Positions 1 through 64,000 of a stretch of 64,000 nt of DNA are shown piece by piece. Where the stretch lies: contig CAMJXE010000001.1 of assembly GCA_946409645.1 (NCBI GenBank), positions 27,710 to 91,709 on the forward strand. The letters run 5' to 3'. The translations under genes were made by a program, and so were the position numbers. The DNA comes from an uncultured Bacteroidales bacterium. Its GTDB lineage: Bacteria > Bacteroidota > Bacteroidia > Bacteroidales > WCHB1-69. A model generated the notes under the pieces. It made no database searches. It was not told where the DNA came from and was given only the letters and a program-made list of their open reading frames with translations. Position 1 is the first letter of the stretch; the number at the start of each line of letters is the position of its first letter.

Positions 1-1
1 C

Positions 2-214
2 CACAACGTTGAGCAGAAAGATTTGCAAGGGGAAGAAGGCATCACAGCGGAACATGTACAGAACAACACCAGTGTCAGAGGGATGCTGGGGCAGCGGGGA
101 ATAAAGCCAGAGGAACTGCCTGCGGCGGAAGACATCAAGAAGGTGGAGCGGAAAGTGGCGAAAGACGAAAAACAAATACAAGAAAAGTCACAGAGGTTGC
201 CGAAAGAACAATAA
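2..214 (+). CDS. DinD-like (DNA-damage-inducible protein D family) C-terminal fragment; 5' end outside window
   Basis: The frame of ORF 23..214 stays open back to the window edge. The tail ..EQKDLQGEEGITAEHVQNNTSVRGMLGQRGIKPEELPAAEDIKKVERK.. resembles the conserved DinD C-terminus as I recall it. Confidence 0.45.
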   Translation, partial: HNVEQKDLQGEEGITAEHVQNNTSVRGMLGQRGIKPEELPAAEDIKKVERKVAKDEKQIQEKSQRLPKEQ

Positions 215-275
215 GGCGATTCTAACAGAAAAAAGAACAAAAGATCATTATCTTCAAACCAAAAAACATAAACCT

Positions 276-893
276 ATGAGTACCACATTAAAAGAAAAAC
301 TTGAAAACGAGGCCCGTTTCCTCCGGATTTCCATCCCTTACGACAAACGCGACAAATACACAATGGTCTCCTTCGACGACGGCGTGATGTCAGAATTGGA
401 GTGTGACGAATCTTTCGTGCCCCCGATGTACGACGAAAAGACCAAACTATTGGAGTTTTGGGTGGATTTAAGGGAACGGAAGGTGAAGGACTGGGACGAA
501 AGCAACGGCTATTTGCGTATATGGGCAAAGGTGCGCGACGAAGGCACCTACACCTTGTATGACACGGACATGAAGCCGCTTTGGCAGATCCAGGGATACG
601 TCCCCAACGCCTTGATTCCTCCGTATGACATGGGGTTCGGTGATTATCTGGAACTCACTATCGAAGCTGATGGCGCGCTCCCACAATGGCAGGAAACATC
701 TGACTTCTCCGACTTTCTCGTGAGCGGCCGGGAACCCGGGCCCGTGATGTCCTACAGGTGGAACCACGCGGCGACCGCCTACTACGACGTGTTGGGTTAC
801 AAGCTCGACAAAAAAGAGGTTATTTGGTTGGTGCAGAGGTTGATGGGGAAGTATGGTTTGAGGGGGGAGGAGGTAACAACGGAAACAACATAA
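276..893 (+). CDS. hypothetical protein, 205 aa, no recognisable domain
   Basis: Long ATG-initiated ORF. The only competitor is an antisense shadow (468..977). No signal peptide or known motif seen. Confidence 0.5.
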   Translation: MSTTLKEKLENEARFLRISIPYDKRDKYTMVSFDDGVMSELECDESFVPPMYDEKTKLLEFWVDLRERKVKDWDESNGYLRIWAKVRDEGTYTLYDTDMKPLWQIQGYVPNALIPPYDMGFGDYLELTIEADGALPQWQETSDFSDFLVSGREPGPVMSYRWNHAATAYYDVLGYKLDKKEVIWLVQRLMGKYGLRGEEVTTETT

Positions 894-963
894 GTAAACC
901 GCGTGACAAACACCCTGTTGATAAAAATGATATCTTTTGTGTTTTATGTTTCTCTTAAAAGAG

Positions 964-971
964 TATCTTTG
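964..971 (+). promoter_or_regulatory. Bacteroidota -7 promoter box TATCTTTG for the DUF5131 gene
   Basis: Exact TAnnTTTG match upstream of start codon 999. Confidence 0.55.
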
Positions 972-998
972 CTGCATTGATTCGTTTAATATTGATCG

Positions 999-1724
999 TT
1001 GAGAACCACCAAAATAGAATGGACTGACAGAACTTGGAATCCTGTCACAGGATGCACCAAGATTTCATCTGGTTGCGCCCACTGTTATGCCGAAGTGATG
1101 ACAAGAAGGCTGAAAGCAATGGGGATGGAAAAGTATGCCAATGGTTTTCAGGTGACGTTACATAACGATTGTTTGGAGGAACCACTCGCTTGGAAAAAGC
1201 CGCATACCATCTTTGTTTGCTCTATGAGTGACCTTTTCCACAAGGATGTCCCTTTTGGCTTTGTTGACAAGGTGATGGATACGATACGTCGCACACCTCA
1301 ACACCGCTACCAACTGCTTACCAAACGTGCCGAGAGAATGGCGGAGTATTTCCTGACCCACGATGTACCGCAAAATGTTTGGTTGGGTGTGACGGTCGAA
1401 GCACAATCTTCTAAATCAAGAATCGACTGTTTGCGTGTGCTTGATGCCCCGATTCGATTTCTTTCTTGCGAGCCGCTCATCGAAGATTTAGGTGAGCTTG
1501 ACTTGAATAATATCAACTGGGTGATTGTGGGTGGCGAGAGTGGTCCGCAAGCCCGCCCGATGAAAAGAGAGTGGATAGATTCCATTCAAGAACAAACCGA
1601 AACCCAAGGCGGGTTATTCTTTTTCAAACAATGGGGCACCTGGGGCAGCGATGGTGTTAAAAGAAGCAAACACAAAAACGGGAAACTGATTGACGGCAAA
1701 GTGTTACAGGCGATGCCGGTGTGA
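999..1724 (+). CDS. DUF5131 / phage Gp37-Gp68 family protein (three-Cys motif)
   Basis: The N-terminus TKIEWTDRTWNPVTGCTKISSGCAHCYA is the family signature as I recall it. An in-frame TGA at 993..995 leaves TTG 999 as the only possible start. Confidence 0.8.
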   Translation: MRTTKIEWTDRTWNPVTGCTKISSGCAHCYAEVMTRRLKAMGMEKYANGFQVTLHNDCLEEPLAWKKPHTIFVCSMSDLFHKDVPFGFVDKVMDTIRRTPQHRYQLLTKRAERMAEYFLTHDVPQNVWLGVTVEAQSSKSRIDCLRVLDAPIRFLSCEPLIEDLGELDLNNINWVIVGGESGPQARPMKREWIDSIQEQTETQGGLFFFKQWGTWGSDGVKRSKHKNGKLIDGKVLQAMPV

Positions 1725-1803
1725 ATAATTTAATTATTCAACACACACTCATAGAATTGTTCACCGACATTGACACAGTGGAGGTAATATGTGGAAAAAT
1801 GTG

Positions 1804-1811
1804 TATCTTTG
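1804..1811 (+). promoter_or_regulatory. -7 promoter box TATCTTTG for the HNH gene
   Basis: Exact TAnnTTTG match; ATG at 1863. Confidence 0.5.
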
Positions 1812-1862
1812 CAGCGTGATGAAATATACATTTCTTCACGCTGCACTAAATTATAAACCATT

Positions 1863-2534
1863 ATGCCTAGACGACTTTGGACACGAGACGAAATGATTCT
1901 GACATTGGCACTGTATTTTCAGCTACCATTCGGGCGGTTGAACCATGCCACGCTGGAGGTCAGAGAGTTGGCCAAGCTGATGAACAGGACGGAAAACGCC
2001 GTTGCCCTGCGTTTGGTAAATTTTGCTGCTTGTGATCCTTACATTATCAATAGCGGACGCACAGGAATGCCGGGCGGATTAAGTGTGTGTATGCCTTATT
2101 GGGAAGAATTTGCTGACAACAAAGAAAAATTGTTTTTGGAAGCGGAGACCATCAGGAATCGGATACGGAAACAGACTTTTGAGCAATCGTTGCGAATAGA
2201 CGATTCCCAGTTGAAAGGAATGGACAGAATGGCGTATGTAAAGCAACGGATAAACCAGAATGCTTTTCGGGCGATGATATTGAACAATTACGAAAGCCGT
2301 TGTGCTATCACGGGCATTTCCGTTCCCGAACTGTTGGTGGCCAGCCATATTGTGCCCTGGGCAGTGAACGAAAAGGAAAGGCTGAACCCTGAAAACGGCA
2401 TCTGCCTTTCTGCTTTGTACGATAAAGCTTTCGACCAAGGATTCATAAGCATCGACAAGAATAATAAGATTATATTGGCAGATAAGTTAAGACAATACGA
2501 AACCGAGGGAGGTTGTGAACATAATGGCCTTTGA
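1863..2534 (+). CDS. HNH endonuclease (HNH_2 / putative restriction endonuclease family)
   Basis: ESRCAITGISVPELLVASHIVPWAVNEKERLNPENGICLSALYDKAFDQGFISID matches the HNH_2 core. The C-terminus may be shortened; the IS lies 90 nt downstream. Confidence 0.75.
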   Translation: MPRRLWTRDEMILTLALYFQLPFGRLNHATLEVRELAKLMNRTENAVALRLVNFAACDPYIINSGRTGMPGGLSVCMPYWEEFADNKEKLFLEAETIRNRIRKQTFEQSLRIDDSQLKGMDRMAYVKQRINQNAFRAMILNNYESRCAITGISVPELLVASHIVPWAVNEKERLNPENGICLSALYDKAFDQGFISIDKNNKIILADKLRQYETEGGCEHNGL

Positions 2535-2615
2535 TTCGAATATCGTTGATGATGGTCATTTTTTCACAAGGAATTCTGATGTTTAATATTACTACCCCGC
2601 CCTACGGGCACCCCT

Positions 2616-2623
2616 TCTAAAAC
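2616..2623. repeat. target-site duplication, left copy (TCTAAAAC; 9 bp if T2615 is included)
   Basis: Identical to 4138..4145 and directly abuts the IS inverted repeat. Confidence 0.8.
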
Positions 2624-2624
2624 A

Positions 2625-4070
2625 CTACTCTTTATACACATTTTTGGATCTTGCGAAAGCTATGATTTCAAGGTGTTGGTTAAACCTGTCAAGGCCAATC
2701 TTCATGGTAATGTAGCCAGGTTTTCCATGCGCTTTGACATAACCGCTCCACCCCCCAAGTCGTGCGATAATCCATGCAGCCCACGCCAGCGAATGTTCGC
2801 GGAAAGGGTTTCGCCCATCCAGTGCCTTGGGCGAATGACGATGAATACGTTCCATCTCCACATCCAGCAGTTCCCGTTCCGTCTCGTCAAACAGTCGGCT
2901 TGTCGGAACACTTTCGTCCTGCTCGTCGTAGGCCCGCTTCAGTGTCACGCACCGCAATGCCGCGTACATGGTCAGCACTATCAGTTTCTTCACGGCCGCG
3001 CCGCTCTCCAACTGTACCGACTCTATGCGGAAGCCTTCAGACTTACTGACCCTGAACAACTCTTCGACGAACCAGCGGCACTTGTACCATTCCACGCACT
3101 GCACGGCATGTTCCGCCGTGTCCACCACATGCGATGTCAGCAACTGCCACTCTATCGGCGCCTCACTGGCAGGGACACTCGAAGGGTCTTCCATCGCATA
3201 GACACAGTAGCAGGTCAGTTCCTCCGGCACGTCGTCCAGACACTTGCGTCCCTTGTGTATGGTGACTTTGGCGTAACGGAGCGTCATTCTCGCTGTGCGA
3301 GAGCTCCTGCCCTTGTGACCGCGCAGGTACAGGTCGTAGGTGTAGGATACAGGAAGGCTTTCCATGTATTCCTTCATCCCCAGTCTTCCATCCTCCACGT
3401 CGCAGTCCACGGGACGGTCGTGGATGGAGCGGATCAGGAAGTCGCAGCCTGCGGCGAGGTCCTTGCACATGACCGAATAGATATCGCTCTCCCTGTCGCC
3501 CACCATCGTCTTTCGCACCTTCTTGGGAAGCGCGGCGGTGCTCTCCGAGGCGGCCTCGGCCCAGCGGAAGGACTCCTTCTGCTCCAGTTTCAACAAGCTG
3601 CGCTGCGTTGCCTTCTTTCTGCCCTGTGCACGGTCGCGGCTCCACACCTTTATGTGGCTGAAACCGACGGGCATCCTGCTGTCGGCATCCACCACCATGC
3701 ACGGGTGGGCGAAGATGCAGTACTGGTCGAGCTCGCTCGTGCCGTAGCCGAAATCCCTGTCCCTAACAGACAGGCGGCCTGAATGGCGGAACACGACCTC
3801 TGTCGTTTCCTGTATGCACAGCACGTGTGAGAGGTCGGAACACCCCTTCGAACAGCCTTTTGCCAAATACTCGACCATTTCCTCCATCGTGAGCTTCTTG
3901 TTGTTGATTAAACGGTACGCTGCCATACGCTCGGTATTGTTCTCGCAGCAGCTGTTGATGATGCTGGTTCCCTTGGTCACCATCTTGTCGGAAAGCCATC
4001 CTAGACGCTTCCCGATTCGGACATCGTTCCCGATTCCTTGAAATATTTCAAAACACGGGCAAAGATACAA
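2625..4070 (-). CDS. IS4-family (Tn5-like) DDE transposase
   Basis: Contains WQLLTS and the Y(2)R(3)E(6)K signature YKCRWFVEELFRVSK. The N-terminus DVRIGKRL..AAYRLINN parallels Tn5 Tnp DPRRTARL..GAYRFIRN. The start is uncertain: TTG 4070 overlaps a -7 box, and the first in-frame ATG is at 3983. Confidence 0.85.
   Translation of the reverse strand: MYLCPCFEIFQGIGNDVRIGKRLGWLSDKMVTKGTSIINSCCENNTERMAAYRLINNKKLTMEEMVEYLAKGCSKGCSDLSHVLCIQETTEVVFRHSGRLSVRDRDFGYGTSELDQYCIFAHPCMVVDADSRMPVGFSHIKVWSRDRAQGRKKATQRSLLKLEQKESFRWAEAASESTAALPKKVRKTMVGDRESDIYSVMCKDLAAGCDFLIRSIHDRPVDCDVEDGRLGMKEYMESLPVSYTYDLYLRGHKGRSSRTARMTLRYAKVTIHKGRKCLDDVPEELTCYCVYAMEDPSSVPASEAPIEWQLLTSHVVDTAEHAVQCVEWYKCRWFVEELFRVSKSEGFRIESVQLESGAAVKKLIVLTMYAALRCVTLKRAYDEQDESVPTSRLFDETERELLDVEMERIHRHSPKALDGRNPFREHSLAWAAWIIARLGGWSGYVKAHGKPGYITMKIGLDRFNQHLEIIAFARSKNVYKE
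4060..4067 (-). promoter_or_regulatory. -7 box TATCTTTG inside the IS, upstream of the transposase
   Basis: Reverse complement of CAAAGATA. Confidence 0.4.
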
Positions 4071-4137
4071 AACCTCTCTGAGTTATATGGAGGGTTGGAG
4101 AAATGTTATTAAGAGAAAAATGTGTATAAAGAGTAGT

Positions 4138-4145
4138 TCTAAAAC
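4138..4145. repeat. target-site duplication, right copy (TCTAAAAC)
   Basis: Identical to 2616..2623. Confidence 0.8.
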
Positions 4146-4566
4146 AGAAGGGGAATTGTGCTTCGGCCGCTGCTGTCCGCTGTGGCCGGGAACATTCTTC
4201 ACGCACTTATTTTTCCTCTTTTTCTAACATGCGAAACTTGAATAAAAAATAGAAGTCCCCATTATTTATTAACAACGACTTGCTTATTTTCAACAGCTAA
4301 AATTGAAAGAAATTTGCGGAATTAAAGATGAAAAAAAACAAACCATTATACCGAAAAGAGAACAAAAAACTCACAGAATACTATTCAGGTGAGTGGACCG
4401 TTACCTGGAACGGAAAGGTGGTGTGGCAAGGAAGAGTAGTGGGAGCCGGGGCGGGAATGCAGGACACGACAGACAGTCTGCCGAAAGAAGAGACAGGAGG
4501 CCACAAATGAAACAGAGGGAAGCAAAGCGGGTCGGCATAGTCGAGGAAACGGGCTGCTAAAAATTG

Positions 4567-4574
4567 TATTTTTG
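4567..4574 (+). promoter_or_regulatory. -7 box TATTTTTG for the repeat-protein gene
   Basis: Exact TAnnTTTG. The ATG at 4579 is only 4 nt downstream, so the mRNA is near-leaderless. Confidence 0.45.
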
Positions 4575-4578
4575 CCGC

Positions 4579-5013
4579 ATGGTAAAACGAATCACCACCC
4601 TCATCGCCCTCATCGTCTTCTTCGCCGTCACAGGCGAAGCCCAGACCGTCTATCAAAAGGACAAATGGGGCGCGAAACTTTTCTACATGCAAGAGAACAC
4701 CATCCGGATGAAGGACCGCTGGGGCGATCCGCTGCTATGGTATGACGCGGCCACGCAGCAGGTGCGGCTGAAGGACCGCTGGGGGCAGCCCCTGATCTAC
4801 ATGGACGGACATACGGTGCGACAAAAGGACCGCTGGGGCGAGCCGCTGCTCTACTTCGACGGGCTGACCATCCGACAAAAAGACCGTTGGGGCACTGCGC
4901 TCTATTACCTCGACGGACAGACCCTGCGGCAGAAAGACCGCTGGGGAGCGCCGGTCTATTACTTTGATTTCATCCCCGACCGCTGGCAAATCGCCTGCCT
5001 GATTCTGATGTAG
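4579..5013 (+). CDS. secreted protein made of six tandem ~17-aa K-D-R-W-G repeats
   Basis: Signal peptide MVKRITTLIALIVFFAVTGEAQ, followed by [VIL]R.KDRWG.PL.Y.DG.T repeated six times. ORF-track start 4564 (MYFC..) is a read-through of the promoter box. Confidence 0.7.
   Translation: MVKRITTLIALIVFFAVTGEAQTVYQKDKWGAKLFYMQENTIRMKDRWGDPLLWYDAATQQVRLKDRWGQPLIYMDGHTVRQKDRWGEPLLYFDGLTIRQKDRWGTALYYLDGQTLRQKDRWGAPVYYFDFIPDRWQIACLILM
4648..4968 (+). repeat. 51-bp-period coding tandem repeat (6 units)
   Basis: AAGGACCGCTGGGG-type cores recur at about 51-bp spacing. Confidence 0.8.
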
Positions 5014-5031
5014 CCCGGCCGCATAAACCCA

Positions 5032-5080
5032 CACAAGTCACAAATCACTAATCACAAATCACAAGTCACAAGTCACAATC
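5032..5080. repeat. heptamer array, CACAART x7
   Basis: cacaagt cacaaat cactaat cacaaat cacaagt cacaagt cacaatc. It lies between the repeat-protein stop and the SNF2 promoter. Confidence 0.9.
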
Positions 5081-5091
5081 CGAATTTTTCC

Positions 5092-5099
5092 TACTTTTG
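5092..5099 (+). promoter_or_regulatory. -7 box TACTTTTG for the SNF2 gene
   Basis: Exact TAnnTTTG; ATG at 5121. Confidence 0.5.
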
Positions 5100-5120
5100 C
5101 CCTTTCAAAATTGCAAGACA

Positions 5121-8630
<3,510 letters not shown>

Positions 8631-8667
8631 GGGGAAGGAACGCAGCCGCGACAAACGAAAAAATGAT

Positions 8668-8675
8668 TATCTTTG
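8668..8675 (+). promoter_or_regulatory. -7 box TATCTTTG retained in front of MTase stub 1 / DUF1016 copy 1
   Basis: Exact TAnnTTTG; ATG at 8701. Confidence 0.5.
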
Positions 8676-8700
8676 CGGGCTTGTTTTAAATTAACGGTAA

Positions 8701-8853
8701 ATGGCGGCAAGTCAGAAACATAAGGCAACCGGCACCCCCTTGGTGATCGACCTTTTCGCGGGCATTGGCGGATCCCACGCGGCAAGGCGTGACGTGAATG
8801 CTGTGAAAATGTGGTTTTGTGGGACGAAATACAATGGAAAAAGTGACCTATAA
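8701..8853 (+). pseudogene. 5' remnant of a C5 DNA methyltransferase (50 codons, motif I only)
   Basis: Translates to MAASQKHKATGTPLVIDLFAGIGGS.., which is SAM-binding motif I (DLFAGIGG), and then loses MTase similarity. Its TAA overlaps the ATG of the next gene (TAATG). Confidence 0.55.
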
Positions 8854-9926
8854 TGGATTTGACAACATATAACACGGACAATCTGCCACAACATGGCTCA
8901 AACCTGTTGCTTGACTCCTTGCGTGGCCTGATTTCGGCGGCAAGGCAAAAGATGGCCGTATCGGTGAATGCGGAGCTAACGCTCTTGTATTGGCATATAG
9001 GCGGACAAATCAACTCCTTTATACTTCAGGGCGAACGGGCCGAATACGGGAAACAGATTGTTGCGACAATAGCCAGACAGCTGACGGAAGAATTCGGAAC
9101 ATCTTTTGCAGAGAAAAATCTGAGGCGGATGATGCAGTTTGCCGCAGTATATGACAATGAAAAGATTGTCGTACCACTGATACGACAATTGACATGGACA
9201 CATTTTATTGCTCTGATTCCCATAGCGGACACCCTGAAACGATCCTTTTACGAACAGCTTGCCATTGTTGAACATTGGAGTGTGCGTACACTGAGGAACA
9301 AAATAGACAGCCAGTTGTTTGAGCGGACAGCTATCAGCCGAAAACCGGAGGCCACTATAAAACACGATTTGGACTTGTTGCAACAGGAAAACCAGATGAC
9401 CCCCGACCTTGTGTTCAGAGACCCGTATCTGCTCTCTTTCATGGGGCTTCGCGACACCTATTCGGAGAAAGACTTGGAGAACGCCATTGTATCGGAAATG
9501 CAACGTTTTATCGAAGAGCTGGGGTCCGATTTTGCCTTTATGGGACGACAGAAGCGGATAACCATCGACAATGAGGATTATTATATCGATTTGCTTTTTT
9601 ATCACCGCCGTTTGCATTGCCTTGTAGCTATCGACTTGAAAATAGACACGTTCAAAGCCGCTTACAAGGGGCAGATGGAGCTATACCTGCGATGGCTTGA
9701 GAAATACGAGCATGTTGACGGTGAGAATCCGCCCATTGGCCTGATATTGTGTGCAGGCAAAAACGAGGAGCATGTCGAGCTGCTACATTTGGAAGACAGT
9801 AATATACGGGTTGCCGAATACATGACAGTGCTTCCTGACAAAAAGGTTTTGGAACAAAAATTACAAGCGGCCATCGCCATGGCACGGCAGCGTTTTGCCG
9901 CACTGGAACAATATAATAAAGATTGA
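8853..9926 (+). CDS. DUF1016 / YhcG-family PD-(D/E)xK nuclease, copy 1
   Basis: N-terminal YhcG helical domain (NAELTLLYWHIGGQI..) and C-terminal nuclease core YYIDLLFYHRRLHCLVAIDLK. Confidence 0.85.
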   Translation: MDLTTYNTDNLPQHGSNLLLDSLRGLISAARQKMAVSVNAELTLLYWHIGGQINSFILQGERAEYGKQIVATIARQLTEEFGTSFAEKNLRRMMQFAAVYDNEKIVVPLIRQLTWTHFIALIPIADTLKRSFYEQLAIVEHWSVRTLRNKIDSQLFERTAISRKPEATIKHDLDLLQQENQMTPDLVFRDPYLLSFMGLRDTYSEKDLENAIVSEMQRFIEELGSDFAFMGRQKRITIDNEDYYIDLLFYHRRLHCLVAIDLKIDTFKAAYKGQMELYLRWLEKYEHVDGENPPIGLILCAGKNEEHVELLHLEDSNIRVAEYMTVLPDKKVLEQKLQAAIAMARQRFAALEQYNKD

Positions 9927-9928
9927 TT

Positions 9929-10000
9929 ATGCCAAAAAAAAAATACACTTTCATAGACCTTTTTGCCAGTATTGGTGGCTTCCACAGAACAGGGCTTTGA
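9929..10000 (+). pseudogene. second 5' remnant of a C5 DNA methyltransferase (23 codons)
   Basis: MPKKKYTFIDLFASIGGFHRTGL*. This is motif I followed by a premature stop, and it contains an A10 tract (9934..9943). Confidence 0.6.
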
Positions 10001-10035
10001 ATTTTGTGGAATAACACGTAAGATTAAACATAAAG

Positions 10036-11292
10036 ATGATTAAAAGAAATATACAAATAACAACAAACGATGATTCCGCAATCATCACGCATTATCTTCA
10101 AAATGCGAACACCAAATACGCCAAGCCTTTTGAAAAGGATGCATTAAACTTATTATACGGCAAAGAGGATGTTGTGCAAGTCGGAATGGTCAAAGAGCCT
10201 GACCCTCAATACAATTTATTCCCTGAACTATTCTCTGTTCCTTTCCCTGCTCCTAAAAATCCAAAGTTTACATTCATTGATCTGTTTGCAGGCATTGGAG
10301 GTTTTCGTATTGCCATGCAAAATCTCGGTGGAAAATGTGTTTATTCTTCAGAGTGGGATTCACAAGCACAAAAAACCTACTTGGCAAATTACGGGGAGGT
10401 TCCTTTTGGTGATATAACAAAGGAGACAACAAAGCAATACATTCCTGACAATTTCGACGTTCTTTGTGCAGGATTTCCATGCCAGGCTTTCTCTCTTGCT
10501 GGCAAACGCCGTGGTTTTGAAGAAACTCGAGGTACTTTGTTCTTTGATGTGGCTGAAATATTGCGCAGAAAACGCCCCAAAGCATTCTTTTTAGAAAACG
10601 TAAAAGGTTTGGTGATTCATGATAAAGGTAAAACCCTCGACACAATCCTGAACGTGTTGCGAAATGATTTGGATTATTATGTACCCGATCCAGAAATCGT
10701 CAATGCTATGAACTTTGGAGTTCCACAACATAGAGAGAGAATTTATATTGTTGGATTCCGTAAAGACATGAAAGTCAAGAATTTTAAATATCCAGAACCT
10801 ACAGATAAGACCAAACGATTCATCGATATAAGGGAAGACAAAGAAGTCTCTCCCAAGTATTATCTTTCAACTCAATACCAGCAAACATTAATTGAGCACA
10901 AAAAGCGTCACGAGAGCAAGGGCAACGGATTTGGTTATGAAATCATACCAGATGATGGTGTTGCCAATGCCATTGTTGTTGGAGGCATGGGACGCGAACG
11001 AAATATAGTGATAGATCATCGTTTAACGGATTTCACACCAGTCACAAACATTAAAGGTGAGATCAATCATGATGGATGGCGGAGGATGACACCTAGAGAA
11101 TGGGCGAGATTGCAAGGGTTCCCCGACTCGTTTATAATACCCGTTGCTGATGCTTCTGCATATAAGCAATTTGGGAATTCTGTTGCTATTCCTGCCATTC
11201 AGGCTACAGCAGAACAAATCATTAAAAGAATAAAACTTGATAATAATAAATCATATGGGAGAATTAGTAAATCAGCAAATAGCAAAAAATGA
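10036..11292 (+). CDS. DNA (cytosine-5)-methyltransferase
   Basis: Motif I FIDLFAGIGGF, motif IV GFPCQAFS, motif VI ENVKGL, motif VIII QHRERIYIVGF, motif X GNSVAIPA. The start could instead be ATG 10186. The region is AT-rich. Confidence 0.9.
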   Translation: MIKRNIQITTNDDSAIITHYLQNANTKYAKPFEKDALNLLYGKEDVVQVGMVKEPDPQYNLFPELFSVPFPAPKNPKFTFIDLFAGIGGFRIAMQNLGGKCVYSSEWDSQAQKTYLANYGEVPFGDITKETTKQYIPDNFDVLCAGFPCQAFSLAGKRRGFEETRGTLFFDVAEILRRKRPKAFFLENVKGLVIHDKGKTLDTILNVLRNDLDYYVPDPEIVNAMNFGVPQHRERIYIVGFRKDMKVKNFKYPEPTDKTKRFIDIREDKEVSPKYYLSTQYQQTLIEHKKRHESKGNGFGYEIIPDDGVANAIVVGGMGRERNIVIDHRLTDFTPVTNIKGEINHDGWRRMTPREWARLQGFPDSFIIPVADASAYKQFGNSVAIPAIQATAEQIIKRIKLDNNKSYGRISKSANSKK

Positions 11293-11845
11293 ATCTGCCT
11301 CTACAAGACTTTTCGATAGTCTTATCCAAGGTAGTACTTTTATGACAATTGAATACAATACGCCAAAAGATTATATTGAAAGATATTGGAGAGCTCTAAA
11401 TCAAGCTGGGAGGCCTACCCTACACGGAAATATATTTGAATATATTATATATACTTTGTTGTATCGTGAAGGGATAAGACCTTTCTATACTCAAGCTAAA
11501 GTCGCATTTGTCCCAAATGTAAATTTTGACACTTTATTGTACTGTCAATCAACCCCAGTAAGCCTTTCTCTTAAAACTAGTTTAAGAGAGCGTTATAAAC
11601 AAGCGGACTTAGAAGCTATTGCCTTGAAATATGTTCATCGTAAATCCAAATGCTATTTGTTAACTATGGATTCGGCAGAAGCAACTGTTCAAAAAGCTAA
11701 AATTTTGAGCGGGGATATTATTGGGCTTGACGAGATTATAGACTGCCATTCGGAAGACATCAATAATCTAATAAATAATCTAAAAAACATCCAATTCACC
11801 ACATCAAACAGAATTGATGTGGTTCAAGGCAATTTAATACAATGA
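11255..11845 (+). CDS. small putative PD-(D/E)xK restriction endonuclease
   Basis: FEYIIY ... NVNFDTLLY ... VSLSLKTSLRERYKQ looks like an E / D / x-K nuclease core with the K-T-S-x-R-E-R tail seen in several type II enzymes. It overlaps the dcm stop, and its stop overlaps the next ATG (ATGA). The start is uncertain (11237 TTG, 11255 or 11342). Confidence 0.5.
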   Translation: MGELVNQQIAKNESASTRLFDSLIQGSTFMTIEYNTPKDYIERYWRALNQAGRPTLHGNIFEYIIYTLLYREGIRPFYTQAKVAFVPNVNFDTLLYCQSTPVSLSLKTSLRERYKQADLEAIALKYVHRKSKCYLLTMDSAEATVQKAKILSGDIIGLDEIIDCHSEDINNLINNLKNIQFTTSNRIDVVQGNLIQ

Positions 11846-13296
11846 TTATGGATAGTATAAAAACAAAACAATTATTTATCGAATACCTTAAACAACGCGG
11901 CAAAAAAGAGCGAACAATAAAAGCATATAGTGAAACGGTGCCGAATAAGAGTGAAGTAAAAGCAATTATCAAAAGTTGTTCTAACCATGATGATTTATTT
12001 GAGGTACTTCATCCTGATATAGTATCTGAAATTGTTGAAAAAATAAAGGAACAAGAATTTGATATTGTAGGGAATCGAATGTATTCGGCTGCTATTAGTC
12101 AATATCAGTTTTTTTTATCCCAAACTAAGATAGATGGACATTATACTTCATCAACACAAAGTAACAATTATTTTAAAGAAGCGCACAATATCATTATGAG
12201 TAAAACTAATAATGATATACAACTGTTCTCCATTAATATCATTATCGAAAGCCTCCTCTCCACTGGCCTAATCTATTCCGAAACCCTCATTAAGCGCCTC
12301 GCCTATTCGCTGATGGCCAAGCCTTTCGTGATCCTCAGCGGGCTGGCAGGTTCGGGAAAGACGCAATTAGCGTTGGCTTTCGCCAAATGCCTGAGCGAGA
12401 ACATCAAGGAGCAGGTCTGTTCGGTTTCCATCGGGGCGGATTGGACCAACCGCGAGCCGCTATTGGGCTATCCCAATGCCCTGAAAAACGATGAATACGT
12501 ACTGCCCGAAAGCGGCGTGCTGCAACTCTTGATGCGAGCCAACGAGGACCAGAGCAAACCCTATTTCCTGATTCTCGATGAAATGAACCTCAGCGTGGTG
12601 GAACGCTACTTTGCCGATTTTCTCAGCGCCATGGAGTCGGGCGAACCTATCAAACTTTGGGACAATGAAAAAGGAAACGTTCCCAAAGTAGTTGAATTGT
12701 CCAAGAATGTCTTCATCATCGGCACCATCAACGTGGATGAAACCACCTATATGTTCAGCCCCAAGGTGCTCGACCGCGCCAACGTGATTGAATTCAAGAT
12801 TGCACCCGATGAGATGGCGAAATATCTCAATGAGACGAAAGACATCCACCTCGAAAACGCCTATTCCGCCTGCGCCGATATGGCTGCGGACTTCGTGAAC
12901 AAAGCCAAGTCACAAATTCAGATTGACAATGCGGATGAAAAATCGGTTTTGCTCTCGTTCTTCACCGAGTTGAAGAAAGTCAATGCCGAGTTTGGCTACC
13001 GTACCGTAAATGAAATCAGCCGTTACCTGCACTTTGCGGAAGGAGATTTGGAAAATAATGCTGCAATAGACACCGCTATCCTGCAAAAACTGCTGCCAAA
13101 ACTGCATGGATCCCGCAAGAAACTCGTGCCCGTGCTCACTTCATTATGGCAACTCTGCCAAAAAAATGGCATTTCCAAAGAGATAGATGCCGAGTTTAAT
13201 GCTACAGATTTCAAATATCCCGAATCGGCGGAGAAGATTCAGCGGATGTACCATGCTGTGGTGGACAATGGATTTACTAGTTTTGCGGAGGCGTAA
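11842..13296 (+). CDS. McrB-type AAA+ (AAA_5) restriction motor with a novel N-terminal domain
   Basis: Walker A LSGLAGSGKT, Walker B FLILDEMNLS, and the McrB-like GTINVDETT..SPKVLDRANVIEF. The N-terminal ~135 aa are unassigned; LFIEYLKQRGKKERTIKAYS resembles an integrase SAM-like fold. Confidence 0.85.
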   Translation: MIMDSIKTKQLFIEYLKQRGKKERTIKAYSETVPNKSEVKAIIKSCSNHDDLFEVLHPDIVSEIVEKIKEQEFDIVGNRMYSAAISQYQFFLSQTKIDGHYTSSTQSNNYFKEAHNIIMSKTNNDIQLFSINIIIESLLSTGLIYSETLIKRLAYSLMAKPFVILSGLAGSGKTQLALAFAKCLSENIKEQVCSVSIGADWTNREPLLGYPNALKNDEYVLPESGVLQLLMRANEDQSKPYFLILDEMNLSVVERYFADFLSAMESGEPIKLWDNEKGNVPKVVELSKNVFIIGTINVDETTYMFSPKVLDRANVIEFKIAPDEMAKYLNETKDIHLENAYSACADMAADFVNKAKSQIQIDNADEKSVLLSFFTELKKVNAEFGYRTVNEISRYLHFAEGDLENNAAIDTAILQKLLPKLHGSRKKLVPVLTSLWQLCQKNGISKEIDAEFNATDFKYPESAEKIQRMYHAVVDNGFTSFAEA

Positions 13297-13310
13297 TTGG
13301 AAATTCATTT

Positions 13311-14501
13311 ATGACGAATGGAATTGTTCGTAATCTTATGAAGAATAGAATCAAGACGACAAGTGAAAACATGAGCGAATTGGAGCAACAATTTGCTTAT
13401 GTGAACACCATAATTGAGAGGCATCGCGAATCTGCCATCAGGTTGGTGAATGGCGAAGCATTGCTAACAAACTGGGAAATTGGACAATATATTTCAACAC
13501 AGCTGAAATCATCGGCATGGGGCGACAAAGTAGTAAGTCAATTGGCCGATTACTTAAAACGTATGAATCCGAAACGGAGAGGCTTTGGCAAGCGTCACCT
13601 GTACAATATGGTCAAATTCTATGACCTCTATGCCAAAAAGGAATTCTCCGATTTGGTCATGCGGCTTCAGCTTCCTGAAAATGTGCAATTACCGATTGCA
13701 CATTTTCAGGAAACGCATTTGTCAAATGAAACATTTGTGCAATTGGCAATTGCACAAATAGAAACCGCCCAAATCACAATGCCTGCAGTGCTCGGTCTAA
13801 TACCTTTTACAAGCCATATTGAAATCATGAACCGTTGTCGTTCAAACGAAGAGCGGCTGTTCTATATGCTCTATGCTGCACAACAGCATCTTAAAACCGA
13901 AGAACTTCGTAGATGCATTGTCAACCAAACATATTCGGCATTGCTTGAAAAGGACAAGATGTTGTCACCTGCTCTTCTGGACGAGTATCCCAATGCTGAC
14001 TTCATCCTTAAAGACAGGGCTTTTGTGGATTTCTTGAATCTGCCAAAGTCACACAACGAGCATCACTTGCACAATGGTCTGCTGGAACACATGAAGGAAT
14101 TCATTATGGAGTTAGGCAAAGATTTTCTGTTCATGGAGAGTGAATACGGTGTTCAGGTTGGTGGCTCGACAAAACGAATAGATTTGCTGTTTTATCACCG
14201 AGCACTGCAATGCCTTGTGGCCATAGAATTGAAGGCGACGGATTTTGAACCAGAATTTGTTGGAAAGATGGATATGTATCTGGAGGCGCTTGACCGTGAT
14301 GTTAAACGCGAGAACGAGAATCCGAGTATCGGCATCATTTTATGTCCATCTGCCGACCGCAGCATGGTTGAATACACATTAAGCCGTTCTCTTAGTCCAA
14401 CTATGGTTGCCGAATATCAACGCAAACTGATTCCTCAAGATGTTATGCAGCGGTCACTACAGGAATATTGTGATTTTTTGCAAAAAAGCATCAATAAGTA
14501 A
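13311..14501 (+). CDS. DUF1016 / YhcG-family PD-(D/E)xK nuclease, copy 2
   Basis: Core RIDLLFYHRALQCLVAIELK and a YhcG-type N-terminal domain. It starts 14 nt after the McrB-like stop and ends 9 nt before the McrC-like start. Confidence 0.85.
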   Translation: MTNGIVRNLMKNRIKTTSENMSELEQQFAYVNTIIERHRESAIRLVNGEALLTNWEIGQYISTQLKSSAWGDKVVSQLADYLKRMNPKRRGFGKRHLYNMVKFYDLYAKKEFSDLVMRLQLPENVQLPIAHFQETHLSNETFVQLAIAQIETAQITMPAVLGLIPFTSHIEIMNRCRSNEERLFYMLYAAQQHLKTEELRRCIVNQTYSALLEKDKMLSPALLDEYPNADFILKDRAFVDFLNLPKSHNEHHLHNGLLEHMKEFIMELGKDFLFMESEYGVQVGGSTKRIDLLFYHRALQCLVAIELKATDFEPEFVGKMDMYLEALDRDVKRENENPSIGIILCPSADRSMVEYTLSRSLSPTMVAEYQRKLIPQDVMQRSLQEYCDFLQKSINK

Positions 14502-14510
14502 AATGATATT

Positions 14511-16835
14511 ATGGCAGACCATCTTGACATACCTATCGTAGGAAAGCACGGAAGCGTGAGGCTGCTGGTGTATCCGCAATCCTCGAATGCGAAAGTGTTC
14601 GAAGACGAGCAGGCTGCCGAAATGGGCGAAGCCCGTTGGCAATTGGTGGAGGGCGAGGAGTATGAATACGAGTTCGAGGGCAATTACCGTTTCAAGGAAC
14701 ACGAACTTGTCAGGCCTTTCAAGAGCAACCCGTCGAGGGGACTGATCAAAACGGGCATCTATGTCGGTTGCCTGACGCTGACTGTCACCAACGATGCAGA
14801 CTTCGTTGCCGAGATTAGCTTTGAGGTACGTTCCGTCAAAATGGATTACCGGACGGATTACAAGACAATGCTCCACGACATCACCAGCCACTTCACGGAT
14901 TTGGTGATGATGCAAGGCGCACCCGTAACCCAACGGTTCGAGGTGGATGCCAACGAGGACAGCCGCACACTTTATCAGCAATTCGCTTTCATGAAATCAC
15001 TGATTGACAGCGAAGAGTTTGAAGAAGCCCTGAACAAGATTCTTTATAATCCTATCCACAAATGGACGGGAACGATCATAGAGAAAGACATTTGTTCCGT
15101 AAAGAAACTCGGGCGGCAGGAATTAAAACAGATTGCCTCCAATAAGAATCGGTTGCCACTGGGAGAAGGAATAACTATTGGCGACCATATCGACAGCGTT
15201 CCGCGAAGATTGTCGGTTTCCTACAAGAAAGACACTGTCGATGTGACGGAAAACCGTTTTGTGAAGTTTGTATTACAGTCGTTTTCTTCATTTTGCAGCA
15301 TCATCCAGCAATGCAAAAATGCCAGTCCAAGACTGAAAACCGAGGCTGAACTGACGGCAAACAAACTGACGGGATGGCTGAGCCGCAGCTTCTTCCTGGA
15401 TGTTTCCAACTTGCGGACTATGACTTTGAATAGTCCCGCATTGCAGCGCAAAGAAGGCTATCGGGAAGTGCTGCAGGCCTGGATGATGTCGAAACTGGCG
15501 GCACAAATCACTTGGAAAGGCGGCGACAACGTGTATCAAGCCGGCAAACGGAATGTGGCGGCTCTTTACGAATATTGGGTGTTCTTCAAGTTGCTTGACA
15601 TCGTTAAAGAAACCTTCCATTTGGAACTGACGGAAGAAGATGAAAAGAAGTTAGTCAAAACCGACAAGGACCACATCAATCTGGAACTCAAGCAAGGCCA
15701 CATGAAAATGATTGGTGGTCAGTTCCGCGAAGCCTCTCGAACTTTGAATGTGCGCTTGTATTACAACCGCACTTTCAGCACATCCGACCAACTGGACAAA
15801 AGCGGTTCTTGGACCACCGCCATGCGTCCCGATTACACTTTGTCAATTTGGTCGGGAAACATCAAGGAAAACGAAGCAGAAGAACAAGACCTCATCGTTC
15901 ACATCCATTTTGATGCAAAGTATAAACTGAACCGAATCCTGCTCAACGAAAGAGAACTTGACGACACACATACTTTTGAAGATGAGGATGCAGAACTTTC
16001 GGAAGAAGATTTGCTGATGAATCAGGAGAAGAAGGAAGAAGAAAAAGGCATCTACAAACGGGTGGATTTGTTGAAAATGCATGCTTACAAAGATGCGATT
16101 CGGCGGACAAGCGGATCCTACATTCTTTACCCTGGCTCGGAAAACAAAAGTCTGAAAGGTTTTCACGAGATTTTGCCTGGGCTGGGAGCCTTTTGCCTGT
16201 CGCCAAACAGCATAGAAAAAGACTCAAAAGAAATCGAGCATTTCTTGCACGACATTTTAGAGCACATGCTCAATAGGGCTTCCCAACGCGAACGCATGTC
16301 GTACCACACATACGAGATCTATAAGAATGAGCCATCCGTGGTCTGCGAACCTATGCCGGAGCCGTATGGGAACGATCGCAACTTGGTACCAGAAGAAACA
16401 TTTGTGTTGTTGGGCTCATACAAAGATGAAAATCACCTACAATGGATTCTCAAAAATAATATTTATAATGCAAGAACTGGAACAAGAACTGGCTCTTTGC
16501 GCTTGAAAAAAGAAATCACCGGAGCCAAATATGTATTCTTGCACAAAGGTGACACTCAACTGCTTTTAAGATTGAGCGATAAAGGACCAAGAGTAATGTC
16601 AAAAGAAGATTTGGAGAAAAAGCCTTATCGCAACTTGTACACTCCTTCACGGCTTTATTATGTGGTGTTTGATTTGAATTCAAATGAAATGGAAAATGAA
16701 TTCAAGGATGTGAAATGGAATATTTCTCAAATGATTAAAGATGGGATTATCGGCGAAGGACATTTGAGCGCCGAACCCGAAGGAATTTCTTTAGCAACGT
16801 TAATGAAATACGTAAAACATAACAAATCTCACTGA
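14511..16835 (+). CDS. DUF2357 + McrC-like PD-(D/E)xK nuclease with an extra C-terminal domain
   Basis: DUF2357-like SFEVRSVKMDYRTDYKTMLHDI. Nuclease core LYEYWVFFKLL .. MRPDYTL .. IHFDAKYK .. HAYKDAIRRTSGSYILYPG. The last ~150 aa are unassigned. Confidence 0.75.
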   Translation: MADHLDIPIVGKHGSVRLLVYPQSSNAKVFEDEQAAEMGEARWQLVEGEEYEYEFEGNYRFKEHELVRPFKSNPSRGLIKTGIYVGCLTLTVTNDADFVAEISFEVRSVKMDYRTDYKTMLHDITSHFTDLVMMQGAPVTQRFEVDANEDSRTLYQQFAFMKSLIDSEEFEEALNKILYNPIHKWTGTIIEKDICSVKKLGRQELKQIASNKNRLPLGEGITIGDHIDSVPRRLSVSYKKDTVDVTENRFVKFVLQSFSSFCSIIQQCKNASPRLKTEAELTANKLTGWLSRSFFLDVSNLRTMTLNSPALQRKEGYREVLQAWMMSKLAAQITWKGGDNVYQAGKRNVAALYEYWVFFKLLDIVKETFHLELTEEDEKKLVKTDKDHINLELKQGHMKMIGGQFREASRTLNVRLYYNRTFSTSDQLDKSGSWTTAMRPDYTLSIWSGNIKENEAEEQDLIVHIHFDAKYKLNRILLNERELDDTHTFEDEDAELSEEDLLMNQEKKEEEKGIYKRVDLLKMHAYKDAIRRTSGSYILYPGSENKSLKGFHEILPGLGAFCLSPNSIEKDSKEIEHFLHDILEHMLNRASQRERMSYHTYEIYKNEPSVVCEPMPEPYGNDRNLVPEETFVLLGSYKDENHLQWILKNNIYNARTGTRTGSLRLKKEITGAKYVFLHKGDTQLLLRLSDKGPRVMSKEDLEKKPYRNLYTPSRLYYVVFDLNSNEMENEFKDVKWNISQMIKDGIIGEGHLSAEPEGISLATLMKYVKHNKSH

Positions 16836-16837
16836 TT

Positions 16838-17104
16838 ATGCCCCACACCCTCTACAAAACCCAAGGCACCTGCTCGCAGTTCATCGATGTGACCGTTGAT
16901 GACAACGGCGTCATCCAGCAGGTCTTCTTCATGGGCGGATGCGACGGAAACCTCCAAGGCATCTGCCGGTTGGTCGTCGGACAGAAAATCGACGACGTCA
17001 TCCCGAAGCTCAACGGCATCCGCTGCGGCGGCAAACCCACCTCCTGCCCCGACCAGCTCTGCCGAGCACTGGAATCGCTGAAGCAGTCCGCACAAGAAAA
17101 ATAA
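16838..17104 (+). CDS. TSCPD-domain small protein (TIGR03905-like)
   Basis: 88 aa containing GTCS..FMGGCDGNLQGI..IRCGGKPTSCPDQL. Confidence 0.75.
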   Translation: MPHTLYKTQGTCSQFIDVTVDDNGVIQQVFFMGGCDGNLQGICRLVVGQKIDDVIPKLNGIRCGGKPTSCPDQLCRALESLKQSAQEK

Positions 17105-17116
17105 TACAACCCCCTG

Positions 17117-18025
17117 ATGCTCTCCTCCTCGCTGAAACGGAATGTTGCGGTAGCGCTTTTCCTCACCCTCATGGTGGCGGCGGCGGATGCTTCGGAACTA
17201 CGCGAGATCGTCTTCCCCGAGGCGGCCGCGCTGTGCGTCGGACTCTGGCTGATGCCCAAGGCGGTGTGGAACATACGCGGATGGCAGATCCCCCTCTACC
17301 TGACGGCCGCGGCCACCATCGGACTGGCCCTCAATCTGTGGCTTCCCGCCTGCTTTGAGATCCGCTTCGCTTTCGCTTTCGTCCTCGTGATGGGGCTGCT
17401 GCGACTGGTGCGCTGCAATATGTACCCCACCGTTTCGGCGGCCATGCTGCCCGTGCTGATAAACACCTCCTCGTGGCTCTATCCCGTGTGCGTGCTCGTG
17501 ATTTCCACGCTGCTGGCTCTCGGCAGAGGCTGGCTCCGGCAAGATGAACGACCGGAATACCACCCCTTCGGAGGAGGACAGTTGGCCCTGCTCACGGCCG
17601 CCGTGTGCCTGCCATTAGTCGTCACCCACTGCGCTCCCATTCCCACCATGCGCTTTCTTGCGGTGCCCCCTCTGGTGGTCACCATGATCGAGTTCGCCAA
17701 CCGCCGCAGCGGCTTCCGCGAACGGCCGTGGACCATCTGGGGACTCATCGTCGCTGCCGCTACTTTGGGCACCCTCACTGGCCTTCTGTTCCATCATCGT
17801 TGGGGTCTCCCGATGGCGGTGGGCACCTTCGTGACCGTGCCGCCGATGCTCTTTCTTTTCAGACGGTTCAAGCCCTTCGCGCCCGCTTTGGCCATAGCCA
17901 TCGTACCGGCACTGCTGCCCTGCGAAGTCCTCCCGTGGTTCCCGCTCCTTGCAGCCCTCGGCGGAGGCTGGTTCATCCTCGCCGGAATGCTGCTCCCCAA
18001 ATGGATGCCGTCTGGAAAAGCATAA
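17117..18025 (+). CDS. polytopic integral membrane protein, family not recognised
   Basis: About 8 hydrophobic segments, GC-rich, with a possible internal duplication. Confidence 0.6.
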   Translation: MLSSSLKRNVAVALFLTLMVAAADASELREIVFPEAAALCVGLWLMPKAVWNIRGWQIPLYLTAAATIGLALNLWLPACFEIRFAFAFVLVMGLLRLVRCNMYPTVSAAMLPVLINTSSWLYPVCVLVISTLLALGRGWLRQDERPEYHPFGGGQLALLTAAVCLPLVVTHCAPIPTMRFLAVPPLVVTMIEFANRRSGFRERPWTIWGLIVAAATLGTLTGLLFHHRWGLPMAVGTFVTVPPMLFLFRRFKPFAPALAIAIVPALLPCEVLPWFPLLAALGGGWFILAGMLLPKWMPSGKA

Positions 18026-18055
18026 TTTTGAAAAGTAACATAGCAAGGTGGCTTG

Positions 18056-18081
18056 TTTTACTTTTGTTGCCAAAAGTAAAA
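18056..18081. repeat. perfect 11-bp-arm palindrome TTTTACTTTTG-ttgc-CAAAAGTAAAA
   Basis: Read directly from the sequence. A second, imperfect copy lies at about 18096..18122 and an extra half-site at 18031..18038. Confidence 0.85.
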
Positions 18082-18132
18082 TAACGGTGTTTCTATTTTT
18101 ACCTTTCGGTCAAAAAGTAAAATAAAAAGTTG

Positions 18133-18140
18133 TATTTTTG
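18133..18140 (+). promoter_or_regulatory. -7 box TATTTTTG for fic
   Basis: Exact TAnnTTTG; ATG at 18162. Confidence 0.5.
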
Positions 18141-18161
18141 CATCCAAATAATACAAATGAG

Positions 18162-19301
18162 ATGATAGCATTAGAAAACTACCAGTCAGGACATTATGAA
18201 CAAGGGACAGGATATAAGTATTTCGTCCCCACTAAAATAAATGACGAATGGACGTGGAAAGATCCGGCTATAAGCAATCTTTTGGAAAAGGCATCCTTAC
18301 GACTTGGAGAGCTTAACTCGTACTCTCGTCTTGTGCCAAATATAGACCTGTTCATTCAACTTCACGTCACAAAAGAGGCCGTGCTTTCAAGCCGCATTGA
18401 AGGCATGCAGACCCATATTTATGAGGCCCTTTTGCCACAATCTGAGGTGCGTGAGGAACGTCGGAACGATTGGCAAGAAGTACGCAACTATGTCAATGCC
18501 ATCAACGACGCCATCAAAAACCTTGACAAACTCCCAATATCGTCACGGCTTATTCGTTCTACACATAAGATATTGTTGAATAGCGTTCGCGGAGAGCATA
18601 AAATGCCGGGTGAATACCGGACAAGCCAAAACTGGATTGGCGGCAATGCCATTGCGGACGCCCGTTTCATACCCCCTCATCATCAACTTGTCGGTGAATT
18701 GATGGGGGATCTTGAGAATTTTCTGAATAATCCAGATGTAAATGTCCCTGATTTGGTTAAAATAGCTATCGCCCATTATCAATTTGAGACTATCCACCCG
18801 TTCCTTGATGGTAATGGACGTATTGGCCGACTTCTGATCACCCTTTTTATGGTGGAGGAAAAGATACTTGACAAACCTCTGCTTTATTTGTCCACATATT
18901 TTGAAAAAAGAAAGGATCTATACTATGATAACCTTAACATGGTTAGGGTAAACAATGATATGTTACATTGGGTAAAATATTTTCTTGTGGGTATTGAACA
19001 GACAGCGACACTTGCGGTTCAAACTCTTACAAAAATTATTCAATTCAAAGAAGGAATAGAAAACCACATCCGTATTCATTATGGTCGGCGGAGTACGAAC
19101 ACTATATTACTTATACACCGACTTCTTCAAGATCCGGTAATAACAGTCGATGATGCTGCTCATATTTGTGGAATTTCATACAAAGCCGCTAACGACATTG
19201 TCAAACTTCTTTGCAATGATAAATACCTTGTGGAATCCACAGGCCAAAGTCGTAACCGGTTGTTCACATTCAAACCATATACAGATATTTTTGCAGAATA
19301 A
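18162..19301 (+). CDS. Fic-family protein (AMPylase-type) with N-terminal inhibitory motif
   Basis: Fic motif HPFLDGNGRIGR and inhibitory (S/T)xxxE(G/N) motif SSRIEG. The start is moved to the first ATG after the promoter box. Confidence 0.9.
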   Translation: MIALENYQSGHYEQGTGYKYFVPTKINDEWTWKDPAISNLLEKASLRLGELNSYSRLVPNIDLFIQLHVTKEAVLSSRIEGMQTHIYEALLPQSEVREERRNDWQEVRNYVNAINDAIKNLDKLPISSRLIRSTHKILLNSVRGEHKMPGEYRTSQNWIGGNAIADARFIPPHHQLVGELMGDLENFLNNPDVNVPDLVKIAIAHYQFETIHPFLDGNGRIGRLLITLFMVEEKILDKPLLYLSTYFEKRKDLYYDNLNMVRVNNDMLHWVKYFLVGIEQTATLAVQTLTKIIQFKEGIENHIRIHYGRRSTNTILLIHRLLQDPVITVDDAAHICGISYKAANDIVKLLCNDKYLVESTGQSRNRLFTFKPYTDIFAE

Positions 19302-19321
19302 TCAAGATAAATTATCTCCTT

Positions 19322-19477
19322 ATGTCCATTTTCCGCGTCATCCTCTCCATCATCTTCCCCCCTTTGGCCGTCATCGACCGCGGGTGCGGCTCCATCCTCA
19401 TCGTCCTTACCCTCACCGGCTGCGGCTGGGTGCCGGGCGTCATCGCCGCGTTGGTCATCCTCAACAAGAACGAATAA
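19322..19477 (+). CDS. YqaE/Pmp3-family small membrane protein (51 aa)
   Basis: Manual translation gives MSIFRVILSIIFPPLAVIDRGCGSILIVLTLTGCGWVPGVIAALVILNKNE. It is below the 60-aa cut-off of the ORF track. Confidence 0.7.
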   Translation: MSIFRVILSIIFPPLAVIDRGCGSILIVLTLTGCGWVPGVIAALVILNKNE

Positions 19478-19480
19478 GTT

Positions 19481-19882
19481 ATGAAACATATCACCGTTTC
19501 CGCCGCCATCATCCACGACTCCCAAAACCGCATCTTCGCCACCCAGCGGGGCATCGGCGACTGGAAGGACTGGTGGGAGTTTCCCGGCGGCAAGATCGAA
19601 CCCGGCGAGACACCCGAGGAGGCCGTCCGCCGCGAAATATGGGAAGAATTGGAAACCCGCATCTCCGTCGGGGAACTACTGCACACCGTCGAGTGGGACT
19701 ACCCCAGGTTTCATCTCACCATGCACTGCTTCCTCTGCACCGTGGAGAGCGGCTCGCTCACCCTCCTCGAACACGAGGCCGCCCGCTGGCTCGCCCCCGA
19801 TGAACTCGACAGCGTGCAGTGGTTGCCCGCCGACTGGGAGGTGATCGAAAGGCTGAAACAACGATATAATAATCAGCGTTAA
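19481..19882 (+). CDS. Nudix hydrolase (MutT-like)
   Basis: Nudix box GGKIEPGETPEEAVRREIWEEL. Confidence 0.85.
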   Translation: MKHITVSAAIIHDSQNRIFATQRGIGDWKDWWEFPGGKIEPGETPEEAVRREIWEELETRISVGELLHTVEWDYPRFHLTMHCFLCTVESGSLTLLEHEAARWLAPDELDSVQWLPADWEVIERLKQRYNNQR

Positions 19883-19983
19883 TCTGCGGAATCTGCGGGA
19901 GAATAATATGCCCGCAGAACTCGCGGTAATACGCAGACGGGATCTTATATTTAAAAGATTCAATGGGATAATTAAATGATGTG

Positions 19984-19991
19984 TATCTTTG
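19984..19991 (+). promoter_or_regulatory. -7 box TATCTTTG
   Basis: Exact TAnnTTTG; ATG at 20012. Confidence 0.5.
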
Positions 19992-20011
19992 CAGCGTTAA
20001 AACCACCTATT

Positions 20012-21811
20012 ATGAACCGCTCCCTCATCACCGCCATCCTGCTGCTCCCGCTCCTTGCGTGGGGACAGATGAAACCGACCGCATCTCTGCTGCCCGAGGA
20101 GAGTCGTACTCGATTGCAACAACTCGGAGACTCCTTACGGAAATACGACCACTTCGAGAACTTCGACCGTCACGGATGGATGGTGATAGAGAAAGTGACC
20201 AAAACACCATTCGGCACCTATTCGTCCAAATACGGGATCATCAACGATAAGGGACAGACCGTATTGCCGTGCGAATACTCCTGCATCCGTTTCCAAGACC
20301 ATTCCGATCTGATTATGGTGGCGAAGAACAGTCTTTCGGCAGGCTTCATGAACCGGCAGCTGGAATGGGTCATTCCTCCAGAGTTTAGTGAGTCTTTATG
20401 GTGCGATTTGGAAACGGACAACTTGTTTTCCCACGGGATGATCGTCGTGGAGGACAGCAGTTCCAAATACGGTGTGGTGGATTCCTTTGGGAATGAGGTT
20501 CTGCCTTGCCGTTATCAATGGTTGGAAATTGCTGGACCTGACCTTTATGTGATTAATGAAGACAAGGCGGGCGTTATCAACCAGAACGGCGACACGGTGA
20601 TTCCGTTTGTTTATAAATATCTTCGCTTCTTGGGGAACAATTCATTTGAAGCGAGAAAGCAAGGCCAATGCGGGGTGATTTCAACCTCTGGTCGGGAGAT
20701 TCTCCCTTTCGTGTATGAAAGTATATTAGCTTGTGACAAAGGACTTTATTCGGTCAGTCAGAACGGCAAATGGGGCGTGGTGGATTCTTTGGGGAATGTT
20801 GTCATACCGCTCAAGTATGAGACACAGCATATATGGTTTGTCCGCGGCATGGATTTGGTGGAGATGGGTGGCTTGTATATGAACAACGGTATGGATCGGG
20901 ACGACCCTGAGAAATGTAAACTGCTCAACAAAAACGGGGAGGTGCTGATCCAAGGTTACGATGCCAGCATTCCAGGCAAATCCGGCGAACGAATAGCGGT
21001 GTTGTTTTACAATGAGGACAGGGATGCCACATGTGAAATTTACGACCGCAATGGAAAGAAGTTGGATGCTTTCGACGAGTTTTCGTTTGATGGCATTGAC
21101 TGGGTGAACGACGTGACGATGATTCCCGTGAAGCGCAACGGCAAATGGGGTTTCGTCAACCGCGACTTCGAACTGATTGTGCCGTGCCAATATGATGGAC
21201 AAGCTCACGGCGGTCACGGGTATGGGACGGTGACCACACTCGACAAACAGCAAATGTTGATAGAGGAGACTGGCGACACGCTTGTAACAGGCCCTTACCG
21301 GTGGATTTGCCCCTCGGTGAACGGATGGTTTCAAGTGGAAACCATTTCAACAGATTCTTACGACTGGGAGGGCTTGTCAGGTTTCATCGACCGCTACGGT
21401 AACTGCACCTTTACGGAGACGGCGGAACCTGGGCGAAAAGTTCTTATGAATCAAGATTTGATCGACGATGATGAAAATTTGGTGCCTTTTGCTGATATGC
21501 TTCCCGAGTTCCCCGGCGGTCCAGACTCCCTGCACGCTTACCTTGCGAGAACGATACAGTATCCTCAAGATGCCCGCGACAAAGGCGTCTCCGGCACGGT
21601 GCTCGCAGAGTTTGTGGTGGAGAAGGACGGGCATGTCAGAGAGGTCACCATCAAGGTGCCGCTCTTCCCCTCCTGTGATGAAGAAGTGGTCCGTGTCCTC
21701 CAGCAGATGCCCCTTTGGAAGCCCGCCACGAACCAAGGCCAGCCCATTCGCTGTTTCTTCGCGGTACCGGTCACATTCAGGAACGACACTTCGTTGGAAG
21801 GAGGTGATTGA
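20012..21811 (+). CDS. WG-repeat (KWG) protein with TonB C-terminal domain
   Basis: Signal peptide MNRSLITAILLLPLLAWGQ, repeated ..GKWG[VF]V[DN].. units, and a TonB_C-like tail PEFPGGPDSLHAYL..GVSGTVLAEFVVEKDGHV. Confidence 0.75.
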   Translation: MNRSLITAILLLPLLAWGQMKPTASLLPEESRTRLQQLGDSLRKYDHFENFDRHGWMVIEKVTKTPFGTYSSKYGIINDKGQTVLPCEYSCIRFQDHSDLIMVAKNSLSAGFMNRQLEWVIPPEFSESLWCDLETDNLFSHGMIVVEDSSSKYGVVDSFGNEVLPCRYQWLEIAGPDLYVINEDKAGVINQNGDTVIPFVYKYLRFLGNNSFEARKQGQCGVISTSGREILPFVYESILACDKGLYSVSQNGKWGVVDSLGNVVIPLKYETQHIWFVRGMDLVEMGGLYMNNGMDRDDPEKCKLLNKNGEVLIQGYDASIPGKSGERIAVLFYNEDRDATCEIYDRNGKKLDAFDEFSFDGIDWVNDVTMIPVKRNGKWGFVNRDFELIVPCQYDGQAHGGHGYGTVTTLDKQQMLIEETGDTLVTGPYRWICPSVNGWFQVETISTDSYDWEGLSGFIDRYGNCTFTETAEPGRKVLMNQDLIDDDENLVPFADMLPEFPGGPDSLHAYLARTIQYPQDARDKGVSGTVLAEFVVEKDGHVREVTIKVPLFPSCDEEVVRVLQQMPLWKPATNQGQPIRCFFAVPVTFRNDTSLEGGD

Positions 21812-21855
21812 ACTGCTGAAAAAAAGGTTCCGGATAACAATCAGAATATGACGAA

Positions 21856-21959
21856 CGATAATCAACCAAATCCATTGCTTCTTGCGATGTTTTGGTTGGT
21901 TATCGTTTCGGATAAATCACCAAAATCATATTGTTTTATCCTGTTTTGGTTGATTATCT
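21856..21959. repeat. two tandem imperfect palindromic units built on GATAATCAACCAAA
   Basis: Arms at 21856..21870 / 21891..21905 (1 mismatch) and 21911..21925 / 21944..21958. Confidence 0.7.
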
Positions 21960-21971
21960 GAAATTATTTTC

Positions 21972-21979
21972 TATCTTTG
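21972..21979 (+). promoter_or_regulatory. -7 box TATCTTTG
   Basis: Exact TAnnTTTG; ATG at 22003. Confidence 0.5.
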
Positions 21980-22002
21980 CCGACACAAAAGAAGTTCTAT
22001 TT

Positions 22003-23406
22003 ATGATTGGAAGAAATAAAGAAATAGCTGAATTACAACGTGTTGCAAAATCAAAGCGATCGGAGTTCGTCATTGTGTACGGGCGGCGGCGTGTTGGCAA
22101 GACGTACTTGGTCAACGAAGTATTTGGCGATTCATTCTCATTTTATTTCACCGGCGGACACAAACTTTCGAAAAAACGCCAGCTTGCAAACTTCGCCCAA
22201 GCACTGCAAATGTATTCGGAATCACCGTTTTTATTGTCATTCAAGGACTGGTTCGAAGCTTTTCAGCAGCTGACGGCATACCTGAAAACAGCATCGGCAG
22301 GAAAACACGGAAAGAAAATTGTGTTTTTCGATGAAATGCCCTGGATTGATACGCCAAAATCAGAATTCGTGGCGGCATTGGAAAACTTCTGGAACGCTTG
22401 GGCCATGCAACAGAAAGACATCCTGTTTATTGCCAGCGGATCCGCAACTTCTTGGATGTCAGACAAACTGATGGAAAACCAAGGTGGTCTGCACAACCGA
22501 ATCACTTCAAGAATATACCTCCGTCCATTCAATCTGCAGGAGGTCGAGGAATATTTGGCAGATGCCGGCTGCCCTTGGGACCGTTTCCAAATCGTACAAT
22601 GCTACATGATTTTCGGAGGCGTACCGTTTTACCTCAGCCTATTGAATCCATCATGGAGCCTGATACAAAATATAGACGAACTTTTTTTTGCTCCTGACGG
22701 AGCCTTGCGAAATGAATTTTCCGAACTTTATGACGCTCTGTTTACGCACGCCGACAAATACATTACGATTGTTAAAGCCCTGTTCTCCAAAAAAGAGGGC
22801 ATGACTCGTAATGAAATCATACAACATACAGGATTTCAAGGCAGTATATTGACCAAAATGCTTTCCAACCTATGCAAGTGTGACTTCCTTATCGAATACT
22901 CCCAATTCGGCAAAACAAAAAACAGAGTCATCTACCGCCTCGCAGATTTCTATACACTGTTCTATCTCCGTTTTATAGAAAACGATCAATCAAAGGATGT
23001 CAATAGATGGTCTCATCTAACTGGAAATCAAATTGTTTCAATATGGCAGGGCTTGACTTTCGAATTGGTTTGTCTCGTACATCTGCAACAGATCAAGCAA
23101 AGTTTGGGTATCGCCGGTGTGTTGACCAATGCCAGCGTATGGCGTGGGGATGGAGCGCAGATAGACCTTGTGATTGACCGCAACGACCGTATCGTCAACC
23201 TCTGTGAGATGAAGTTCAGCCAAGAGCCATACATCATTTCGGCGGAATATGCAAACAAACTAAGGACGCGAACGGCCTTGTTCCGAGAAGCCACCAAATG
23301 CAAAAAGGGGCTTGTAGTCACTTTCATCACCACGTATGGTGTACTTCCCGGCAAAAACTCTGGCGTTGTTCAGAGCGAAGTGACAATGGACGCTTTGTTT
23401 GAGTAA
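22003..23406 (+). CDS. AAA ATPase (Arch_ATPase type) with DUF234-like C-terminal PD-(D/E)xK region
   Basis: Walker A YGRRRVGKT, Walker B IVFFDEMPW, and C-terminal GAQIDLVIDRNDRIVNLCEMKF. Confidence 0.8.
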   Translation: MIGRNKEIAELQRVAKSKRSEFVIVYGRRRVGKTYLVNEVFGDSFSFYFTGGHKLSKKRQLANFAQALQMYSESPFLLSFKDWFEAFQQLTAYLKTASAGKHGKKIVFFDEMPWIDTPKSEFVAALENFWNAWAMQQKDILFIASGSATSWMSDKLMENQGGLHNRITSRIYLRPFNLQEVEEYLADAGCPWDRFQIVQCYMIFGGVPFYLSLLNPSWSLIQNIDELFFAPDGALRNEFSELYDALFTHADKYITIVKALFSKKEGMTRNEIIQHTGFQGSILTKMLSNLCKCDFLIEYSQFGKTKNRVIYRLADFYTLFYLRFIENDQSKDVNRWSHLTGNQIVSIWQGLTFELVCLVHLQQIKQSLGIAGVLTNASVWRGDGAQIDLVIDRNDRIVNLCEMKFSQEPYIISAEYANKLRTRTALFREATKCKKGLVVTFITTYGVLPGKNSGVVQSEVTMDALFE

Positions 23407-23521
23407 GGCAAGCAGGACTCCATGCAAATTCATCCGATACTTGGAGGAAAATAAGAATAGATATTGCGAAGTATAGTTTGAAATAATTTGGCATTTTTGC
23501 AAAGTTGACTTCAGAATAATA

Positions 23522-24370
23522 ATGATACAGAAAAAATTCAGCACCTGGCTGCTGGCGGTTGCCACCGCCATTATCACCGCCGCCACGCCGCTCTTCTTCG
23601 GCTGGGTGGTCGTCCTGACCTCCTGCTCCACCGAGGAATATTCGGTCTCGCGCCCGACTATCGAGCGGATCCAGCAACGGGGAAAGCTGCTCGTCGGCAC
23701 CACCGGCGACTACCGGCCGCTGACCTTCTGCGAGCCTGAAACCGGCGAATACTGGGGCTTCGGCATCGAGATGGCACAGGCCATTGCCGACAGTATAGGC
23801 GTTCCCGTGGTGTTCGTCCGGACCTCGTGGCCGACCTTGACCGCCGACGTTTTGGCCGAACCCCAGACCTTCGACCTCGCCATCGGGGGCATCACCATCA
23901 CCGATGCCCGGCGCGCCATTATGCTGATGAGCGAGGGATACCTGGCCAACGGCAAGACCATTCTCTGCCGGACGGAGGACACTACCCGCTTCCGTTCGCT
24001 GGCCGACATCGACCGTCCCGACGTGCGCGTGATGGTGAATCCGGGAGGACTTAACGAGCAGTTTGCCAACCAAAACCTCACCCACGCCACCATCATCGTG
24101 CATCAGAACAACGAAGAGATACCGTCGCTCATCGCCGAAGGGCAGGCTGACGTGATGATTACGGAGATCACCGAAGCACCCTGGTACGTGCAGACAGACC
24201 CACGGTTGGCGGCGCCGCTCCTGAACGCCCCTTTCACCCACGGGGAAATCGGCGTGCTGATGCGCAAAGGCCAAGACGACCTGCTCGATTTGGTGAACGG
24301 CGTCATCCGCCGGATGAAGGCTGACGGCTCGCTCCGACGGCTGTGCGAAAAATACGGATTGGTGCCGTAA
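23522..24370 (+). CDS. periplasmic substrate-binding (SBP_bac_3-type) lipoprotein
   Basis: Signal/lipobox region ..VVLTSCS, then LLVGTTGDYRPLTF.. typical of amino-acid-binding / cyclohexadienyl-dehydratase-like proteins. Confidence 0.7.
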   Translation: MIQKKFSTWLLAVATAIITAATPLFFGWVVVLTSCSTEEYSVSRPTIERIQQRGKLLVGTTGDYRPLTFCEPETGEYWGFGIEMAQAIADSIGVPVVFVRTSWPTLTADVLAEPQTFDLAIGGITITDARRAIMLMSEGYLANGKTILCRTEDTTRFRSLADIDRPDVRVMVNPGGLNEQFANQNLTHATIIVHQNNEEIPSLIAEGQADVMITEITEAPWYVQTDPRLAAPLLNAPFTHGEIGVLMRKGQDDLLDLVNGVIRRMKADGSLRRLCEKYGLVP

Positions 24371-24377
24371 TTTTCTG

Positions 24378-24385
24378 TATCTTTG
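24378..24385 (+). promoter_or_regulatory. -7 box TATCTTTG
   Basis: Exact TAnnTTTG; ATG at 24413. Confidence 0.5.
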
Positions 24386-24412
24386 CCGTTTGATAATACC
24401 AATAAAAAGGAT

Positions 24413-25288
24413 ATGCTATTTACCAACAACATCATCACCCTTGAGGTGTCGGAACATGGGGCCGAGATGCAGAGCCTCACGAAAGACGGACGTCAGTATC
24501 TGTGGACGGGCGACCCGCAATTTTGGAACCGCCGCGCGCCCATCCTCTTTCCCGCTGTGGGCAAGCCCTACAACAACGAAATTCACGCGGACGGCGTCGC
24601 CTACCCGCTGTACCAGCACGGCTATGCGCGCGACAGCAAGTTTGCGGTGGTCGCCTCTGACAGCGACCACGAACTGCACCTGAAAATGCTGGAGAACGAG
24701 CATTCGCACGCGTACCCATACAAGCTGGGGCTGGAGGTTCGTTACCAGTTGGAAGGCAATACTGTGAAGGCGGTTTGGACTGTGGAAAATCTCGACGACA
24801 AGGAGGCCTACTTCCAGATCGGCGGCCACCCGGGATTCCTGCTGCCGGATTATGATCCCGACAGAATGGTGAACGGATATGTCCGTTTCTTCAACAAAGA
24901 AGGGGAACTTGCCGCTCCCACCCTCTTCTCGGACATTGATGACGGATGCCGCGTGCCGCGCAGTTCCAAATCGATGCTGCTCCGCGAGACGCCCCTCATG
25001 CCTAACACGTTCATTCACGATGCCCTGGTGATCGAGCAGGGGCAGGTGACGAAAGTCGAGCTGTGGGACAGACATTGCAATCCCATCCTCAACGTCAACT
25101 GTCCGCAAGCAGAAGCCTACGGCGTTTGGGCGCCCCATAAGAAGGGCTGTCCGTTCGTCTGCCTTGAGCCCTGGTGCGGCATCTGCGACTCCAAAGGGTT
25201 CATCGGGGATGTCTCCGAACGCGAATACATCCACCACCTCGCCCCGCGCGACACGTTCGATTTCGTCTATACCATCGAGATATATTAG
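24413..25288 (+). CDS. aldose 1-epimerase family protein
   Basis: LWTGDPQFWNRRAPILFPAVG .. FQIGGHPGF .. CLEPWCG pattern. Confidence 0.8.
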   Translation: MLFTNNIITLEVSEHGAEMQSLTKDGRQYLWTGDPQFWNRRAPILFPAVGKPYNNEIHADGVAYPLYQHGYARDSKFAVVASDSDHELHLKMLENEHSHAYPYKLGLEVRYQLEGNTVKAVWTVENLDDKEAYFQIGGHPGFLLPDYDPDRMVNGYVRFFNKEGELAAPTLFSDIDDGCRVPRSSKSMLLRETPLMPNTFIHDALVIEQGQVTKVELWDRHCNPILNVNCPQAEAYGVWAPHKKGCPFVCLEPWCGICDSKGFIGDVSEREYIHHLAPRDTFDFVYTIEIY

Positions 25289-25297
25289 TCTCGTCCG

Positions 25298-25852
25298 ATG
25301 ACCGACACGATGACACCCCAGCAGCGGCACTATTGCATGTCGCGCATCCGCAGCAAGGACACCACGCCCGAGAAGCGCGTGCGGCAATGGCTGTGGCAGC
25401 ACGGCTACCGTTACCGCCTCAACGTGAAGGGCGTGCCGGGGAAACCCGACATCGTGATGCGCAAGTACCGGACGGCAATTTTCGTGAACGGGTGCTTTTG
25501 GCACGGACATTTTGTTCAATTCATAATTCATAATGCACAATGCACAATTGAGGATTCAACGTGTTGCAAGATTCCGAAGACAAATAGGGATTTTTGGGTG
25601 ACGAAGATTCGGCGGAACCAGGAGAGGGATCAGAAAAACTATGAGATTCTCTCCGAAAACGGCTGGCAGGTCATCGTGGTGTGGGAATGCCAACTGAAGC
25701 CCAAAACATTGGAGCAGACAATGTTACAAGTGGAGCAACAGCTGCTCGACTATTACATCAAGACCTTCGGCCGCAAATCCAGATCCTACATCCGAATTGA
25801 CGAGGAGAGCCTGCCCATGGCGGCAGAAGACCCCGAAGAGTATGGAATATGA
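25298..25852 (+). CDS. vsr: very-short-patch-repair endonuclease carrying a 13-aa low-complexity insertion
   Basis: RSKDTTPEKRVR..GKPDIV..AIFVNGCFWHGH .. IPKTNRDFWVTKIRRNQERD..VVWECQL. The insertion is FVQFIIHNAQCTI. Confidence 0.8.
   Translation: MTDTMTPQQRHYCMSRIRSKDTTPEKRVRQWLWQHGYRYRLNVKGVPGKPDIVMRKYRTAIFVNGCFWHGHFVQFIIHNAQCTIEDSTCCKIPKTNRDFWVTKIRRNQERDQKNYEILSENGWQVIVVWECQLKPKTLEQTMLQVEQQLLDYYIKTFGRKSRSYIRIDEESLPMAAEDPEEYGI
25511..25549 (+). repeat. 39-bp heptamer-periodic insert inside vsr
   Basis: (g)ttcaat tcataat tcataat gcacaat gcacaat. Same style as the intergenic arrays. Confidence 0.8.
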
Positions 25853-25858
25853 AAATCA

Positions 25859-26428
25859 ATGATCATGATTGAAATCACCCAAGCAAGCAAATCTCATGCC
25901 TCCGACATCGCCAACCTGATCATGACGGCCATGACCGACGAGTGCTGTCTCTATTTTTGCGGCGAAGGCTACGGGTTAGACGACTTCCGCCGGATGATGA
26001 CCGGACTCGTGGAGCGAAAAGACTCGCAATACAGCTACCAAAACACCTTAGTCGCAGTGGACAACGGAAAGGTGGTCGGCGTCTCCGTGAGTTACGACGG
26101 CGGAAAGCTGCACGAGCTGCGCAAAGCATTCCTCGCAGCCGCCAAGGCCCAGATCGGCAAGGACCACACCGGCATGGACGATGAGACGCAGGCCGGGGAA
26201 CTCTACTTGGATTCGTTGGCCGTGCTGCCCGAATACCGGCGCAGAGGTATCGCCAAACGGCTGCTGATGGCCACCAAACAGCGCGCCGACGAGATGGGAC
26301 TGCCAGTGGTCGGACTTTTGGTAGACAAAGGAAACCCCGGCGGGGAGGCACTCTACGCCAGCGTCGGATTCCGCTACGTGAACGACAGCCTCTGGGGCGG
26401 CCATCCGATGAAACACTTGGTGCTATAA
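25859..26428 (+). CDS. GNAT-family N-acetyltransferase
   Basis: LAVLPEYRRRGIAKRLL acetyl-CoA-binding motif. Confidence 0.8.
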   Translation: MIMIEITQASKSHASDIANLIMTAMTDECCLYFCGEGYGLDDFRRMMTGLVERKDSQYSYQNTLVAVDNGKVVGVSVSYDGGKLHELRKAFLAAAKAQIGKDHTGMDDETQAGELYLDSLAVLPEYRRRGIAKRLLMATKQRADEMGLPVVGLLVDKGNPGGEALYASVGFRYVNDSLWGGHPMKHLVL

Positions 26429-26460
26429 GGCATCGAAAACACGTAAAATAGAATATTGTG

Positions 26461-26468
26461 TATTTTTG
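26461..26468 (+). promoter_or_regulatory. -7 box TATTTTTG
   Basis: Exact TAnnTTTG; ATG at 26529. Confidence 0.45.
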
Positions 26469-26528
26469 CAGCGGTGACATTGTTGAACTTTATACGAAAT
26501 CTAATAATAATAACTACTACATCAAAAG

Positions 26529-27296
26529 ATGAATACCTATTACATTTTTGAACATTCGACAAAAACAAAAGTCGTTGGAAGTGCCCCGGGGGGACAATTG
26601 GAACTCTTTCAGCCCCTGAATTTTAACAGTATGCAAAATCGCGATGAGTTGCCAAAACAATCGGAATTCAGGCTAAAAGGGAACTCCCGCCTTACAGATT
26701 TACTCTATTGCCTGAATATTAGCACTATCAATAACTTTATTGTCAGTTCAAAAATGTATTCAATATTGAAGGAATTCAATATTCAAGAGCACCAATGGGC
26801 GAGCTGTACCATTAGAAAAAAGGACAAAACCTGGGACTATCATCTGCTCAGATTTGCGCAAACGCGTGATAAAAAAAGGCGTCCTCAGCTCTGTTGTCCA
26901 GAAATGGTGGATTGGAAAAATTCGGTTTTTTTTGAAGATTCCTATGCCCGATTTGGGGGAATAAAAGGGAATGAGCCCATCTTAAAAATCGACAGTTACG
27001 ATGACTATTTGAAAGTACAAGCCGAATATAATCGCAAATTCGATGAACATGAAAACATAGACTTGGCAATAGGTGTTATGAAATTTGCTTTCAACGAGAA
27101 ATATTTGGAGAAAAACAACCCCGATATGTGTTGGTTGTACCCATTGCATTCAAATCCGTTGATTTCGGAAAGACTAAAAACAGCATTGGAGGAAAACGAT
27201 GTCACCAGCGTGGAAACGATGGAAATAAACTCCTATCTCTGTCGCAACGATGCCGAAGTACTGGGCAATATCTTTAAGGAACTTGGGGTGCGGTAG
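26529..27296 (+). CDS. hypothetical protein, possibly Imm11/DUF1629-like immunity protein
   Basis: AT-rich ORF. The MNTYYIFE.. start and the ..FIVSSKMYSILKEFNI.. / ..LISERLKTALEENDVT.. pattern resemble DUF1629 as I recall it. This is a weak call. Confidence 0.45.
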   Translation: MNTYYIFEHSTKTKVVGSAPGGQLELFQPLNFNSMQNRDELPKQSEFRLKGNSRLTDLLYCLNISTINNFIVSSKMYSILKEFNIQEHQWASCTIRKKDKTWDYHLLRFAQTRDKKRRPQLCCPEMVDWKNSVFFEDSYARFGGIKGNEPILKIDSYDDYLKVQAEYNRKFDEHENIDLAIGVMKFAFNEKYLEKNNPDMCWLYPLHSNPLISERLKTALEENDVTSVETMEINSYLCRNDAEVLGNIFKELGVR

Positions 27297-27317
27297 AGAG
27301 AGTCATTGCAGATTTTG

Positions 27318-27325
27318 TATTTTTG
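27318..27325 (+). promoter_or_regulatory. -7 box TATTTTTG
   Basis: Exact TAnnTTTG; ATG at 27365. Confidence 0.5.
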
Positions 27326-27364
27326 CACTTCGTTTTTTATCGAATAAATTATATCCCCAATAGT

Positions 27365-28297
27365 ATGAAAAAAATCCTCATTTTTGCCATCGCCGCGCTG
27401 TTGTTTGCGGCATGTAGTGATTCTGAAAAACAGCTGCAGAAACGTGCGGCAGAACTGTGCCAGTACATCCCCGATCACGAACTGTCGGAGAAGTCGAAAC
27501 CGTATATGACGGCTGATTTCTATAATGTGTTAGACACGGTGTTCAACCAACTACCCGAGTTCGAGGCCATGGACCACGAATGGCTCCACTACTTCGTGAC
27601 CGGCAACGGCGGCACCATCGCCGACTACGAGGTGACCGGCGTGGAGCTGACCGACAAAACCCATGCCGTCGCGACCATCAAGGTGCGCCAGAAATGGGAA
27701 GACGGCTCCTTTGACGAAAACCCTGACATAGAGGAACATAAACTCTATATGGAGAAGGTGAACGGCCAATGGCTGATATCCGACTTCGACGGGCACAAGG
27801 CCGACTGCATCCGGCACATCGCCATCAACAAAAAGGAACAGGCCGTGCGCAACGCCGTCAGCGACTATTTGGTGAACGGGATCGGCAGCAACTATCTGAG
27901 AGGCGAGATCTGTGTGCCTACGCTCATGATGGTGCACGAATCAGAAGAAACTGACAATCAAACATTTGTGTGGGGCGACTTCTGGATTGACTGGTTCAAT
28001 GTTGCCGGCGACACGCTCAAGGCCGTTTCGGGGGGCAGCCATTCGGGGCTGATGACCCTGAAGAAGGAGGGCGACCAATACAAGGTGGTCTCGTTCGAGC
28101 AAACCGTTGACGGGGCAGGGAATGACGCCAGTGCGCGCCGCATCTTCGGTCCACACTATGACATTTACCAAAACATACATTCGAATCAGGATGTGCGCGA
28201 AGCCGCCCGCAAGGAGCAGTTGCGCGAGTACGTGAAACAACACAACCTTAACGTCAAATACTATCAGGACTACGGCTGGCCTGCGGTGGAATTGTAA
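27365..28297 (+). CDS. lipoprotein of unknown function
   Basis: Lipobox MKKILIFAIAALLFAAC. Confidence 0.6.
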   Translation: MKKILIFAIAALLFAACSDSEKQLQKRAAELCQYIPDHELSEKSKPYMTADFYNVLDTVFNQLPEFEAMDHEWLHYFVTGNGGTIADYEVTGVELTDKTHAVATIKVRQKWEDGSFDENPDIEEHKLYMEKVNGQWLISDFDGHKADCIRHIAINKKEQAVRNAVSDYLVNGIGSNYLRGEICVPTLMMVHESEETDNQTFVWGDFWIDWFNVAGDTLKAVSGGSHSGLMTLKKEGDQYKVVSFEQTVDGAGNDASARRIFGPHYDIYQNIHSNQDVREAARKEQLREYVKQHNLNVKYYQDYGWPAVEL

Positions 28298-28329
28298 AGT
28301 TTACGGACAAACAGGTTCCCGTGGGAATC

Positions 28330-30411
28330 CTACTGCACCACAACCGCTGCGCCGCCACCGGGGGCTAATTTCAATAGCAGCTTTCCATCGGCGGGGACAA
28401 GCATCGTTTTCTTCTGATAGTCAACGCCTTTGCGATGGGCATTGGGACCATCCACGAACATCGTGACCGTGCCGGAGGTGATGCCCAAGGCCTTGAGATC
28501 GATTTCGATAATACGTTCGTTCCAGTCGGTAATAGCACCGATGTACCAAATATCGCCTTTGCGTTTGGCAGAGACGATAAATTCCCCGACCTTACCGTCT
28601 AGTATGCGGGTTTCGTCCCACACGGTAGGCACCTTGGCGATAAACTCGGTGCATTCGGGCTCCTGCATATAGGCCGTGGGGGCGTCGCAGAGCATCGCGA
28701 ACGGCGCGTCAAAAACCATGTACTCAGCCAGTTGGCGACAGCGCGTACCCTGGCTCATCGGCTCGTTCCAGCTCGGGAAATAGCACCAGTAGGCACCGTT
28801 GCGCATCGCGCCCTGCTTGAAGTCCATCGGACCGGCGAGCATCCGGATAAACGGAATCGTGACCTCATACTTCACCATATCGGTCTTGCTGTCGGCCCAT
28901 TTGCATTGCTCCAAGCCGAACACGCCCTCGTAGTTGAGCACATTCGGGTAGGTGCGACTCAGTCCCGTGGGCTTGTACGCCCCGTGGAAGTCGATGAAGA
29001 GGTGGTATTTGGCAGCCATAGCGGCCATCCGCTCGTAGAAGTTCACCACAATCTGGTCGTCGCGGTCCATGAAATCGACCTTGAAGCCCTTCACGCCCAT
29101 CTCGGAATAGTGCTTGCAGACCTTTTCCATATCCTGATCTATGGCAGCATAACCAGCCCACAGCACGATGCCAACGCCCTTGCTTTCAGCGTATTTCACC
29201 AACATCGGCAAGTCGATTTCGGGTACGACTTGGAAAAGGTCGGCCTGCTTGTTCACGGCCCAGCCTTCGTCCAAAATCACGTACTCGATGCCCTTATCCG
29301 CGGCAAAATCGATGTAGTATTTGTAGGTCTCGTTGTTGATGCCCGCCTTGAAATCCACGCCCCAGATGTTCCAGTTGTTCCACCATTCCCAAGCCACCTT
29401 GCCGGGCTTAATCCACGATATATCAGACACTTTCGATGGTTCCGCGAGGAGATAGACGAGGTCATTGTCCGCCAAATCTTTATCCTCCGTGGTGATGGCG
29501 ATGACGCGCCACGGAAAGTTTCTTGTGCCGGCGGTCTTGGCGATGTAGTTCTCGCGCTCTTTCACCACATACTGCAGGTTGTTGTGCCCGCCCTGCTCCC
29601 ACCTCTTCGGCAGCGGCGCGAAATAGCCGATCATCGAGTTGCCCTCGGTGTGCTTGAGGTACATGCCGGGATAGTCGTGCAGGTCGGCCTCGGTGATGAC
29701 GGCGAGACGTATATGCCAGTTATTCAGGTTGCTTTCCCAACGGGGCATAAAGCGTTGCTTCACCAACATGGGCAAAAAAGCAAGTCGGTCGTTGGCCATG
29801 TCGCGGAGAAACGTATCCACGTAGGTGTTTTCAAAAGAGGTGCAGAATTGTTCGGAAAAGTCACCGTTTTTGGCTGGTTGTCGATTGACATACGGGATAA
29901 AGGCTTCGGGCTCCCGACTTGAACCATTTGAGAACTTCCGTTCATCTCCCGAAAAATTAAACTCTGCAATCTCTTGCTTTATGACAAGGGGGTCTTTCCG
30001 TTTTGTCACAAAGCGATACGCAATGCCGGAGTTATAGGCGCGGAATATCACCTGAAAATCACCCTTAAAGCTGATAATCAACTCATTATATTGGTCTTGG
30101 ATTTTCGCTTTTTTATAAAAATGGGCAGTGACCTCCTGATTGACAGACTTTCGTTCTATTTTCGTTACTTTCGGATTACGTCCGAGAATGGTGCCGTTAT
30201 CCAATTCCATTCCAATTTTGGAAGGCTCAATAAAGACATTTCCTAAACTGTCAATGTATGGATGCGTGCTTTGAACGGAATATTGTAGCTGGTCCGTCGA
30301 ACAATTGACCATCACCATGGTATATCCATCAGGTGAATACAATCTTTCTTTTTGCGCGGAAAGGGTTACGAACAGTCCGCAAAACAGCAGCAGGAATAGG
30401 AGTTTTTTCAT
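28330..30411 (-). CDS. glycoside hydrolase family 97 (alpha-glucosidase/galactosidase type)
   Basis: GIEYVILDEGW .. GFKVDFMDRDDQ .. NYEGV motifs and a signal peptide. Confidence 0.88.
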   Translation of the reverse strand: MKKLLFLLLFCGLFVTLSAQKERLYSPDGYTMVMVNCSTDQLQYSVQSTHPYIDSLGNVFIEPSKIGMELDNGTILGRNPKVTKIERKSVNQEVTAHFYKKAKIQDQYNELIISFKGDFQVIFRAYNSGIAYRFVTKRKDPLVIKQEIAEFNFSGDERKFSNGSSREPEAFIPYVNRQPAKNGDFSEQFCTSFENTYVDTFLRDMANDRLAFLPMLVKQRFMPRWESNLNNWHIRLAVITEADLHDYPGMYLKHTEGNSMIGYFAPLPKRWEQGGHNNLQYVVKERENYIAKTAGTRNFPWRVIAITTEDKDLADNDLVYLLAEPSKVSDISWIKPGKVAWEWWNNWNIWGVDFKAGINNETYKYYIDFAADKGIEYVILDEGWAVNKQADLFQVVPEIDLPMLVKYAESKGVGIVLWAGYAAIDQDMEKVCKHYSEMGVKGFKVDFMDRDDQIVVNFYERMAAMAAKYHLFIDFHGAYKPTGLSRTYPNVLNYEGVFGLEQCKWADSKTDMVKYEVTIPFIRMLAGPMDFKQGAMRNGAYWCYFPSWNEPMSQGTRCRQLAEYMVFDAPFAMLCDAPTAYMQEPECTEFIAKVPTVWDETRILDGKVGEFIVSAKRKGDIWYIGAITDWNERIIEIDLKALGITSGTVTMFVDGPNAHRKGVDYQKKTMLVPADGKLLLKLAPGGGAAVVVQ

Positions 30412-30430
30412 AATGACAGGATTTAAGCGG

Positions 30431-30438
30431 CAAAGATA
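30431..30438 (-). promoter_or_regulatory. -7 box TATCTTTG for the GH97 gene
   Basis: Reverse complement of CAAAGATA; start codon at 30411. Confidence 0.5.
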
Positions 30439-30463
30439 CGGAAATTGCGAATACAGACTGGGG

Positions 30464-30507
30464 TAACTCTACACTAACTCTACACTAACTCTACACTAAC
30501 TCTACAC
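30464..30507. repeat. 11-bp tandem repeat TAACTCTACAC x4
   Basis: Four perfect units. Confidence 0.9.
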
Positions 30508-30510
30508 TGG

Positions 30511-30531
30511 GTTTCAGGTTTCAAGTTTCAG
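30511..30531. repeat. heptamer array GTTTCAR x3
   Basis: gtttcag gtttcaa gtttcag, ending 9 nt from the rfbC stop. Confidence 0.85.
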
Positions 30532-30539
30532 GGGTGTCT

Positions 30540-31100
30540 CTACATACGGGATTCGTATTCAAACGGCGACACGAAATCCTTAAACGCCACTCCCTGCATA
30601 TCCTTCTCCGAAGTAATCGGATTCTCCACCTGCCAGTCGATGTTCAAGTCTTTGTCGTTGAACAAGATGCAGCCTTCGGAGGCTTTGTTGTAGAAGTTGG
30701 AGCACTTGTAGGCGAAGACGGTGTTGTCCTCCAAGGCGGCGAAACCGTGCGCGAAGCCGGCTGGCAAGTAGAATTGGCGGAAGTTCTCAGCAGTGAGCAG
30801 GACGGACTCGTATTTCCCGTATGTGGGACTGCCCTTGCGGATATCGACCGCGAAGTCGAGGCATGCACCGCGCAACACCCGTACGAGCTTGGCCTGTGCA
30901 TACGGCGGCTTCTGGAAGTGCAACCCGCGCACCACTCCCTTCTGCGAGCACGACTGGTTGTCCTGCACGAAATTGTCTAAAACGCCCAACTCTTTGAATC
31001 TTTGTTCGTTATAACTCTCGAAAAAATACCCGCGGTCATCTTTGAAAACCGTCGGTTCGATGATTAACAGTCCTTCAATTTTGGTTTTGATTATTTCCAT
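30540..31100 (-). CDS. rfbC: dTDP-4-dehydrorhamnose 3,5-epimerase
   Basis: FKDDRGYFFESYN .. RGLHFQ .. QAKLVRV .. AGFAHGF. Confidence 0.9.
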   Translation of the reverse strand: MEIIKTKIEGLLIIEPTVFKDDRGYFFESYNEQRFKELGVLDNFVQDNQSCSQKGVVRGLHFQKPPYAQAKLVRVLRGACLDFAVDIRKGSPTYGKYESVLLTAENFRQFYLPAGFAHGFAALEDNTVFAYKCSNFYNKASEGCILFNDKDLNIDWQVENPITSEKDMQGVAFKDFVSPFEYESRM

Positions 31101-31105
31101 TATAT

Positions 31106-31164
31106 GGTTTAAGGTTTAAGGTTTATGGTTTATGGGTTAAAAGGTTAAAGGATTAGAGGGTTAA
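31106..31164. repeat. heptamer array GGTTTAW and variants (~8 units)
   Basis: ggtttaa ggtttaa ggtttat ggtttat gggttaa.. Confidence 0.85.
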
Positions 31165-31183
31165 TGTATTTAGTCGTTTTTTA

Positions 31184-31218
31184 TTCATAATTCAGCATTC
31201 ATCATTCTACATTCTACA
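31184..31218. repeat. heptamer array TTCNNNA x5
   Basis: ttcataa ttcagca ttcatca ttctaca ttctaca, abutting the ClC stop codon. Confidence 0.85.
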
Positions 31219-33006
31219 TTAGTCTTCCGAGTTGTCCGCGATAAACGTCTGATACTCAGATAAGAACTTGGCTTTAGAGACAAATCCAATATATTTGCGG
31301 TCGCGGGTGATGACGGGCATGTTGAAGTTGCCGGTGCGTTTGAACTTCTCCAGCACTTTCGCTGCCGTGTCGTCGTCGTAGATGAACTCTTCGGGCTCAA
31401 TCATCAGGTCCTCGACGTGCACTTTGTCGTAGAGTTCCTGTTTGAAAATAACGTCGCGGTGGTCGTCCATCACCAGGAGACCCGAGAAGAGGTTGTTTTC
31501 GTCGATGACTACAAAGAGGTTGCGCTTGCATTGTGCGATGACATCGGTATAGGTGCGCAGGGTACTGTGAACGGGAATGGTGAGGATATTGGTGTCAATA
31601 GTCTGATGCCAAGGGAGTTTGCGGAGGGCGTATTTGTCTTTGTTGTGAGTGCGCAGGTTGTCTTTTTCGGCTAATGGCTGGGTGTAAACGGAATATTTCT
31701 CGAACGGATTCACGCAGAGGTAGGAGCAGGCGGCGGTAATCATCAGCGGGATCAGAAGCGTATAACCCGTTGAAGATTCGGCGATTAGGAACATAGCCGT
31801 AAGCGGGGCTTGCATCACGCCCGTCATCACGCCGGCCATACCCGCGAGGATGAAGTTCACATACGGCAGCTGGATGTGCAGATAGAGGTTGGCGACGTGT
31901 GCCACCAAAAACCCGGTGAATGCGCCGATGAAGAGCGTCGGGGCGAATACGCCGCCCACACCGCCGGCCGTGGTGGTGAACGTGGTGGCGAAGACCTTCA
32001 TCAGGATGATGCCGATGACCGCCAACACCAATAAGCCTTCATGACCCATCACCTTCAGCAAGGGAGAGTTATTGAACACGGAAATCCACTCTCCGTGCAG
32101 CAGGTCGTTGATGTTGTTATAACCTTCACCGTAGAACGCCGGGAAGAGGTAAATGAGCAGACATAATGCCAACGATCCGATGATCGCCCGCACATATACC
32201 TTCTTGATTTTGCGCATCAGTTTTTCCAGCCAACGCGAAGTGCGCAGGAAATAGACAGAGATGAAGCCGCTGAGCACACCCAAAATAATGTAAAACGGAA
32301 TATTCTGGACCGAGAAACCTTGTGTGCCGCTGATGGTGAACATCACATCCTGCCCGAGAAAAAGCACAGACATCACCGTTCCGGTGGCGGCAGAGAGCAG
32401 CAAGGGAAGTATGGCGCTGCCTGTCAGGTCGAGCATCAGCACCTCAAAAGTGAAGACCAACGCGGCAATAGGCGCTTTGAAGATGGCGGCCATCGCGGCC
32501 GTGGAGCCGCACGCCAACAGCAGAGTGGTCTGGCGTGTGTTAAGGTTGAAAAAACGCGCCACGTTCGAACCTATGGCACTGCCGGTGAGCACAATCGGGG
32601 CCTCCAACCCCACGGAACCGCCGAAACCGACAGTGATGGCGCTCGCCACCATCGACGAATAGACGTTATGGAAACGCAACATGCCGTCGCTTTTGCAGAT
32701 AGACTTCAGGACGATGCTCACCCCGTGGCTGAGGTTGTCGCGCACCACCCGCCGTACAAACAGCAGCGTGAGGAATATACCGATGGGCGGAAAAATCAGA
32801 TAGAGATAGTTGATGTCGGTCACGGCAAACGCCTGGTTGACCAACCGTGTGGTGAAGTGCAGCAAGTTCTTGATGATGATGGCTGCCGCCGCCCCCAACA
32901 TCCCGATAACCACACTGAGAATCAGGACAGTGGTCCTGTCCGTAAAGTGCTTTTTGATGAACCGCCGGCACTTGGCCAATATATATAGAAAAGTCCTATT
33001 TTTCAT
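31219..33006 (-). CDS. ClC-family chloride channel with C-terminal CBS pair
   Basis: GGSVGLEAP and GGVFAPTLFIGA selectivity motifs. The start is moved to MKNRTF, downstream of the promoter box. Confidence 0.88.
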   Translation of the reverse strand: MKNRTFLYILAKCRRFIKKHFTDRTTVLILSVVIGMLGAAAAIIIKNLLHFTTRLVNQAFAVTDINYLYLIFPPIGIFLTLLFVRRVVRDNLSHGVSIVLKSICKSDGMLRFHNVYSSMVASAITVGFGGSVGLEAPIVLTGSAIGSNVARFFNLNTRQTTLLLACGSTAAMAAIFKAPIAALVFTFEVLMLDLTGSAILPLLLSAATGTVMSVLFLGQDVMFTISGTQGFSVQNIPFYIILGVLSGFISVYFLRTSRWLEKLMRKIKKVYVRAIIGSLALCLLIYLFPAFYGEGYNNINDLLHGEWISVFNNSPLLKVMGHEGLLVLAVIGIILMKVFATTFTTTAGGVGGVFAPTLFIGAFTGFLVAHVANLYLHIQLPYVNFILAGMAGVMTGVMQAPLTAMFLIAESSTGYTLLIPLMITAACSYLCVNPFEKYSVYTQPLAEKDNLRTHNKDKYALRKLPWHQTIDTNILTIPVHSTLRTYTDVIAQCKRNLFVVIDENNLFSGLLVMDDHRDVIFKQELYDKVHVEDLMIEPEEFIYDDDTAAKVLEKFKRTGNFNMPVITRDRKYIGFVSKAKFLSEYQTFIADNSED

Positions 33007-33024
33007 AACGCAAACTCGCGGCGG

Positions 33025-33032
33025 CAAAGATA
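33025..33032 (-). promoter_or_regulatory. -7 box TATCTTTG for the ClC gene
   Basis: Reverse complement of CAAAGATA. Confidence 0.5.
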
Positions 33033-33043
33033 CATTTTTTAAT

Positions 33044-33064
33044 GAAGAATGTAAAATGTAGAAT
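33044..33064. repeat. heptamer array GWARAAT x3
   Basis: gaagaat gtaaaat gtagaat. This is the reverse-complement flavour of 31205..31218. Confidence 0.8.
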
Positions 33065-33082
33065 TAAGTATCTTACGGCAAA

Positions 33083-36000
33083 TCACCGTTTCACAAACTT
33101 TTTTGTCACCGCACCCTTATCCGTGTTGATACGCATCAGATAAGTACCGGAAGAGAGCTTCGACACGTGGACCCGTTTCGGATCTTCAATCGCCTCTGAA
33201 CGCAAGACCAATCTGCCATAGATATCGTAAATTTCTATGAACGAGATATTTATATCGCTTTCTGCACGTACATCAAGGTGATGTGTTGCGGGATTGGGGA
33301 ATATTGATATCGCATGTTCAAGCAAATAGTGAGCAACACTCACACTATCAATAATCTGAGTGGTATCCACAATGGAAGTGTCTATTAGTGTGCAGAATGT
33401 GAGCGTAATCCAGTCGCTGAAGTCTTCCTCATCGCAACGGGTGCGAACGTACAATGTATATACGGTGCCGCTGTCAAGCTCCGTAAATGTATGTGACATA
33501 GTGTCTTGTAAAGTCAGGACAAGCGATTCGTCCAACGTATCCCCTTCCGCCAACAACGTTATATCCCATTCGTGATGAAAAGCCAATATATCCGTAATGC
33601 TAAACGACATTTCCGTATAGGAGACAGAGTCAATGGCAATTGCGGCAGGCGGATTGCATCCAAATGGAACTATGCAGATGTTGTCGAACGCTCCTGCCGG
33701 ATTGTTCCCCAAAGAACCGTCATTTCTCCAAAGAATATACAATCGCACAACACTGGTGGTGGCATTAAATGTGTCGCTATAGGTAGTCCATTGGTCTCGT
33801 TGATAAAGTATCGTGTCTATCTGCACAGCGCCATCAGGGATTACAACGTAATTGGATCCCACATTCGGAGTTGCAACAGGTCCAATGAAAACCTTCGCAT
33901 AATCATACACCGTATTATTATAAATTTCACCTATACCCCTGAAATCAAAAGTAATCTGATACGGATTTTGTTCCGGATCTATATGGAAGTCGCGGTATGC
34001 CCAAAGCGTGGAGGGGGAATTGAATGTATAAGCATTCGTCAATCCACCATCATTACTGACATAAAGGGAGTGTCCTTCGCTTTGTGTAGCTGCCGTATCA
34101 ACAACCCATTGGTTCACAGAGCCATAACTAACATATTGCCAACTATTGACTTCCACAGGATCCTCAAAATCACAATAATATGGAATATGGGCCAACTGGT
34201 GCTGCGTTTGGAATTCTCTCATCTGCCAAAGCCCTGATTGTCCGTCGGCATAATTAGCACGCACGCGGACTAAATAGTCCGTAACGGGCTGAAGATTAGT
34301 AATATTGCACATCGTATCATTAACTGTCACAACAGCCATGACGGAATCTGTCAACATCGCATACTCAACGGTATAGGAAGCAGGAGTGAGCGTGTCGGCC
34401 ATATTCCATGTAACAAGGGCGGAGATATCCGTTGGTACGACCTGCATCATCGGCGGTTGCATATCCTCTGTAGATAAGCACACGTTATCGATAGCGGCTG
34501 GTGGATTCGTCCCTCCAGAATTGTCATTACGCCACAGAAAATAGATCCTCTGAAAACCAGTATGCGTGGAATCAAAGGTGTATTGGTAATGTGTCCAACC
34601 ATCCTTCAAACACAATTTGGAAGCCAACTTCAAAGCACCTGAGGGAGTCGAGTTTCCAGACGGTAGAGTCGTCGGGCCGACAAATGCGTCCACATAGTCA
34701 TAATTATACTCACCCATTCCCTTGAAATCGAACGAGAAGTAATAGGTTGAATGTCCTGGGGTGACAAAAATATCCGTATAAGCCCAACAGTTCGCAGTTA
34801 CGGAAGGGTTATAGCTATTGGTCTGGCCATTGTCAGAGGAAACATAAAGAGTCCCGTTAGGCATACATTCGGCATGACGACCGACAAACCATCGCTGACT
34901 CGACACATTGGAACTCATTTGCCAAGAACTCACACTCTCAGGCGTATCAAAATCGCAAACATAGAGAATGTTACCATTGGTATAAAATGATGATTCCTCG
35001 CTCCATTGGCTATATTGTACGTCGCAATTCTGTTTTACTTTCCAATAATAGAAAACATTGCTGAGCAGATTTTGGACAGTCAAGAAAGTGTCGGAAACGG
35101 TCACGTATGTGTACGCCGTGTCGTTTTGCGGACGGTAGGCCACCGTATAGTTCGTACCCTGACCGCCCCTGCGCAAAGTCCAAGAGAGTGTGGCACTACT
35201 GTCCGATGCGGCAGACCACAGTTCAACAGGTTCCCGGCAAGGATTGGCAGCAATCTCGAAATTGTCGAATGCAGCGGGTGGTTGCGTAACCGAGTAAGTG
35301 TTGTTGGTCCACATCACGTAAAGCCTTTGTACGCCACTATGAGCAGCATCGATATAAAAATGATAATGTTGCCATGATTCCTGGTTGTACAAACTTGCGC
35401 CCAGCTGTTCCGAACCCTCTGGCGTGAAGGTTTCAAACGGAGTGGCAGGTGTGCCCAAGAAGACCTTGGCGTAGTGGCTGCTACTACCTTTGCCTTTGAA
35501 ATCGAAGGAAAGATCGTACTCGTCGTTGCCGGGAGGGAAATATATGTCGCGATATGCCCAAATCTGAGACACCGAACCGTTGGAATAGTGATTCGTAGCA
35601 CTGTCATCAGTGACATATAATGCAGAATCGCCAGACAGATGCACTCCATCCCCTATCATCCATTCATTAGGGCCACTGAGGCAAACGAACGACCAAGAGG
35701 TATTCTCGCTTGCATCTTCAAAGCCACATTCGTACGGAAGAGTAGCACACATCGGCTGAAGGGTGGTGAAGCGGGCGCCGTTACTCCATAAACTGTGGTC
35801 AGTGTCGGAGCAGTTTGCCCGAACCATCCAGTAATAGTAGCTGTCGGGCAGCAAGCCTGTAATTTGCAAAAAAGTATCAGCACTTGTAACTTCAATGAAG
35901 GCACTGTCGTTTAATAACTTGTACGCCACGGTATAGCTCATCGGCAGTGCATTGGCATTGCCCGGGTTCCAAGATAACGTGACAGAGGTGTCTGTTGTGG

Positions 36001-39000
36001 AATGCGCGACAAGATTCACCGGTATGGCGCAATCCGAAACCTGAACGGTGATGTTGTCTATTGCAGCACCCGGATTCATACCGTTATACGAGTCGCAACG
36101 CCACTGAAAATAGATTCGCTGCAATCCCGAGTGGCTTGAATCCACCTCGAAACTGTAGTGTGTCCATGACGGCACCATACAGAGGTCGCCACCAAGTTGT
36201 TCCGCTCCTTCGGGAGCGTTAAGTCCGGAAGGTGTTGCCGGAGGACCAAGATAGACCCGTGCAAAATCCGCGTCGGTTTGTCCCAAACCTCTGTAATCGA
36301 ATGAAATCTGGTATTTGTCAACATCTCCTCCCAAGAAAATGTCACGATAGGCCCATAGACGGGCAGTAGCGTAATAATTGTAGTTTCCGTCTCCAAACGC
36401 AGAACCCACATGCAAGGTGACATTGCCGTTGTCCATCGGTGCCGCGCCGATGGTCAAATAATTCCAATCACTGCCATGGTCATACGTCCAATGGTCAATC
36501 TCGTCTCCATCCTCGAAATCACAAAAATAAGGAAGTAGCGGTTGCGTATGGAAAGGGCATTCGGAGCTCCAGTCACCGGGATCATCGCCACATTGGGTGC
36601 GTACTTTCCAAAAATAGGGAATGTCGGGGATAAGGTTGGTAATCAACACTGAAGTGTCCTGCACATTAACCATCGTGTAAACTGTATCGCCTTGGGGTTT
36701 ATAAGCCAACGTATAAGCTTGGCTTCCGACGGGACTCCAAGTAAAACGGGCGGCATTGGGAGCTGTCATGGTGGTGACCAGCATGGTTGGAGGAGGACAA
36801 GTGGAGACACTCACCTTCAAATTATCCACCGCCCCAGCCTTATCCGATGCATCAGCACGTATTCTATCGAAGAACAAGTGCTGAAAGCCCGAAAAAGAGG
36901 AGTCTATGACGATATAGTGATGTTGCCACTGATTGGAAGATGGGACGGAGCCGACAAGCACTGCATTGGAAAGCGAATCCTCCAACGATTGCAGCTTTAT
37001 CTCAGCTTCTATACCCAAATAATCAAAGGAGATGAGATATTCGTCAGCACCAGGTACAAAGTAAACGTCACGATATACGCTTATGGGATCTTCGTTAGAA
37101 TACATCGAATTGCAAGTGTTCGTGACACCGTCGTCATGCGAAACATAGAGCGAATAGGATCCGCCAAAAGCGACTGCATCACCAATAATCCAGCCATCAT
37201 TGTTAAAAGAGACAGAGGCCTGATGCCAACCGCCCCAGTCGGCATCGTTTTCAAAATCGGTAAAATAAGGCGTAATCGCAGCCGTAAAGAACACCACTTC
37301 CTTGCTCCAGGCACTCAGCGTGCCATCTGCTGCCACAGCCCGCACTTTCCAGTGATAACGGGTGGCCGACATCAACGAAGCAGCCTGCCATACAGTGTCG
37401 GTCAACGAAACGATGGTATAAGCGGTATCTGCATCCTCTCGATAAGCCAGCTGATAGGAAGCAGGTGCTTGGCGGTTACCTGAGGTCCAGCTCAGCAAGG
37501 CGGCATTATGGGTGACATTTGAGGAAACCAAATCATACGGCCGTCCGAACGCGACTGCAGTGAACGTTATATCATCAATAGCACAGGAGCCCTTCGCTAA
37601 ATTATAGTTGTCTTTCGTCCACTCGAAAACGAGCCGTTGTACACCAACGTGCGTCCGATTTAACGCAATGCTGACATGATGCCACAAAGTGTCCGTAAAA
37701 CGAATGGATTCTACCAGACTACCGTTAGAAGGAACGGAAAAACCGGGCGATGCGGGAGATACTACATACACTGAAATATCTGTTTGGTTCGTTGTGTCAA
37801 AGGTTTTGAAATCGAACTCCAGCATATATTCGTCGTATGTCGGGTCGAAAAAGAAATCCCGATAGAGATAAGCCTCTGCATAGTTGGGATTGTTGGTCTG
37901 ATAGGTCGCTCCGTTATCTTTGGAAATATAACTGGAATACTGACCGTTATGTTGAACGGCGCTTCCAATGCACCATTTGTGCTGCGAGGCTTCGTAGTAG
38001 TTAGCCCATGCGGCGTTTTCCGACGATTCTTCAAAACCGCAGGTGTATGGCATCGTGGCGAGCGTTTGGAAAGTATTGAAAGTCTGTTCAGTGCTCCACC
38101 CGCTATTTTCCCCATCGGAGCAGTTGGTTCGCACCTTCCACGAATAAGTGGTCAGCGGTTGCAAACCGGTCAAAGTGACGGTTGTGTCTGAAGTCACTAT
38201 TTCCGTGTATGCGGAATCTGATGCGGATTTATAAGCGACCGTGTAGGACTCCGGGCTTCCGAGTTCACACGCCCGCCACGTGAGTTGTGCCGTAGTATCA
38301 GATGGACTATCCGACAGATGCAACGGATGCGCACAACCCGTACCTGTGATGGAAATGTCATCAATGGCAATGGCCGGATAATATCCTGAATTAATGTTGT
38401 GATTCTGCCAGAAAAAGTAGATGCGCCGCACACCGGCAAAGGTGCTGTCCAACGTGTATTCGTAATGTTTCCAAGATGGAGAATAGCCACTGCTCGTGTG
38501 GTGGATTTTATCCCCTATCTGCACCAAACTGTCCATTGGCATACTGTCGGAAGGGGAAATTGGCGTTCCAATATACACTATGGCGTATGCATTGTTCTCA
38601 TCCCCACGCACTTTGGCATCAAAAGAGAATTCATAACCAGCATATTGCGGGTCAAAATAGACATCGCGATAGGTCCAAAGTGCTGATTCGGATGTGTAAA
38701 CATAGCTGTTGTCGGAGCCGTTGGCCTTTGTGGTGACATACAGAGAAGTGTTGGCGCTGTGATACGTGTTGTGGCCTAAGTACCAACGGTTTTTGTTGTT
38801 TCCCGAAATGACCGGCACATTCCACGCCAAGTTTTCGACCGCATCCTCAAAATCGCAATAATAAGGAAGCGGATGCACCCACTGGAGTTCCGTCTTGAAC
38901 GTAGCTACACTGCTCCAATCCGTTGAAACAGAATCGTTATAGAGCGTTTTCACCCGCCAGTAGTAATCGGTATAAATAGACAAACCCGTGAGTGTCACTG

Positions 39001-40549
39001 AATTAGTGTCATAAACGGTAAATTCCGTATAGTTATAATCCCCAGCCGTCTTATAGCCCACGATGTAGCCTATCGGGGCATCTACACAATCGTGCTGCCA
39101 AGAAAGCGTGGCGGAGGAATCGGTGATATTCGTGGTAGTCAGCGTGTTAGGCGGCAGACAAGGAACTCCCGTGATGGAGATATCATCAATGGAAATGCCT
39201 GGATTCCCGTTATCGTATGAACTTTTGTACCAACGGAATGAAAGACGATAAACGCCAGGTGTATCGACACTAAACGTGTAGTTGTGATCCATCCAAACAG
39301 AGTCATACGGCAAGACGGAACCAGAACACAGTTGTTTGAGCGTAGTATTATTGCTCGGCCCGAAATACGGCGTCGTACGCCCATATCCCCGATGTTTGAA
39401 GGAAATCACATATTGGGGATATAGTGTATCTAAATAGAATTCCCTATATGACCATATTTGATTAAACGGGCTAACATTACTACTGCAAATATTCGTAACA
39501 CCATCATCGTATGTATTATACAAAGAATGATTTCCTGAATATGAAACGTATGATCCAATAAACCATTTGCCATAATACAAAGGATAATTGTTCGGCAAGT
39601 TCCATAAAGCATTTTCCACCGAGTCCTCGAAATCGCAGTAATACGGCACATTAGCATACGTTCGCAACGTGGTGAACGTTCTCTCCAAACTCCAGTCACT
39701 TGATGCTGAATCACCACACAAAGCTTTCACTTTCCAATAATAAGTCGTGTTTGGAATCAAATTCGACAACGTGCAGAATGTATCCGAGACCATTACCTCT
39801 GTATAGGATGTGTCCGCTGACGTGCGATAGGCCACCTGATACTGATTCGCCATGCCTAAAACGCCTGGCACCCATGACAAATTTGCCGTGGAGGTTGTGA
39901 TACCGAAAGAAGCTAACATCTCCGGAAATGAACAGTCGTTATCCTGATACGTAAAAGTCAACTTGGGCAGAATATTCCCTTCGTATGGGACATTACTGTT
40001 ATTACCGACCACATTAATGGATGATATTAACAGGGGCATTTGACTTGACGATTGTATTTGCCCATAGAAATGTTCACTTCCGTAACTTCCTCCCGCCGGC
40101 TTATAAACCTCAACCAACAGGTTTCCGCCCGTATATAAGAAAGCCGTGTCCAGCGGAATACGCAAACACCCCTCCTCGAAAAAGGCGGACATCTGCCCTG
40201 ACCACACTTCTACTGTCGGGGAACCCGAAAAACCGCCCAACAGATTGTTGTCATTCGTAACACCCAATCTAACCGTCTGAATCCCATTCCATTGCAATGT
40301 CGGCATAGTTACAAAATACCATGTCAGCGTAGTAATATAATGTCCCTGCAATTCGGTAAGCATGGAAGCCGGATAGATCGACTGCGAATGTTGTGATTGC
40401 GACCAATGATACACCGACAGCGGGTAATACACCGACTCCGAAGTGCCATCGGCCACTGTTATCTGCTGCGCTTCAGCATTGATACCGCACAACATTCCTG
40501 ATATAATCCAAATCAAAAAGAATTTCCTTTTCATATTATCATATTTCAT
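33083..40549 (-). CDS. 2488-aa T9SS cargo: N-terminal domain, ~8 [FN3 + ~180-aa MAM/choice-of-anchor-J-like] modules, T9SS C-terminal sorting domain
   Basis: Signal peptide. Nine FN3-like units (..LSW..Y.V.Y..T.Y.WKV...C....WS....F.T) alternate with PYYCDFE..W..G....SLYVS.D.G.TN......WAYRD..F.F.G.G...VY.G....W.HY.....G.QR.YF.W..D....NP.AIDN units. The tail FPNPATHHLDV..IEIYDIYGRLV..GTYLMRI matches TIGR04183. Confidence 0.85.
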   Translation of the reverse strand: MKYDNMKRKFFLIWIISGMLCGINAEAQQITVADGTSESVYYPLSVYHWSQSQHSQSIYPASMLTELQGHYITTLTWYFVTMPTLQWNGIQTVRLGVTNDNNLLGGFSGSPTVEVWSGQMSAFFEEGCLRIPLDTAFLYTGGNLLVEVYKPAGGSYGSEHFYGQIQSSSQMPLLISSINVVGNNSNVPYEGNILPKLTFTYQDNDCSFPEMLASFGITTSTANLSWVPGVLGMANQYQVAYRTSADTSYTEVMVSDTFCTLSNLIPNTTYYWKVKALCGDSASSDWSLERTFTTLRTYANVPYYCDFEDSVENALWNLPNNYPLYYGKWFIGSYVSYSGNHSLYNTYDDGVTNICSSNVSPFNQIWSYREFYLDTLYPQYVISFKHRGYGRTTPYFGPSNNTTLKQLCSGSVLPYDSVWMDHNYTFSVDTPGVYRLSFRWYKSSYDNGNPGISIDDISITGVPCLPPNTLTTTNITDSSATLSWQHDCVDAPIGYIVGYKTAGDYNYTEFTVYDTNSVTLTGLSIYTDYYWRVKTLYNDSVSTDWSSVATFKTELQWVHPLPYYCDFEDAVENLAWNVPVISGNNKNRWYLGHNTYHSANTSLYVTTKANGSDNSYVYTSESALWTYRDVYFDPQYAGYEFSFDAKVRGDENNAYAIVYIGTPISPSDSMPMDSLVQIGDKIHHTSSGYSPSWKHYEYTLDSTFAGVRRIYFFWQNHNINSGYYPAIAIDDISITGTGCAHPLHLSDSPSDTTAQLTWRACELGSPESYTVAYKSASDSAYTEIVTSDTTVTLTGLQPLTTYSWKVRTNCSDGENSGWSTEQTFNTFQTLATMPYTCGFEESSENAAWANYYEASQHKWCIGSAVQHNGQYSSYISKDNGATYQTNNPNYAEAYLYRDFFFDPTYDEYMLEFDFKTFDTTNQTDISVYVVSPASPGFSVPSNGSLVESIRFTDTLWHHVSIALNRTHVGVQRLVFEWTKDNYNLAKGSCAIDDITFTAVAFGRPYDLVSSNVTHNAALLSWTSGNRQAPASYQLAYREDADTAYTIVSLTDTVWQAASLMSATRYHWKVRAVAADGTLSAWSKEVVFFTAAITPYFTDFENDADWGGWHQASVSFNNDGWIIGDAVAFGGSYSLYVSHDDGVTNTCNSMYSNEDPISVYRDVYFVPGADEYLISFDYLGIEAEIKLQSLEDSLSNAVLVGSVPSSNQWQHHYIVIDSSFSGFQHLFFDRIRADASDKAGAVDNLKVSVSTCPPPTMLVTTMTAPNAARFTWSPVGSQAYTLAYKPQGDTVYTMVNVQDTSVLITNLIPDIPYFWKVRTQCGDDPGDWSSECPFHTQPLLPYFCDFEDGDEIDHWTYDHGSDWNYLTIGAAPMDNGNVTLHVGSAFGDGNYNYYATARLWAYRDIFLGGDVDKYQISFDYRGLGQTDADFARVYLGPPATPSGLNAPEGAEQLGGDLCMVPSWTHYSFEVDSSHSGLQRIYFQWRCDSYNGMNPGAAIDNITVQVSDCAIPVNLVAHSTTDTSVTLSWNPGNANALPMSYTVAYKLLNDSAFIEVTSADTFLQITGLLPDSYYYWMVRANCSDTDHSLWSNGARFTTLQPMCATLPYECGFEDASENTSWSFVCLSGPNEWMIGDGVHLSGDSALYVTDDSATNHYSNGSVSQIWAYRDIYFPPGNDEYDLSFDFKGKGSSSHYAKVFLGTPATPFETFTPEGSEQLGASLYNQESWQHYHFYIDAAHSGVQRLYVMWTNNTYSVTQPPAAFDNFEIAANPCREPVELWSAASDSSATLSWTLRRGGQGTNYTVAYRPQNDTAYTYVTVSDTFLTVQNLLSNVFYYWKVKQNCDVQYSQWSEESSFYTNGNILYVCDFDTPESVSSWQMSSNVSSQRWFVGRHAECMPNGTLYVSSDNGQTNSYNPSVTANCWAYTDIFVTPGHSTYYFSFDFKGMGEYNYDYVDAFVGPTTLPSGNSTPSGALKLASKLCLKDGWTHYQYTFDSTHTGFQRIYFLWRNDNSGGTNPPAAIDNVCLSTEDMQPPMMQVVPTDISALVTWNMADTLTPASYTVEYAMLTDSVMAVVTVNDTMCNITNLQPVTDYLVRVRANYADGQSGLWQMREFQTQHQLAHIPYYCDFEDPVEVNSWQYVSYGSVNQWVVDTAATQSEGHSLYVSNDGGLTNAYTFNSPSTLWAYRDFHIDPEQNPYQITFDFRGIGEIYNNTVYDYAKVFIGPVATPNVGSNYVVIPDGAVQIDTILYQRDQWTTYSDTFNATTSVVRLYILWRNDGSLGNNPAGAFDNICIVPFGCNPPAAIAIDSVSYTEMSFSITDILAFHHEWDITLLAEGDTLDESLVLTLQDTMSHTFTELDSGTVYTLYVRTRCDEEDFSDWITLTFCTLIDTSIVDTTQIIDSVSVAHYLLEHAISIFPNPATHHLDVRAESDINISFIEIYDIYGRLVLRSEAIEDPKRVHVSKLSSGTYLMRINTDKGAVTKKFVKR

Positions 40550-40571
40550 AATTAATCTTGAACTTTGAAGT

Positions 40572-43500
40572 TTAATAATTCCTCACGCAACGCACCGAAT
40601 ATGCCCACTGATAATGATTGGAACTTTGTGATAGGACACGATAGTTGTATGAAATCTTGAACACATGGCATGCACTGTAAACACCGGGATTTAAAGAGCG
40701 GCTCCAAAAGAATGCAGACTGGCCAACCTGAAAATCAACATCATAGTGTCCGCCCGAAGGGAAAGCAGAGAACCCCGTAAGATTGTTGTTACTAGGAGTG
40801 GCTCCCGGCACGCAATTCTCTGTAGAGATATTCCAACCCGAAACACCCGCCAATGCCTTGGCGACGCTTGTGGTATCATCTCCACAACCATAATAATGAC
40901 CCGTGTAATTCCTCAGAACTAACCACTCGGCATCATCAGGAACATGCCATCCATCAGGACAAATGCCTTGAGCATCCACATTATTGACAGGGGAATTGTT
41001 TGTAAGGGCATTCCAATTGTATAAATAACCATATTTGGGAAACAGACTATCAGCAATAGAATGATGATAATAATAGGGGATACTCTCCGAAGAACCTCCT
41101 AATGCGATAGGCGTTCCATCGGGAAAATGGGTGGTGTAGAGATTTGATTTCATCCAGCATTGGCTGCCCACTTGCACGGTATTATAGACGTGACCCTCAT
41201 AATCGGTCAGCGTGGGGGTTCCTATGCAGGGCTGCCCATCCTCCGCCACCGTCAGCAGCAGATAGTCGTCGCTGAAAAGGAGCGTGCCGTTGGAAACGCA
41301 ATATCCACGCAGATAATAGGTGGAGGCCCGTTCAAGACTATCCACAAGAATGTCGAAAACGTTGTCCGTGCTGGTTGTTGGGAAATTCCGATTCGAAAGA
41401 TCTGGCTGCGGCAGCGTGTCCAAGCAAAGTCCCCGGTTGGAGATGGCAGCGGAACTGTCGCATACGATAGTCACCCGCATGGTGGCGTAGTTGTGATCAA
41501 GATGGACTAAGGAGAGATGAACAGAAGTGGGAATGGTGTCCGGCGCGAAACTCAGGATGTTGCCATAGACCGTACCCATCGCGTTGGTAGCATACGGGCG
41601 GACATAGCAGAGTGTGTCATGGATGCCGCCAATAATCTGCTGGAAAGCACCCACTGTGCCGTTCCACTCGACATGGTTGTCCGTCAAAGTTGGCGTTGGG
41701 TTTGCCGACCAGCATAATCCCACCACTGCGGTTGCGTCGCCACCATCCGTCAGCAGTGCTCCTTGACAGGTGGCATACGAGGAACCGATGTTGGTAATGG
41801 AGTCCAACGCCACAGCCGGAAGTCCGATTTCTGTGGTAAAATCGACCACATCCCCATAGCCTGTACCTACGGCGTTGGTAGCGTAAGCCCTTGCATAATA
41901 GTGAGAGGCTGAGGTAAGGTTGGTCAAAACACAGCTAAAACTATCTGAGGCTGTGGATGTTGTCACGTAGCTGTCCGTTAATGTAGGCACGTCAGTCAGT
42001 CCCCAACAAATGCCGCGCTCCAAAATGGGCACACCGCCATCATTCACAATCAAGCCACCCACGATTGCGGAAGTATCCGTAATCGATGAGACTTGCACGG
42101 TCATGAGGGATGGAGCAACGTTTGCATCCGTGGTGAAGGTGACCGTTTCGCCATAGACGGTGGCGTAGGCGTTAGTGGCGTAAGCGCGACAGTAGTAGGG
42201 TGTCCCTGCGGTCAGTCCCGTCAGCGTTGCGGTGAAAGTACCCATTCCTGATCCAACAGCCATATTGGAGGCCGCAAGAGTCGGGTTCGGCAGCGTGTCC
42301 CAGCAGAAACCGCGTTCCGTCACAGTCGCCAGTCCTTCAGAAAGGACCTCGCCGCTACATACGACCGAATTGCGCGTTACGGAAGTAACAGCGCCAGAGG
42401 CTACATACGGACTGTCAATCGGACAGGCAATTGGGACATCGATGGCGATTTCCGCCTCTTCTACGTAACCATTATCAGCATTGAGAGCATCCAAGACACG
42501 GATTTGCCAAAGACCGTTCAGCGGACAACCGACCAAATAGGAGAACGATTCGTCCGGTTTATACATGTTAGACAACGTGGTCACATCCGTAGCCGCGACA
42601 TAATTATTCGTACTGCCGTTAAAGCTGGGATTATACGTGGTAAAATGGTTACACGATTCCCAAACCCGCGAACCTCCGCAGGCATACGTCTGTCCGTGAG
42701 TAGTGTCCATTGACCAGCAGTAATTCCAACATTCGCCCATTGGATTCACAGTCGGATCGCAACTAGGATTGCTGTTGTGTATGTCATAACATCCAAAGTG
42801 AGCATATTGTGGTTCGTTGTTGCCCCCTGGCCATCCCCAATACAACAATGGGATAAGACTTGCACAACCGTTATATTGGCTTGATTGCCCCGACCAACTT
42901 TTTGTCATTATGGTAGCGGATTGTTCATTGGGACAAACCAACTGAATCCAAAGGTCTCCGATTCGTTCGTGTTCCATTTTCAAGCGAACGTAAGTCAACT
43001 GTTCTATACTTTGCAACACCGCATCCGGATCATAACCATAGATATGAATATTCATGGTACCGAAGCAATCTCCGTCACACTCCACGCCATCTGGAATAAG
43101 CACCGTGTTGGTATCAACAAAATGCCGCACTCCGGAAAGCTCCCCCAAGGTGGCGAATGTCAGAACGACTGTCTCATCCGGAATGGTGGTGATTTCCATG
43201 GTTTCACTCGGCAGAAATAGTTCATTCACCTGACGGAAACCTGTAACACGAAGCAGGTCACCGTCCTCATAACCGCCACTCCTGCTGGATTTTAAGGTAT
43301 ATGACAATGCATACTCCCCATTATAGGCTATATGGCTGCTGCCGCCAGATCCGTTGTTCACCATCTTGATGGAAACTTTCTCGCGAGTCGTCCTTACCAT
43401 CAGTAAATACTGCTGCGGCGTGTTCAGCCAAACGCGGAAGGTGTGCGCACCCGCCGAAAGCCGCTGCGACTTACCCGTCACTTTCCGTCCAGCCATGTCG

Positions 43501-43838
43501 AACACTTCAATGCTCACCTTGTCCTCGTTGGGCATCATGAGCGTGAAATCCGTCACCCCGTCGAAAGGGTTGGGCGTATTCTGCAACAGGGTCAGCTTCT
43601 CCACCCGTTCATAGTTCTCCAGCCCCACCCCCGACAAAACGAGAATGGTGTCCGGATAAAACAAGGTATCCGACCATTCTTGCGTAATATCCTCAATGAC
43701 AGCATGATGTAACTGCACGTAACTACCATGACTGTCTTGTCCCGTAAGGCGAATGCTTGGTTGAGCCAAAGTGGGAGCTTGGAGCAGCGTCAACAGCACT
43801 CCCACTGTTGTGATGATGTTTAAGACTTGCTTGATCAT
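40572..43838 (-). CDS. FISUMP-domain surface protein, paralog 1 (1088 aa)
   Basis: Signal peptide, N-proximal T9SS-CTD/FlgD-Ig-like segment, P-domain-like RLKMEHERIGDLWIQLVCPNEQSATI, and four ~90-aa G.CW...P.PT..D...YY.RAYATN..G..YG units. The C-terminal FISUMP domain reads GSQCWMKSNL..YGYLYNWNA..CPDGWHVPDDAEW..SVRCVRN. Confidence 0.8.
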   Translation of the reverse strand: MIKQVLNIITTVGVLLTLLQAPTLAQPSIRLTGQDSHGSYVQLHHAVIEDITQEWSDTLFYPDTILVLSGVGLENYERVEKLTLLQNTPNPFDGVTDFTLMMPNEDKVSIEVFDMAGRKVTGKSQRLSAGAHTFRVWLNTPQQYLLMVRTTREKVSIKMVNNGSGGSSHIAYNGEYALSYTLKSSRSGGYEDGDLLRVTGFRQVNELFLPSETMEITTIPDETVVLTFATLGELSGVRHFVDTNTVLIPDGVECDGDCFGTMNIHIYGYDPDAVLQSIEQLTYVRLKMEHERIGDLWIQLVCPNEQSATIMTKSWSGQSSQYNGCASLIPLLYWGWPGGNNEPQYAHFGCYDIHNSNPSCDPTVNPMGECWNYCWSMDTTHGQTYACGGSRVWESCNHFTTYNPSFNGSTNNYVAATDVTTLSNMYKPDESFSYLVGCPLNGLWQIRVLDALNADNGYVEEAEIAIDVPIACPIDSPYVASGAVTSVTRNSVVCSGEVLSEGLATVTERGFCWDTLPNPTLAASNMAVGSGMGTFTATLTGLTAGTPYYCRAYATNAYATVYGETVTFTTDANVAPSLMTVQVSSITDTSAIVGGLIVNDGGVPILERGICWGLTDVPTLTDSYVTTSTASDSFSCVLTNLTSASHYYARAYATNAVGTGYGDVVDFTTEIGLPAVALDSITNIGSSYATCQGALLTDGGDATAVVGLCWSANPTPTLTDNHVEWNGTVGAFQQIIGGIHDTLCYVRPYATNAMGTVYGNILSFAPDTIPTSVHLSLVHLDHNYATMRVTIVCDSSAAISNRGLCLDTLPQPDLSNRNFPTTSTDNVFDILVDSLERASTYYLRGYCVSNGTLLFSDDYLLLTVAEDGQPCIGTPTLTDYEGHVYNTVQVGSQCWMKSNLYTTHFPDGTPIALGGSSESIPYYYHHSIADSLFPKYGYLYNWNALTNNSPVNNVDAQGICPDGWHVPDDAEWLVLRNYTGHYYGCGDDTTSVAKALAGVSGWNISTENCVPGATPSNNNLTGFSAFPSGGHYDVDFQVGQSAFFWSRSLNPGVYSACHVFKISYNYRVLSQSSNHYQWAYSVRCVRNY

Positions 43839-43864
43839 AATTTGATTCGATTAATTATCGATGG

Positions 43865-43872
43865 CAAAGATA
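43865..43872 (-). promoter_or_regulatory. -7 box TATCTTTG for FISUMP paralog 1
   Basis: Reverse complement of CAAAGATA; start codon at 43838. Confidence 0.5.
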
Positions 43873-43887
43873 CAACAAATTCGCCTA

Positions 43888-44050
43888 TAAATATTCCGTC
43901 ATTTCCAAAATATGTTCCGTCTCAACCAAAAATATGACGAGTGGGGTATTATTTGAGGCTTAACGGATAAAAACAGCGTTGAAAATCAAGATGTTGTCGA
44001 AAACCGCCAGGTTATGGATGTGAGACGGAATAAAGCGGGGTTTTGAGAGG
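43888..44050 (-). promoter_or_regulatory. conserved upstream element, copy 1 (~165 bp)
   Basis: About 85-90 % identical by eye to 50809..50972. TTCCGTC occurs at 43894 and 43915 (21-bp phase), with an inverted GACGGAA at 44024. Confidence 0.6.
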
Positions 44051-44083
44051 GAAATAAGAAAAAAGACGGCATTTTCGGGTTCG

Positions 44084-45298
44084 TCACACTGACGGTAACC
44101 CTTCCTTGAGAAACTTTCTTAAGGACAAATGAGTGATTCCATTTTCGTCTCTTGTATTCAACAATGGTGTTGCACTGATGACGAATTTCGGGTGATTGTC
44201 GCGAATCTTTTCCAAAGGGCCGAATTCCCGCTTGCGGGTGGACTCTTCGGCTATAATATAGCTCGCCTGAATGTAAACGGTCTTGCCGGGCTTGGTGCAG
44301 ACGAAATCCACCTCCCCTGCATTCAGCACGCCCACCTTCACCTCGTAGCCGAGAAAGCGCAGATGCTTGTAAATGGCATTCTCGATTACTTTCTCAATAT
44401 AAGAATCCATGCCACCCTCCGCTTTGAGATTGCGAAGCCCCAAGTCGTCCCAATAGATCTTTTCGTTGGACTCGAAAATCTTCTTCCCGTGTATGTCGTA
44501 ACGGGGCACGATGTCTAACAGGTAAGCTTCGGCATAGAAGCCCCGATAGAGCAGGACAAGGTTGGCCGACACATTCTCATGTTGCGACTTCATGTATTTG
44601 GCAATGCTGTTGGCCGAGGTGAGTTTGCCGGTGGTATCAGCATAGAAGGCGATGAGGTTGTTTAAGAAAGGGATGTTGCGGATGTCGTGCCGCTCGATGA
44701 TATCCTTGAGCATGATCGTATTGAAGACACTGGTGAGATAGGCCAAAACCTGCTCGTCACTGTCAAGCCCCACTTTCCTGAGACCAGGAAGACCGCCGTA
44801 GGTCAGATAAATCATGAGGCTTTCGTCGCTGTCGGGAAGGTTGTGGAATTCCAGAAACTCGGAATAGGTGAGCGGATGGATGCGCACCTCCACATGTCGT
44901 CCGGAAATCAAGGTGGCCAACTCGCCGGAAAGCATCTTGGAATTGCTGCCGGTAATGATGACATCCGTGTTATCCTCTGAGTACCAGTTGCAAATGCTCT
45001 CTTCAAAGTGCTCAATTTCCTGCACCTCGTCAATGAGGATAAAGTTGTGCTTTCCCGGGATGAAGCGTGCTTCAATCCAGTTATCCAAGTCGTCTTTGGT
45101 CTTGATGTCTTTAAACGCCTTCTTTTCCTTGTCTATAAAAATGATATTGACATCCGTCTCATCCATGTGACGCTGCACAAAGTCTTTGAGAACATAGCTT
45201 TTGCCAACGCGGCGCGAGCCAACCAAGGCGATGATGTTGCCTTTGCCTATCCACGAATCCACAATATCCGCATAGTGCCTCCTTGTAAGTACTTCCAT
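44084..45298 (-). CDS. AAA ATPase with DUF4143-type C-terminal domain (COG1373-like)
   Basis: Walker A GSRRVGKS, Walker B FILIDEVQ, and C-terminal GEVDFVCTKPGKTVYIQASY. Confidence 0.8.
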   Translation of the reverse strand: MEVLTRRHYADIVDSWIGKGNIIALVGSRRVGKSYVLKDFVQRHMDETDVNIIFIDKEKKAFKDIKTKDDLDNWIEARFIPGKHNFILIDEVQEIEHFEESICNWYSEDNTDVIITGSNSKMLSGELATLISGRHVEVRIHPLTYSEFLEFHNLPDSDESLMIYLTYGGLPGLRKVGLDSDEQVLAYLTSVFNTIMLKDIIERHDIRNIPFLNNLIAFYADTTGKLTSANSIAKYMKSQHENVSANLVLLYRGFYAEAYLLDIVPRYDIHGKKIFESNEKIYWDDLGLRNLKAEGGMDSYIEKVIENAIYKHLRFLGYEVKVGVLNAGEVDFVCTKPGKTVYIQASYIIAEESTRKREFGPLEKIRDNHPKFVISATPLLNTRDENGITHLSLRKFLKEGLPSV

Positions 45299-45322
45299 TT
45301 TCCTTTGTATTATAACTGGCGG

Positions 45323-45330
45323 CAAAGATA
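45323..45330 (-). promoter_or_regulatory. -7 box TATCTTTG
   Basis: Reverse complement of CAAAGATA; start codon at 45298. Confidence 0.5.
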
Positions 45331-45400
45331 ATAATTTTTATTGTCCATAGACAACAAAAAAATGAAAAATATAATTTTTATTGTTTATAGACAATAAAAA
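45331..45400. repeat. two 30-bp direct copies (40-bp period) of a palindromic unit ATTTTTATTGT-n6-ACAATAAAAAT
   Basis: 45331..45360 versus 45371..45400, with 3 mismatches. The second copy is a perfect 11-bp-arm palindrome. Confidence 0.8.
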
Positions 45401-45467
45401 TCGATATTTTGGGCGAATCAAACAAACAAGACATCCAACACACCGTGTCGAAGGGCATCGGTTCGAA

Positions 45468-45818
45468 CTACTTATACTTCACCAAGTCCCCTTCCGCGTA
45501 CGGAATCCCTATCAGTAGGGCGGGAATGTAGGAGAAACGGACGTTCACGATGGCGTCCGCCTGCTGTTTCTGCGCCTGCTTCTGCAGGGCATAAACCAGC
45601 TGCTTGTTCGAAGAGAATACAAAGCCGCTTGCCTCTACGTGGCCGATCACCTCGTAGGCCCTGTCGGGCTTCTCCGTGGAATAGTAGCACTGAATGGTCT
45701 TTGTTGAGGTGTCGTTCTTGGCTTTCGGGGTGGTTGACACGAAACTCCCCGTCGCGCAGGAGGTAACCAATATCGCACAAGCGATAAAGAACATTACTCT
45801 TTTCATTGCTTTTTTCAT
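45468..45818 (-). CDS. small lipoprotein, unknown function
   Basis: Lipobox MFFIACAILVTSC. Confidence 0.6.
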   Translation of the reverse strand: MKKAMKRVMFFIACAILVTSCATGSFVSTTPKAKNDTSTKTIQCYYSTEKPDRAYEVIGHVEASGFVFSSNKQLVYALQKQAQKQQADAIVNVRFSYIPALLIGIPYAEGDLVKYK

Positions 45819-46015
45819 TGTTGTTATTGATTTTGATGATTATTGCTTTTTCGGTTTGTCATGCGGTCATAACAACGGTCACAGACACCGTCTTATTATT
45901 TCATTAGATATATTTTCCTCAACTATCTTGATTCTCAGCAACTTGCGCCGCGTGCCAGCGGCACGAAATCTCAATAACCCCATACGAAACGAACGGAGTG
46001 AGTGCCGTGTGGGGT

Positions 46016-46573
46016 TTAAGGAAAAATATCTTCGGTTTTTTCATACGATTGTACTAAATGTTCATTGGAGAACAGTAGAAAACGATGGTGAGAAACACTT
46101 TGTAGTTGGTCTTTCGGAATCAACTCCGACAGAAATCGCTTCATGTATGAATTACAATAGCTGGTTTTATAGTAAAATTCGTTAACACTCAGCATCGGAC
46201 GAGACAGAAATTCATTCTGCAGGAATGCATCTGTGTAATACTCGGTTAAGACATATAAGTTAAGATTCACGCTGTCACAAAAATCTTGAATGGTTTTCAA
46301 AGGAATGCAAACGCTGCTCGAACAATGAGGTGACCATAGGTATAGTAGCGTGTTTCCGCTTCTTGCCAACAAGACAGACAGTTGATTTGCGGTGATCGCC
46401 ATGATTTTTCCGTTATTTTGATCAGGGATTTCATCCACTGAACTCACAAAGCAGATCTTCCCTTGCTCGTCAGCCGGCAATCGTTTGTAACCGCTATTGA
46501 AGCCAGGCGTATGAATTATGGCACAAGCATGGAACAGCACAATTAGAGATAGAAATACTAAAACCCTTTTCAT
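46016..46573 (-). CDS. lipoprotein, possibly degenerate thioredoxin-like fold
   Basis: Signal MKRVLVFLSLIVLFHAC. LLYLWSPHCSSSVC sits where a Trx WCxxC motif would. The start is trimmed to avoid overlap with the upstream gene. Confidence 0.45.
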   Translation of the reverse strand: MKRVLVFLSLIVLFHACAIIHTPGFNSGYKRLPADEQGKICFVSSVDEIPDQNNGKIMAITANQLSVLLARSGNTLLYLWSPHCSSSVCIPLKTIQDFCDSVNLNLYVLTEYYTDAFLQNEFLSRPMLSVNEFYYKTSYCNSYMKRFLSELIPKDQLQSVSHHRFLLFSNEHLVQSYEKTEDIFP

Positions 46574-46601
46574 AGCAAGAGGAGATCTGTCGTGGTAGGT
46601 C

Positions 46602-47396
46602 TTATTTCGATGTTTTCTTCGCCTTCTTTTTGAAACAGTGCACGTAAGCGAGCTCAAAACCGATATGGTTGTGACGGTAGCTGTAGGCGCCGTATGCGTT
46701 GTCCACTAGCAGGAATGTGTATTCCCCATGGAACGTGTCCTTAAACGAATAGTTCGCCAGAATGCTGAAGCGAATGAGATCATTATAGGGCAGTTTGTAG
46801 TAAAAACCAAGGTTGAGTTGCAAATCTGCGCGTACTTTGTCGCCATCCAACTCTTCTAAATAGTGCTTATAAGGAGATGTCGGATCATGGCCACCACTAA
46901 AAACATGCCAACTGAAGAGGTTTTCTCCGATGATTTTGGACAGAATACTTTCCCTGACATTGATCAGGTTAACGCCCAGTGCCCCATAGAAGAAAAAATT
47001 GCTTTGTAAAATGGGATAATGAAACTCTGCTTTGATTGGAATTTGAAACGCATTAAAAGCAATGCGCGCGTTTGCAGGTCCGATGGGCATATATCCATCA
47101 CCGTCCCACCGCCACAGTTTCCATTGCGCCTCTGTGCCGTAATCTAAACCGATGGAGACTCCGAAATATTTTGCGAAATGGTAGGAGAACTCCAGTCCGG
47201 CCTGCCACCCTAAGGTAGGGTCGGACAATGGTGCGGGCCAGTTTTGTCCGATGGCCACAACGGTCATTCTTTGGGCCAAGTTTCCCTCTCCGGTGACGCC
47301 GATGTGAAACCCGTCGGGAAACAAAGAACGGTTTTCCTGTCCGTAGGAAACGGAAAGGAGAATCGCAAACAATACGACGAAAGGAATTCTTTTCAT
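46602..47396 (-). CDS. outer-membrane beta-barrel protein (porin-family like)
   Basis: Signal MKRIPFVVLFAILLSVSYGQ, alternating hydrophobic beta-strand pattern, and a ..ELAYVHCF end followed by a KKKAKKTSK tail. Confidence 0.6.
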   Translation of the reverse strand: MKRIPFVVLFAILLSVSYGQENRSLFPDGFHIGVTGEGNLAQRMTVVAIGQNWPAPLSDPTLGWQAGLEFSYHFAKYFGVSIGLDYGTEAQWKLWRWDGDGYMPIGPANARIAFNAFQIPIKAEFHYPILQSNFFFYGALGVNLINVRESILSKIIGENLFSWHVFSGGHDPTSPYKHYLEELDGDKVRADLQLNLGFYYKLPYNDLIRFSILANYSFKDTFHGEYTFLLVDNAYGAYSYRHNHIGFELAYVHCFKKKAKKTSK

Positions 47397-47407
47397 AGGT
47401 GATACAT

Positions 47408-50400
47408 TTAATTCTTGATACAGCGGGCAGAGTGGCACTCCGAGGCATCACCAAGATGGTTGTAAAGGCCGGACCCGTTGTTGGAAATCGAGAAATAGTA
47501 ATAGCCATCAAGAAAAGTGAAATTGCCGACGTGGATGTATTTTGCCGTAGTGGACCAGAATGTGGCCTCGGTGTGGAAATCACTGTTTTCCTCCGTCACC
47601 CCTTGGTCTCCAAGGTAATAGGCGACTTCGCCGGCGGGCATGGCGGTGAATCCGGTCTCGTTGTTGGTCAGCTGCTCGTAAGCCGGTGCACAAGCGCCAA
47701 CGCTGCTGTAGTAACCAAGTGTCCATCCCGAAGTGGAGGCCAATGCTTTTGCGACATTGTAGGACGAACCGCCACAACGGTACAATTCCTGACTCCCAAC
47801 GTAACTATTGAGCGTGTCCCATTCATCCTTGCTCGGCAAATGCCAGCCTGCGGGACAAAATTTGCTCTGACGCGCCACATACAACGAATACAAATAACCG
47901 TATTCGGTCACATTCGCACTGTCGCCAGCAGGATAGTAGCAGCCGTTGTTTAGCACTATGTCTGTACTGTCAGTGTATCGCCTGGTACGCATGTTCTCTT
48001 TCATCCAACACTGCGAACCCAGTTGGACTGTGTGATAGACATTTCCGTCGATATCCGTGACAGTGGTGTCGCCCGGGCATGGCGTACCGTAAACCGTTCG
48101 CGTGACAAACTTTATTTCATTGCCGTAAGAAGTGCCATAACTATTTGTTGCGTAAGCCTTTACGTGGTAAATAGTGTCCAAAGAGAGGTTTTCCATCAGC
48201 ACATCAAAATGGTCGAAAATGGCAGGCGAAGAGGCATGGCGGTCAGCGACTGTGGGGTTTCCCGAAGTGTTCCAACAGAGTCCTTCTTCGCTTAAAGGAA
48301 GCCCACTGTCGATAACGATGGCACCACCACTCTGGGCGGTAGTGTCGTTTATGACAACAACAGGGGATGTTGTCACCACAGGAAGCGGTATTGTATTTAC
48401 AACCAACTCGTTTGAATAGGTAAAACCGGCGATATTCTCGGCAAATCCCCGAATGTAGTAAGTGACTCCAGGGGTCAGTCCTGTAACGGTGGCGGTGTGG
48501 TTATGGCTGTAAGAGTTTGTGCCTGCAGGGTGCGAAAAGGTGATGCTGGTGTCGTTGATGGTCGGGTTGGGCGATGTTCCCCAACAAATGCCATCAGAGA
48601 GGACTGCAATCGGGGTAGAGACGTGCAGGTCCACTGTCACGGAGACATTGGTGGAATCGGACAGGGTGAGATTGGCCGTCGGCGGGTAATGGGTCTTGAA
48701 GGATTTGTTGGCACCGTAGGAGATGCCCAGCGCATTGCGGGCAAAGGCACGAACACAATAGTTAGTGTTGTTCGACAGACCTGTGATTTCGTAGGAAAAG
48801 GTGTCCGCAGTGGTTGTCAGATACTCCACGTTGTCAGTAATGGAGGGCGCTTGATTGTTGGCCCAGCAGATGCCGCGCTCCAGTATGGGCAGTCCTCCGT
48901 CGCTCACAAGGATACCCGTAGCCATTGCGGAAACGCCCGTAACATTGGAGATGTTGCAGGTGGTGACGGTCGGCGTAACATTGGGATTGGTGGTAAACGT
49001 CCTTGTCGTACCATATCCGACACCCAGCGCATTGACGGCGTAGGCACGGTAATAGTAAGTGGTTCCGGCAGAGAGATTGTCAATCGGTACCGAAAAATGG
49101 CCTTCACCCTGACCGTCAAATGCGTGATGCCCCATAACGGTCGGTTCGGGGAGCGTGTCCCAGCAGATGCCACGCTCCGTCACAGCCAGCAGGCCATCAT
49201 ACGTGACATTCCCGTCACAAACAGCACTATGGAAACTGATGGCGGAGGCAGAACCCGTAGTCACTACAGAAAGACTCGCAAGATGCCATGCGGAGTCGGG
49301 GGCCAACGCAAGTTCCGCCTCCTCCACATAACCGTTGTCCAGACTCCATCCATCAATAATGCGAATCTGCCACAATCCATTCAGCGGACAGCCTATCAGG
49401 CTGGAGAACGACTCGTCAGGGTGGAAGAGGTTCGTCATGAGCTGCATGTCGGTGCTGTCAACAATGAAATCGCTGCCAGAGACAAAGAGGTTGCACGTGT
49501 CGTAAACGTACGCACTGCCACAAGTATAGACATAGCCACTGGTCGTATCACAAGACCAACAGTAGTTCCAACACGTTCCCATAGGATTATTGGCTGGGTC
49601 GCATTTGTCATTGCCGTCAGGCTTGTAGAACTGACCTAATTTGGCCTTGGCTTTACCCTCCTGCTGCCATCCCCGGTCTTCGGTCGGAATCTGATTGGTA
49701 CAATTGCTGGTCGAATTGTAGCTATACAACCTCAAGAGGGTGGCCGACTGTCCATTGGGGCAAGCGAGTGAGATCCACAAGTCCCCGAGATAGGAGTGCT
49801 CCATCTTCATACGCAAATAACGGAGGTCCTCAACACTCTGAACGGTTCTGTTGGACGGATAACCGCTCACTTCGAAGTTCATGGTGCCCAAACAGGTGCC
49901 GTCGCAGGGGGTACCGTCGGGAATAAACAATGTGGTGGTGTCATAGAAATGACCGTCCAGCTCCACAAATCCCCACAAATGGAACTCCAGTTCGAAATCC
50001 TCGTCCGAGTTTTGCACCTGTTCAATCACTGCGCTGGAATACAACATGCTGTCATTCAGGAAATAGCCGACATAGCGCATTACGTCGCCAGGCTCAAAAG
50101 GATGATGGCTGTTCATCCTTGACCGCAGCTCGTAAGTCAGCGGTTCGGTGTTGCGATACTCGATGTGGTTACGACCGCCGTTGCTGTTGTTCAACATCTT
50201 GATGGAGGCAGCATCATGGCTTGTCTTCACCGTCAGTAGATACGACTGGGGGACATTCAGCCACACGCGGAAAGTGTGGGTTCCGGCATACAACCGCAGC
50301 TCCTTTCCCGTCACCTGGCGCCCCGACATGTCAAACACCTCAATGCAGACCGAAGACTCGTAAGGCAGTGTCATCGTGAAGTCTGTCACCCCACTGAACG

Positions 50401-50659
50401 GATTCGGCACATTCTGCGAGACTGAAAACTTGGATACAGATTCATAGTCTGACAGTCCAACCCCTGACGTGATGAGGATGGTGTCCGGATAATAGAGCGT
50501 ATCCGTCCAATCTCGCGTAATATTCTCTACCACAACATGATGCAACTGCACATAACTGTCAAGATTGTCCTTACCCGTAAAAGTCAGGGTGACCTGTGCC
50601 AACACAACGCTCTTGCAAACAGCGCAGAATAATATGGCGAAAAGAATGATTTTTTTCAT
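47408..50659 (-). CDS. FISUMP-domain surface protein, paralog 2 (~1083 aa)
   Basis: Same architecture as 40572..43838. FISUMP tail GSQCWMKENM..YGYLYSL..CPAGWHLPSKDEW..SARCIKN. The start could be 50659 or 50668. Confidence 0.8.
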   Translation of the reverse strand: MKKIILFAILFCAVCKSVVLAQVTLTFTGKDNLDSYVQLHHVVVENITRDWTDTLYYPDTILITSGVGLSDYESVSKFSVSQNVPNPFSGVTDFTMTLPYESSVCIEVFDMSGRQVTGKELRLYAGTHTFRVWLNVPQSYLLTVKTSHDAASIKMLNNSNGGRNHIEYRNTEPLTYELRSRMNSHHPFEPGDVMRYVGYFLNDSMLYSSAVIEQVQNSDEDFELEFHLWGFVELDGHFYDTTTLFIPDGTPCDGTCLGTMNFEVSGYPSNRTVQSVEDLRYLRMKMEHSYLGDLWISLACPNGQSATLLRLYSYNSTSNCTNQIPTEDRGWQQEGKAKAKLGQFYKPDGNDKCDPANNPMGTCWNYCWSCDTTSGYVYTCGSAYVYDTCNLFVSGSDFIVDSTDMQLMTNLFHPDESFSSLIGCPLNGLWQIRIIDGWSLDNGYVEEAELALAPDSAWHLASLSVVTTGSASAISFHSAVCDGNVTYDGLLAVTERGICWDTLPEPTVMGHHAFDGQGEGHFSVPIDNLSAGTTYYYRAYAVNALGVGYGTTRTFTTNPNVTPTVTTCNISNVTGVSAMATGILVSDGGLPILERGICWANNQAPSITDNVEYLTTTADTFSYEITGLSNNTNYCVRAFARNALGISYGANKSFKTHYPPTANLTLSDSTNVSVTVDLHVSTPIAVLSDGICWGTSPNPTINDTSITFSHPAGTNSYSHNHTATVTGLTPGVTYYIRGFAENIAGFTYSNELVVNTIPLPVVTTSPVVVINDTTAQSGGAIVIDSGLPLSEEGLCWNTSGNPTVADRHASSPAIFDHFDVLMENLSLDTIYHVKAYATNSYGTSYGNEIKFVTRTVYGTPCPGDTTVTDIDGNVYHTVQLGSQCWMKENMRTRRYTDSTDIVLNNGCYYPAGDSANVTEYGYLYSLYVARQSKFCPAGWHLPSKDEWDTLNSYVGSQELYRCGGSSYNVAKALASTSGWTLGYYSSVGACAPAYEQLTNNETGFTAMPAGEVAYYLGDQGVTEENSDFHTEATFWSTTAKYIHVGNFTFLDGYYYFSISNNGSGLYNHLGDASECHSARCIKN

Positions 50660-50784
50660 GCTACCCATTTTATACTATTTTTGATAAACCGTTCATTTAT
50701 ATAAGTATGACGCAAAAAGTGCAAAGGTTACACCTTGCCGAATTTTTTGTTTGCGGCAAGAATGCCGCAGCTTCTTTTCCGCTG

Positions 50785-50792
50785 CAAAAATA
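50785..50792 (-). promoter_or_regulatory. -7 box TATTTTTG for FISUMP paralog 2
   Basis: Reverse complement of CAAAAATA. It has the same ~30-bp spacing to the proximal TTCCGTC repeat as in copy 1. Confidence 0.45.
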
Positions 50793-50808
50793 CCATTCTT
50801 TCACCCAC

Positions 50809-50972
50809 AAAATATTCCGTCATTCCAAAAATATGTTCCGTCTCAACCAAAAAATATGATGGACAGGTTGAATTTTGAGGATTAACGGATGAAAATAGTG
50901 TTGAAAATCAATATGTTGTCGAAAACCGCCAGGTTGTGGATGTGAGACGGAATAAAGCGGGAAATTGAGACG
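50809..50972 (-). promoter_or_regulatory. conserved upstream element, copy 2
   Basis: TTCCGTC at 50815 and 50836 (21-bp phase), inverted GACGGAA at 50946, and an extra GAGACGG at 50967. It lies between the divergent FISUMP-2 and LytTR promoters. Confidence 0.6.
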
Positions 50973-51012
50973 GTTTGAGGGTCTAAATGGGGCTTTGAAC
51001 GGAAATAATGTG

Positions 51013-51020
51013 TATCTTTG
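51013..51020 (+). promoter_or_regulatory. -7 box TATCTTTG for the LytTR gene
   Basis: Exact TAnnTTTG; ATG at 51046. Confidence 0.5.
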
Positions 51021-51045
51021 CCCTCAGTTTTTAATACTTTCGGTT

Positions 51046-52101
51046 ATGAAAAAACAAACGCGCACCATTATCATCGTCCTGCTGAACGTTCTGTTCTGCG
51101 CTTACATGCTTTGGTTTTCCACCAATAACTCCTTCCTCCGACCGTATGCAGGAAGCAAGACCCGGGAATTCTTTGCGGGACTAATCCTGCTGATTACCTT
51201 GTATGCCAACTATTTCCTTCTCTATCCGAAACTCCACAAAAAGCACCCTGTGGTTTATTGGGTGGTATTGGTCAGCCTTTGTATCATAGCCGCAGCAGTT
51301 GACTTTGCAATCGCCCATCGCTTTATGATGTATTGCAATAGCGCGGTAATTGAAAAATATGGTGCTTTTAGTTTCTTCTCCCATCATTACAGACTTATAG
51401 TAATTCGAAATGTGACCTTAAACGCTTTTCCGTTTATCTTCCGTGAGCGGCAGGAACTCCAGAAAGCGCTGGACAAGGAGGTGCAGATTGTCTATCAGGA
51501 TGCCCGGCTGTTGGATGTGTCCGACAAGGACCACAATGCGCGCCTCATTCCCAGGGACAACATCTACTATTGTCAGCAGGACGGGAACTACACCCGCATC
51601 TACGTGACGCAGGACGACCTATATTACTCTCGCTACGGCTCCATGAAGTATCTTGAGCAACTGTTTGGAACAGAGGAGTTTGTACGCGTTTCCAACACGT
51701 TGCTAATCCCTTACCGATATATCCATTCCTGCAACGGTACTGAAGTGTTCATGAAACGGCTACCTTGGCAGAAAGAACCGCTCTCCTTCGCCATCGAGCC
51801 CAAGTACCTTGACCAGGCTCCCGGACAGATCGCCCTCTACCTCCTCAACTCCAAGGGGCAGGAGACCATGAAACCTCCCAAACAAAACCGTAAGAGACGG
51901 AAACCTGTCAAACCCTCGCAGGAAAAGACAGACACTGTGCTTCAGTACATCAAGGAGCATGCGGGCAGTCAGACCAAGGAAATTGCCGAAAACACCCAAT
52001 TCTCCCCGACCACGGTGGAGCGCTGCTTGGCAGAACTCCGCAAGCAGGAACTCGTTAAGTTTAAAGGGAGCAAGAAAACTGGCGGATATCACATTGTCTG
52101 A
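51046..52101 (+). CDS. membrane-anchored LytTR-family DNA-binding protein with extra C-terminal winged-helix
   Basis: Four N-terminal TM helices. LytTR core LIPRDNIYYCQQDGNYTRIYV..YSRYGSMKYLEQL..FVRVSNTLLIP. Basic linker, then TKEIAENTQFSPTTVERCLAELRKQELV. Confidence 0.8.
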   Translation: MKKQTRTIIIVLLNVLFCAYMLWFSTNNSFLRPYAGSKTREFFAGLILLITLYANYFLLYPKLHKKHPVVYWVVLVSLCIIAAAVDFAIAHRFMMYCNSAVIEKYGAFSFFSHHYRLIVIRNVTLNAFPFIFRERQELQKALDKEVQIVYQDARLLDVSDKDHNARLIPRDNIYYCQQDGNYTRIYVTQDDLYYSRYGSMKYLEQLFGTEEFVRVSNTLLIPYRYIHSCNGTEVFMKRLPWQKEPLSFAIEPKYLDQAPGQIALYLLNSKGQETMKPPKQNRKRRKPVKPSQEKTDTVLQYIKEHAGSQTKEIAENTQFSPTTVERCLAELRKQELVKFKGSKKTGGYHIV

Positions 52102-52115
52102 CTGCAATAATTTTG

Positions 52116-52123
52116 TATTTTTG
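52116..52123 (+). promoter_or_regulatory. -7 box TATTTTTG
   Basis: Exact TAnnTTTG; ATG at 52138. Confidence 0.5.
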
Positions 52124-52137
52124 CCGTTTGTTTCAAG

Positions 52138-53094
52138 ATGTTCAAGCGCGTTTTGGTCATATCGGCAATGGTCCTGCTTTGCTGGACGGCGGCTTTCCCC
52201 CAAAAGAAGGCCGAATTCCGTATGTGGGAAGACAGCCTCATCCACCTGCGCGACCAAGTGATGGCCGAAGCCGACGAAACCACCCGACTGGCTCTGAATG
52301 AGGACTTTATGACCCTGCTGGAAGAGGTACTTCAGATGCCGGATGCGTTCAAATACACATGGGATTCGGTGAATAATTTCAGCGTTTTGGCCTCTCCCGA
52401 CAATGTATTCAAGATTTTCACGTGGTATGTGGTGAAAAACAAATACGACATCGAGAATTTCGGCTTCATCCATGTCTATAACGAAGGGCGAAAAAAGCAC
52501 GTCATCTACCCGCTGTACGACAAACGGCAGAACATCGACTATCCTAAAACGCAGATTGGCAACCACAACCGTTGGTATGGTGCGGTCTATTACAAGCTGA
52601 TTCCGGTGAAGGACAAGAACACCACCTACTACACGCTTCTCGGTTGGAACGGCAACAACATGTTCACCAACCAGAAACTGATTGAGATACTGCATTTTAA
52701 CAAAGACATGACCCCGATTTTCGGTGGACGTGTATTCAAAAACTATACAGAAAAAGTGGCACGCGTCATCTTTGAATACTCCAAAAACGCCACCATGTAT
52801 TTGAATTACGAAAATCAGGAGTATCTGGTGAGTTCGGGAAAGTACAATCCTAAAACGCGCGATTACGATTACAAACGAATTCGATGTGACATGATCATCT
52901 TCGAAGAACTAATTCCGATGGATGAATCGATGAAGAACGTGCCCGCCTACATGGTACCGGAATCGAGTCTGAATCAGGGCTTTATCGAGGAAGATGGCAA
53001 ATGGATGTTCCAAAAGAACGTGCGCGGCTCCAATCCCGACAAGGTGCGCCCCGAATACCAACATAAAAACCGAAACTACTACTCTGTTCAATAA
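52138..53094 (+). CDS. secreted hypothetical protein
   Basis: Signal peptide MFKRVLVISAMVLLCWTAAFPQ; no domain recognised. Confidence 0.6.
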   Translation: MFKRVLVISAMVLLCWTAAFPQKKAEFRMWEDSLIHLRDQVMAEADETTRLALNEDFMTLLEEVLQMPDAFKYTWDSVNNFSVLASPDNVFKIFTWYVVKNKYDIENFGFIHVYNEGRKKHVIYPLYDKRQNIDYPKTQIGNHNRWYGAVYYKLIPVKDKNTTYYTLLGWNGNNMFTNQKLIEILHFNKDMTPIFGGRVFKNYTEKVARVIFEYSKNATMYLNYENQEYLVSSGKYNPKTRDYDYKRIRCDMIIFEELIPMDESMKNVPAYMVPESSLNQGFIEEDGKWMFQKNVRGSNPDKVRPEYQHKNRNYYSVQ

Positions 53095-53095
53095 T

Positions 53096-54079
53096 ATGTC
53101 AGCATTATATCCCTTGAAATTCACGCCCATCCTGAAGGAGAAAATCTGGGGCGGCAACAAAATCGAAACCATTCTGAAGCACAAAATCAGCCCGATGCGA
53201 AACTGCGGCGAAAGCTGGGAGGTTTCAGGACTTGTAGAGGATGAATCCGTGGTTTCCAACGGTTTCTTAGCGGAAAACAACCTCAACGAGCTGTTGGAAA
53301 TCTATCTCACCGACTTTGTGGGCGAAAAAAACTATGAAAAATACGGATTAGGTTTCCCGTTGCTCATCAAATTCATTGATGCTCAAGATAATCTCTCCGT
53401 GCAGGTGCATCCAGATGACACGTTGGCACAGGAAAAATATGGTCAGAACGGTAAAACCGAGATGTGGCACGTAATTCAAGCAGACGAAGGTGCTGGTCTT
53501 TATGTTGGCTTTAATCAGAAAGTTACTGAGCATCAGTATGTTTCAGCGGTAGAAAACGGCACACTGGAGCTCTTGCTAAAATTCTATCCCGTGAAAGCCG
53601 GCGACACCTTCATGATTCCTGCAGGAACGGTTCACGCCATCGGCAAAGGCGTGCTGCTGGCGGAAATCCAGCAACCGTCCGACATCACCTTCCGCATTTT
53701 CGACTGGAACCGCGTGGACGAAAACGGCAACAGCCGCGAACTGCACACCGAAGAGGCTTTGGATGCCATCCATTTCGAGGAAAATGTGGGCGATTTTAAG
53801 GTGAAATATGCTCCAGAAAAGAACAGAACCGTCACTTTGGTGCACTCCCCGTTCTTCAACACCAATATGCTGGACATGGACATGCAGGTGGAGAAATCTT
53901 TCGGCCATTTGGATACTTTTGTGATATATATGTGCTTGGAAGGCAATGCATTTCTGATTTCTGGTGATAACAAAGAACATTTGGAAACCGGCGAAGTAGT
54001 ACTGGTGCCCGCCGAAATCAGTCAGCTGCAAATCATCCCCGATCCAAAAGCCAAATTGTTGGAGGTTTATTGTTCATAA
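53096..54079 (+). CDS. manA: class I mannose-6-phosphate isomerase
   Basis: LYPLKFTPILKEKIWGG .. LSVQVHPDD .. GKTEMWHV .. AGTVHAIG. The ATG is 1 nt after the upstream stop. Confidence 0.85.
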   Translation: MSALYPLKFTPILKEKIWGGNKIETILKHKISPMRNCGESWEVSGLVEDESVVSNGFLAENNLNELLEIYLTDFVGEKNYEKYGLGFPLLIKFIDAQDNLSVQVHPDDTLAQEKYGQNGKTEMWHVIQADEGAGLYVGFNQKVTEHQYVSAVENGTLELLLKFYPVKAGDTFMIPAGTVHAIGKGVLLAEIQQPSDITFRIFDWNRVDENGNSRELHTEEALDAIHFEENVGDFKVKYAPEKNRTVTLVHSPFFNTNMLDMDMQVEKSFGHLDTFVIYMCLEGNAFLISGDNKEHLETGEVVLVPAEISQLQIIPDPKAKLLEVYCS

Positions 54080-54117
54080 CCATCATAGCTATTGGCCCTT
54101 CGCCAAAAGCCAAGAAA

Positions 54118-54840
54118 ATGTTTCATTTCAAGCAGTTTGACTTAGAACACGAGCGCAGTACGTTGAAAATCAGCACCGATGCGGTGCTGTTAGCTGCGCT
54201 CACGAATCCCGAGACGGCCCAGTCGGTACTCGACATAGGTTGTGGTTGCGGCGTGATAGCCTTCTGTATTGCACAGCAACTTGCAGAACGACAACAAAAC
54301 CCGACCGTTTTTGGCATTGACATAGATGCGGATTCTATTACCGAAGCGAGAGGGAATGCCGACCGTTTTCCCTTATTGCCAAAATCTTGTTTTCATTTTG
54401 AAAATATTCGATTGCAAGATTTTGTAAATCAGGAAAATAGTCCGCATTTCGACTTGATAGTCAGCAATCCGCCTTTTTTTCACGGAGATCTTAAACCACA
54501 GGACAAAAGCAAGTTACAGAGCAAGCATGGCGACGGTCAACTGTCGTTTCAGGAATTGGTGGACGGTGTTGACGCTCTTTTGTCCCAAAACGGTCGTTTC
54601 ACACTGATTCTCCCAACCTCGGAAATGGCTGAATTTCACCAGCTTACCATCGGGAAATGGCATTGCCTGAAGTCGGTGTATATCCATCCGACGGCAACCA
54701 AGCCCGTCTATCGCATTGTGCGCGAATACGGTCTTACCCCGCAACCCGAAACTGCATCCCGCTTTTCCATCCGAAACGCGGAATCACAGTACACTCCCGA
54801 GTATTTGCAACTTGTAAAACATTATCTCACAATAAGTTAA
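54118..54840 (+). CDS. tRNA (adenine37-N6)-methyltransferase-like (TrmN6/YfiC family)
   Basis: FHFKQF..ISTDAVLL, SAM motif VLDIGCGCGVI, and catalytic SNPPFF. Confidence 0.75.
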   Translation: MFHFKQFDLEHERSTLKISTDAVLLAALTNPETAQSVLDIGCGCGVIAFCIAQQLAERQQNPTVFGIDIDADSITEARGNADRFPLLPKSCFHFENIRLQDFVNQENSPHFDLIVSNPPFFHGDLKPQDKSKLQSKHGDGQLSFQELVDGVDALLSQNGRFTLILPTSEMAEFHQLTIGKWHCLKSVYIHPTATKPVYRIVREYGLTPQPETASRFSIRNAESQYTPEYLQLVKHYLTIS

Positions 54841-54936
54841 TAAAAGTCATAGTCGTAGTCAACGTCGTCATAGTAACATCATGCACAATCTCCAAGAAAA
54901 GAAATCTTCAACAGTCGGGCGAATCGATAAAAATCG

Positions 54937-54944
54937 TATTTTTG
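54937..54944 (+). promoter_or_regulatory. -7 box TATTTTTG for tRNA-Ala
   Basis: Exact TAnnTTTG, 22 nt before the tRNA 5' end. Confidence 0.5.
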
Positions 54945-54965
54945 CAGCCGATTTAGATTATTGTT

Positions 54966-55039
54966 GGGGCGTTAGCTCAGTTGGCTAGAGCGTTTGACTG
55001 GCAGTCAAGAGGTCGTGAGTTCGATTCTCATACGCTCCA
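54966..55039 (+). tRNA. tRNA-Ala: tRNA-Ala (anticodon GGC)
   Basis: Hand-folded cloverleaf. Acceptor GGGGCGT/ACGCTCC with the G3:U70 alanine identity pair, D arm TAGCTCAGTTGGCTAGAGC, anticodon loop CTGGCAG, T arm GGTCGTGAGTTCGATTCTCAT. No CCA is encoded. Confidence 0.9.
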
Positions 55040-55048
55040 CAGAAAAGG

Positions 55049-55077
55049 CACCTGCGATTGGTTTCGCAGGTGTTTTT
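55049..55077. terminator. bidirectional rho-independent terminator
   Basis: 9-bp stem CACCTGCGA / TCGCAGGTG, 6-nt loop, T5 tail on the + strand. It lies between the tRNA and the convergent dipeptidase gene. Confidence 0.75.
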
Positions 55078-55082
55078 GCACC

Positions 55083-55841
55083 CTAAAAGTCAATAATCCT
55101 CAACTCCTCCTTCGCCCTGATCGACGGGATGTGGTTAAAGTGCCACCATTCGGAGATGCAGGTAATGAAGCCGCTCTCAGTCATCACGTGGCGTAACAGT
55201 TTGCGGTTCTCAAGTTCCTCGTTGGTTATCAGTCCGTTGGCAACGAGCTCCGCCTCGTGGTCGATGCGCGCTTCGGGACCGAAATAGTCGTGCTTCGAGC
55301 CCATCGGAAGTGGCCTGCCCGTACTGTCCATGATGGTGATATCGACTGCCGCTCCGTAGTTGTGCATTCCCCGACCCTTGGCGGGATTGGCCACGAACGA
55401 GACGTTGGGAGTGCCCTTCACCGACATCCACATCTCCTGTTGCACACTAAGCGGCCGTGCGGCATCGTAAATCAGCAATGAAAGGTCGGGGCGGGCCGCT
55501 TTCAGCCGTTGTTGGGCCCTGACGAGCTTTTGCGCCATGGCAGGGATGGCAAACGCATGGTGTATGTCGGGGTAAAGCACATGTCCAAGGAAGTTGTTAG
55601 GCGTGGCATAGACCAGCTCCACCCCGATGGTGGAATCAACTTCGGCGATATCCACTAAGCCGAAATCAAGGAGTTTTTGCTCCATTTCGGTATATTTCAC
55701 TGGCTCCAAAGATTCCTCTGACTCCAAGGCAACAGAATTCGCTATAACCGTAATCTCTTGCGTTTCTTTATTAGAACGGCATGACAGCATCCAAAGACAG
55801 AACGCGCAAGACAGAAAAGCTAAAATGATAATCCGTCGCAT
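55083..55841 (-). CDS. M15-family D-alanyl-D-alanine dipeptidase (VanX/DdpX-like)
   Basis: GMHNYGAAVD and EWWHF metal and catalytic motifs; signal peptide. Confidence 0.8.
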   Translation of the reverse strand: MRRIIILAFLSCAFCLWMLSCRSNKETQEITVIANSVALESEESLEPVKYTEMEQKLLDFGLVDIAEVDSTIGVELVYATPNNFLGHVLYPDIHHAFAIPAMAQKLVRAQQRLKAARPDLSLLIYDAARPLSVQQEMWMSVKGTPNVSFVANPAKGRGMHNYGAAVDITIMDSTGRPLPMGSKHDYFGPEARIDHEAELVANGLITNEELENRKLLRHVMTESGFITCISEWWHFNHIPSIRAKEELRIIDF

Positions 55842-55853
55842 CTTCCAAACCAA

Positions 55854-58800
55854 CTATTGAGACAACATTAACTGTAACTGAATACCAGTTTCAAAATTCA
55901 TATTGTCGTATTGGTTCATTACCTTTGGCTTGTTGATGGCCTGGTCATAATAAAACTTCAGACCCACCATACGGCTAAACTGGTAATCGGCAGAAATATT
56001 GATAGTCATATTCAAGGAGCCAGAAGTCACCTGTTCATTGTCCTCAGTTATACGACGAAGCATCGTCTGGTTGTCTTTCAAGCCGAAACCAGCTGAAACA
56101 TTCAAGTCGCTGACAAACTGACGTTTAACGCCCGCAAACACCAATCCGATTTTAATATCCTTAAAGCGATAACCTGCGGAAACAGTAACTTCCTTGCTGG
56201 TCGTTTCCGTAATCTGTGTGTTGGCGAAGCTGAGGGATATATTTCGGGATTGCTTGTACTCCACTTTCATCAACATGCTGTTTTTCAATGTCATATCAAA
56301 ACCAATCAGCGGGCCAAATTGTTCAACCATCGACATTTGGCTAAGCTCATTGGTGGCGATGAAATCGCCTAATGTATTGTATGCGTTGGGGTACCCATTC
56401 GCATCTGCGGAGAAGGCAATATTGGTGGAATAATTGCCGACATTATAGCTACAAGTGTAATTGTGAATCAAAGAGAAGCTTTGGAATATTTTGCTAAATG
56501 CTTTGATTTTTGTCAAACCGTTGTAATTCAATCGCCAGTTGGGCAATGGAATTTTCAGGAACGGGGAAAAGATATCGCCTTTTTGTGCGTCCTTGCTCAA
56601 GTAAGTGGTCATGAATGCACCCATCAACACATCTTGAGAAATGGCACTGTAACCGACTGGATAACCTGTCTCAGGATCGACATCACCTGTATAATTGGGG
56701 TTGTTTTCAGCGTAGCGTTCCGCTAATTGAGCACGCACTTCGCGGAACTGCTGGAATAGTTCATCATGATTCTTGAAAAATGTTCCCAAGCCACAATAGG
56801 TCATGCTGAAGGAACCGGAGCGTTGGGGGGTGTAATGAGACACATTCCCCATTTCGTCAACATGGAAATATTCGGAGAAGTTCTCAGTGAAGTTGCGGTT
56901 AGCTGAAACGTCGATTCTGAAATCGCGGAACGGTTCCACTGTGGCGCGGAAATTTATCACTTGGTTCTTAGTACGTTGGTAAGCCGTATTCAACAAGGAA
57001 TCTGTAGTTAACCAACCATTACGAGCACCAATCGCTTGAATGTCGGGCTGGCCGCCAAACATAAATAGGAATCCTGGACCATTGGCCTCCTTACCATGCC
57101 CAAGCAAAGAAGCTGAATACATGTAGCCTGGCAGCACGGTTCCGCGACCTTGCGAATAGGTGGCAGAAATGTTGCGCACTGACATGAGCAGACGTACCGT
57201 TCCGTCTAAAATCATCCTACCCACTTGAGGCTTTTCTCGCAACGAATCGTTCTTGTCGTGCTTCTTACCTTTTTTACCTTTCTGTACTTCATTTTCCACA
57301 TCATCCTTAGCGTTTTTCCCTTTATCAGCCTTGTCTTTGTTGTTTAGGCTAATACCTTGGTTGACTTTCTTAAGATAAGGAACTGAGTTGTATAGAGTTA
57401 CGAAATTCAAAGAGGCGTTGCCCTGAATATTCTGTGAGTTTTGAATGGTGTTACCCAAATATGAGATTGAGAGTGCCGATGCCGTGTACATGTACATGGA
57501 AGAGTAACGAACATTCGCAGTCACAAATTTGAATATAGGTATCTTATTGATAGGCACTTGATAAGTGGCGTTGAAATTTTGACGATAGTCGGTAGTACGA
57601 CCGCCTTTTCCCAAACAGCGCCAAACGGAATCTTTTTTCGCTCGCGTGTCAATTCGCCCGTCGGGTTCATCGATTCGTGCAGAAGCGTCCGCTCTGAACT
57701 CCAGTTTCAAACTCTGGAAAATATCCCAGTTGATGGCATAGTTGCGGGTCCAATCGAAAGATTTCACATAGTTCGTATCAATAATGATATTTCCTTTGCT
57801 CTTGGGACGATATTTGAACTCTTGCAAATCACGATGCAACGTAGTGCGAATGGTGATATTCTTAGGCAAGGGTGTGATATTGAAGTCACGAATTAATTGC
57901 AGCCACTTGTTCTTAGTCCATTTTGCACTGGCGAAAGGCTTGTAATTCTTGGGATTAGTGCTGAAAGTATATCCAATTTCACCATTATGGATATATTCGT
58001 TATTCATCTCCAAGTCTTCGTCGCGTTGCACCAACTGGGAGTAGGAGTACGACAAGTCAAAGTTCTCAATATCCCAGAGATGCATTTTGGTATTTCCCTT
58101 GGAGAAGTCACGTTCCTTGCGGACATTCATCAGGTTAACATTCTGGCGTTGTATGACCTTATTGGTCAGGAATCGCAGTGAGTCACGTTGCGAAGCAGGA
58201 AGATCCGCCAACTCATCTTTCATTTTCACGTCTGGGTTAAGCGGGTTGTATTCCGGTTGTACAACCGCCAAAGAATAGTCGTAGTGTACTGGAATTTTTA
58301 TATTCCAATGTTCTGGGAATAAGAGCTTTCCACCGTCAATATTAGTAGCCACATCGAAATTGACGTTCGTTTCATGAGAACGTTCTGTGATAGATTGTTC
58401 CAAGGAGCCGAATCCTGGGGTGGAGTACATACCCGAAATGGTTAGGTCACCCACATCGGCCAAGGTAGTACGTGCTCGCAGTAATGCGGCCACGCCTTGT
58501 CGGTCATCAAAGCCACATAGTCGCAGCTCATTGATCCACATTTCAACCGATTTAGGTTTCATATCATCATAATAGCCACTTACTTCAGCGTCACCCGCTC
58601 GTTTCTTGGGATTTCGGACACCAATCATAATGGTAGTCACTTCGCCCAAATTCGGGTTACCCACGACCGTGAAGCGAGGATCAGAGTTGGAGAGTCGAAT
58701 TCGCGAATAAGGAACCAGAATATTGGGGTGATAACCATTTCTAATCGCTCTGTTACGTTCCATTTTCAGGGCTACCAAAGAATCCAAGGTGATATAAACC

Positions 58801-61800
58801 ATGTTTTGCGAAGGCCAAATGGCGTTTGTGTCGCGACCTACGCCCCAAGGTGTAATCTCAATGGGCAACTCATATTCGTAGTAGTTTTCCGTAAAATCAG
58901 AACCCAAACGGATGAATGCCGTCACATCACCTGGACGCAAATCACCGGAAGAGTAAACATCTTCCGCATGGATATACATCTGCAAGTTATTGAACTGACG
59001 CAAGTCGTAAGAGGTGCTTTTATAGATGGCACGAGAGTCGCCATCTGGCAAATCCACCACCTTCATAGTCACAGATTGCTCATTTTCCTGATACAATTGA
59101 GCGGTCATACCGTAAGCGGTCTCACGGACAATTCCAGGGGGCAACACGTACGGAATAGGTATGCGGTTGGCGTTCTCTTCATAGCTGACGGTTCCAACAT
59201 AGAAGGAGCATTCGCCGTCATCTTGAGTGGGAAGATAGTCACCATCCTCTCGCAGACTCATATTATAAGTGCGCCAGTTGCTGCGAACCAACTCAAAGGT
59301 AGCCAAACGGCAAACAATGGGTTCCTCAAACTCTCTCATGAAAACACGCATGAAGCGTATAGAGTTGAAACCTGTCATATTGTTCACCACCTTGTCAGGA
59401 TTATGGATTGGGATACGGAACTGATACCATTTTGTGGCTGGCCGCTCACCGTTAGGCAGCGGATCTGGGCGCCCTTCATAAATGTCATTGATATAATTCT
59501 CACCCACCACCATTCTGTCGGGTCTGAGGTCAATCACATACTGATAATAACGTTCATCCTCGCTTAAGGTGTTATCGTTATTCATGTCCTCCATGTTTGG
59601 GATGTTGGTGGCAGCAGTGGGATAACTTTCAGGACTTTGGCTCTCTACAGGAGAGTTACCTTCCGCATTGTTGAAATATTTATAACGAGGCACCACTTTG
59701 ACATCCGCTTCATCATAATCTCTACCTCTGAAATAGTGATAGTTATCGGCTGAAGGGTCGGCAACTGCATTCTGATATGCTTGTGAACCCGCACCAAAAG
59801 CAGCGGCAATGCGGTTGATGTAACTATCTTCAAAAAATTCTAACTCCTGGTAGTTGGGCAAACCATCGTAACCCACATCCTGATATTGACGCGCTTCTTG
59901 ACTGTTATCAAAAGCGTTGACAATCAACTGTTGCGTGGAAACACGACCCCAAGCCGTGAATTCCACATCATTATCAGAACCATCAGTAGGCAGACCACTT
60001 TCGAATGATTTCCGACCATCTCGAAGAATATCCTCGGAGATATCACCCAAGTTAAAGTAAATCTTACCGCCCTTGTGTTCAGGATTTTCAATGAAGGGAT
60101 CCATCATCCAGAACTCAATATACTCATAGTTAGATGATTCAAAGTCGGTTTGGTCGAATTTGCGCATGATACCACCCCAACGGGTTTCGGGATCGCGCAA
60201 TGTTCCATCTTCATTCAAACCACGGGAAAAGCCCTCGGAACCATCCACATCATAGTTGTAGGAACCTCTTTCGGAAGGATAATATGCCAAATTGAAGACG
60301 GTCATCAATGTGGACAGTGAAGTGGTTTGTTGTTCTTTGTACGGGAAAAGTTCCGGTTCATAGACGGCACGAGCGTAAGGTTGCGACAAGTCGTCTTTGG
60401 ATATATTAGATGGCACTGCGGAGCCGCTGTTGTAGAATAACGGGTCGATAATGTACCATGAGAGAAGGGCGCGATTGAATCCGTAAGCTAACTGGCGGCG
60501 TGCCGAGGAGGTGGTACTAACTGGAGAGGCCTCAGGGAAGAGGTCTGGCTGTCCCTGTGGTGTGGAAGCTATCACCCAGTTGCTCATCGACTTCAAATCC
60601 ACGGTCGATTTTGCGGACTCGAAATCATCAATATACGTGGTACCACTCTTACCAATCTGTCGGTTGTGTCCGGGTATAAAATGGGCGAATTCACCGTCAA
60701 GGTTCAGGTATGACTTGGTGGTGGTATGATGAAAACTCAACAAGTCAATGGCTTTTGTAATAAACGGCAATTCAGTCTTATAGGCGAAATTCATACCCCA
60801 AATCAAGTTGTTGATGGGCTCATCGCCATAGTTGACCTTGTTGGTGAACGGGCGTTCCCGCAAGTTCAACAAAGTCGCGCCTACAGTGAAATCTTTGGAG
60901 AAGACATAGTCAAGGTTTACGCCGAACATGCGCTTGTCAGTCTGATAAGCATCGTCCACCTCAGGGGTAATCTGAATCGGCGTTCCAGAAGCCAAGATAC
61001 TTTGGTTGATGATGGTCACAACCCCCATATCATAATTGACCGTGTAATCCACATTTTCCGTCAAATTAACACCACCTGCTGTCACTTTCACCGATTTTGT
61101 GGCGCCACCACCTTGGAAATGGAATTCCGATCCGTAGGATGATCGGTAGCTACCTTCAATGTAGTATTTGTTTTTGCTCGTAATCTGCTGTGCCATGGTC
61201 TTCGTCATCGTGTACAACGAGTCGAAGGCATACTTATCGGCGAGTTCTGGCTCGTCAAGAACAGCTCTCAAATCCTTACCGAAAGGCTCTGTGGTGGGGA
61301 AATAGATACGTCCGTTAGAGGAATTAATAGTACCACCATTGATATGTGCGCCATCAATGAAGTCAAAAATTCCATCGGGGGAAGGATCCTGTTGCTGGTT
61401 CAATCGGTCCAAACCCATCAAACGAATCAACGGAATACCTTTTTGCGAACCCATGGTGAAGAATCCGTTGGGTGTTCCTTCTCCGTCACCTGTGTAAAGG
61501 ATGTTCAAACGGAACTTATCGGCAGAAACTTGGTATGCCGACAAGCTATAGACGTTTTTCATCATCAACTTCCACAAAGGAGATTTAGTGTTTAAGTTGG
61601 TGCTTTTCAGCAACTTAGCGCGAATGCAGTTTGGGGTAGCCACCTCGTTGGAAAATTCACCGACCTGATACACTTTATCATCACCAATCACCGTATATTG
61701 GAAAGCAACCGCCAACACTTGGTCGGAGGCCAAAGCGGAATTCAAGGAGATGAAGCCTAATTTCGTGTTCACTGTATATTCACTCGGAGAAAGCAATCGC

Positions 61801-63191
61801 GCACTTTCCACTTTCTCATAGTCGTTCCCCGATTTCATACCGATGGACTGCATGTTGGCAGACACATTGGAAATGTTGCGGATAAGGGAACTGTCAGCGT
61901 AAGAGGTCAAGTTGTTGATGTTGTTGTCTGGATATTGCCCGCCCGAGTAAGCTGGGTTGTAGGAGATGTAGCTACTTGCGGGGTCATATTCACCCAAATC
62001 GGTGAAAGCCACAATGTTACGGTTGTTTGCGGTGGCTGCGCCGACCGTTGTTCGCCAAACTTCAATCTTGGTAATCACGATTGGGGAACTCACCAAAGGT
62101 AATGTACTTAAATACTGACTATAATGCTCTTCGAAGAAATGACCGAGGAAATAGTGCTTGTTTTCCTCGTATTCATCTGCTCTGAAGTAGAAATCCGTCT
62201 GCTCTGCACCACCGGAAACCGTGATGGACTGCGTGGAACCTTTCTTTCGCGATGCAACAGCAGTGACGAAGAGATTACCGAACTTCAACTGTGTTTTAAC
62301 ACCGAAAAGACTTTGGCTTCCAGTGATTAAAGTGCTGTTCAACGGGAATGTGATGTCACCAAATTCAATCAATTGCAGAATGTCGTCTTCTTTACCGTTG
62401 TATTTGAGTTTGATTTGGTCCGTTTTAGTGGTTACCGCTAATTCATCCGTGGAATAATTCAGATTGAATTCGATTTTATCACCGATTTTGGCAAGCAAAT
62501 TCAATTGTATATCCTCGTCAAAGTCGAGTTGAAGGCGCTTACGTTGTTTTACTGGTAAGAGGTAATTGTCTGTTTGTGTGTATTTTACACCTAATTTCAA
62601 GCCAACAGTACCGGAAGGTCGAATGTCGATGGTATTGCTACCGAAGATTCCTTCAAAAATGTCGCCGCCGATATGCAATTGAGGAATGATACCGCTACCT
62701 GTGCGGGATTTTCCGTTACTGCCGATACTGCGACTTTGGTTTTGCCAATAGTCGTGAATGCTTTGCTGTAAATCGTAGTCAATATACTCGTTGATGTTCA
62801 TGTACGCCCCAGGACCGAATGGCGTACTACCTGTCATATACTGGAAGTTATAAGTGTTAGTAATGGGGTCATAAATAATACTTGGGCCAACGCCTGGAGG
62901 GTTGTTCAGATAGAAAGGATTATTAGGACTCGGATTCAAAGGGTTGATGTCCGGCTGGGGAAGGGCAGGAGGGTTGGTGTCGGGAGGACATACAGGTTCA
63001 GGTGCAGGTTCAGCCAAATAAGGAGCAGCGGGCTCCTCTTTCGTATCGCCTACAGGTTCATTTACGGTTTTTTTCACCGATCGGGTATCGCTAAACATCC
63101 ATCCATTTGCGGCTTGCGAACTCAAAAGTCCGATTCCGGTAAGGAGGATTACTACGATGAACGTATATATGTAATAATGTCTAACTTTCAA
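55854..63191 (-). CDS. sprA: T9SS outer-membrane translocon SprA/Sov (2445 aa)
   Basis: Size, signal anchor, beta-rich composition, and the conserved position immediately downstream of ruvA, as in other Bacteroidota. Confidence 0.88.
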   Translation of the reverse strand: MKVRHYYIYTFIVVILLTGIGLLSSQAANGWMFSDTRSVKKTVNEPVGDTKEEPAAPYLAEPAPEPVCPPDTNPPALPQPDINPLNPSPNNPFYLNNPPGVGPSIIYDPITNTYNFQYMTGSTPFGPGAYMNINEYIDYDLQQSIHDYWQNQSRSIGSNGKSRTGSGIIPQLHIGGDIFEGIFGSNTIDIRPSGTVGLKLGVKYTQTDNYLLPVKQRKRLQLDFDEDIQLNLLAKIGDKIEFNLNYSTDELAVTTKTDQIKLKYNGKEDDILQLIEFGDITFPLNSTLITGSQSLFGVKTQLKFGNLFVTAVASRKKGSTQSITVSGGAEQTDFYFRADEYEENKHYFLGHFFEEHYSQYLSTLPLVSSPIVITKIEVWRTTVGAATANNRNIVAFTDLGEYDPASSYISYNPAYSGGQYPDNNINNLTSYADSSLIRNISNVSANMQSIGMKSGNDYEKVESARLLSPSEYTVNTKLGFISLNSALASDQVLAVAFQYTVIGDDKVYQVGEFSNEVATPNCIRAKLLKSTNLNTKSPLWKLMMKNVYSLSAYQVSADKFRLNILYTGDGEGTPNGFFTMGSQKGIPLIRLMGLDRLNQQQDPSPDGIFDFIDGAHINGGTINSSNGRIYFPTTEPFGKDLRAVLDEPELADKYAFDSLYTMTKTMAQQITSKNKYYIEGSYRSSYGSEFHFQGGGATKSVKVTAGGVNLTENVDYTVNYDMGVVTIINQSILASGTPIQITPEVDDAYQTDKRMFGVNLDYVFSKDFTVGATLLNLRERPFTNKVNYGDEPINNLIWGMNFAYKTELPFITKAIDLLSFHHTTTKSYLNLDGEFAHFIPGHNRQIGKSGTTYIDDFESAKSTVDLKSMSNWVIASTPQGQPDLFPEASPVSTTSSARRQLAYGFNRALLSWYIIDPLFYNSGSAVPSNISKDDLSQPYARAVYEPELFPYKEQQTTSLSTLMTVFNLAYYPSERGSYNYDVDGSEGFSRGLNEDGTLRDPETRWGGIMRKFDQTDFESSNYEYIEFWMMDPFIENPEHKGGKIYFNLGDISEDILRDGRKSFESGLPTDGSDNDVEFTAWGRVSTQQLIVNAFDNSQEARQYQDVGYDGLPNYQELEFFEDSYINRIAAAFGAGSQAYQNAVADPSADNYHYFRGRDYDEADVKVVPRYKYFNNAEGNSPVESQSPESYPTAATNIPNMEDMNNDNTLSEDERYYQYVIDLRPDRMVVGENYINDIYEGRPDPLPNGERPATKWYQFRIPIHNPDKVVNNMTGFNSIRFMRVFMREFEEPIVCRLATFELVRSNWRTYNMSLREDGDYLPTQDDGECSFYVGTVSYEENANRIPIPYVLPPGIVRETAYGMTAQLYQENEQSVTMKVVDLPDGDSRAIYKSTSYDLRQFNNLQMYIHAEDVYSSGDLRPGDVTAFIRLGSDFTENYYEYELPIEITPWGVGRDTNAIWPSQNMVYITLDSLVALKMERNRAIRNGYHPNILVPYSRIRLSNSDPRFTVVGNPNLGEVTTIMIGVRNPKKRAGDAEVSGYYDDMKPKSVEMWINELRLCGFDDRQGVAALLRARTTLADVGDLTISGMYSTPGFGSLEQSITERSHETNVNFDVATNIDGGKLLFPEHWNIKIPVHYDYSLAVVQPEYNPLNPDVKMKDELADLPASQRDSLRFLTNKVIQRQNVNLMNVRKERDFSKGNTKMHLWDIENFDLSYSYSQLVQRDEDLEMNNEYIHNGEIGYTFSTNPKNYKPFASAKWTKNKWLQLIRDFNITPLPKNITIRTTLHRDLQEFKYRPKSKGNIIIDTNYVKSFDWTRNYAINWDIFQSLKLEFRADASARIDEPDGRIDTRAKKDSVWRCLGKGGRTTDYRQNFNATYQVPINKIPIFKFVTANVRYSSMYMYTASALSISYLGNTIQNSQNIQGNASLNFVTLYNSVPYLKKVNQGISLNNKDKADKGKNAKDDVENEVQKGKKGKKHDKNDSLREKPQVGRMILDGTVRLLMSVRNISATYSQGRGTVLPGYMYSASLLGHGKEANGPGFLFMFGGQPDIQAIGARNGWLTTDSLLNTAYQRTKNQVINFRATVEPFRDFRIDVSANRNFTENFSEYFHVDEMGNVSHYTPQRSGSFSMTYCGLGTFFKNHDELFQQFREVRAQLAERYAENNPNYTGDVDPETGYPVGYSAISQDVLMGAFMTTYLSKDAQKGDIFSPFLKIPLPNWRLNYNGLTKIKAFSKIFQSFSLIHNYTCSYNVGNYSTNIAFSADANGYPNAYNTLGDFIATNELSQMSMVEQFGPLIGFDMTLKNSMLMKVEYKQSRNISLSFANTQITETTSKEVTVSAGYRFKDIKIGLVFAGVKRQFVSDLNVSAGFGLKDNQTMLRRITEDNEQVTSGSLNMTINISADYQFSRMVGLKFYYDQAINKPKVMNQYDNMNFETGIQLQLMLSQ

Positions 63192-63211
63192 ATTTCTACT
63201 TCTTTTTAAGG

Positions 63212-63802
63212 TTACAATAATTTCAAAGCCTTCTTAATTAGTTCTTCCACAGACAGTTGTATTCCTTCTGATTTGATAATCTTGTCTAAAACTGTCTCTG
63301 CGCCAGACTTCGGGAACCCCAAAGCGACAAGAGCAGATAACGCTTCATATTTATTATTATTGTATGTAACATTAATTTTTGTTGCGTCGGCCCAAGAAGC
63401 TTTCTTGGCTTTGTCCTTCAACTCGATTACTACTCGCTGCGCAGTCTTTGTTCCAATGCCTTTCACCGACTGTATAGCTTTGACATCTTCTGTTGCGATG
63501 GCGTTCAACACTTCTCCCACGCTCATAGAGGAGAGAATCAGTCGGGAGGTGTTCGGCCCGATGCCATTAACGGAAATCAACAACTTGAATAACTCGCGTT
63601 CTTCCTCGGTAGCGAAGCCGTACAACACTTGTGCGTCTTCTTTCACAATGAAATGTGTGAGAATTTTAATCTCCTGACTATCTTTTATCTCGGAAAAAGT
63701 AGCCAACGATATATTGATGTAGTAACCGACCCCACCGGATGTTTCAATGATAACATACGCGGGATTAACCTCTTCAATTCTGCCTTTAATGTGATTAATC
63801 AT
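63212..63802 (-). CDS. ruvA: Holliday junction DNA helicase RuvA
   Basis: MINHIKGRI..VIIETSGGVGYYI .. GIGPNTSRLILS .. VKGIGTKTAQRVVIELKDK. The start is trimmed past the promoter box. Confidence 0.9.
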   Translation of the reverse strand: MINHIKGRIEEVNPAYVIIETSGGVGYYINISLATFSEIKDSQEIKILTHFIVKEDAQVLYGFATEEERELFKLLISVNGIGPNTSRLILSSMSVGEVLNAIATEDVKAIQSVKGIGTKTAQRVVIELKDKAKKASWADATKINVTYNNNKYEALSALVALGFPKSGAETVLDKIIKSEGIQLSVEELIKKALKLL

Positions 63803-63821
63803 ATTGCAAAAAAACAAGCCG

Positions 63822-63829
63822 CAAAGATA
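63822..63829 (-). promoter_or_regulatory. -7 box TATCTTTG for ruvA-sprA
   Basis: Reverse complement of CAAAGATA. Confidence 0.5.
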
Positions 63830-63853
63830 CAAAAAATGAGCTTACACTCTATA

Positions 63854-64000
63854 TTACAATTTCCTTTCTCCCGTATAGGTGAATATTATGCCATTTTCGT
63901 CGCAAAATCGTCGCCAGCGGTCTATATAAAACGGGGTGTTTGAACCATCTGCCACGACTTCCGAAAACGGAAGTAGCTGCATCATCTCTTCCGGCATCAT
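63854..64000 (-). CDS. 3' end of an unidentified gene running in from the window edge
   Basis: Open frame ..PFYIDRWRRFCDENGIIFTYTGERKL* by manual translation; no function recognisable. Confidence 0.3.
   Translation of the reverse strand: MMPEEMMQLLPFSEVVADGSNTPFYIDRWRRFCDENGIIFTYTGERKL

Follow-up and report, generated by a model that had tools for sequence, protein, structure and literature searches.

A probably permissive loop near the active site of a Bacteroidales Vsr endonuclease subfamily holds variable, in-frame repeats shared with intergenic DNA

As a rule, genes are free of repeats with unit lengths not divisible by three. Many intragenic REPs and Rickettsia palindromic elements (RPEs) lie within replication and repair genes, and different REPs have been found at about the same site of recB in two Xanthomonas species; the same survey reported no GTAG REPs among Bacteroidetes (Di Nocera et al. 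2013, PMC3733652). The TAACTGA repeats of Beggiatoaceae, Cyanobacteria, and Bacteroidetes are mostly intergenic 7-nt units that occur near start or stop codons and have a patchy distribution (PMC4679880). On the protein side, the Vsr-like domain of AbaSI is an active enzyme with an 18-residue insertion after the β3 loop, which contributes two extra strands, β4 and β5 (PMC4081097). In Escherichia coli Vsr, catalytic roles have been assigned to Asp51, His69, and Asp97 (PMC2677866), and the aromatic residues that intercalate into DNA are Phe67, Trp68, and Trp86 (PMC4081097).

A vsr gene interrupted by heptamer repeats was found in the 64-kb stretch of DNA analyzed here (the window). A Pfam profile search matched the ORF to PF03852 with an E value of 1.7e-31 (108 bits; cutoff, 27), and alignment with E. 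coli Vsr (1cw0; E value, 6e-25) revealed about 14 additional residues between FWHGH and KIPKTN, in agreement with the preliminary description of this DNA, which had reported a segment extra to canonical Vsr and lying between zinc and catalytic residues. We take the zinc ligands of the E. coli enzyme to be Cys66, His71, Cys73, and Cys117, from 1VSR and 1CW0, with a contiguous C-F-W-H-x-H-x-C motif; among the putative ligands of the protein studied here (C66, H71, C89 or C90, and C131), 17 residues stand between H71 and the next Cys. The gene is made up as follows.

25298 to 25852, plus strand: vsr, 184 amino acids, of the "CCKIP" subfamily of very-short-patch repair endonucleases (Pfam PF03852).
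25298 to 25510, plus strand: 5′ part of vsr, residues 1 to 71, with catalytic D51, putative zinc ligands C66 and H71, and the DNA wedge F67-W68-H69.
25511 to 25561, plus strand: variable insert, residues 72 to 88, FVQFIIHNAQCTIEDST, where uninterrupted relatives have EG alone; modeled as a β-hairpin.
25518 to 25549, plus strand: heptamer-array cassette of 32 nt, consisting of two AATTCAT units, two AATGCAC units, and a final AATT.
25562 to 25567, plus strand: codons of C89 and C90, one of them the putative counterpart of the zinc ligand Cys73 of E. coli Vsr, here displaced (1cw0 alignment).
25568 to 25852, plus strand: 3′ part of vsr, KIPKTN onward, with W100, D111, and C131.

The host of the gene is a gut or rumen Bacteroidales bacterium. 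Vsr repairs T:G mismatches, the deamination products of 5-methylcytosine made by C5 methyltransferases, and association with a C5 cytosine methyltransferase is typical of Vsr without strictly defining it. The immediate neighbors of vsr encode an aldose epimerase and a GNAT protein, with no methyltransferase adjoining; the following gene lies 14 kb from vsr.

10015 to 11289, plus strand: C-5 cytosine DNA methyltransferase (PF00145; E value, 6.8e-101), with the motifs FxGxG, PCQAFS, and ENV.

Within vsr, GC3 is 0.86 in the 5′ part versus 0.68 in the 3′ part, and the 3′ part is almost identical among strains with differing 5′ parts.

The preliminary description had placed a heptamer-repeat element at 25511 to 25549, the product of which, FVQFIIHNAQCTI, stands immediately C-terminal to FWHGH. 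Its periodicity was borne out: Tandem Repeats Finder gave a period of 7, with 4.7 copies and 84% matches, at 25517 to 25549, and the identity of the insert with itself was 0.64 at lag 7, against 0.51 at lag 14 and 0.18 to 0.33 at the other lags from 2 to 13. Its limits need correction. The repeat is sharp within a core at 25518 to 25549, and the extra segment is longer than first delimited; because the nearest uninterrupted relatives read GCFWHGH-EG-CCKIP, it comprises 25511 to 25561, that is, 51 nt against their 6, or 17 amino acids against 2. Likewise, removing the element as first delimited does leave eight residues from H to P, as in canonical H-EGCKYYVL-P, but the subfamily's own uninterrupted form has six. 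Only 0.16% of 51-nt segments of the 64 kb reach a lag-7 identity of at least 0.64, and they fall in three places, 5018 to 5098, 25508 to 25570, and 31083 to 31236, of which the two besides vsr are intergenic. The intergenic arrays that served for comparison are the following.

5032 to 5078, no strand assigned: heptamer array of CACAAAT/CACAAGT, 6.7 copies, of the same sequence kind as the vsr insert.
30464 to 30532, no strand assigned: 11-mer array, 4.1 copies of TAACTCTACAC, adjoining a heptamer array of GGTTTCA (3.3 copies).
31106 to 31220, no strand assigned: heptamer arrays of GGTTTAA/GGTTTAT and then TTCATAA/TTCAGCA/TTCATCA/TTCTACA, with a minus-strand gene on either side; TTCATAA is common to the vsr insert.

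Of the insert units, TTCATAA is found again at 31184 and CACAAxx at 5032, which upholds the proposed kinship with intergenic arrays. TTCATAATTCATAAT occurs five times in the window with at most two mismatches, against 0.2 expected, and the 32-mer at 25518 to 25549 is present in one copy, with none expected by chance. The insert is not palindromic and has a predicted fold of −6.7 kcal/mol; the pair GAGACG..CGTCTC is absent from the 64-kb window. A scan for sigma-70 promoters and intrinsic terminators, a method ill-suited to Bacteroidetes, found nothing beyond shuffled sequences.

For comparison we used the 120 best orthologue proteins (71 to 93% identical) and the DNA loci L001 to L160, which contain 118 true sites; WIN denotes the window. 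An insert lies between CFWHGH and CCKIP in 120 of 120 of these proteins and at 114 of the 118 sites (33 to 144 nt), the other 4 being uninterrupted, and all 118 sites are in frame and stop free in locus sets that are biased towards intact genes. The preliminary description had supposed a strain-specific insertion, with a gap of 13 amino acids in all other orthologues, and had named a loop of unrelated sequence in orthologues as evidence to the contrary. It is the latter that the alignment revealed: a single codon position that is hypervariable in content, with unrelated sequences of differing lengths. Because more than 100 related vsr genes carry different repeats there, the loop appears to be a landing pad of long standing that the gene tolerates, rather than a disruption that arose recently. 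In most inserts of at least 45 nt, autocorrelation peaks at lag 7 or 14. A second kind of insert consists of perfect palindromes, GTAG...CGTC, for example GTAGAGACGCGATTAATCGCGTCTCTAC, and palindromes so tagged were found in the vsr inserts of L001, L005, L082, L084, L086, L089, and L091. Uninterrupted forms carry EG (L060, L075, and P0221-P0259), DG (L078), or DW (L147), with DG and KG in two more proteins; a neighbor-joining tree of 113 flank residues was noisy and did not resolve them as ancestral or as secondary losses.

Copies of the cassettes were found outside vsr. The 32-mer at 25518 to 25549 is identical in intergenic spacers of three unrelated viral contigs (L169, at 1670 to 1701; L172; and L173), and a variant lies in frame inside a DUF4391 ORF. 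The vsr cassettes AGTTAGTAGTTAGCAGTGAG and GATTTGACGATTTACAATTTAC are intergenic in L260 to L264, and vsr arrays match intergenic arrays of other loci, composite stretches of 20 to 32 nt being identical between vsr inserts and unrelated spacers. Members of the palindrome family occur 3′ of stop codons in L002, L068, and L158 and also in 85 viral stretches, several with two or three copies; a pattern search for the "TPNPSPKGEG" palindrome family matched the vsr inserts of L049 and L160 only. Period 7 is the most frequent tandem-repeat class across 882 kb of related loci, where in-frame heptamer arrays also lie in asparagine synthase, GH43, NUDIX, ExoVII, and PfkB genes. Searches of the literature yielded nothing specific on heptamer repeats in Prevotella or Bacteroidales or on Vsr insertions. 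Because no transposase or other mark of mobilization was found, and no target-site duplication was evident at the insert ends, we infer insertion from the shared sequence only.

We consider it the probable explanation, held with moderate confidence, that the Vsr loop is permissive, that short dispersed repeats have come to occupy it repeatedly, with an open frame as the sole filter, and that the enzyme is probably active. The proteins of a large Bacteroidales Vsr subfamily, marked by CCKIP downstream of the active-site motif, would share a permissive surface loop of long standing, flanked by zinc ligand His71 on one side and on the other by the two adjacent Cys residues, one of which would be the next ligand. 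The loop's coding DNA would behave as intergenic DNA, hosting short dispersed repeats of bacterial and phage spacers, either composite heptamer arrays, as in the window, or perfect GTAG...CGTC palindromes, as in other lineages. The content would be replaced or exchanged independently of the remaining gene, likely by short-tract allele recombination, by intergenic copies that insert anew or serve as donors in gene conversion, or by 7- or 21-nt slippage, and only versions with a length divisible by three and no stop codon would survive selection. The loop peptide would bulge as a β-hairpin, leaving the zinc site and catalytic center intact and the T:G mismatch nickase working, and its sequence would have little or no specific role.

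The insert and its flanks have separate histories. Flanks that are at least 93% identical (up to 100%) enclose inserts that are 42 to 69% identical in the pairs L085/L086, L161/WIN, and L014/L105, and the reverse pattern also occurs, with inserts 86 to 91% identical and flanks merely 69 to 84%. The near-identical flanks of L085 and L086 enclose wholly unrelated inserts, a palindrome versus a heptamer array, and one 90%-identity cluster contains two discrete insert alleles with no intermediates. Differences are whole-cassette replacements and not adenine-specific substitutions, and a diversity-generating retroelement was rejected. These discontinuities, the 20- to 32-nt composites shared with unrelated spacers, and the palindromes of the same family between genes all argue against evolution purely in place, by which an ancestral low-complexity loop would have been reshaped by 7-nt slippage, unit homogenization, and point mutation with nothing imported. 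However, when the arrays of WIN, L161, and L164 are aligned, their heptamers match one to one without a shift, all three share the odd third unit, and every unit shows parallel changes; for these arrays, concerted evolution in place fits as well as import does. P0086 is also what slippage would give, differing from the common allele by exactly 7 amino acids (a deletion of 21 nt, or three units); apart from P0086, the alleles are distinguished by sequence rather than by the number of copies. In many bacteria, heptanucleotides are the most frequent class of long simple repeat and have been ascribed to polymerase slippage, according to the account of Mrazek 2007 given in PMC4679880. We regard in-place change as the sole process as unlikely.

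The preliminary description had proposed that selection keeps the frame open, and the counts agree: 34 heptamer-type inserts contain 0 in-frame stops in 609 codons, versus 65 in the +1 frame and 72 in the +2 frame. In 119 in-frame codons a stop triplet lies 7 nt away, and 73 of the 119 are one base from that stop. The odd third unit was at first read as a stop-avoiding fix made inside vsr; because the same variant units occur in intergenic copies, selection may filter the incoming copies and act on later point changes as well. The flanks of the insert are under strong purifying selection (pN/pS, 0.17, versus 0.57 for the insert). Residues D51, C66, F67, W68, H69, H71, C89, C90, W100, D111, and C131 are invariant in 36 close orthologues, as is the whole of residues 34 to 71. 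In a wider set of 138 sequences most catalytic and zinc residues are invariant too, including D51, H69, and D111 (E. coli Asp51, His69, and Asp97), as are F67 and W68, with W100 nearly so. The inactivation that had been considered possible is unlikely in view of the invariant residues and the low pN/pS of the flanks, and conservation suggests that the Vsr of the window is probably a working enzyme. The C5 methyltransferase gene at 10015 to 11289 also speaks for a maintained enzyme.

The structure was modeled by AlphaFold2 with the 138 sequences (mean pLDDT, 77; core, >90), a run with the 36 close orthologues being weak (pLDDT, 56.6). The model matches 1cw0_A with a probability of 1.00 and a TM-score of 0.72 on the target. 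The preliminary description had allowed for a tolerated surface loop, and in the model the insert is predicted, with modest confidence, to form a β-hairpin on an otherwise Vsr-like fold, with strands at residues 74 to 78 and 81 to 85 and a mean pLDDT of about 65 in the 10-residue blocks covering 71 to 90.

Such a hairpin might be an adaptive hypervariable arm that touches DNA, a partner, or an inhibitor and is kept diverse by diversifying or balancing selection, with the repeats as raw material; possible benefits are a change in the preferred sequence context or evasion of an inhibitor encoded by a phage. The loop starts two residues past the DNA wedge F67-W68-H69, peptides that repeat every 7 amino acids would fit a pair of strands, discrete alleles have lasted across lineages, and lengths of 33 and 51 nt (11 and 17 amino acids) and conserved loop ends (xV ... 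ENSx) are favored. We know of no partner or inhibitor for the Vsr loop, which counts against an arm of this kind, as do content recognizable as noncoding spacers and palindromes that gives arbitrary peptides, the relaxed constraint on the insert, and the common occurrence of uninterrupted EG forms. The analogous strands of AbaSI lie near the DNA groove (PMC4081097). On balance we find adaptive diversification improbable as the main cause, to about the degree that in-place change is; the favored lengths, conserved ends, and long-lived alleles nevertheless hint at some protein-level constraint or selection that a pure "junk" model would not predict.

It is likewise doubtful, though conceivable, that the composite heptamer arrays are unrecognized short mobile cassettes of Bacteroidales and their phages, copied as exact stretches of 20 to 32 nt among intergenic spacers and permissive coding loops, with the Vsr loop as a dedicated hot spot both for them and for GTAG/CGTC palindromes. 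The cause could be mechanistic targeting, for instance if the conserved flanks are sites of nicking or template switching, or it could be selected loop diversity, for example, in DNA-context preference or inhibitor escape.

The predicted folds bear on a role of the insert as nucleic acid, either an attenuator or terminator hairpin or a slippery phase-variation tract, that would curb the expression of a potentially mutagenic nuclease. For palindrome alleles the predicted folding energies are about −20 to −58 kcal/mol, but heptamer alleles, including that of the window, fold weakly, at −3 to −8 kcal/mol, and the insert contains no terminator-like site and, in an Rfam search of 24800 to 26600 at a permissive threshold, no match. 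A change in copy number of a 7-nt unit would shift the frame, and a few vsr genes look truncated or frameshifted (P0290, P0295, and P0346 among the best 150 cluster representatives); against this, the tracts are short and impure (2+2 units) and 0 of 118 loci are out of frame, on which count phase variation was rejected. Such regulation is very unlikely. A recent, strain-specific insertion that has inactivated or is inactivating vsr, with orthologues free of it, is more unlikely still, and comparison of the orthologues refutes it: the segment is additional relative to E. coli Vsr and has a GC content of 0.31, versus about 0.62 in the 5′ flank, but the closest orthologues and subfamily loci are occupied at the same site, the same cassette type is present in orthologues of just 56% identity (L012 and L014), neither the catalytic nor the zinc residues vary, and purifying selection acts on the flanks. 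Least credible is removal of the segment before the mature protein, as an intein, an intron, or by ribosomal bypassing: the site lies within a highly conserved motif, as is frequent for inteins and introns, but inteins are splicing domains of at least about 130 amino acids with an N-end Cys or Ser and a C-terminal junction of His-Asn plus Cys, Ser, or Thr, whereas this insert has 17 amino acids, starts F/x-V, and lacks conserved junction residues. It is far too small for an intein, and no Rfam intron was matched. Moreover, the length of the segment is always divisible by three and no stop occurs in it, neither of which an intron or bypassing would need.

If the loop is permissive in the way that we favor, an active-site region of a repair nuclease that looks essential would host arbitrary selfish DNA over the long term while retaining its catalytic residues, in more than 100 sampled lineages that span orthologues 71 to 93% identical and subfamily relatives down to about 45% identity. 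It would mark a highly permissive position of the Vsr fold, of use in protein engineering. The heptamer arrays of Bacteroidales would go beyond local slippage, being discrete cassettes at unrelated loci, on phage contigs, and in other genes; their recurrence at unrelated loci therefore points to a copying mechanism as yet undescribed. In annotation, such loops should not be called disruptions or pseudogenes.

Several known systems offer partial parallels. As in AbaSI and PvuRts1I, an insertion of 17 to 18 residues with two strands, predicted in the case of Vsr, occupies the corresponding position in the Vsr fold, immediately past the wedge/catalytic loop; the AbaSI insertion, however, is a fixed family feature and not repeat derived or hypervariable, and it splits no zinc site. 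Like contingency loci, vsr contains, within an ORF, repeats with a unit length not divisible by three, but its units are 2+2 and impure, none of the 118 loci is out of frame, and its alleles differ in sequence, not in copy number. Heptanucleotide repeats and cyanobacterial STRR likewise have tandem 7-nt units, often just upstream of starts or after stops (PMC4679880), positions also seen here, but the present arrays are short composites of different units (2× AATTCAT plus 2× AATGCAC) that occur as exact 20- to 32-nt cassettes at unrelated loci and in frame within coding sequence. The closest likeness is to RPEs and REPs, short, normally intergenic repeats that lie in frame inside known genes and add a tolerated peptide (PMC3733652), and the palindromes of orthologous vsr genes begin with GTAG and contain CGTC, the tags of intragenic REPs. 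In contrast to these elements, a single vsr codon position holds many unrelated elements in more than 100 lineages, and the element in the window is a nonpalindromic heptamer array. The vsr insert is thus best read as in-frame selfish DNA of the REP/RPE type in a previously unseen form.

The window encodes a Vsr endonuclease whose alignment with E. coli Vsr (PDB 1cw0; E value, 6e-25) contains a single long gap, produced by ~14 additional residues of the window protein between FWHGH and KIPKTN. A cytosine methyltransferase is encoded in the same stretch.

25298-25852, + strand: vsr endonuclease, 184 aa (Pfam PF03852; E value, 1.7e-31)
10015-11289, + strand: C-5 cytosine DNA methyltransferase (PF00145; E value, 7e-101), at a distance of 14 kb from vsr rather than next to it

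The preliminary description had recognized heptamer DNA within vsr at 25511-25549 and had translated it as FVQFIIHNAQCTI; the translation is correct, and the repeat was confirmed by Tandem Repeats Finder (period 7, 4.7 copies), with the units AATTCAT and then AATGCAC each present twice. Because uninterrupted relatives read GCFWHGH-EG-CCKIP, the extra segment is 25511-25561 (residues 72 to 88), 51 nt versus 6 nt in those relatives. Over this insert, identity is 0.64 at lag 7, 0.51 at lag 14, and 0.18 to 0.33 at the other lags in the range of 2 to 13, and GC drops to 0.31. A lag-7 value of 0.64 is reached by only 0.16% of 51-nt windows across the whole 64 kb, and these sit at three places: the vsr insert and the intergenic array regions 5018-5098 and 31083-31236. 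The likeness to intergenic arrays proposed earlier also held, as TTCATAA and CACAAxx units recur in spacers of the window at 31184 and 5032. Elsewhere in the window, a perfect 11-nt tandem array (TAACTCTACAC, 4.1 copies; 30464-30508) abuts a heptamer array of GGTTTCA in the spacer between two minus-strand genes, and a 54-nt tandem repeat (4774-4962; 3.5 copies, 71% matches) lies within ORF 4564-5013, a short way upstream of the heptamer array (5032-5078).

It had been expected that all other orthologues would show a 13-aa gap at this point. The opposite was seen: in 120 of 120 best matches (71 to 93% identical), an insert likewise separates CFWHGH from CCKIP, and the inserts differ widely in sequence and length (e.g., FVQFIMHNAQCTIEDSA, DVELVVSSEQLVVKSSN, GVELIVKSEELIVKSGDIEVENSK, NVETRHGTSLQIENSE, and GLAWSENPPRPFGAPLPEGGELSDSK). 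Insert sites were located through both flanking anchors, in any reading frame, in 160 loci from genomes and metagenomes of rumen and gut Bacteroidales, Prevotellaceae, and Bacteroidaceae. Each of the 118 true sites preserves the reading frame and lacks a stop. An interruption, 33 to 144 nt long (modes, 33 and 51 nt), is present at 114 of them, and the other 4 have none. A second protein search yielded 18 more uninterrupted forms, mostly GCFWHGH-EG-CCKIP, the canonical Vsr motif being GCFWHGH-EGCKYYVL-PKTN. The 150 best representatives of the 11,417 Vsr relatives include ~30 with long inserts at this site, almost all of them of the CC[KR][IL] type. Alignment of 36 orthologues shows residues 34 to 71, S87, C89, C90, W100, D111, and C131 to be invariant, and the insert columns between invariant residues are without consensus.

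Some of the representatives P0290, P0295, P0346, P0267, and P0304 look frameshifted in or right after the insert, and others of them have very long or fused continuations past FWHGH. Such cases could reflect pseudogenes, assembly errors, or larger insertions into this site. One contig (L030) has two vsr paralogues, at ~288 and ~3187, whose inserts (HVTESQVHGSGFMVQGSA and HVTESRAQGAGFMVQGSA) are closely related. In locus L028, a perfect heptamer array (AATGGAA, 5.4 copies; 2623-2660) forms the C-terminal tail of the vsr ORF, which is a second array-tolerant place within the same gene.

The inserts are of two kinds, tandem heptamers and perfect palindromes. Heptamer units include GTTAGAA, AAATTGA, GGTTCAA, and GAAGTGA/AAAGTGA, and in most inserts of at least 45 nt the best autocorrelation is at lag 7 or 14, a periodicity that is odd for coding DNA. 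Palindromic inserts (e.g., GTAGAGACGCGATTAATCGCGTCTCTAC and GTGGAGACGCAAAATTTTGCGTCTCCAC) fold at about -20 kcal/mol, and longer GC-rich hairpins reach -58 kcal/mol; these inserts begin with GTAG and include CGTC, which Di Nocera et al. (PMC3733652) give as tags of two REP superfamilies. The basal loop may be xVDMQxLENSx, a repeat-free form of 33 nt.

Both kinds also occur outside vsr, and blastn-short matched the vsr arrays to intergenic arrays of other loci. The 32-mer at 25518-25549 has an identical counterpart in an intergenic spacer of three IMG/VR contigs, each from a different sample (L169 1670-1701, L172, and L173), where it lies between two minus-strand ORFs, touching a stop codon, with no vsr near these copies. 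A variant of the window cassette, ISIHNAQCIIHNCEN, is in frame in a DUF4391 protein (L170 6150-6884, minus strand). The vsr cassette AGTTAGTAGTTAGCAGTGAG sits in the gap separating a stop codon from the start of the following gene in L260 and L261, with an AGGAGG-like motif before that start, and GATTTGACGATTTACAATTTAC is intergenic in L262 to L264. The palindrome family directly follows stop codons in L002, L068, and L158 and is found in 85 viral stretches, several of which contain it two or three times. Two distinct heptamer cassettes of the vsr type lie between genes (L173 3555-3586 and L264 4324-4345) in one 126-kb viral contig (IMGVR_UViG_3300021431_000086); such cassettes are therefore common spacers in that genome.

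Tandem repeats in the 882 kb of retrieved sequence most often have a period of 7 (159 of 725 rows). The 226 rows of period 7, 14, or 21 comprise 108 outside long ORFs, 65 in vsr inserts, and 53 in other long ORFs, and the vsr loop hosts heptamers especially densely. Other genes of related genomes with in-frame heptamer arrays are as follows.

L059 582-2324: asparagine synthase, array between its two domains
L050 4184-6379, L062 921-1550, L153 4386-5456, and L157 1340-2299: GH43, NUDIX, ExoVII large subunit, and PfkB kinase

Since these are real genes, heptamer invasion of tolerant coding positions is general in these genomes.

The suggestion that the loop is tolerated and its frame kept open by selection gained support from 34 heptamer-type inserts, in which 609 frame-0 codons include no stop, versus 65 stops in frame +1 and 72 in frame +2. 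The third unit of a perfect array would often bring in a stop; for the window insert, a third TTCATAA would read TCA TAA. A stop triplet lies exactly 7 nt from 119 in-frame codons, of which 73 are a single base change away from that stop. Some variant units occur in intergenic copies as well, and selection may therefore filter the copies accepted in addition to later mutations. In same-cassette pairs, pN/pS is 0.57 in the insert versus 0.17 in the flanks, absolute values that are biased because the pairs were picked by insert similarity.

Insert and gene have separate histories. The window and L161 loci are syntenic, with flanks 94 to 97% identical, inserts only 47% identical, and ~220 nt of the vsr 3' half identical. 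L085 and L086 have flanks 96 to 99% identical, with a palindrome in one and a 105-nt array composite in the other, and L014 and L105 have identical 45-nt flanks around arrays equal in length but different. In the reverse case, some pairs have inserts 86 to 91% identical and flanks only 69 to 84% identical; the window's cassette type also occurs in the L012 and L014 orthologues, which are only 56% identical. One 90%-identity protein cluster holds two discrete alleles side by side and zero intermediates. This discordance fits cassette exchange or repeated acquisition. In the window, L161, and L164, the units are in register when aligned and show parallel changes, and P0086 is shorter by exactly 21 nt; this is evidence for in-place processes too.

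Within this clade (the window, L161 to L165, and L081 to L086), vsr is a mosaic, with GC3 of 0.83 to 0.90 in the 5' half and 0.57 to 0.69 in the 3' half. The 3' halves are near identical between strains whose 5' halves are 5 to 12% apart, and the junction falls at the insert, which suggests recombination there.

The window Vsr retains every residue of known importance in E. coli Vsr: the catalytic residues D51, H69, and D97 (here D111); the wedge, formed by F67, W68, and W86 (W100 in the window protein); and the zinc ligands of the E. coli structures 1VSR and 1CW0. Flanking the insert are ligand H71 and the cysteine pair C89/C90. An AlphaFold2 model (138-sequence alignment; mean pLDDT, 77; core, >90) matches 1cw0, with residues 74 to 78 and 81 to 85 modelled as a β-hairpin at modest confidence. 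At the corresponding point, the active AbaSI nuclease has an insertion of 18 residues that forms two strands (PMC4081097). From sequence and model, we infer that the enzyme would be active and the insert a tolerated arm. With inserts in every best orthologue and nearly all sites, and key residues kept, the idea of a recent and possibly inactivating insertion is refuted. The window encodes a C5 methyltransferase, so Vsr has work to do, and this methyltransferase is a possible functional partner. Downstream of the GNAT gene, a low-GC ORF (26529-27296, + strand) has a weak match to the immunity protein Imm11; in syntenic L161 and L163 (5151-6555), an Imm11-like ORF is followed by an AbiEi/AbiEii toxin-antitoxin pair, and the region looks variable and possibly acquired.

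We found no literature description of such vsr inserts under Prevotella/Bacteroidales heptamer repeats or Vsr insertions. The vsr insert is classed with in-frame selfish-repeat insertion. The nearest known parallels are the RPEs of Rickettsia and intragenic REPs, short dispersed palindromes located in frame within genes, frequently genes for repair, with related species sometimes sharing the insertion site (PMC3733652). Among long simple repeats, heptanucleotide arrays are the most common type in many bacteria, and they are known as intergenic elements in cyanobacteria, Beggiatoaceae, and a few Bacteroidetes (PMC4679880). Unlike these arrays, the nonpalindromic vsr-type arrays behave like exact cassettes common to spacers, phage contigs, and coding loops; unlike RPEs and REPs, the vsr case involves many unrelated elements at one codon position of one gene family in >100 lineages, and it is further set apart by insertion between zinc ligands, beside the active site.

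Follow-up and report, generated by a model that had tools for sequence, protein, structure and literature searches.

T9SS cargo is now defined and predicted genome-wide by its C-terminal domain (CTD), and matches elsewhere in a protein are discarded. The DNA analysed here, a 64,000-nt window (i.e., the whole stretch studied) from an uncultured rumen Bacteroidales bacterium, raises the question of what such a domain is doing at the other end of a protein, as an earlier reading made by a model from the sequence alone (hereafter the sequence-only reading) had placed a T9SS-CTD-like beta-sandwich near the N-terminus of two FISUMP paralogs. Its point that this placement conflicts with the C-terminal-signal rule is borne out by cargo-prediction pipelines, which explicitly demand C-terminal CTD matches (PMC11969387). 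As the same module heads hundreds of gut-bacterial proteins, the choice lies between a re-used fold and a secretion or anchor signal in reverse orientation. The segment proves to be a T9SS type-A sorting domain copied in evolution into a lineage-specific N-terminal 'leader' module, and we weigh below what that copy may do.

Both paralogs lie on the minus strand, paralog 1 at 40572-43838 (1088 aa) and paralog 2 at 47408-50668 (1086 aa), with the parts given in Table 1. The peptides quoted in the sequence-only reading are present on this strand, 43356-43595 encoding residues 82-161 of paralog 1 and 50189-50428 residues 81-160 of paralog 2; a plus-strand reading of the two intervals was rejected, since it gives a nonsense translation with stop codons. 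Gln26 is the predicted mature N-terminus of paralog 1. At the other end both proteins finish in FISUMP, as had been claimed, with 99.6 bits (paralog 1) and 90.1 bits (paralog 2) for PF09603 (cutoff 33.9) and 95.3 and 92.6 bits, respectively, for TIGR02145 (cutoff 41.65).

Table 1 Features of the two FISUMP paralogs and their surroundings, in positions of the window
Feature	Position (nt)	Strand	Basis or remark
Paralog 1 signal peptide, residues 1-25	43764..43838	-	Read from sequence; predicted SPI site between ..TLA and Q
Paralog 1 N-seg, residues 26-72	43623..43763	-	Beta-strand segment; alignments A1 and A3, AF2 strands
Paralog 1 linker, residues 73-81	43596..43622	-	Variable, disordered; joins N-seg to CTD-like domain
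Paralog 1 T9SS type-A-CTD-like beta-sandwich, residues 82-163	43350..43595	-	HMM, hhalign, AF2
Paralog 1 third conserved module part, residues 164-235	43134..43349	-	159-member conservation profile, A3, AF2
Paralog 1 Cys-rich P-domain-like module (cargo), residues 236-468	42435..43133	-	PF01483, 23.6 bits
Paralog 1 four Ig/Fn3-like repeats, residues 469-870	41229..42434	-	NF049889 N-terminal region x4, weak fn3
Paralog 1 C-terminal FISUMP, residues 871-1088, and stop codon	40572..41228	-	PF09603, TIGR02145
Paralog 2 signal peptide, residues 1-24	50597..50668	-	Read from sequence; site between ..VLA and Q
Paralog 2 N-seg, residues 25-71	50456..50596	-	61% identical to paralog 1
Paralog 2 T9SS type-A-CTD-like beta-sandwich, residues 81-162	50183..50428	-	TIGR04183, PF18962
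Paralog 2 remainder: third module part, P-domain-like, Ig/Fn3 repeats, FISUMP	47408..50182	-	
SprA/Sov, T9SS outer-membrane translocon	55854..63191	-	PF14349 SprA_N, 585.9 bits
2488-aa Fn3/MAM giant with canonical C-terminal type-A CTD	33083..40549	-	
Outer-membrane beta-barrel candidate, 278 aa	46602-47438	-	Follows paralog 2
Conserved non-coding region upstream of paralog 1	43889..44051	-	Twin at 50810-50973 upstream of paralog 2

The T9SS type-A sorting domain has true homologues in residues 82-163 of paralog 1 and 81-162 of paralog 2, a relationship that, judged by sequence profiles, becomes solid only at the level of module and family and not of the single full-length protein. At full length, paralog 1 matched TIGR04183 with 22.2 bits (E 9.9e-5; residues 88-160, model positions 2-70 of 72) and paralog 2 with 15.7 bits, and PF18962 gave 16.8 and 13.3 bits, all under the curated cutoffs of 23 bits (TIGR04183) and 27 bits (PF18962). 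Scanned without the rest of the protein, the 142-aa N-terminal module of paralog 1 reached 25.9 bits with TIGR04183, above the cutoff; this model was matched by 31 of 32 homologous modules (best E 1.5e-10), PF18962 by 26 of the 32, and some full-length relatives pass the Pfam cutoff of 27 (P0053 with 33.2 bits, P0083 with 27.7). BLASTP returned no alignment between the CTD-like segment of paralog 1 and the real CTD of the neighbouring giant, and profile methods were needed. With hhalign, the segment aligned to 20 genuine C-terminal CTDs at 99.8% probability (E 5e-28, 80 columns), while a 222-aa module profile run against PDB sequences found marginal matches only, to the CTDs of a GH167 enzyme and RgpB. 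No Pfam or NCBIfam model other than the CTD-type ones matched residues 1-235.

The HMM scan put forward as a check on the sequence-only reading therefore divides its description of the segment as a textbook CTD or FlgD-Ig domain: CTD models do match, and at module and family level the segment is a CTD homologue near the N-terminus, but the full-length scores stay under the curated cutoffs and the FlgD-Ig label falls, as PF13860 (FlgD Ig-like) matched neither full-length paralog and FlgD_ig only 2 of the 32 modules at E<=0.01. Those sub-cutoff scores might suggest a chance resemblance or an artefact, e.g., a low-complexity false positive, a fused ORF or a misassembly; this is refuted by the hhalign and TIGR04183 results, and by an in-frame architecture that recurs in hundreds of independent assemblies. 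The domain of paralog 1 also carries the motifs QNtPNPF, DmaGR, PQqYLL and SIKMV, the last with Lys158, which hhalign aligns with the K of KKM in genuine CTDs. This motif-E lysine, kept in 157 of 159 family members, is functionally important in genuine CTDs (PMC10994853, PMC10202324).

AlphaFold2 (AF2) predicts the CTD-like domain as a 7-strand beta-sandwich with a pLDDT of ~90, for which Foldseek returned Ig-like sandwiches, including RemA-CTD 8gl6_D (TM 0.64 on target) and PorU 6za2. Ig-like sandwiches occur widely as structural modules. Far from being inserted on its own, the domain forms the core of a conserved ~200-aa N-terminal module directly behind the signal peptide, in the order signal peptide, N-seg, disordered linker, CTD-like sandwich and third beta part. 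N-seg has the invariants W55 and P62-D63-T64, and its D-T-[ITV] fits the Bacteroidota O-glycosylation sequon, which 153 of 159 members possess. The linker (pLDDT <50 in both AF2 models) varies in length and sequence in alignment A1. The third part, with 5 strands in AF2, comprises a Gly-rich linker, an I.Y.G strand and a G-D..M.Y.GY motif whose D and G are invariant in alignment A3, and N-seg strands 2-9 and 39-41 were modelled only if this part was included. In a minimal GH53 variant the CTD-like sandwich is kept, and most of N-seg and the third part (GD..M.Y.GY) are lost together.

Between the paralogs, the CTD-like domain is the most conserved region (63% identity), followed by N-seg (61%), with 29-50% elsewhere. 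Across the family, mean column identity of the module is 54%, against 41% for genuine CTDs (alignment A6), which show ~20-29% to the CTD of the neighbouring giant. Conservation above that of genuine CTDs, together with the lack of BLASTP similarity, could mean that the module binds a different partner.

At 50% identity, the proteins with this module form at least 422 clusters. The module sits at about residues 22-170 in all of the 150 best of these clusters (E<=1e-30), and its start has a median of residue 24 in 175 members; where a copy seems internal, e.g., in P0066, a signal peptide of its own directly precedes it. A Q stands 1-3 residues before the first strand and is the +1 residue of SPI cleavage, and no more than 4 of the 175 members have a Cys within 5 aa of the module start, from which it follows that these proteins are SPI substrates and not lipoproteins; an identity as surface lipoproteins (SPII) was accordingly discarded, the cleavage context being A followed by Q, with no lipobox Cys. 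All genomic copies found came from uncultured rumen or gut Bacteroidales, in a scan that used alignment A2, which is narrower than A1 and thus under-samples distant members. The sequence-only reading had allowed that the architecture might prove common and already described: common it is, but the N-terminal module has no description in Pfam, NCBIfam, public protein names or the searched literature, and a literature search on internal or N-terminal CTDs and on CTD-like domains at the N-terminus returned nothing relevant.

What follows the module is diverse and typical of the cell surface, including GH53 galactanase, Cleaved_Adhesin and Fn3/Ig arrays of up to 6124 aa, within a cargo length range of 163 to 6124 aa. 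The Cys-rich module of paralog 1 resembles the proprotein-convertase P-domain (PF01483), and that of the paralogs recurs in proteins that end in a type-B T9SS-like domain. Family loci L001-L058 have 300-2000 aa remaining after the CTD-like domain, whereas the genuine CTDs of control loci L060-L080 end 2-8 aa before the stop codon. A home-made profile detected no second CTD-like domain or C-terminal CTD in 180 family members; as this profile is weak (the giant's real CTD scores 12.3 bits), a Pfam scan of 10 members served as backup and found no C-terminal Por_Secre_tail. Several hundred clusters have a type-A domain fixed at the mature N-terminus and no other export signal.

A FISUMP tail ends 101 of 150 family proteins (about two thirds), and public records name the family proteins by FISUMP only. 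Our literature search found no paper under the term FISUMP, and few on Fib_succ_major, which concern DGRs or Fibrobacter. Because FISUMP is a DGR target family, the paralogs were considered as DGR variable proteins, and this was rejected: within 40-54 kb of the window there is no reverse transcriptase or template repeat, the neighbouring ORFs contain no RT domain, and the FISUMP 3' end has no repeat in the same interval.

The presence of SprA in the window means that the organism has a T9SS, as checked for this window alone. The giant protein, whose CTD is evident at residues 2416-2486 (PF18962 49.4 bits; TIGR04183 53.4 bits), begins 22 nt after paralog 1, probably in the same transcript; this synteny is retained in loci L001, L005 and L006. 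Neighbourhood clustering of 58 loci revealed no conserved partner, with no gene family in more than 8 of the 58 once antisense ORFs inside family genes are left out, and the family genes there have no conserved PorV-, PorQ- or PorP-like companion. Three candidates, i.e., the barrel gene, ORF 46016-46657 and an AAA_14 gene, were dropped, none being linked to the family in these loci. The twin non-coding regions upstream of the paralogs are 84-95% identical and share an exact 19-mer present only at these two sites; Rfam gave no match on the conserved region.

The reading we favour, with rather less than even confidence, is that the module acts at the N-terminus as a T9SS-linked determinant of export and anchoring and keeps the lectin-like C-terminus free. 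Sec export and cleavage by signal peptidase I would place the module at the extreme mature N-terminus, where its sandwich could be recognised by the PorV/SprA pocket that, being plastic and selective for shape, also accepts C-terminal CTDs, and the protein would thereby cross the outer membrane through the T9SS. What is recognised in a CTD is its fold and shape, within a plastic pocket (PMC10994853). With no passenger upstream of the domain, transfer to A-LPS by PorU in the usual way would be impossible; the domain would instead stay on the protein and hold its N-terminus at a PorV/PorQ-type barrel, like the uncleaved CTDs of PorU and PorZ, which are retained and bind PorV and PorQ (PMC10202324). 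We infer from this a surface topology in which the variable cargo and the lectin-like FISUMP project outward. In favour of this reading are the homology and fold, the fixed place at the mature N-terminus, the lack of a lipobox or of any further sorting domain, the surface-type cargo, the constraint on the sandwich and its motif-E lysine, and the SprA and canonical CTD cargo genes of the same genome. Against a T9SS role, the paralog chain runs ~900 aa beyond the CTD-like domain, and we know of no precedent, in experiment or structure, for transport with a CTD that is not C-terminal. The module is also conserved far beyond genuine CTDs and lacks a PorV/PorQ/PorP-like partner in the 58 loci, and mutagenesis has placed the essential CTD residues in the last 13-22 of the protein (PMC10202324). 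In its broader form, the idea that the T9SS may accept an N-terminal type-A sorting domain, giving a reversed-topology cargo class abundant in uncultured rumen Bacteroidales that is held by a retained tether or a PorU split anchor and evolved to free the FISUMP C-terminus, is one we put forward tentatively.

A serious rival is a passive stalk, in which a duplicated former CTD was co-opted as a structural N-terminal spacer, or to help folding or oligomerisation, with no T9SS contact; we consider this possible without being probable, and the same holds for its corollary that the proteins stay in the periplasm or vesicles or exit by another route. Foldseek's generic Ig-like sandwiches are in keeping with such a stalk, as are conservation well above that of genuine CTDs, the absent BLASTP similarity to the neighbouring CTD, and two flanking conserved beta segments that, in the predicted models, seem to pack together as in a multi-domain stalk. 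Spacer Ig domains usually vary in position and copy number, however, and here exactly one copy is found, always at the mature N-terminus, in more than 400 clusters with unrelated cargo. The spacer proposed in the sequence-only reading is thus conceivable but fits poorly with this strict position, single copy and top conservation: the domain is the best-conserved part of the paralogs and what the minimal GH53 variant retains. A passive stalk would, moreover, leave giant adhesin-like, Cleaved_Adhesin and GH53 cargo without an export signal, there being no lipobox or CTD. In the stalk's favour, motif conservation alone proves nothing, since the conserved type-A motifs specify the fold and not contacts with the translocon (Lauber et al., PMC10994853).

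The disordered linker invites another rival, the split anchor, in which PorU, after T9SS export through the CTD-like domain, would cut this linker, its usual site directly N-terminal of the domain, and ligate the ~50-aa N-seg to A-LPS; N-seg being strand-paired to the third part, the whole protein would then be LPS-tethered with its C-terminus free. Cleavage linkers of CTDs are likewise disordered and variable (PMC11969387), N-seg matches the CTD-like domain in conservation and has a near-invariant sequon, and its modelling only with the third part and their joint loss in the GH53 variant agree with pairing; yet the contact is a predicted one, the proposal is drawn by inference throughout, and a non-covalent anchor of this kind is without precedent, which makes it unlikely. 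Much less credible is the suggestion that processing exposes the CTD, for which we find no support. A protease would have to cut after ..SIKMVNNG, where a conserved Gly-rich stretch (N.G.GG.N) does lie behind the last strand, to release a ~135-aa fragment with a C-terminal CTD, but secretion would then serve the 50-aa N-seg alone and strand the large cargo of adhesins, enzymes and lectins, I.Y.G and GD..M.Y.GY behind the Gly stretch are conserved as part of the module, and we see no cleavage motif. Export or anchoring through the outer-membrane barrel whose gene follows paralog 2, also raised earlier, is slighter still in its prospects and largely refuted by absent conservation: the matches to OMP_b-brl_2 (24.7 bits) and OMP_b-brl (20.8 bits) are weak and under the Pfam cutoffs, no NCBIfam model matches, paralog 1 has no such neighbour, and no homologue stands beside family genes in the 58 other loci.

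If the domain is functional, the rule for T9SS substrates needs revision, the predicted secretome of abundant rumen fibre-degrading Bacteroidales grows, and nature supplies a template for displaying proteins at the surface with the C-terminus free. If it is not, the family offers a clean case of a sorting domain recycled as a structural module, and automated names such as 'T9SS type A sorting domain-containing protein' can mislead.

Among known systems, FISUMP/Fib_succ_major (TIGR02145, PF09603), with its C-type-lectin fold and its place among the listed DGR targets, describes the end of both paralogs and of about two thirds of the module family, and its definition is silent on any N-terminal module. 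TANFOR of polymorphic toxins (PMC7073777) is likened here by description and not by alignment: it is a ~140-150-aa domain fixed at the N-terminus of likewise very large, variable, multi-domain Bacteroidota proteins, whereas residues 1-235 match CTD-type Pfam/NCBIfam models only. The closest counterpart in sequence is the T9SS type-A CTD itself, which shares with the module ~80 aa of homologous sequence, the 7-strand Ig-like sandwich, the motifs PNPF, D..G[RK], G/Q.Y.L and motif-E Lys in KM[VI], and a setting of Sec-exported proteins in a T9SS-bearing Bacteroidota genome. The genuine CTD, however, lies at the extreme C-terminus and the module at the extreme mature N-terminus, the domain of paralog 1 ending at residue 163 of 1088; the module also has two extra conserved flanking segments and is much more conserved, and the full-length paralogs score under the curated cutoffs. 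The CTDs of PorU and PorZ are still C-terminal and have their barrels, while tethering by the module is only proposed and no cognate barrel is linked to the family genes; PorU is nonetheless among the Foldseek and NCBIfam partial matches of the module, and in both proteins the CTD fold is not removed and serves as a permanent tether to the PorV and PorQ barrels (PMC10202324).

Paralogs 1 and 2, the two FISUMP proteins encoded on the minus strand of the window, share one layout, in which a signal peptide (..LA|Q) is followed by a ~200-aa region holding a segment that resembles the T9SS C-terminal sorting domain (CTD), a Cys-rich module with a weak match to the proprotein-convertase P-domain in an HMM scan, four Ig/Fn3-like repeats and FISUMP (PF09603). 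As the sequence-only reading had held, FISUMP and not a CTD ends both proteins (99.6 bits in paralog 1, 90.1 bits in paralog 2). The peptides quoted in that reading for the CTD-like segment are reproduced exactly from the minus strand, and from that strand alone, since plus-strand translation of the same intervals gave nonsense and was rejected. Identity between the paralogs is 61–63% in the N-terminal segment (N-seg) and the CTD-like part, compared with 29–50% elsewhere. Their public protein names mention only FISUMP, TIGR02145 or P-domain.

Coordinates of the features discussed, as positions of the window
Feature	Position	Strand	Detail
Paralog 1	40572-43838	minus	1088 aa
CTD-like segment of paralog 1	43356-43595	minus	residues 82-161
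Asp63-Thr64-Ile65 of paralog 1	~43644-43652	minus	
P-domain module of paralog 1	42435-43133	minus	residues 236-468
Paralog 2	47408-50668	minus	1086 aa
CTD-like segment of paralog 2	50189-50428	minus	residues 81-160
Barrel gene	46602-47438	minus	adjoins paralog 2
Fn3/MAM/Ig giant	33083-40549	minus	2488 aa; canonical C-terminal type-A CTD, 53.4 bits
SprA	55854-63191		585.9 bits
Region upstream of paralog 1	43889-44051		non-coding
Region upstream of paralog 2	50810-50973		non-coding
LytTR/winged-HTH protein	50965-52101	plus	378 aa
Probable defence or restriction island	5097-16835		GC content swings 0.37 to 0.58
Inverted repeat	45320-45415		41 nt, 78% complementary, 14-nt loop
AAA_14/DUF4143 ATPase gene	44084-45325	minus	

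Scanned at full length, both paralogs stay under the curated HMM cutoffs, with 22.2 and 15.7 bits for TIGR04183 (cutoff 23) and 16.8 and 13.3 bits for PF18962 (cutoff 27) in paralogs 1 and 2, respectively. The TIGR04183 match lies at the residues of the segment, spans model positions 2–70 of 72 in paralog 1, and reaches 25.9 bits when the N-terminal 142 aa of that protein are scanned in isolation. TIGR04183 is matched by 31 of 32 homologous modules (best E 1.5e-10) and PF18962 by 26, against just two for FlgD_ig, and FlgD-Ig, also named for the segment at first, is not the better label. Profile–profile alignment with 20 genuine C-terminal CTDs gave 99.8% probability (E 5e-28, 80 columns) and set SIKMV of paralog 1 over the ..KKMV.. 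of motif E. AlphaFold2 predicts a seven-strand sandwich (pLDDT ~90), and the Foldseek matches are Ig-like sandwiches, among them RemA-CTD (translocon complex) and PorU. Because of the module scores, the profile alignment, the predicted sandwich and the Foldseek matches, the segment is a true type-A CTD homologue, though not in the C-terminal position typical of the CTD family, and a chance resemblance is unlikely. The earlier description as a "textbook" CTD overstates the match, homology being solid only for the module and the family.

A homologue search with residues 1–468 found that a ~55-aa N-seg and the CTD-like domain always co-occur, directly after the signal peptide, and that this pair heads FISUMP proteins, whether or not these contain the P-domain module, as well as GH53 enzymes. 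The architecture is common: a profile of 32 modules, run against 1.84 billion representative proteins, matched at least 422 clusters at E ≤ 1e-30 and 1832 at E ≤ 1e-10, in proteins of 163 to 6124 aa. The module lies at about residues 22–170 in all of the best 150 of the at least 422 clusters. Across 175 members its start has a median of residue 24, a Gln stands 1–3 residues ahead of the first strand in an A|Q cleavage context, and a Cys occurs near the start in just four, for which reasons the family members are SPI substrates and not lipoproteins. A few seemingly internal copies are each preceded immediately by a separate signal peptide and are therefore mis-called starts.

Conservation among 159 members reaches about residue 228, beyond which similarity collapses, and so takes in a third part, C-terminal to the CTD-like domain, that is marked by an I.Y.G strand and a nearly invariant G-D..M.Y.GY motif. 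W55 and P62-D63-T64 are invariant in N-seg, where D-T-[ITV] is found in 153 of the 159 (Asp63-Thr64-Ile65 in paralog 1, with an equivalent in paralog 2). It fits D(S/T)X, the general Bacteroidota O-glycosylation motif (PMC11969387), and the module probably carries a conserved glycan. In 157 of the 159, a Lys aligns with the motif-E Lys. N-seg and the third part have no Pfam or NCBIfam model. In a 142-aa model, an N-seg hairpin and a disordered linker (pLDDT <50) precede the sandwich; once the third part is added to the model, strands emerge in N-seg at 2–9 and 39–41 and N-seg pLDDT rises. The models suggest that N-seg and the third part belong to one sheet that surrounds the inserted sandwich. 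A natural minimal module heads a GH53 enzyme (P0059 and L059, ORF around 6001-6249), with signal peptide, strand 1 (SITLTGQD), CTD-like sandwich and IEY.G strand; a joint deletion has removed the remainder of N-seg along with the GD..M.Y.GY part. This variant keeps the sandwich, which is therefore the indispensable core of the module.

The FISUMP tail (..SVRC[LVI][RK]D) ends 101 of 150 representatives (best 150 of at least 422 clusters), and most of the rest seem short or truncated, to judge from length and C-terminal sequence. Further cargo comprises GH53, Cleaved_Adhesin with GH85_C, FGE-sulfatase, Y_phosphatase3 and Metallophos. A second CTD-like domain was found in none of 180 members, nor a C-terminal Por_Secre_tail in any of the 10 scanned with Pfam. 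The P-domain module is a mobile cargo module, which also stands alone in ~600-aa proteins (P0025-P0050) with a type-B T9SS-like domain (precomputed PF13585), located at the C-terminus in all five scanned (TIGR04131 22–32 bits, under the cutoff of 35). The permuted relative P0024 runs from N-terminal module through FISUMP and an Ig repeat to a C-terminal P-domain-like module, and of these parts the N-terminal module alone stays in place. In a non-FISUMP subgroup (P0083, P0088, P0093, P0099, P0140), Fn3 and GH85_C-like domains lead into a different conserved C-terminus, ..(Y/W)xx(V/I)(T/W/H)F, whose last residue is Phe.

The 58 full-length genomic matches all came from uncultured Bacteroidales, Bacteroidia or Lentimicrobiaceae MAGs, often with several family copies per MAG, and mostly from rumen or other herbivore gut (reindeer, sheep, yak, goat, buffalo, deer, horse), with one from a Hadza human sample. 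The genome studied here has a T9SS, and SprA is encoded in the window. The giant gene begins 22 nt downstream of paralog 1, and since this pair is syntenic in close relatives (L001, L005, L006) the two may share an operon or work together. The sole gene cluster recurring near family genes, at 8 of 58 loci, encodes a ~705-aa signal-peptide protein (9034-11151 of locus L014, and seven other loci).

The non-coding ~165–190 nt upstream of both paralogs are 84–95% identical, far above the coding DNA, and hold inverted 10-mers TTCCGTCTCA / TGAGACGGAA with a spacing of ~97 nt, after which comes a Bacteroidota-type -7 box TATCTTTG / TATTTTTG. At loci L021 and L024, the motif TGAGACGGAAYA is likewise present 260–370 nt upstream of family genes. 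Rfam gave no match for the region, which looks like a shared regulatory site. The divergently transcribed LytTR/winged-HTH protein has its start next to the region of paralog 2 and is a candidate for regulating the family genes. Elsewhere in the window, the probable island encodes an SNF2 helicase with DUF3670, two DUF1016/YhcG PDDEXK nucleases, a C5 cytosine methylase and a DUF2357 and PDDEXK_7 protein, and the inverted repeat lies just upstream of the ATPase gene.

Conserved CTD motifs specify chiefly the fold, and a plastic pocket of PorV/SprA recognises the CTD by its shape (PMC10994853); one near-invariant Lys near the C-terminal end of the CTD is functionally important (PMC10994853, PMC10202324). 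PorU and PorZ permanently keep their CTDs, through which they are tethered to PorV and PorQ (PMC10202324). We tentatively favour the N-terminal module as a T9SS-linked export and anchor determinant that leaves a lectin-like C-terminus free, because it is single-copy and strictly at the mature N-terminus, is the most conserved part of the paralogs and keeps the Lys, and because the cargo is of surface type with neither lipobox nor C-terminal CTD. A co-opted structural stalk domain making no T9SS contact is the main rival and a serious one, only slightly less probable; it would accord with the unusually high conservation of the CTD-like domain, with the lack of any detected pairwise similarity between the paralog 1 domain and the real CTD of the neighbouring giant, and with the lack of experimental evidence that a CTD elsewhere than at the C-terminus supports transport.

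More speculative, and improbable, is a split anchor in which PorU would cut the linker and ligate N-seg to LPS, N-seg staying clamped to the third part. Processing that exposes the CTD-like domain as a C-terminus, also proposed earlier, is unlikely, as is export or anchoring through the neighbouring outer-membrane barrel, whose gene scores under Pfam cutoffs and has no homologue at the other 58 loci.

The literature searched mentions neither FISUMP nor an N-terminally or internally placed T9SS CTD, and cargo-prediction practice discards CTD matches that are not C-terminal (PMC11969387). What is new is a known sorting domain in a fixed, opposite position, together with new accessory elements. 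In genuine CTDs from Saprospiraceae, Latescibacterota and other groups, taken as controls from ordinary CTDs matched by the same peptide patterns used in the genome scan, the domain ends 2–8 aa before the stop codon, whereas at the rumen Bacteroidales family loci it is followed by 300–2000 aa.

Follow-up and report, generated by a model that had tools for sequence, protein, structure and literature searches.

Two paralogous candidate promoter-operator modules with LytTR-type box spacing upstream of surface-protein genes in an uncultured rumen Bacteroidales bacterium

The sites of LytTR regulators consist of 9-bp direct repeats separated by a 12-bp (11–13 bp) spacer and located just upstream of a promoter; the sequence of the repeats is poorly conserved between systems, whereas their length, spacing and position are conserved (PMC6193735). 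In Bacteroidetes promoters the −7 box occupies positions −12 to −5 (PMC9723704), and in the Bacteroidales invertible promoters serve surface structures (PMC4747536). Here, two copies of a non-coding element upstream of two FISUMP genes are described in a window of DNA (the whole 64-kb stretch that was analyzed). Each copy is read, with a probability of about two in three, as a promoter-operator module, the two being paralogous within the window, whose boxes would be recognized by an adjacent membrane-anchored protein with transmembrane (TM), LytTR and winged helix-turn-helix (wHTH) parts. A candidate cis-regulatory promoter module is the best reading of the element and is preferred over an RNA, an ORF, a MITE or an invertible switch. 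The regulatory principle is not new, the layout being classical LytTR; the regulator family itself is previously uncharacterized.

Two copies of a non-coding element

The two non-coding copies (43889–44051 and 50810–50973) are 86% identical. By blastn, 44051..43889 matches 50973..50810 with 85.98% identity over 164 nt, and in a global alignment 144 of 167 columns are identical (86.2%), the best 81-column stretch (start 43952) containing exactly six mismatches. Each conserved non-coding stretch extends over ∼190 bp, of which ∼165 bp is the part aligned at 86%. FISUMP-1 and FISUMP-2 share 39% amino-acid identity (441/1123), and the best segment of their coding DNA reaches 70.6% over 395 nt (blastn). 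The comparison of 86% for the element with 39% for the proteins indicates that the element is much more strongly conserved than its genes. A preliminary description had judged the copies by eye to be ∼85%–90% identical, with an 81-nt core of six mismatches and more diverged neighboring coding DNA, and the alignments bear it out on all three points. The absence of a conserved ORF is likewise confirmed: the sole shared frame, MLSKTARLWM (10 codons, + strand, common to both window copies), is broken in relatives, its start codon being gone in L008_b and L013 and the frame shifted in L011_b, and a conserved small ORF is therefore rejected. The "compensating 1-nt indels" once proposed between the repeats are not needed, as two substitutions explain the alignment equally well.

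That copies 1 and 2 agree at 86% over 165 bp is put down to a fairly recent common ancestor. The MAGs that supplied the close copies are closely related, and shared ancestry accounts for much of the conservation over 165 bp; beyond close relatives only the proximal ∼90 bp can be aligned. Copy types c1 and c2 group by type across genomes, which indicates that the duplication is old; boxes and spacings are invariant in these copies while the interior diverges. Conservation runs on through the −7 box in most copies. In copy 1 of the window (W_c1), homology to the other copies stops ∼8 nt past box 3, and an unrelated −7 box is found at the same distance. One copy, L011_b, is a mosaic, c2-type on the left and c1-type on the right, and L018 resembles L016 after recombination between the two copies of L016.

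Towards the cargo genes, the module consists of two inverted distal boxes (at about −190 and −167), a variable middle of ∼95 bp, a CGTCATATTT unit, two direct boxes and a −7 box (Table 1). The direct boxes, TGAGACGGAA-CATATTT followed by GACGGAATA, are exactly 21 bp apart; as GACGGAACA-N12-GACGGAATA, they give a 9-bp box and a 12-bp spacer. This matches the published arrangement, and the earlier assignment of two direct repeats at 21 bp to the LytTR layout stands. Read as GACGGAA on the gene strand, the motif TTCCGTC appears two times in each copy at a period of 21 bp (43894–43900/43915–43921 and 50815–50821/50836–50842), as the preliminary description had noted. GACGGAA-N14-GACGGAA has two exact matches in 64 kb, with 0.42 expected for ≤2 mismatches, and GAGACGGAA occurs seven times against 0.58 expected, four of the seven lying inside the two copies. 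TTCCGTC understates the repeat unit, which is both longer and more degenerate: it is GAnGGAw and then CAYATTT, with a consensus box of tGAGAnGGAa then CAYATTT; segment TGAGACGGAACATATTTT of box 2 is invariant in 14 non-redundant copies.

The gap between the proximal box and the −7 box is 21–22 nt, or ∼28 bp centre to centre, in agreement with the ∼30 bp first given. An inverted GACGGAA had been placed ∼110 bp upstream, and in the window copies the inverted box is found 108–109 bp upstream of the distal direct repeat, centre to centre; a second inverted box 23 bp further had been missed. The three boxes originally recognized are thus present, but the total is four to five. The 10/10 match of distal box 1 was reached by shuffling in 1/3000 cases for copy 1 and 0/3000 for copy 2. 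The middle section holds most of the differences between the copies, yet its length is kept. Unit A is a third unit in phase with the direct boxes.

Table 1. Positions of the module elements, the candidate regulator and the genes predicted to be driven by the two copies
Feature	Position	Strand	Remarks
T9SS cargo, 2488 aa (fn3 repeats, Por_Secre_tail)	33083..40549	-	22 bp downstream of FISUMP-1
FISUMP-1, 1088 aa	40572..43838	-	predicted first gene driven by copy 1; Pfam Fib_succ_major E = 3.4e-28
Copy 1 −7 box TATCTTTG	43865..43872	-	27 nt before FISUMP-1 ATG (43838); predicted TSS near 43860
Copy 1 box 3 (proximal), GACGGAA core of AATGACGGAATA	43894..43900	-	about −40 to −34
Copy 1 box 2, TGAGACGGAA then CATATTTT	43915..43924	-	core about −61 to −55; 21 bp from box 3
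Copy 1 unit A, CGTCATATTTTTGG	43926..43939	-	third phased unit; CAYATTT half common with box 2
Copy 1 variable middle	43940..44020	.	near-palindrome TTGAAAATCAA 43979–43989; IHF-like AATCAAGATGTTG 43984–43996 (+ strand)
Copy 1 distal box 1, TGAGACGGAA	44021..44030	+	identical to box 2 but inverted
Copy 1 distal box 0, TGAGAGGGAA	44044..44053	+	9/10 match; 23 bp past box 1 and 129 nt upstream of box 2
FISUMP-2, 1086 aa	47408..50668	-	predicted first gene driven by copy 2
Copy 2 −7 box TATTTTTG for FISUMP-2	50785..50792	-	117 nt before ATG at 50668
Copy 2 box 3, GACGGAA	50815..50821	-	
Copy 2 box 2, TGAGACGGAA plus CATATTTTT	50836..50845	-	21 bp from box 3
Copy 2 unit A, CATCATATTTTTTGG	50847..50861	-	
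Copy 2 variable middle	50862..50942	.	TTGAAAATCAA at 50901–50911
Copy 2 distal box 1, TGAGACGGAA	50943..50952	+	10/10 match
Copy 2 distal box 0, TGAGACGGTT	50966..50975	+	
Box-like GAACGGAAAT	50997..51006	+	6 nt upstream of regulator −7 box
Regulator −7 box TATCTTTG	51013..51020	+	26 nt before regulator ATG; conserved in all regulator loci read
Candidate regulator, 351 aa	51046..52101	+	four long N-terminal membrane helices, LytTR (about 155–249), basic linker, C-terminal winged helix

FISUMP-1 and the 2488-aa T9SS cargo gene are probably co-transcribed. Behind FISUMP-2, on the same strand, come an OMP β-barrel gene, 213-aa and 116-aa ORFs, and an AAA_14 ATPase gene; in the stretch from the ATPase gene to copy 1, a terminator scan called no intrinsic terminator. 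The genes behind the module vary from copy to copy: FISUMP proteins of 320–1088 aa, a WG-repeat/TonB_C protein, OMP, SprB or fn3 T9SS cargo, and S8 or S41 peptidase operons are all found.

Conservation of the module and its predicted promoter among related loci

A profile search with the proximal module yielded 27 copies, from 19 related loci and the window. The −7 box is kept in 26 of the 27, with 21–22 nt between box 3 and the −7 box in these. Boxes 2 and 3 are 21 bp apart, start to start, in 25 of 26 modules, the 26th being a register artefact. This geometry holds over regulator identities of 46%–100%, and at all 12 loci with an intact regulator 5′ end, over the same range of protein identity, the divergent intergenic region contains the module. 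The distance from box 1 to box 2 is 107–109 bp in 16 close copies; in diverged lineages, inverted boxes recur 93–118 and 126–152 nt upstream of box 2. Judged by shuffles, the distal inverted boxes were rarer than chance in the window (≤1/3000), L029 (2/3000), L028 (13/3000), L024 (31/3000) and L027 (84/3000); those in L025, L026 and the second L029 copy were not individually significant. The spacer of several lineages contains a poly-C tract of 7–10 nt.

The element was absent from seven loci upstream of FISUMP N-terminal homologs in other taxa (L001–L007), three of which (L001–L003) showed only a weak promoter-proximal resemblance with 18-bp rather than 21-bp spacing. This indicates that the element tracks the regulator locus and not the FISUMP family. 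True matches numbered three loci in the genome scan and seven in the metagenome scan, all of the regulator-locus type, and no module match was found in viral contigs; the loci bearing the module are from rumen Bacteroidales. Matches at L009, L010, L017 and L019 were rejected as chance matches of 20–24 nt in unrelated, partly GC-rich DNA. Occurrence at many unrelated loci, which the preliminary description had named as the mark of a MITE, was not sustained in the window, genome, metagenome or viral scans. A MITE or dispersed repeat is rejected, with two copies in the 64-kb window and all true genome and metagenome matches at one locus type. It is also very improbable that the element has no function of its own, either as a relic of segmental duplication homogenized by gene conversion or as a small mobile, MITE-like sequence with terminal inverted repeats. 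The mosaic copies (L011_b), the recombined appearance of L018 with respect to L016 and the terminal inverted boxes would fit such an origin, but the duplication is old and the boxes and spacings are nevertheless invariant while the interior diverges; the geometry is kept at 46% regulator identity in DNA that is otherwise unalignable, only two copies are present in the window, and every true database match is at the regulator-locus type, with none in viral contigs.

TAnnTTTG is enriched 5.3-fold in the intergenic DNA of the window, mostly 15–70 nt before start codons, and thus behaves as a promoter signal there; a −33 element is weak or absent in the predicted module promoter. Unit A of copy 1 includes an internal TATTTTTG (43927–43934), from which, as the preliminary description had cautioned, a leader RNA spanning the element might start. 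As a promoter this box was rejected: other copies read TATTTCCG, TATTTTGG and TATTTTCG, and it is not TAnnTTTG in L013, L016, L022, L023, L025 and L029. Unit A itself, (G/A)TCA(T/C)ATTT, persists in nearly every lineage, whereas the TTTG of a −7 box does not. With the internal box unconserved and the downstream −7 box invariant in position, the leader was not sustained.

The same internal box bears on a phase-variable invertible promoter, in which a recombinase would act at the 10-bp inverted repeats TTCCGTCTCA/TGAGACGGAA, on either side of a segment of ∼97 bp carrying the internal TATTTTTG. The repeats are perfect and ∼100 bp apart, and in the window copies the internal −7-like box reads outward to the surface-protein genes. 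The interior has the same orientation in 27/27 copies from independent assemblies, however, and the internal −7 box is unconserved while the invariant one lies outside the repeats. Inspection of domains revealed no recombinase gene in the window region or the related loci, and the repeats also form direct pairs, for which inversion has no need. Inversion is scarcely credible on these grounds.

A structured RNA on the + strand of the middle, antisense to the cargo and consisting of a hairpin around TTGAAAATCAA and two short helices, would explain the conservation of the ∼100-bp interior. The covariation signal is weak: RNAalifold gives eight pairs with double changes, 93.8% of cells on that structure are paired, and seven pairs are changed on both sides compared with 2.6 ± 1.1 in shuffles (reached in 0/500), slid controls being much lower; many of the pairs are G-U and valid on the + strand only. 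The structure was, however, chosen on the same alignment, which holds only ∼5 independent lineages, and the hairpin is broken in L013. For the middle, minimum free energy z-scores stay close to zero on either strand across 12 lineages (W_c1 −0.68, W_c2 −1.0, L013 +1.24), no TAnnTTTG is conserved in that direction, and the interior is unalignable in diverged lineages. Rfam gave no match at the gathering score over the whole window or at E ≤ 1 over 43700–44200. An RNA of this kind is considered improbable. RNA structure on the gene strand was rejected, with single-sequence z-scores of only −2.0 to −2.4 and no compensatory pairs in RNAalifold.

The candidate regulator and lineage-specific boxes

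The gene beside copy 2, which had been called LytTR, encodes a single polypeptide with both LytTR and wHTH domains, and the call is upheld by its score against PF04397 (29.6 bits; cut-off 22.6) and by its predicted fold. In the AF2 model (pLDDT 81.5), the β domain superposes in Foldseek on the LytTR domains of AgrA, ComE (4cbv) and 3d6w with TM scores of 0.70–0.79; for AgrA (4xqj/4xqn/3bs1) the values are 0.74–0.79 with an rmsd of 2.7–3.1. A regulator profile gave no significant match to the PDB by sequence, where the fold search succeeded. From hydropathy and the model, the membrane helices span residues 2–152, and the wHTH domain is MarR-like. A database search found 218 homologs, and the contigs read are gut and rumen Bacteroidales assemblies. 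In the window, the regulator gene is followed by a 318-aa ORF without a Pfam match, a phosphomannose isomerase gene and a methyltransferase gene.

The core of the box varies by lineage (GAGACGG, GAGATGG, GTGAGGG). The window lineage has TGAGACGG and L027 a TGAGATGG-type box. In L024 every one of the four boxes is TGTGAGGG/TGTGAAGG, and so are nearly all of the eight in the two L029 modules, with one TATGAGGG among these. Uniformity within a genome is clearest in the window lineage, L024, L027 and L029; in L025, L026 and L028, the variable central base is only partly correlated between boxes. Boxes that are nearly uniform per genome in the clearest lineages are as expected for one recognizing protein, and the joint change of direct and inverted boxes and of both paralogous modules fits one protein better than an RNA helix. 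A box-like sequence at the position of GAACGGAAAT, over the regulator core promoter, is also found in L012, L022, L023, L025, L027 and L029, and in L029 it is the lineage's own variant TGTGAAGGAAT; GAACGGAAAT is a possible autoregulatory site.

The boxes do not resemble the published Firmicute LytTR consensus (ACCnCTTAn). Given the poor conservation of repeat sequences between systems (PMC6193735), this mismatch is a weak criterion. The proximal box ends at about −34, abutting or overlapping −33 where a LytTR site would stand 4–11 bp upstream of a −35 element, and this speaks against the operator reading; Bacteroidetes promoters differ from the σ70 −35/−10 type, however, and the rule is not directly transferable. 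The divergence from known LytTR consensus sequences, together with the MarR-like wHTH domain of the regulator and the inverted orientation of distal versus proximal boxes, more typical of dimeric HTH proteins, could nonetheless mean that the boxes are read by another factor, such as an alternative sigma factor, a regulator unlinked to the locus or, at some or all sites, the wHTH of this protein, and that the linkage to LytTR is mere co-inheritance at the locus. We consider this quite unlikely, because exact 21-bp phasing of direct repeats is a LytTR hallmark and is kept down to 46% regulator identity, the module adjoins the regulator gene in 12/12 loci, and lineage-specific boxes are as expected for a dedicated local rather than a global regulator. 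The reading of the element as a LytTR operator, put forward in the preliminary description, is thus supported, the available refuting tests all being in its favor and binding itself predicted from comparative sequence evidence. The regulon then proposed, of the LytTR protein and both surface-protein operons, is consistent with a module shared within the gene cluster; its predicted scope is local to that cluster.

Proposed mechanism and comparison with known systems

In the preferred promoter-operator reading, a sigma-A type Bacteroidetes promoter with the −7 box TAnnTTTG would drive the cargo genes. Upstream of it are two direct boxes (core GAnGGAw; here GACGGAA) centered near −37 and −58, then a third phased half-unit, TCAYATTT, near −75; beyond a spacer of kept length and variable sequence, these boxes recur as an inverted pair near −167 and −190. 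The adjacent TM-LytTR-wHTH protein would bind these boxes through its LytTR domain and, from the proximal pair, would activate the downstream secreted, surface or T9SS-cargo genes. In the copy beside the regulator gene, the distal pair and the further box over the regulator core promoter may mediate autoregulation; in the other copy the distal pair is retained, possibly for a looped higher-order complex. The module would have been duplicated within the gene cluster and kept while the cargo genes behind it were exchanged.

A more elaborate arrangement is possible, though unlikely. The four boxes may constitute a loop-forming platform, in which a membrane-tethered regulator with two DNA-binding domains (LytTR and wHTH) bridges the distal and proximal pairs over the fixed-length spacer with its bend site or hairpin (in some lineages poly-C), and the module may double as a portable cassette boundary for recombinational swaps of T9SS-cargo and surface-protein genes, to which the putative swap junction ∼8 nt after box 3 and deletions between module copies would correspond. 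If this were true, uncultured rumen Bacteroidales could alter their surface repertoire under one sensory input.

The promoter-operator reading proposes a concrete operator, geometry and target set for a family of membrane-anchored LytTR-wHTH one-component regulators and, on sequence grounds, connects this family with how T9SS cargo and FISUMP surface proteins are expressed in uncultured organisms. As a compact regulator and promoter pair with lineage-specific boxes, it could also serve as a source of orthogonal expression parts for Bacteroidales.

With the invertible promoters of Bacteroides (fin/IVp; PMC4747536) the module shares an inverted-repeat element before surface operons and TAnnTTTG boxes. 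In contrast to these, there are no orientation variants in 27 copies, the promoter lies outside the repeats, no recombinase is linked, and the repeats also form helically phased direct pairs. The AgrA (P2/P3) and ComE operators resemble the module in their paired 9-bp direct repeats with a 12-bp spacer near the core promoter, and the predicted domain of the regulator superposes, as a model, on their LytTR structures. Unlike AgrA and ComE, the regulator lacks a receiver domain and has four membrane helices and a C-terminal winged helix; the module has an extra inverted box pair about 110–130 bp upstream, the box sequence is unrelated, and the promoter is of the Bacteroidetes −33/−7 type.

The LytTR Regulatory Systems (LRS) HdrRM and BrsRM of Streptococcus mutans (PMC6193735) likewise have a receiver-less LytTR regulator controlled from the membrane, and direct repeats that are fixed in length, spacing and position but poorly conserved in sequence. 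Their boxes are near the regulator's own promoter, as is the case here, which suggests autoregulation. The LRS operon pairs a small regulator with a separate membrane inhibitor; no such two-gene operon is seen here, and the membrane domain is fused to the regulator in a single 351-aa polypeptide. The best-placed repeats face the divergent cargo promoter and not the regulator operon, and the predicted targets in the Bacteroidales are T9SS and surface proteins, whereas those of the LRS are bacteriocin or competence genes.

A duplicated intergenic element and its relatives

Both FISUMP genes of the window have a conserved non-coding module upstream. The two copies are 85.98% identical over 164 nt by blastn (44051..43889 against 50973..50810), and a global alignment leaves 144 of its 167 columns identical, with 6 mismatches in the best 81-column stretch. 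The FISUMP-1 and FISUMP-2 proteins share only 39% identity, the coding DNA reaches 70.6% identity in its best blastn segment, and the DNA from the element to each ATG is unrelated between the copies except for the -7 box (TAnnTTTG). GACGGAA-N14-GACGGAA occurs exactly twice in the 64 kb; GAGACGGAA occurs seven times in the window, with 0.58 expected, four times inside the module copies. Thus, the ~165-bp non-coding element of the preliminary description, with an 81-nt core containing 6 mismatches, far more diverged adjacent coding regions, and repeats phased at 21 bp, is borne out. The predicted leader of FISUMP-2 starts with a hairpin, GCGGCATTCTTGCCGC, and is conserved with the leaders of 457-aa FISUMP genes in three related loci from other assemblies (L008, L013, and L023).

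The element is absent upstream of FISUMP N-terminal homologues in other taxa. Exact-word scans with two invariant 20-mers located it in metagenome contigs and MAGs of uncultured Bacteroidales from rumen and gut, the samples being reindeer, yak, and RUG. The related loci L008, L011–L016, L018, L020, and L021 carry the module at 74%–99% identity, usually in two copies. In the syntenic arrangement, the LytTR gene diverges from a module and its cargo genes, and an AAA_14/DUF4143 ATPase gene then leads to another module and cargo gene. The cargo varies while the module is constant: FISUMP proteins of 320–343, 457, and 1088 aa, a 617-aa WG-repeat/TonB_C protein, an OMP, and small signal-peptide proteins were found. 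A profile built on the proximal ~90 bp retrieved 27 copies at E ≤ 1e-8, two of them in the window. A second copy lies deeper in the cluster in the window, L011, L012, L022, L025, and L029, and also in L008 and L016, whose contigs stop short of the regulator gene. The MITE-like spread that the preliminary description had allowed for, or a neutral relic, is disfavoured by copies confined, in the genome and metagenome scans, to this locus type and missing from viral contigs, and by a geometry that persists where the rest of the DNA can no longer be aligned.

Anatomy of the module

Invariant blocks were taken from the A2 alignment of 14 non-redundant module copies. Box 1 to box 2 (107–109 bp) and box 2 to box 3 (21 bp) are fixed in 16 close copies; the latter spacing holds in 25 of the 26 profile copies having a -7 box, the exception being a register artefact. 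Box 3 and the -7 box are separated by 20–21 nt as counted in the 16 copies and by 21–22 nt in the 26. TAnnTTTG is enriched 5.3-fold in window intergenic DNA, mostly 15–70 nt 5′ of start codons, and is the Bacteroidetes sigma-A -7 box at -12 to -5 (PMC9723704; PMC4747536), so that the proximal boxes would lie near -37 and -58; further upstream would come a TCAYATTT unit (near -75) and then the inverted pair (near -167 and -190).

Features of the window and of the module (module blocks invariant in the 14-copy A2 alignment)
Feature	Location	Strand	Description
FISUMP-1	40572-43838	minus	1088 aa, Pfam Fib_succ_major
FISUMP-2	47408-50668	minus	1086 aa, Pfam Fib_succ_major
FISUMP-2 predicted leader	50669-50784	minus	~110 nt
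Module copy 1	43889-44051
Module copy 2	50810-50973
Distal box 1			CTTTATTCCGTCTCA; second box 23 bp further out
Module middle			TTGATTTTCA
Box 2 region			TCATATTT, then TGAGACGGAACATATTTT (box 2)
Box 3			ATGACGGAA
-7 box			GTAWYTTTG
Internal repeat unit	43927-43934		TATTTTTG
IHF-like site, copy 1	43984-43996	plus	AATCAAGATGTTG
IHF-like site, copy 2	50906-50918	plus	AATCAATATGTTG
C tracts, module middle	L024 ~4800; L026 ~3830; L029 ~2260; L025 ~1650		7-10 nt
Homology junction	~43876-43880		~8 nt past box 3
ATPase gene and copy 1	43864-45899		AAA_14/DUF4143
~68-bp element	45948-46015	minus	CCCCACACGGCACTCACTCCGTTCG...GTGCCGCTGGCACGCGGCG
Box-like sequence	50997-51006	plus	GAACGGAAAT
Regulator -7 box	51013-51020
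LytTR regulator	51046-52101	plus	351 aa
SprA	55854-63191	minus	2445 aa

The repeat, described initially as TTCCGTC, is a longer, degenerate one: GAnGGAw is its core, and CAYATTT comes next. By sequence, the module holds four to five such boxes, an inverted distal pair and a direct proximal pair. The ~165-bp conservation holds between the window copies; deep conservation does not extend past the boxes, their spacing, and the proximal ~90 bp. The internal TATTTTTG, named as a possible promoter in the preliminary description, loses its -7 box character in L013, L016, L022, L023, L025, and L029; what persists is its left half, (G/A)TCAYATTT, which indicates a repeat unit rather than a promoter.

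An RNA element on the gene strand would have to accommodate zero compensatory pairs, no Rfam match, and boxes upstream of the conserved -7 box. On the opposite strand, a hairpin around TTGAAAATCAA has 7–8 double-change pairs (RNAalifold), above shuffles. However, this structure was selected on the same alignment of about five lineages, and is broken in L013; for 12 lineages, the middle of the module gave MFE z-scores close to zero whichever strand was folded, leaving the structure a minor possibility. Inverted repeats could also mark an invertible promoter, but all 27 copies have one orientation, the conserved promoter is not enclosed by the repeats, and no recombinase gene is seen in the window or the related loci.

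Both IHF-like sites match the consensus WATCAANNNNTTR, as do both L029 modules, with near matches in other lineages; speculatively, they may bend the DNA between the box pairs. Four diverged lineages have homopolymeric C tracts in the stretch from the distal to the proximal boxes, where window copy 1 has just CCCC; slippage in these tracts would alter box phasing.

The linked regulator and lineage-specific boxes

The protein encoded beside copy 2 matches Pfam LytTR (29.6 bits; cut-off 22.6) and has an HTH_24 domain. Its AF2 model (pLDDT 81.5) comprises long membrane helices (2–152), a beta domain (155–249), and a winged helix (292–350); the top Foldseek PDB matches are the LytTR domains of AgrA, ComE, and 3d6w (TM 0.70–0.79). 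A database search returned 218 homologues, and contigs were fetched for eight (L022–L029, 46%–80% identity). In all eight, the regulator gene diverges from a secreted/T9SS-cargo cluster, which include S41 peptidases, fn3/SprB proteins with Por_Secre_tail, and S8 peptidase operons, and the module occupies its intergenic region.

The boxes vary by lineage: TGAGACGG in the window lineage, a TGAGATGG type in L027, and TGTGAGGG/TGTGAAGG in all four L024 boxes and, across the two L029 modules, in nearly all of their eight boxes (TATGAGGG in one), inverted distal boxes included. The latter recur 93–118 and 126–152 nt upstream of box 2. They fit the local variant better than shuffles in the window, L013, L024, L027, L028, and one L029 copy, and are individually non-significant in L025, L026, and the other L029 copy. 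One variant common to direct and inverted boxes, and to both paralogous modules of a genome, is what recognition by a single sequence-specific protein would predict; a helix in RNA would leave both direct boxes, and two paralogous elements, free to differ in sequence.

The box-like sequence 6 nt 5′ of the regulator's own -7 box has counterparts at the same place in L012, L022, L023, L025, L027, and L029 (the last with its own lineage variant), which suggests autoregulation acting on the core promoter. The 2445-aa ORF is the T9SS translocon protein SprA (PF14349, E = 1e-175), placing a T9SS machinery gene ~5 kb from the regulator-cargo cluster; no module lies 5′ of it within the window.

Cargo exchange and relation to LytTR systems

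In window copy 1, L021, and L015, homology to other copies ends ~8 nt past box 3, and the -7 box stands at the same distance despite lying in unrelated DNA. Here a junction for cargo exchange falls within the promoter. The ATPase and copy 1 segment is 96%–98.5% identical in DNA to L011, L012, and L014 (ATPase protein, 97.6%–99.8%), whereas the LytTR gene region reaches only 90.7%–92.9%; the former thus appears more recently shared. L014 is a deletion variant: its LytTR gene (3035–3301), without the first 52 codons, abuts the ATPase upstream region, and the regulator-proximal module and intervening cargo genes are missing. L018 (2381–2574) resembles L016 (1740–4430) after loss of the stretch that separates its two module copies and holds a 163-aa gene and an S41 peptidase gene, suggesting recombination between direct module copies. 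A second conserved intergenic element, ~68 bp, lies just 3′ of ORF 46016–46657. Copies with 93%–98.5% identity lie downstream of different genes in L008 (two copies), L011, L012, L014, and L022; the element is conserved better than the DNA around it and may act as a terminator or mark the 3′ boundary of a cassette.

The LytTR-operator interpretation offered earlier is supported, on comparative grounds, by the 21-bp spacing, the regulator linkage, the lineage-specific boxes, and the predicted LytTR fold; its box count rises from three to four or five. Inferred around it are which protein binds the boxes, in which direction it regulates, and that looping and autoregulation take place. With this module, the regulation of T9SS/surface-protein cassettes can be tested in uncultured Bacteroidales. 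The sites bound by LytTR regulators are 9-bp direct repeats with a 12 (11–13) bp spacer just upstream of the promoter; between systems, repeat sequence is poorly conserved, and length, spacing, and position are conserved (PMC6193735). The module fits the spacing exactly, and its position is analogous but not identical, since a box abuts the -33 position. In strict LRS, the membrane part is a separate inhibitor; here, it is fused to a regulator that carries an extra wHTH domain, which puts the system outside strict LRS.
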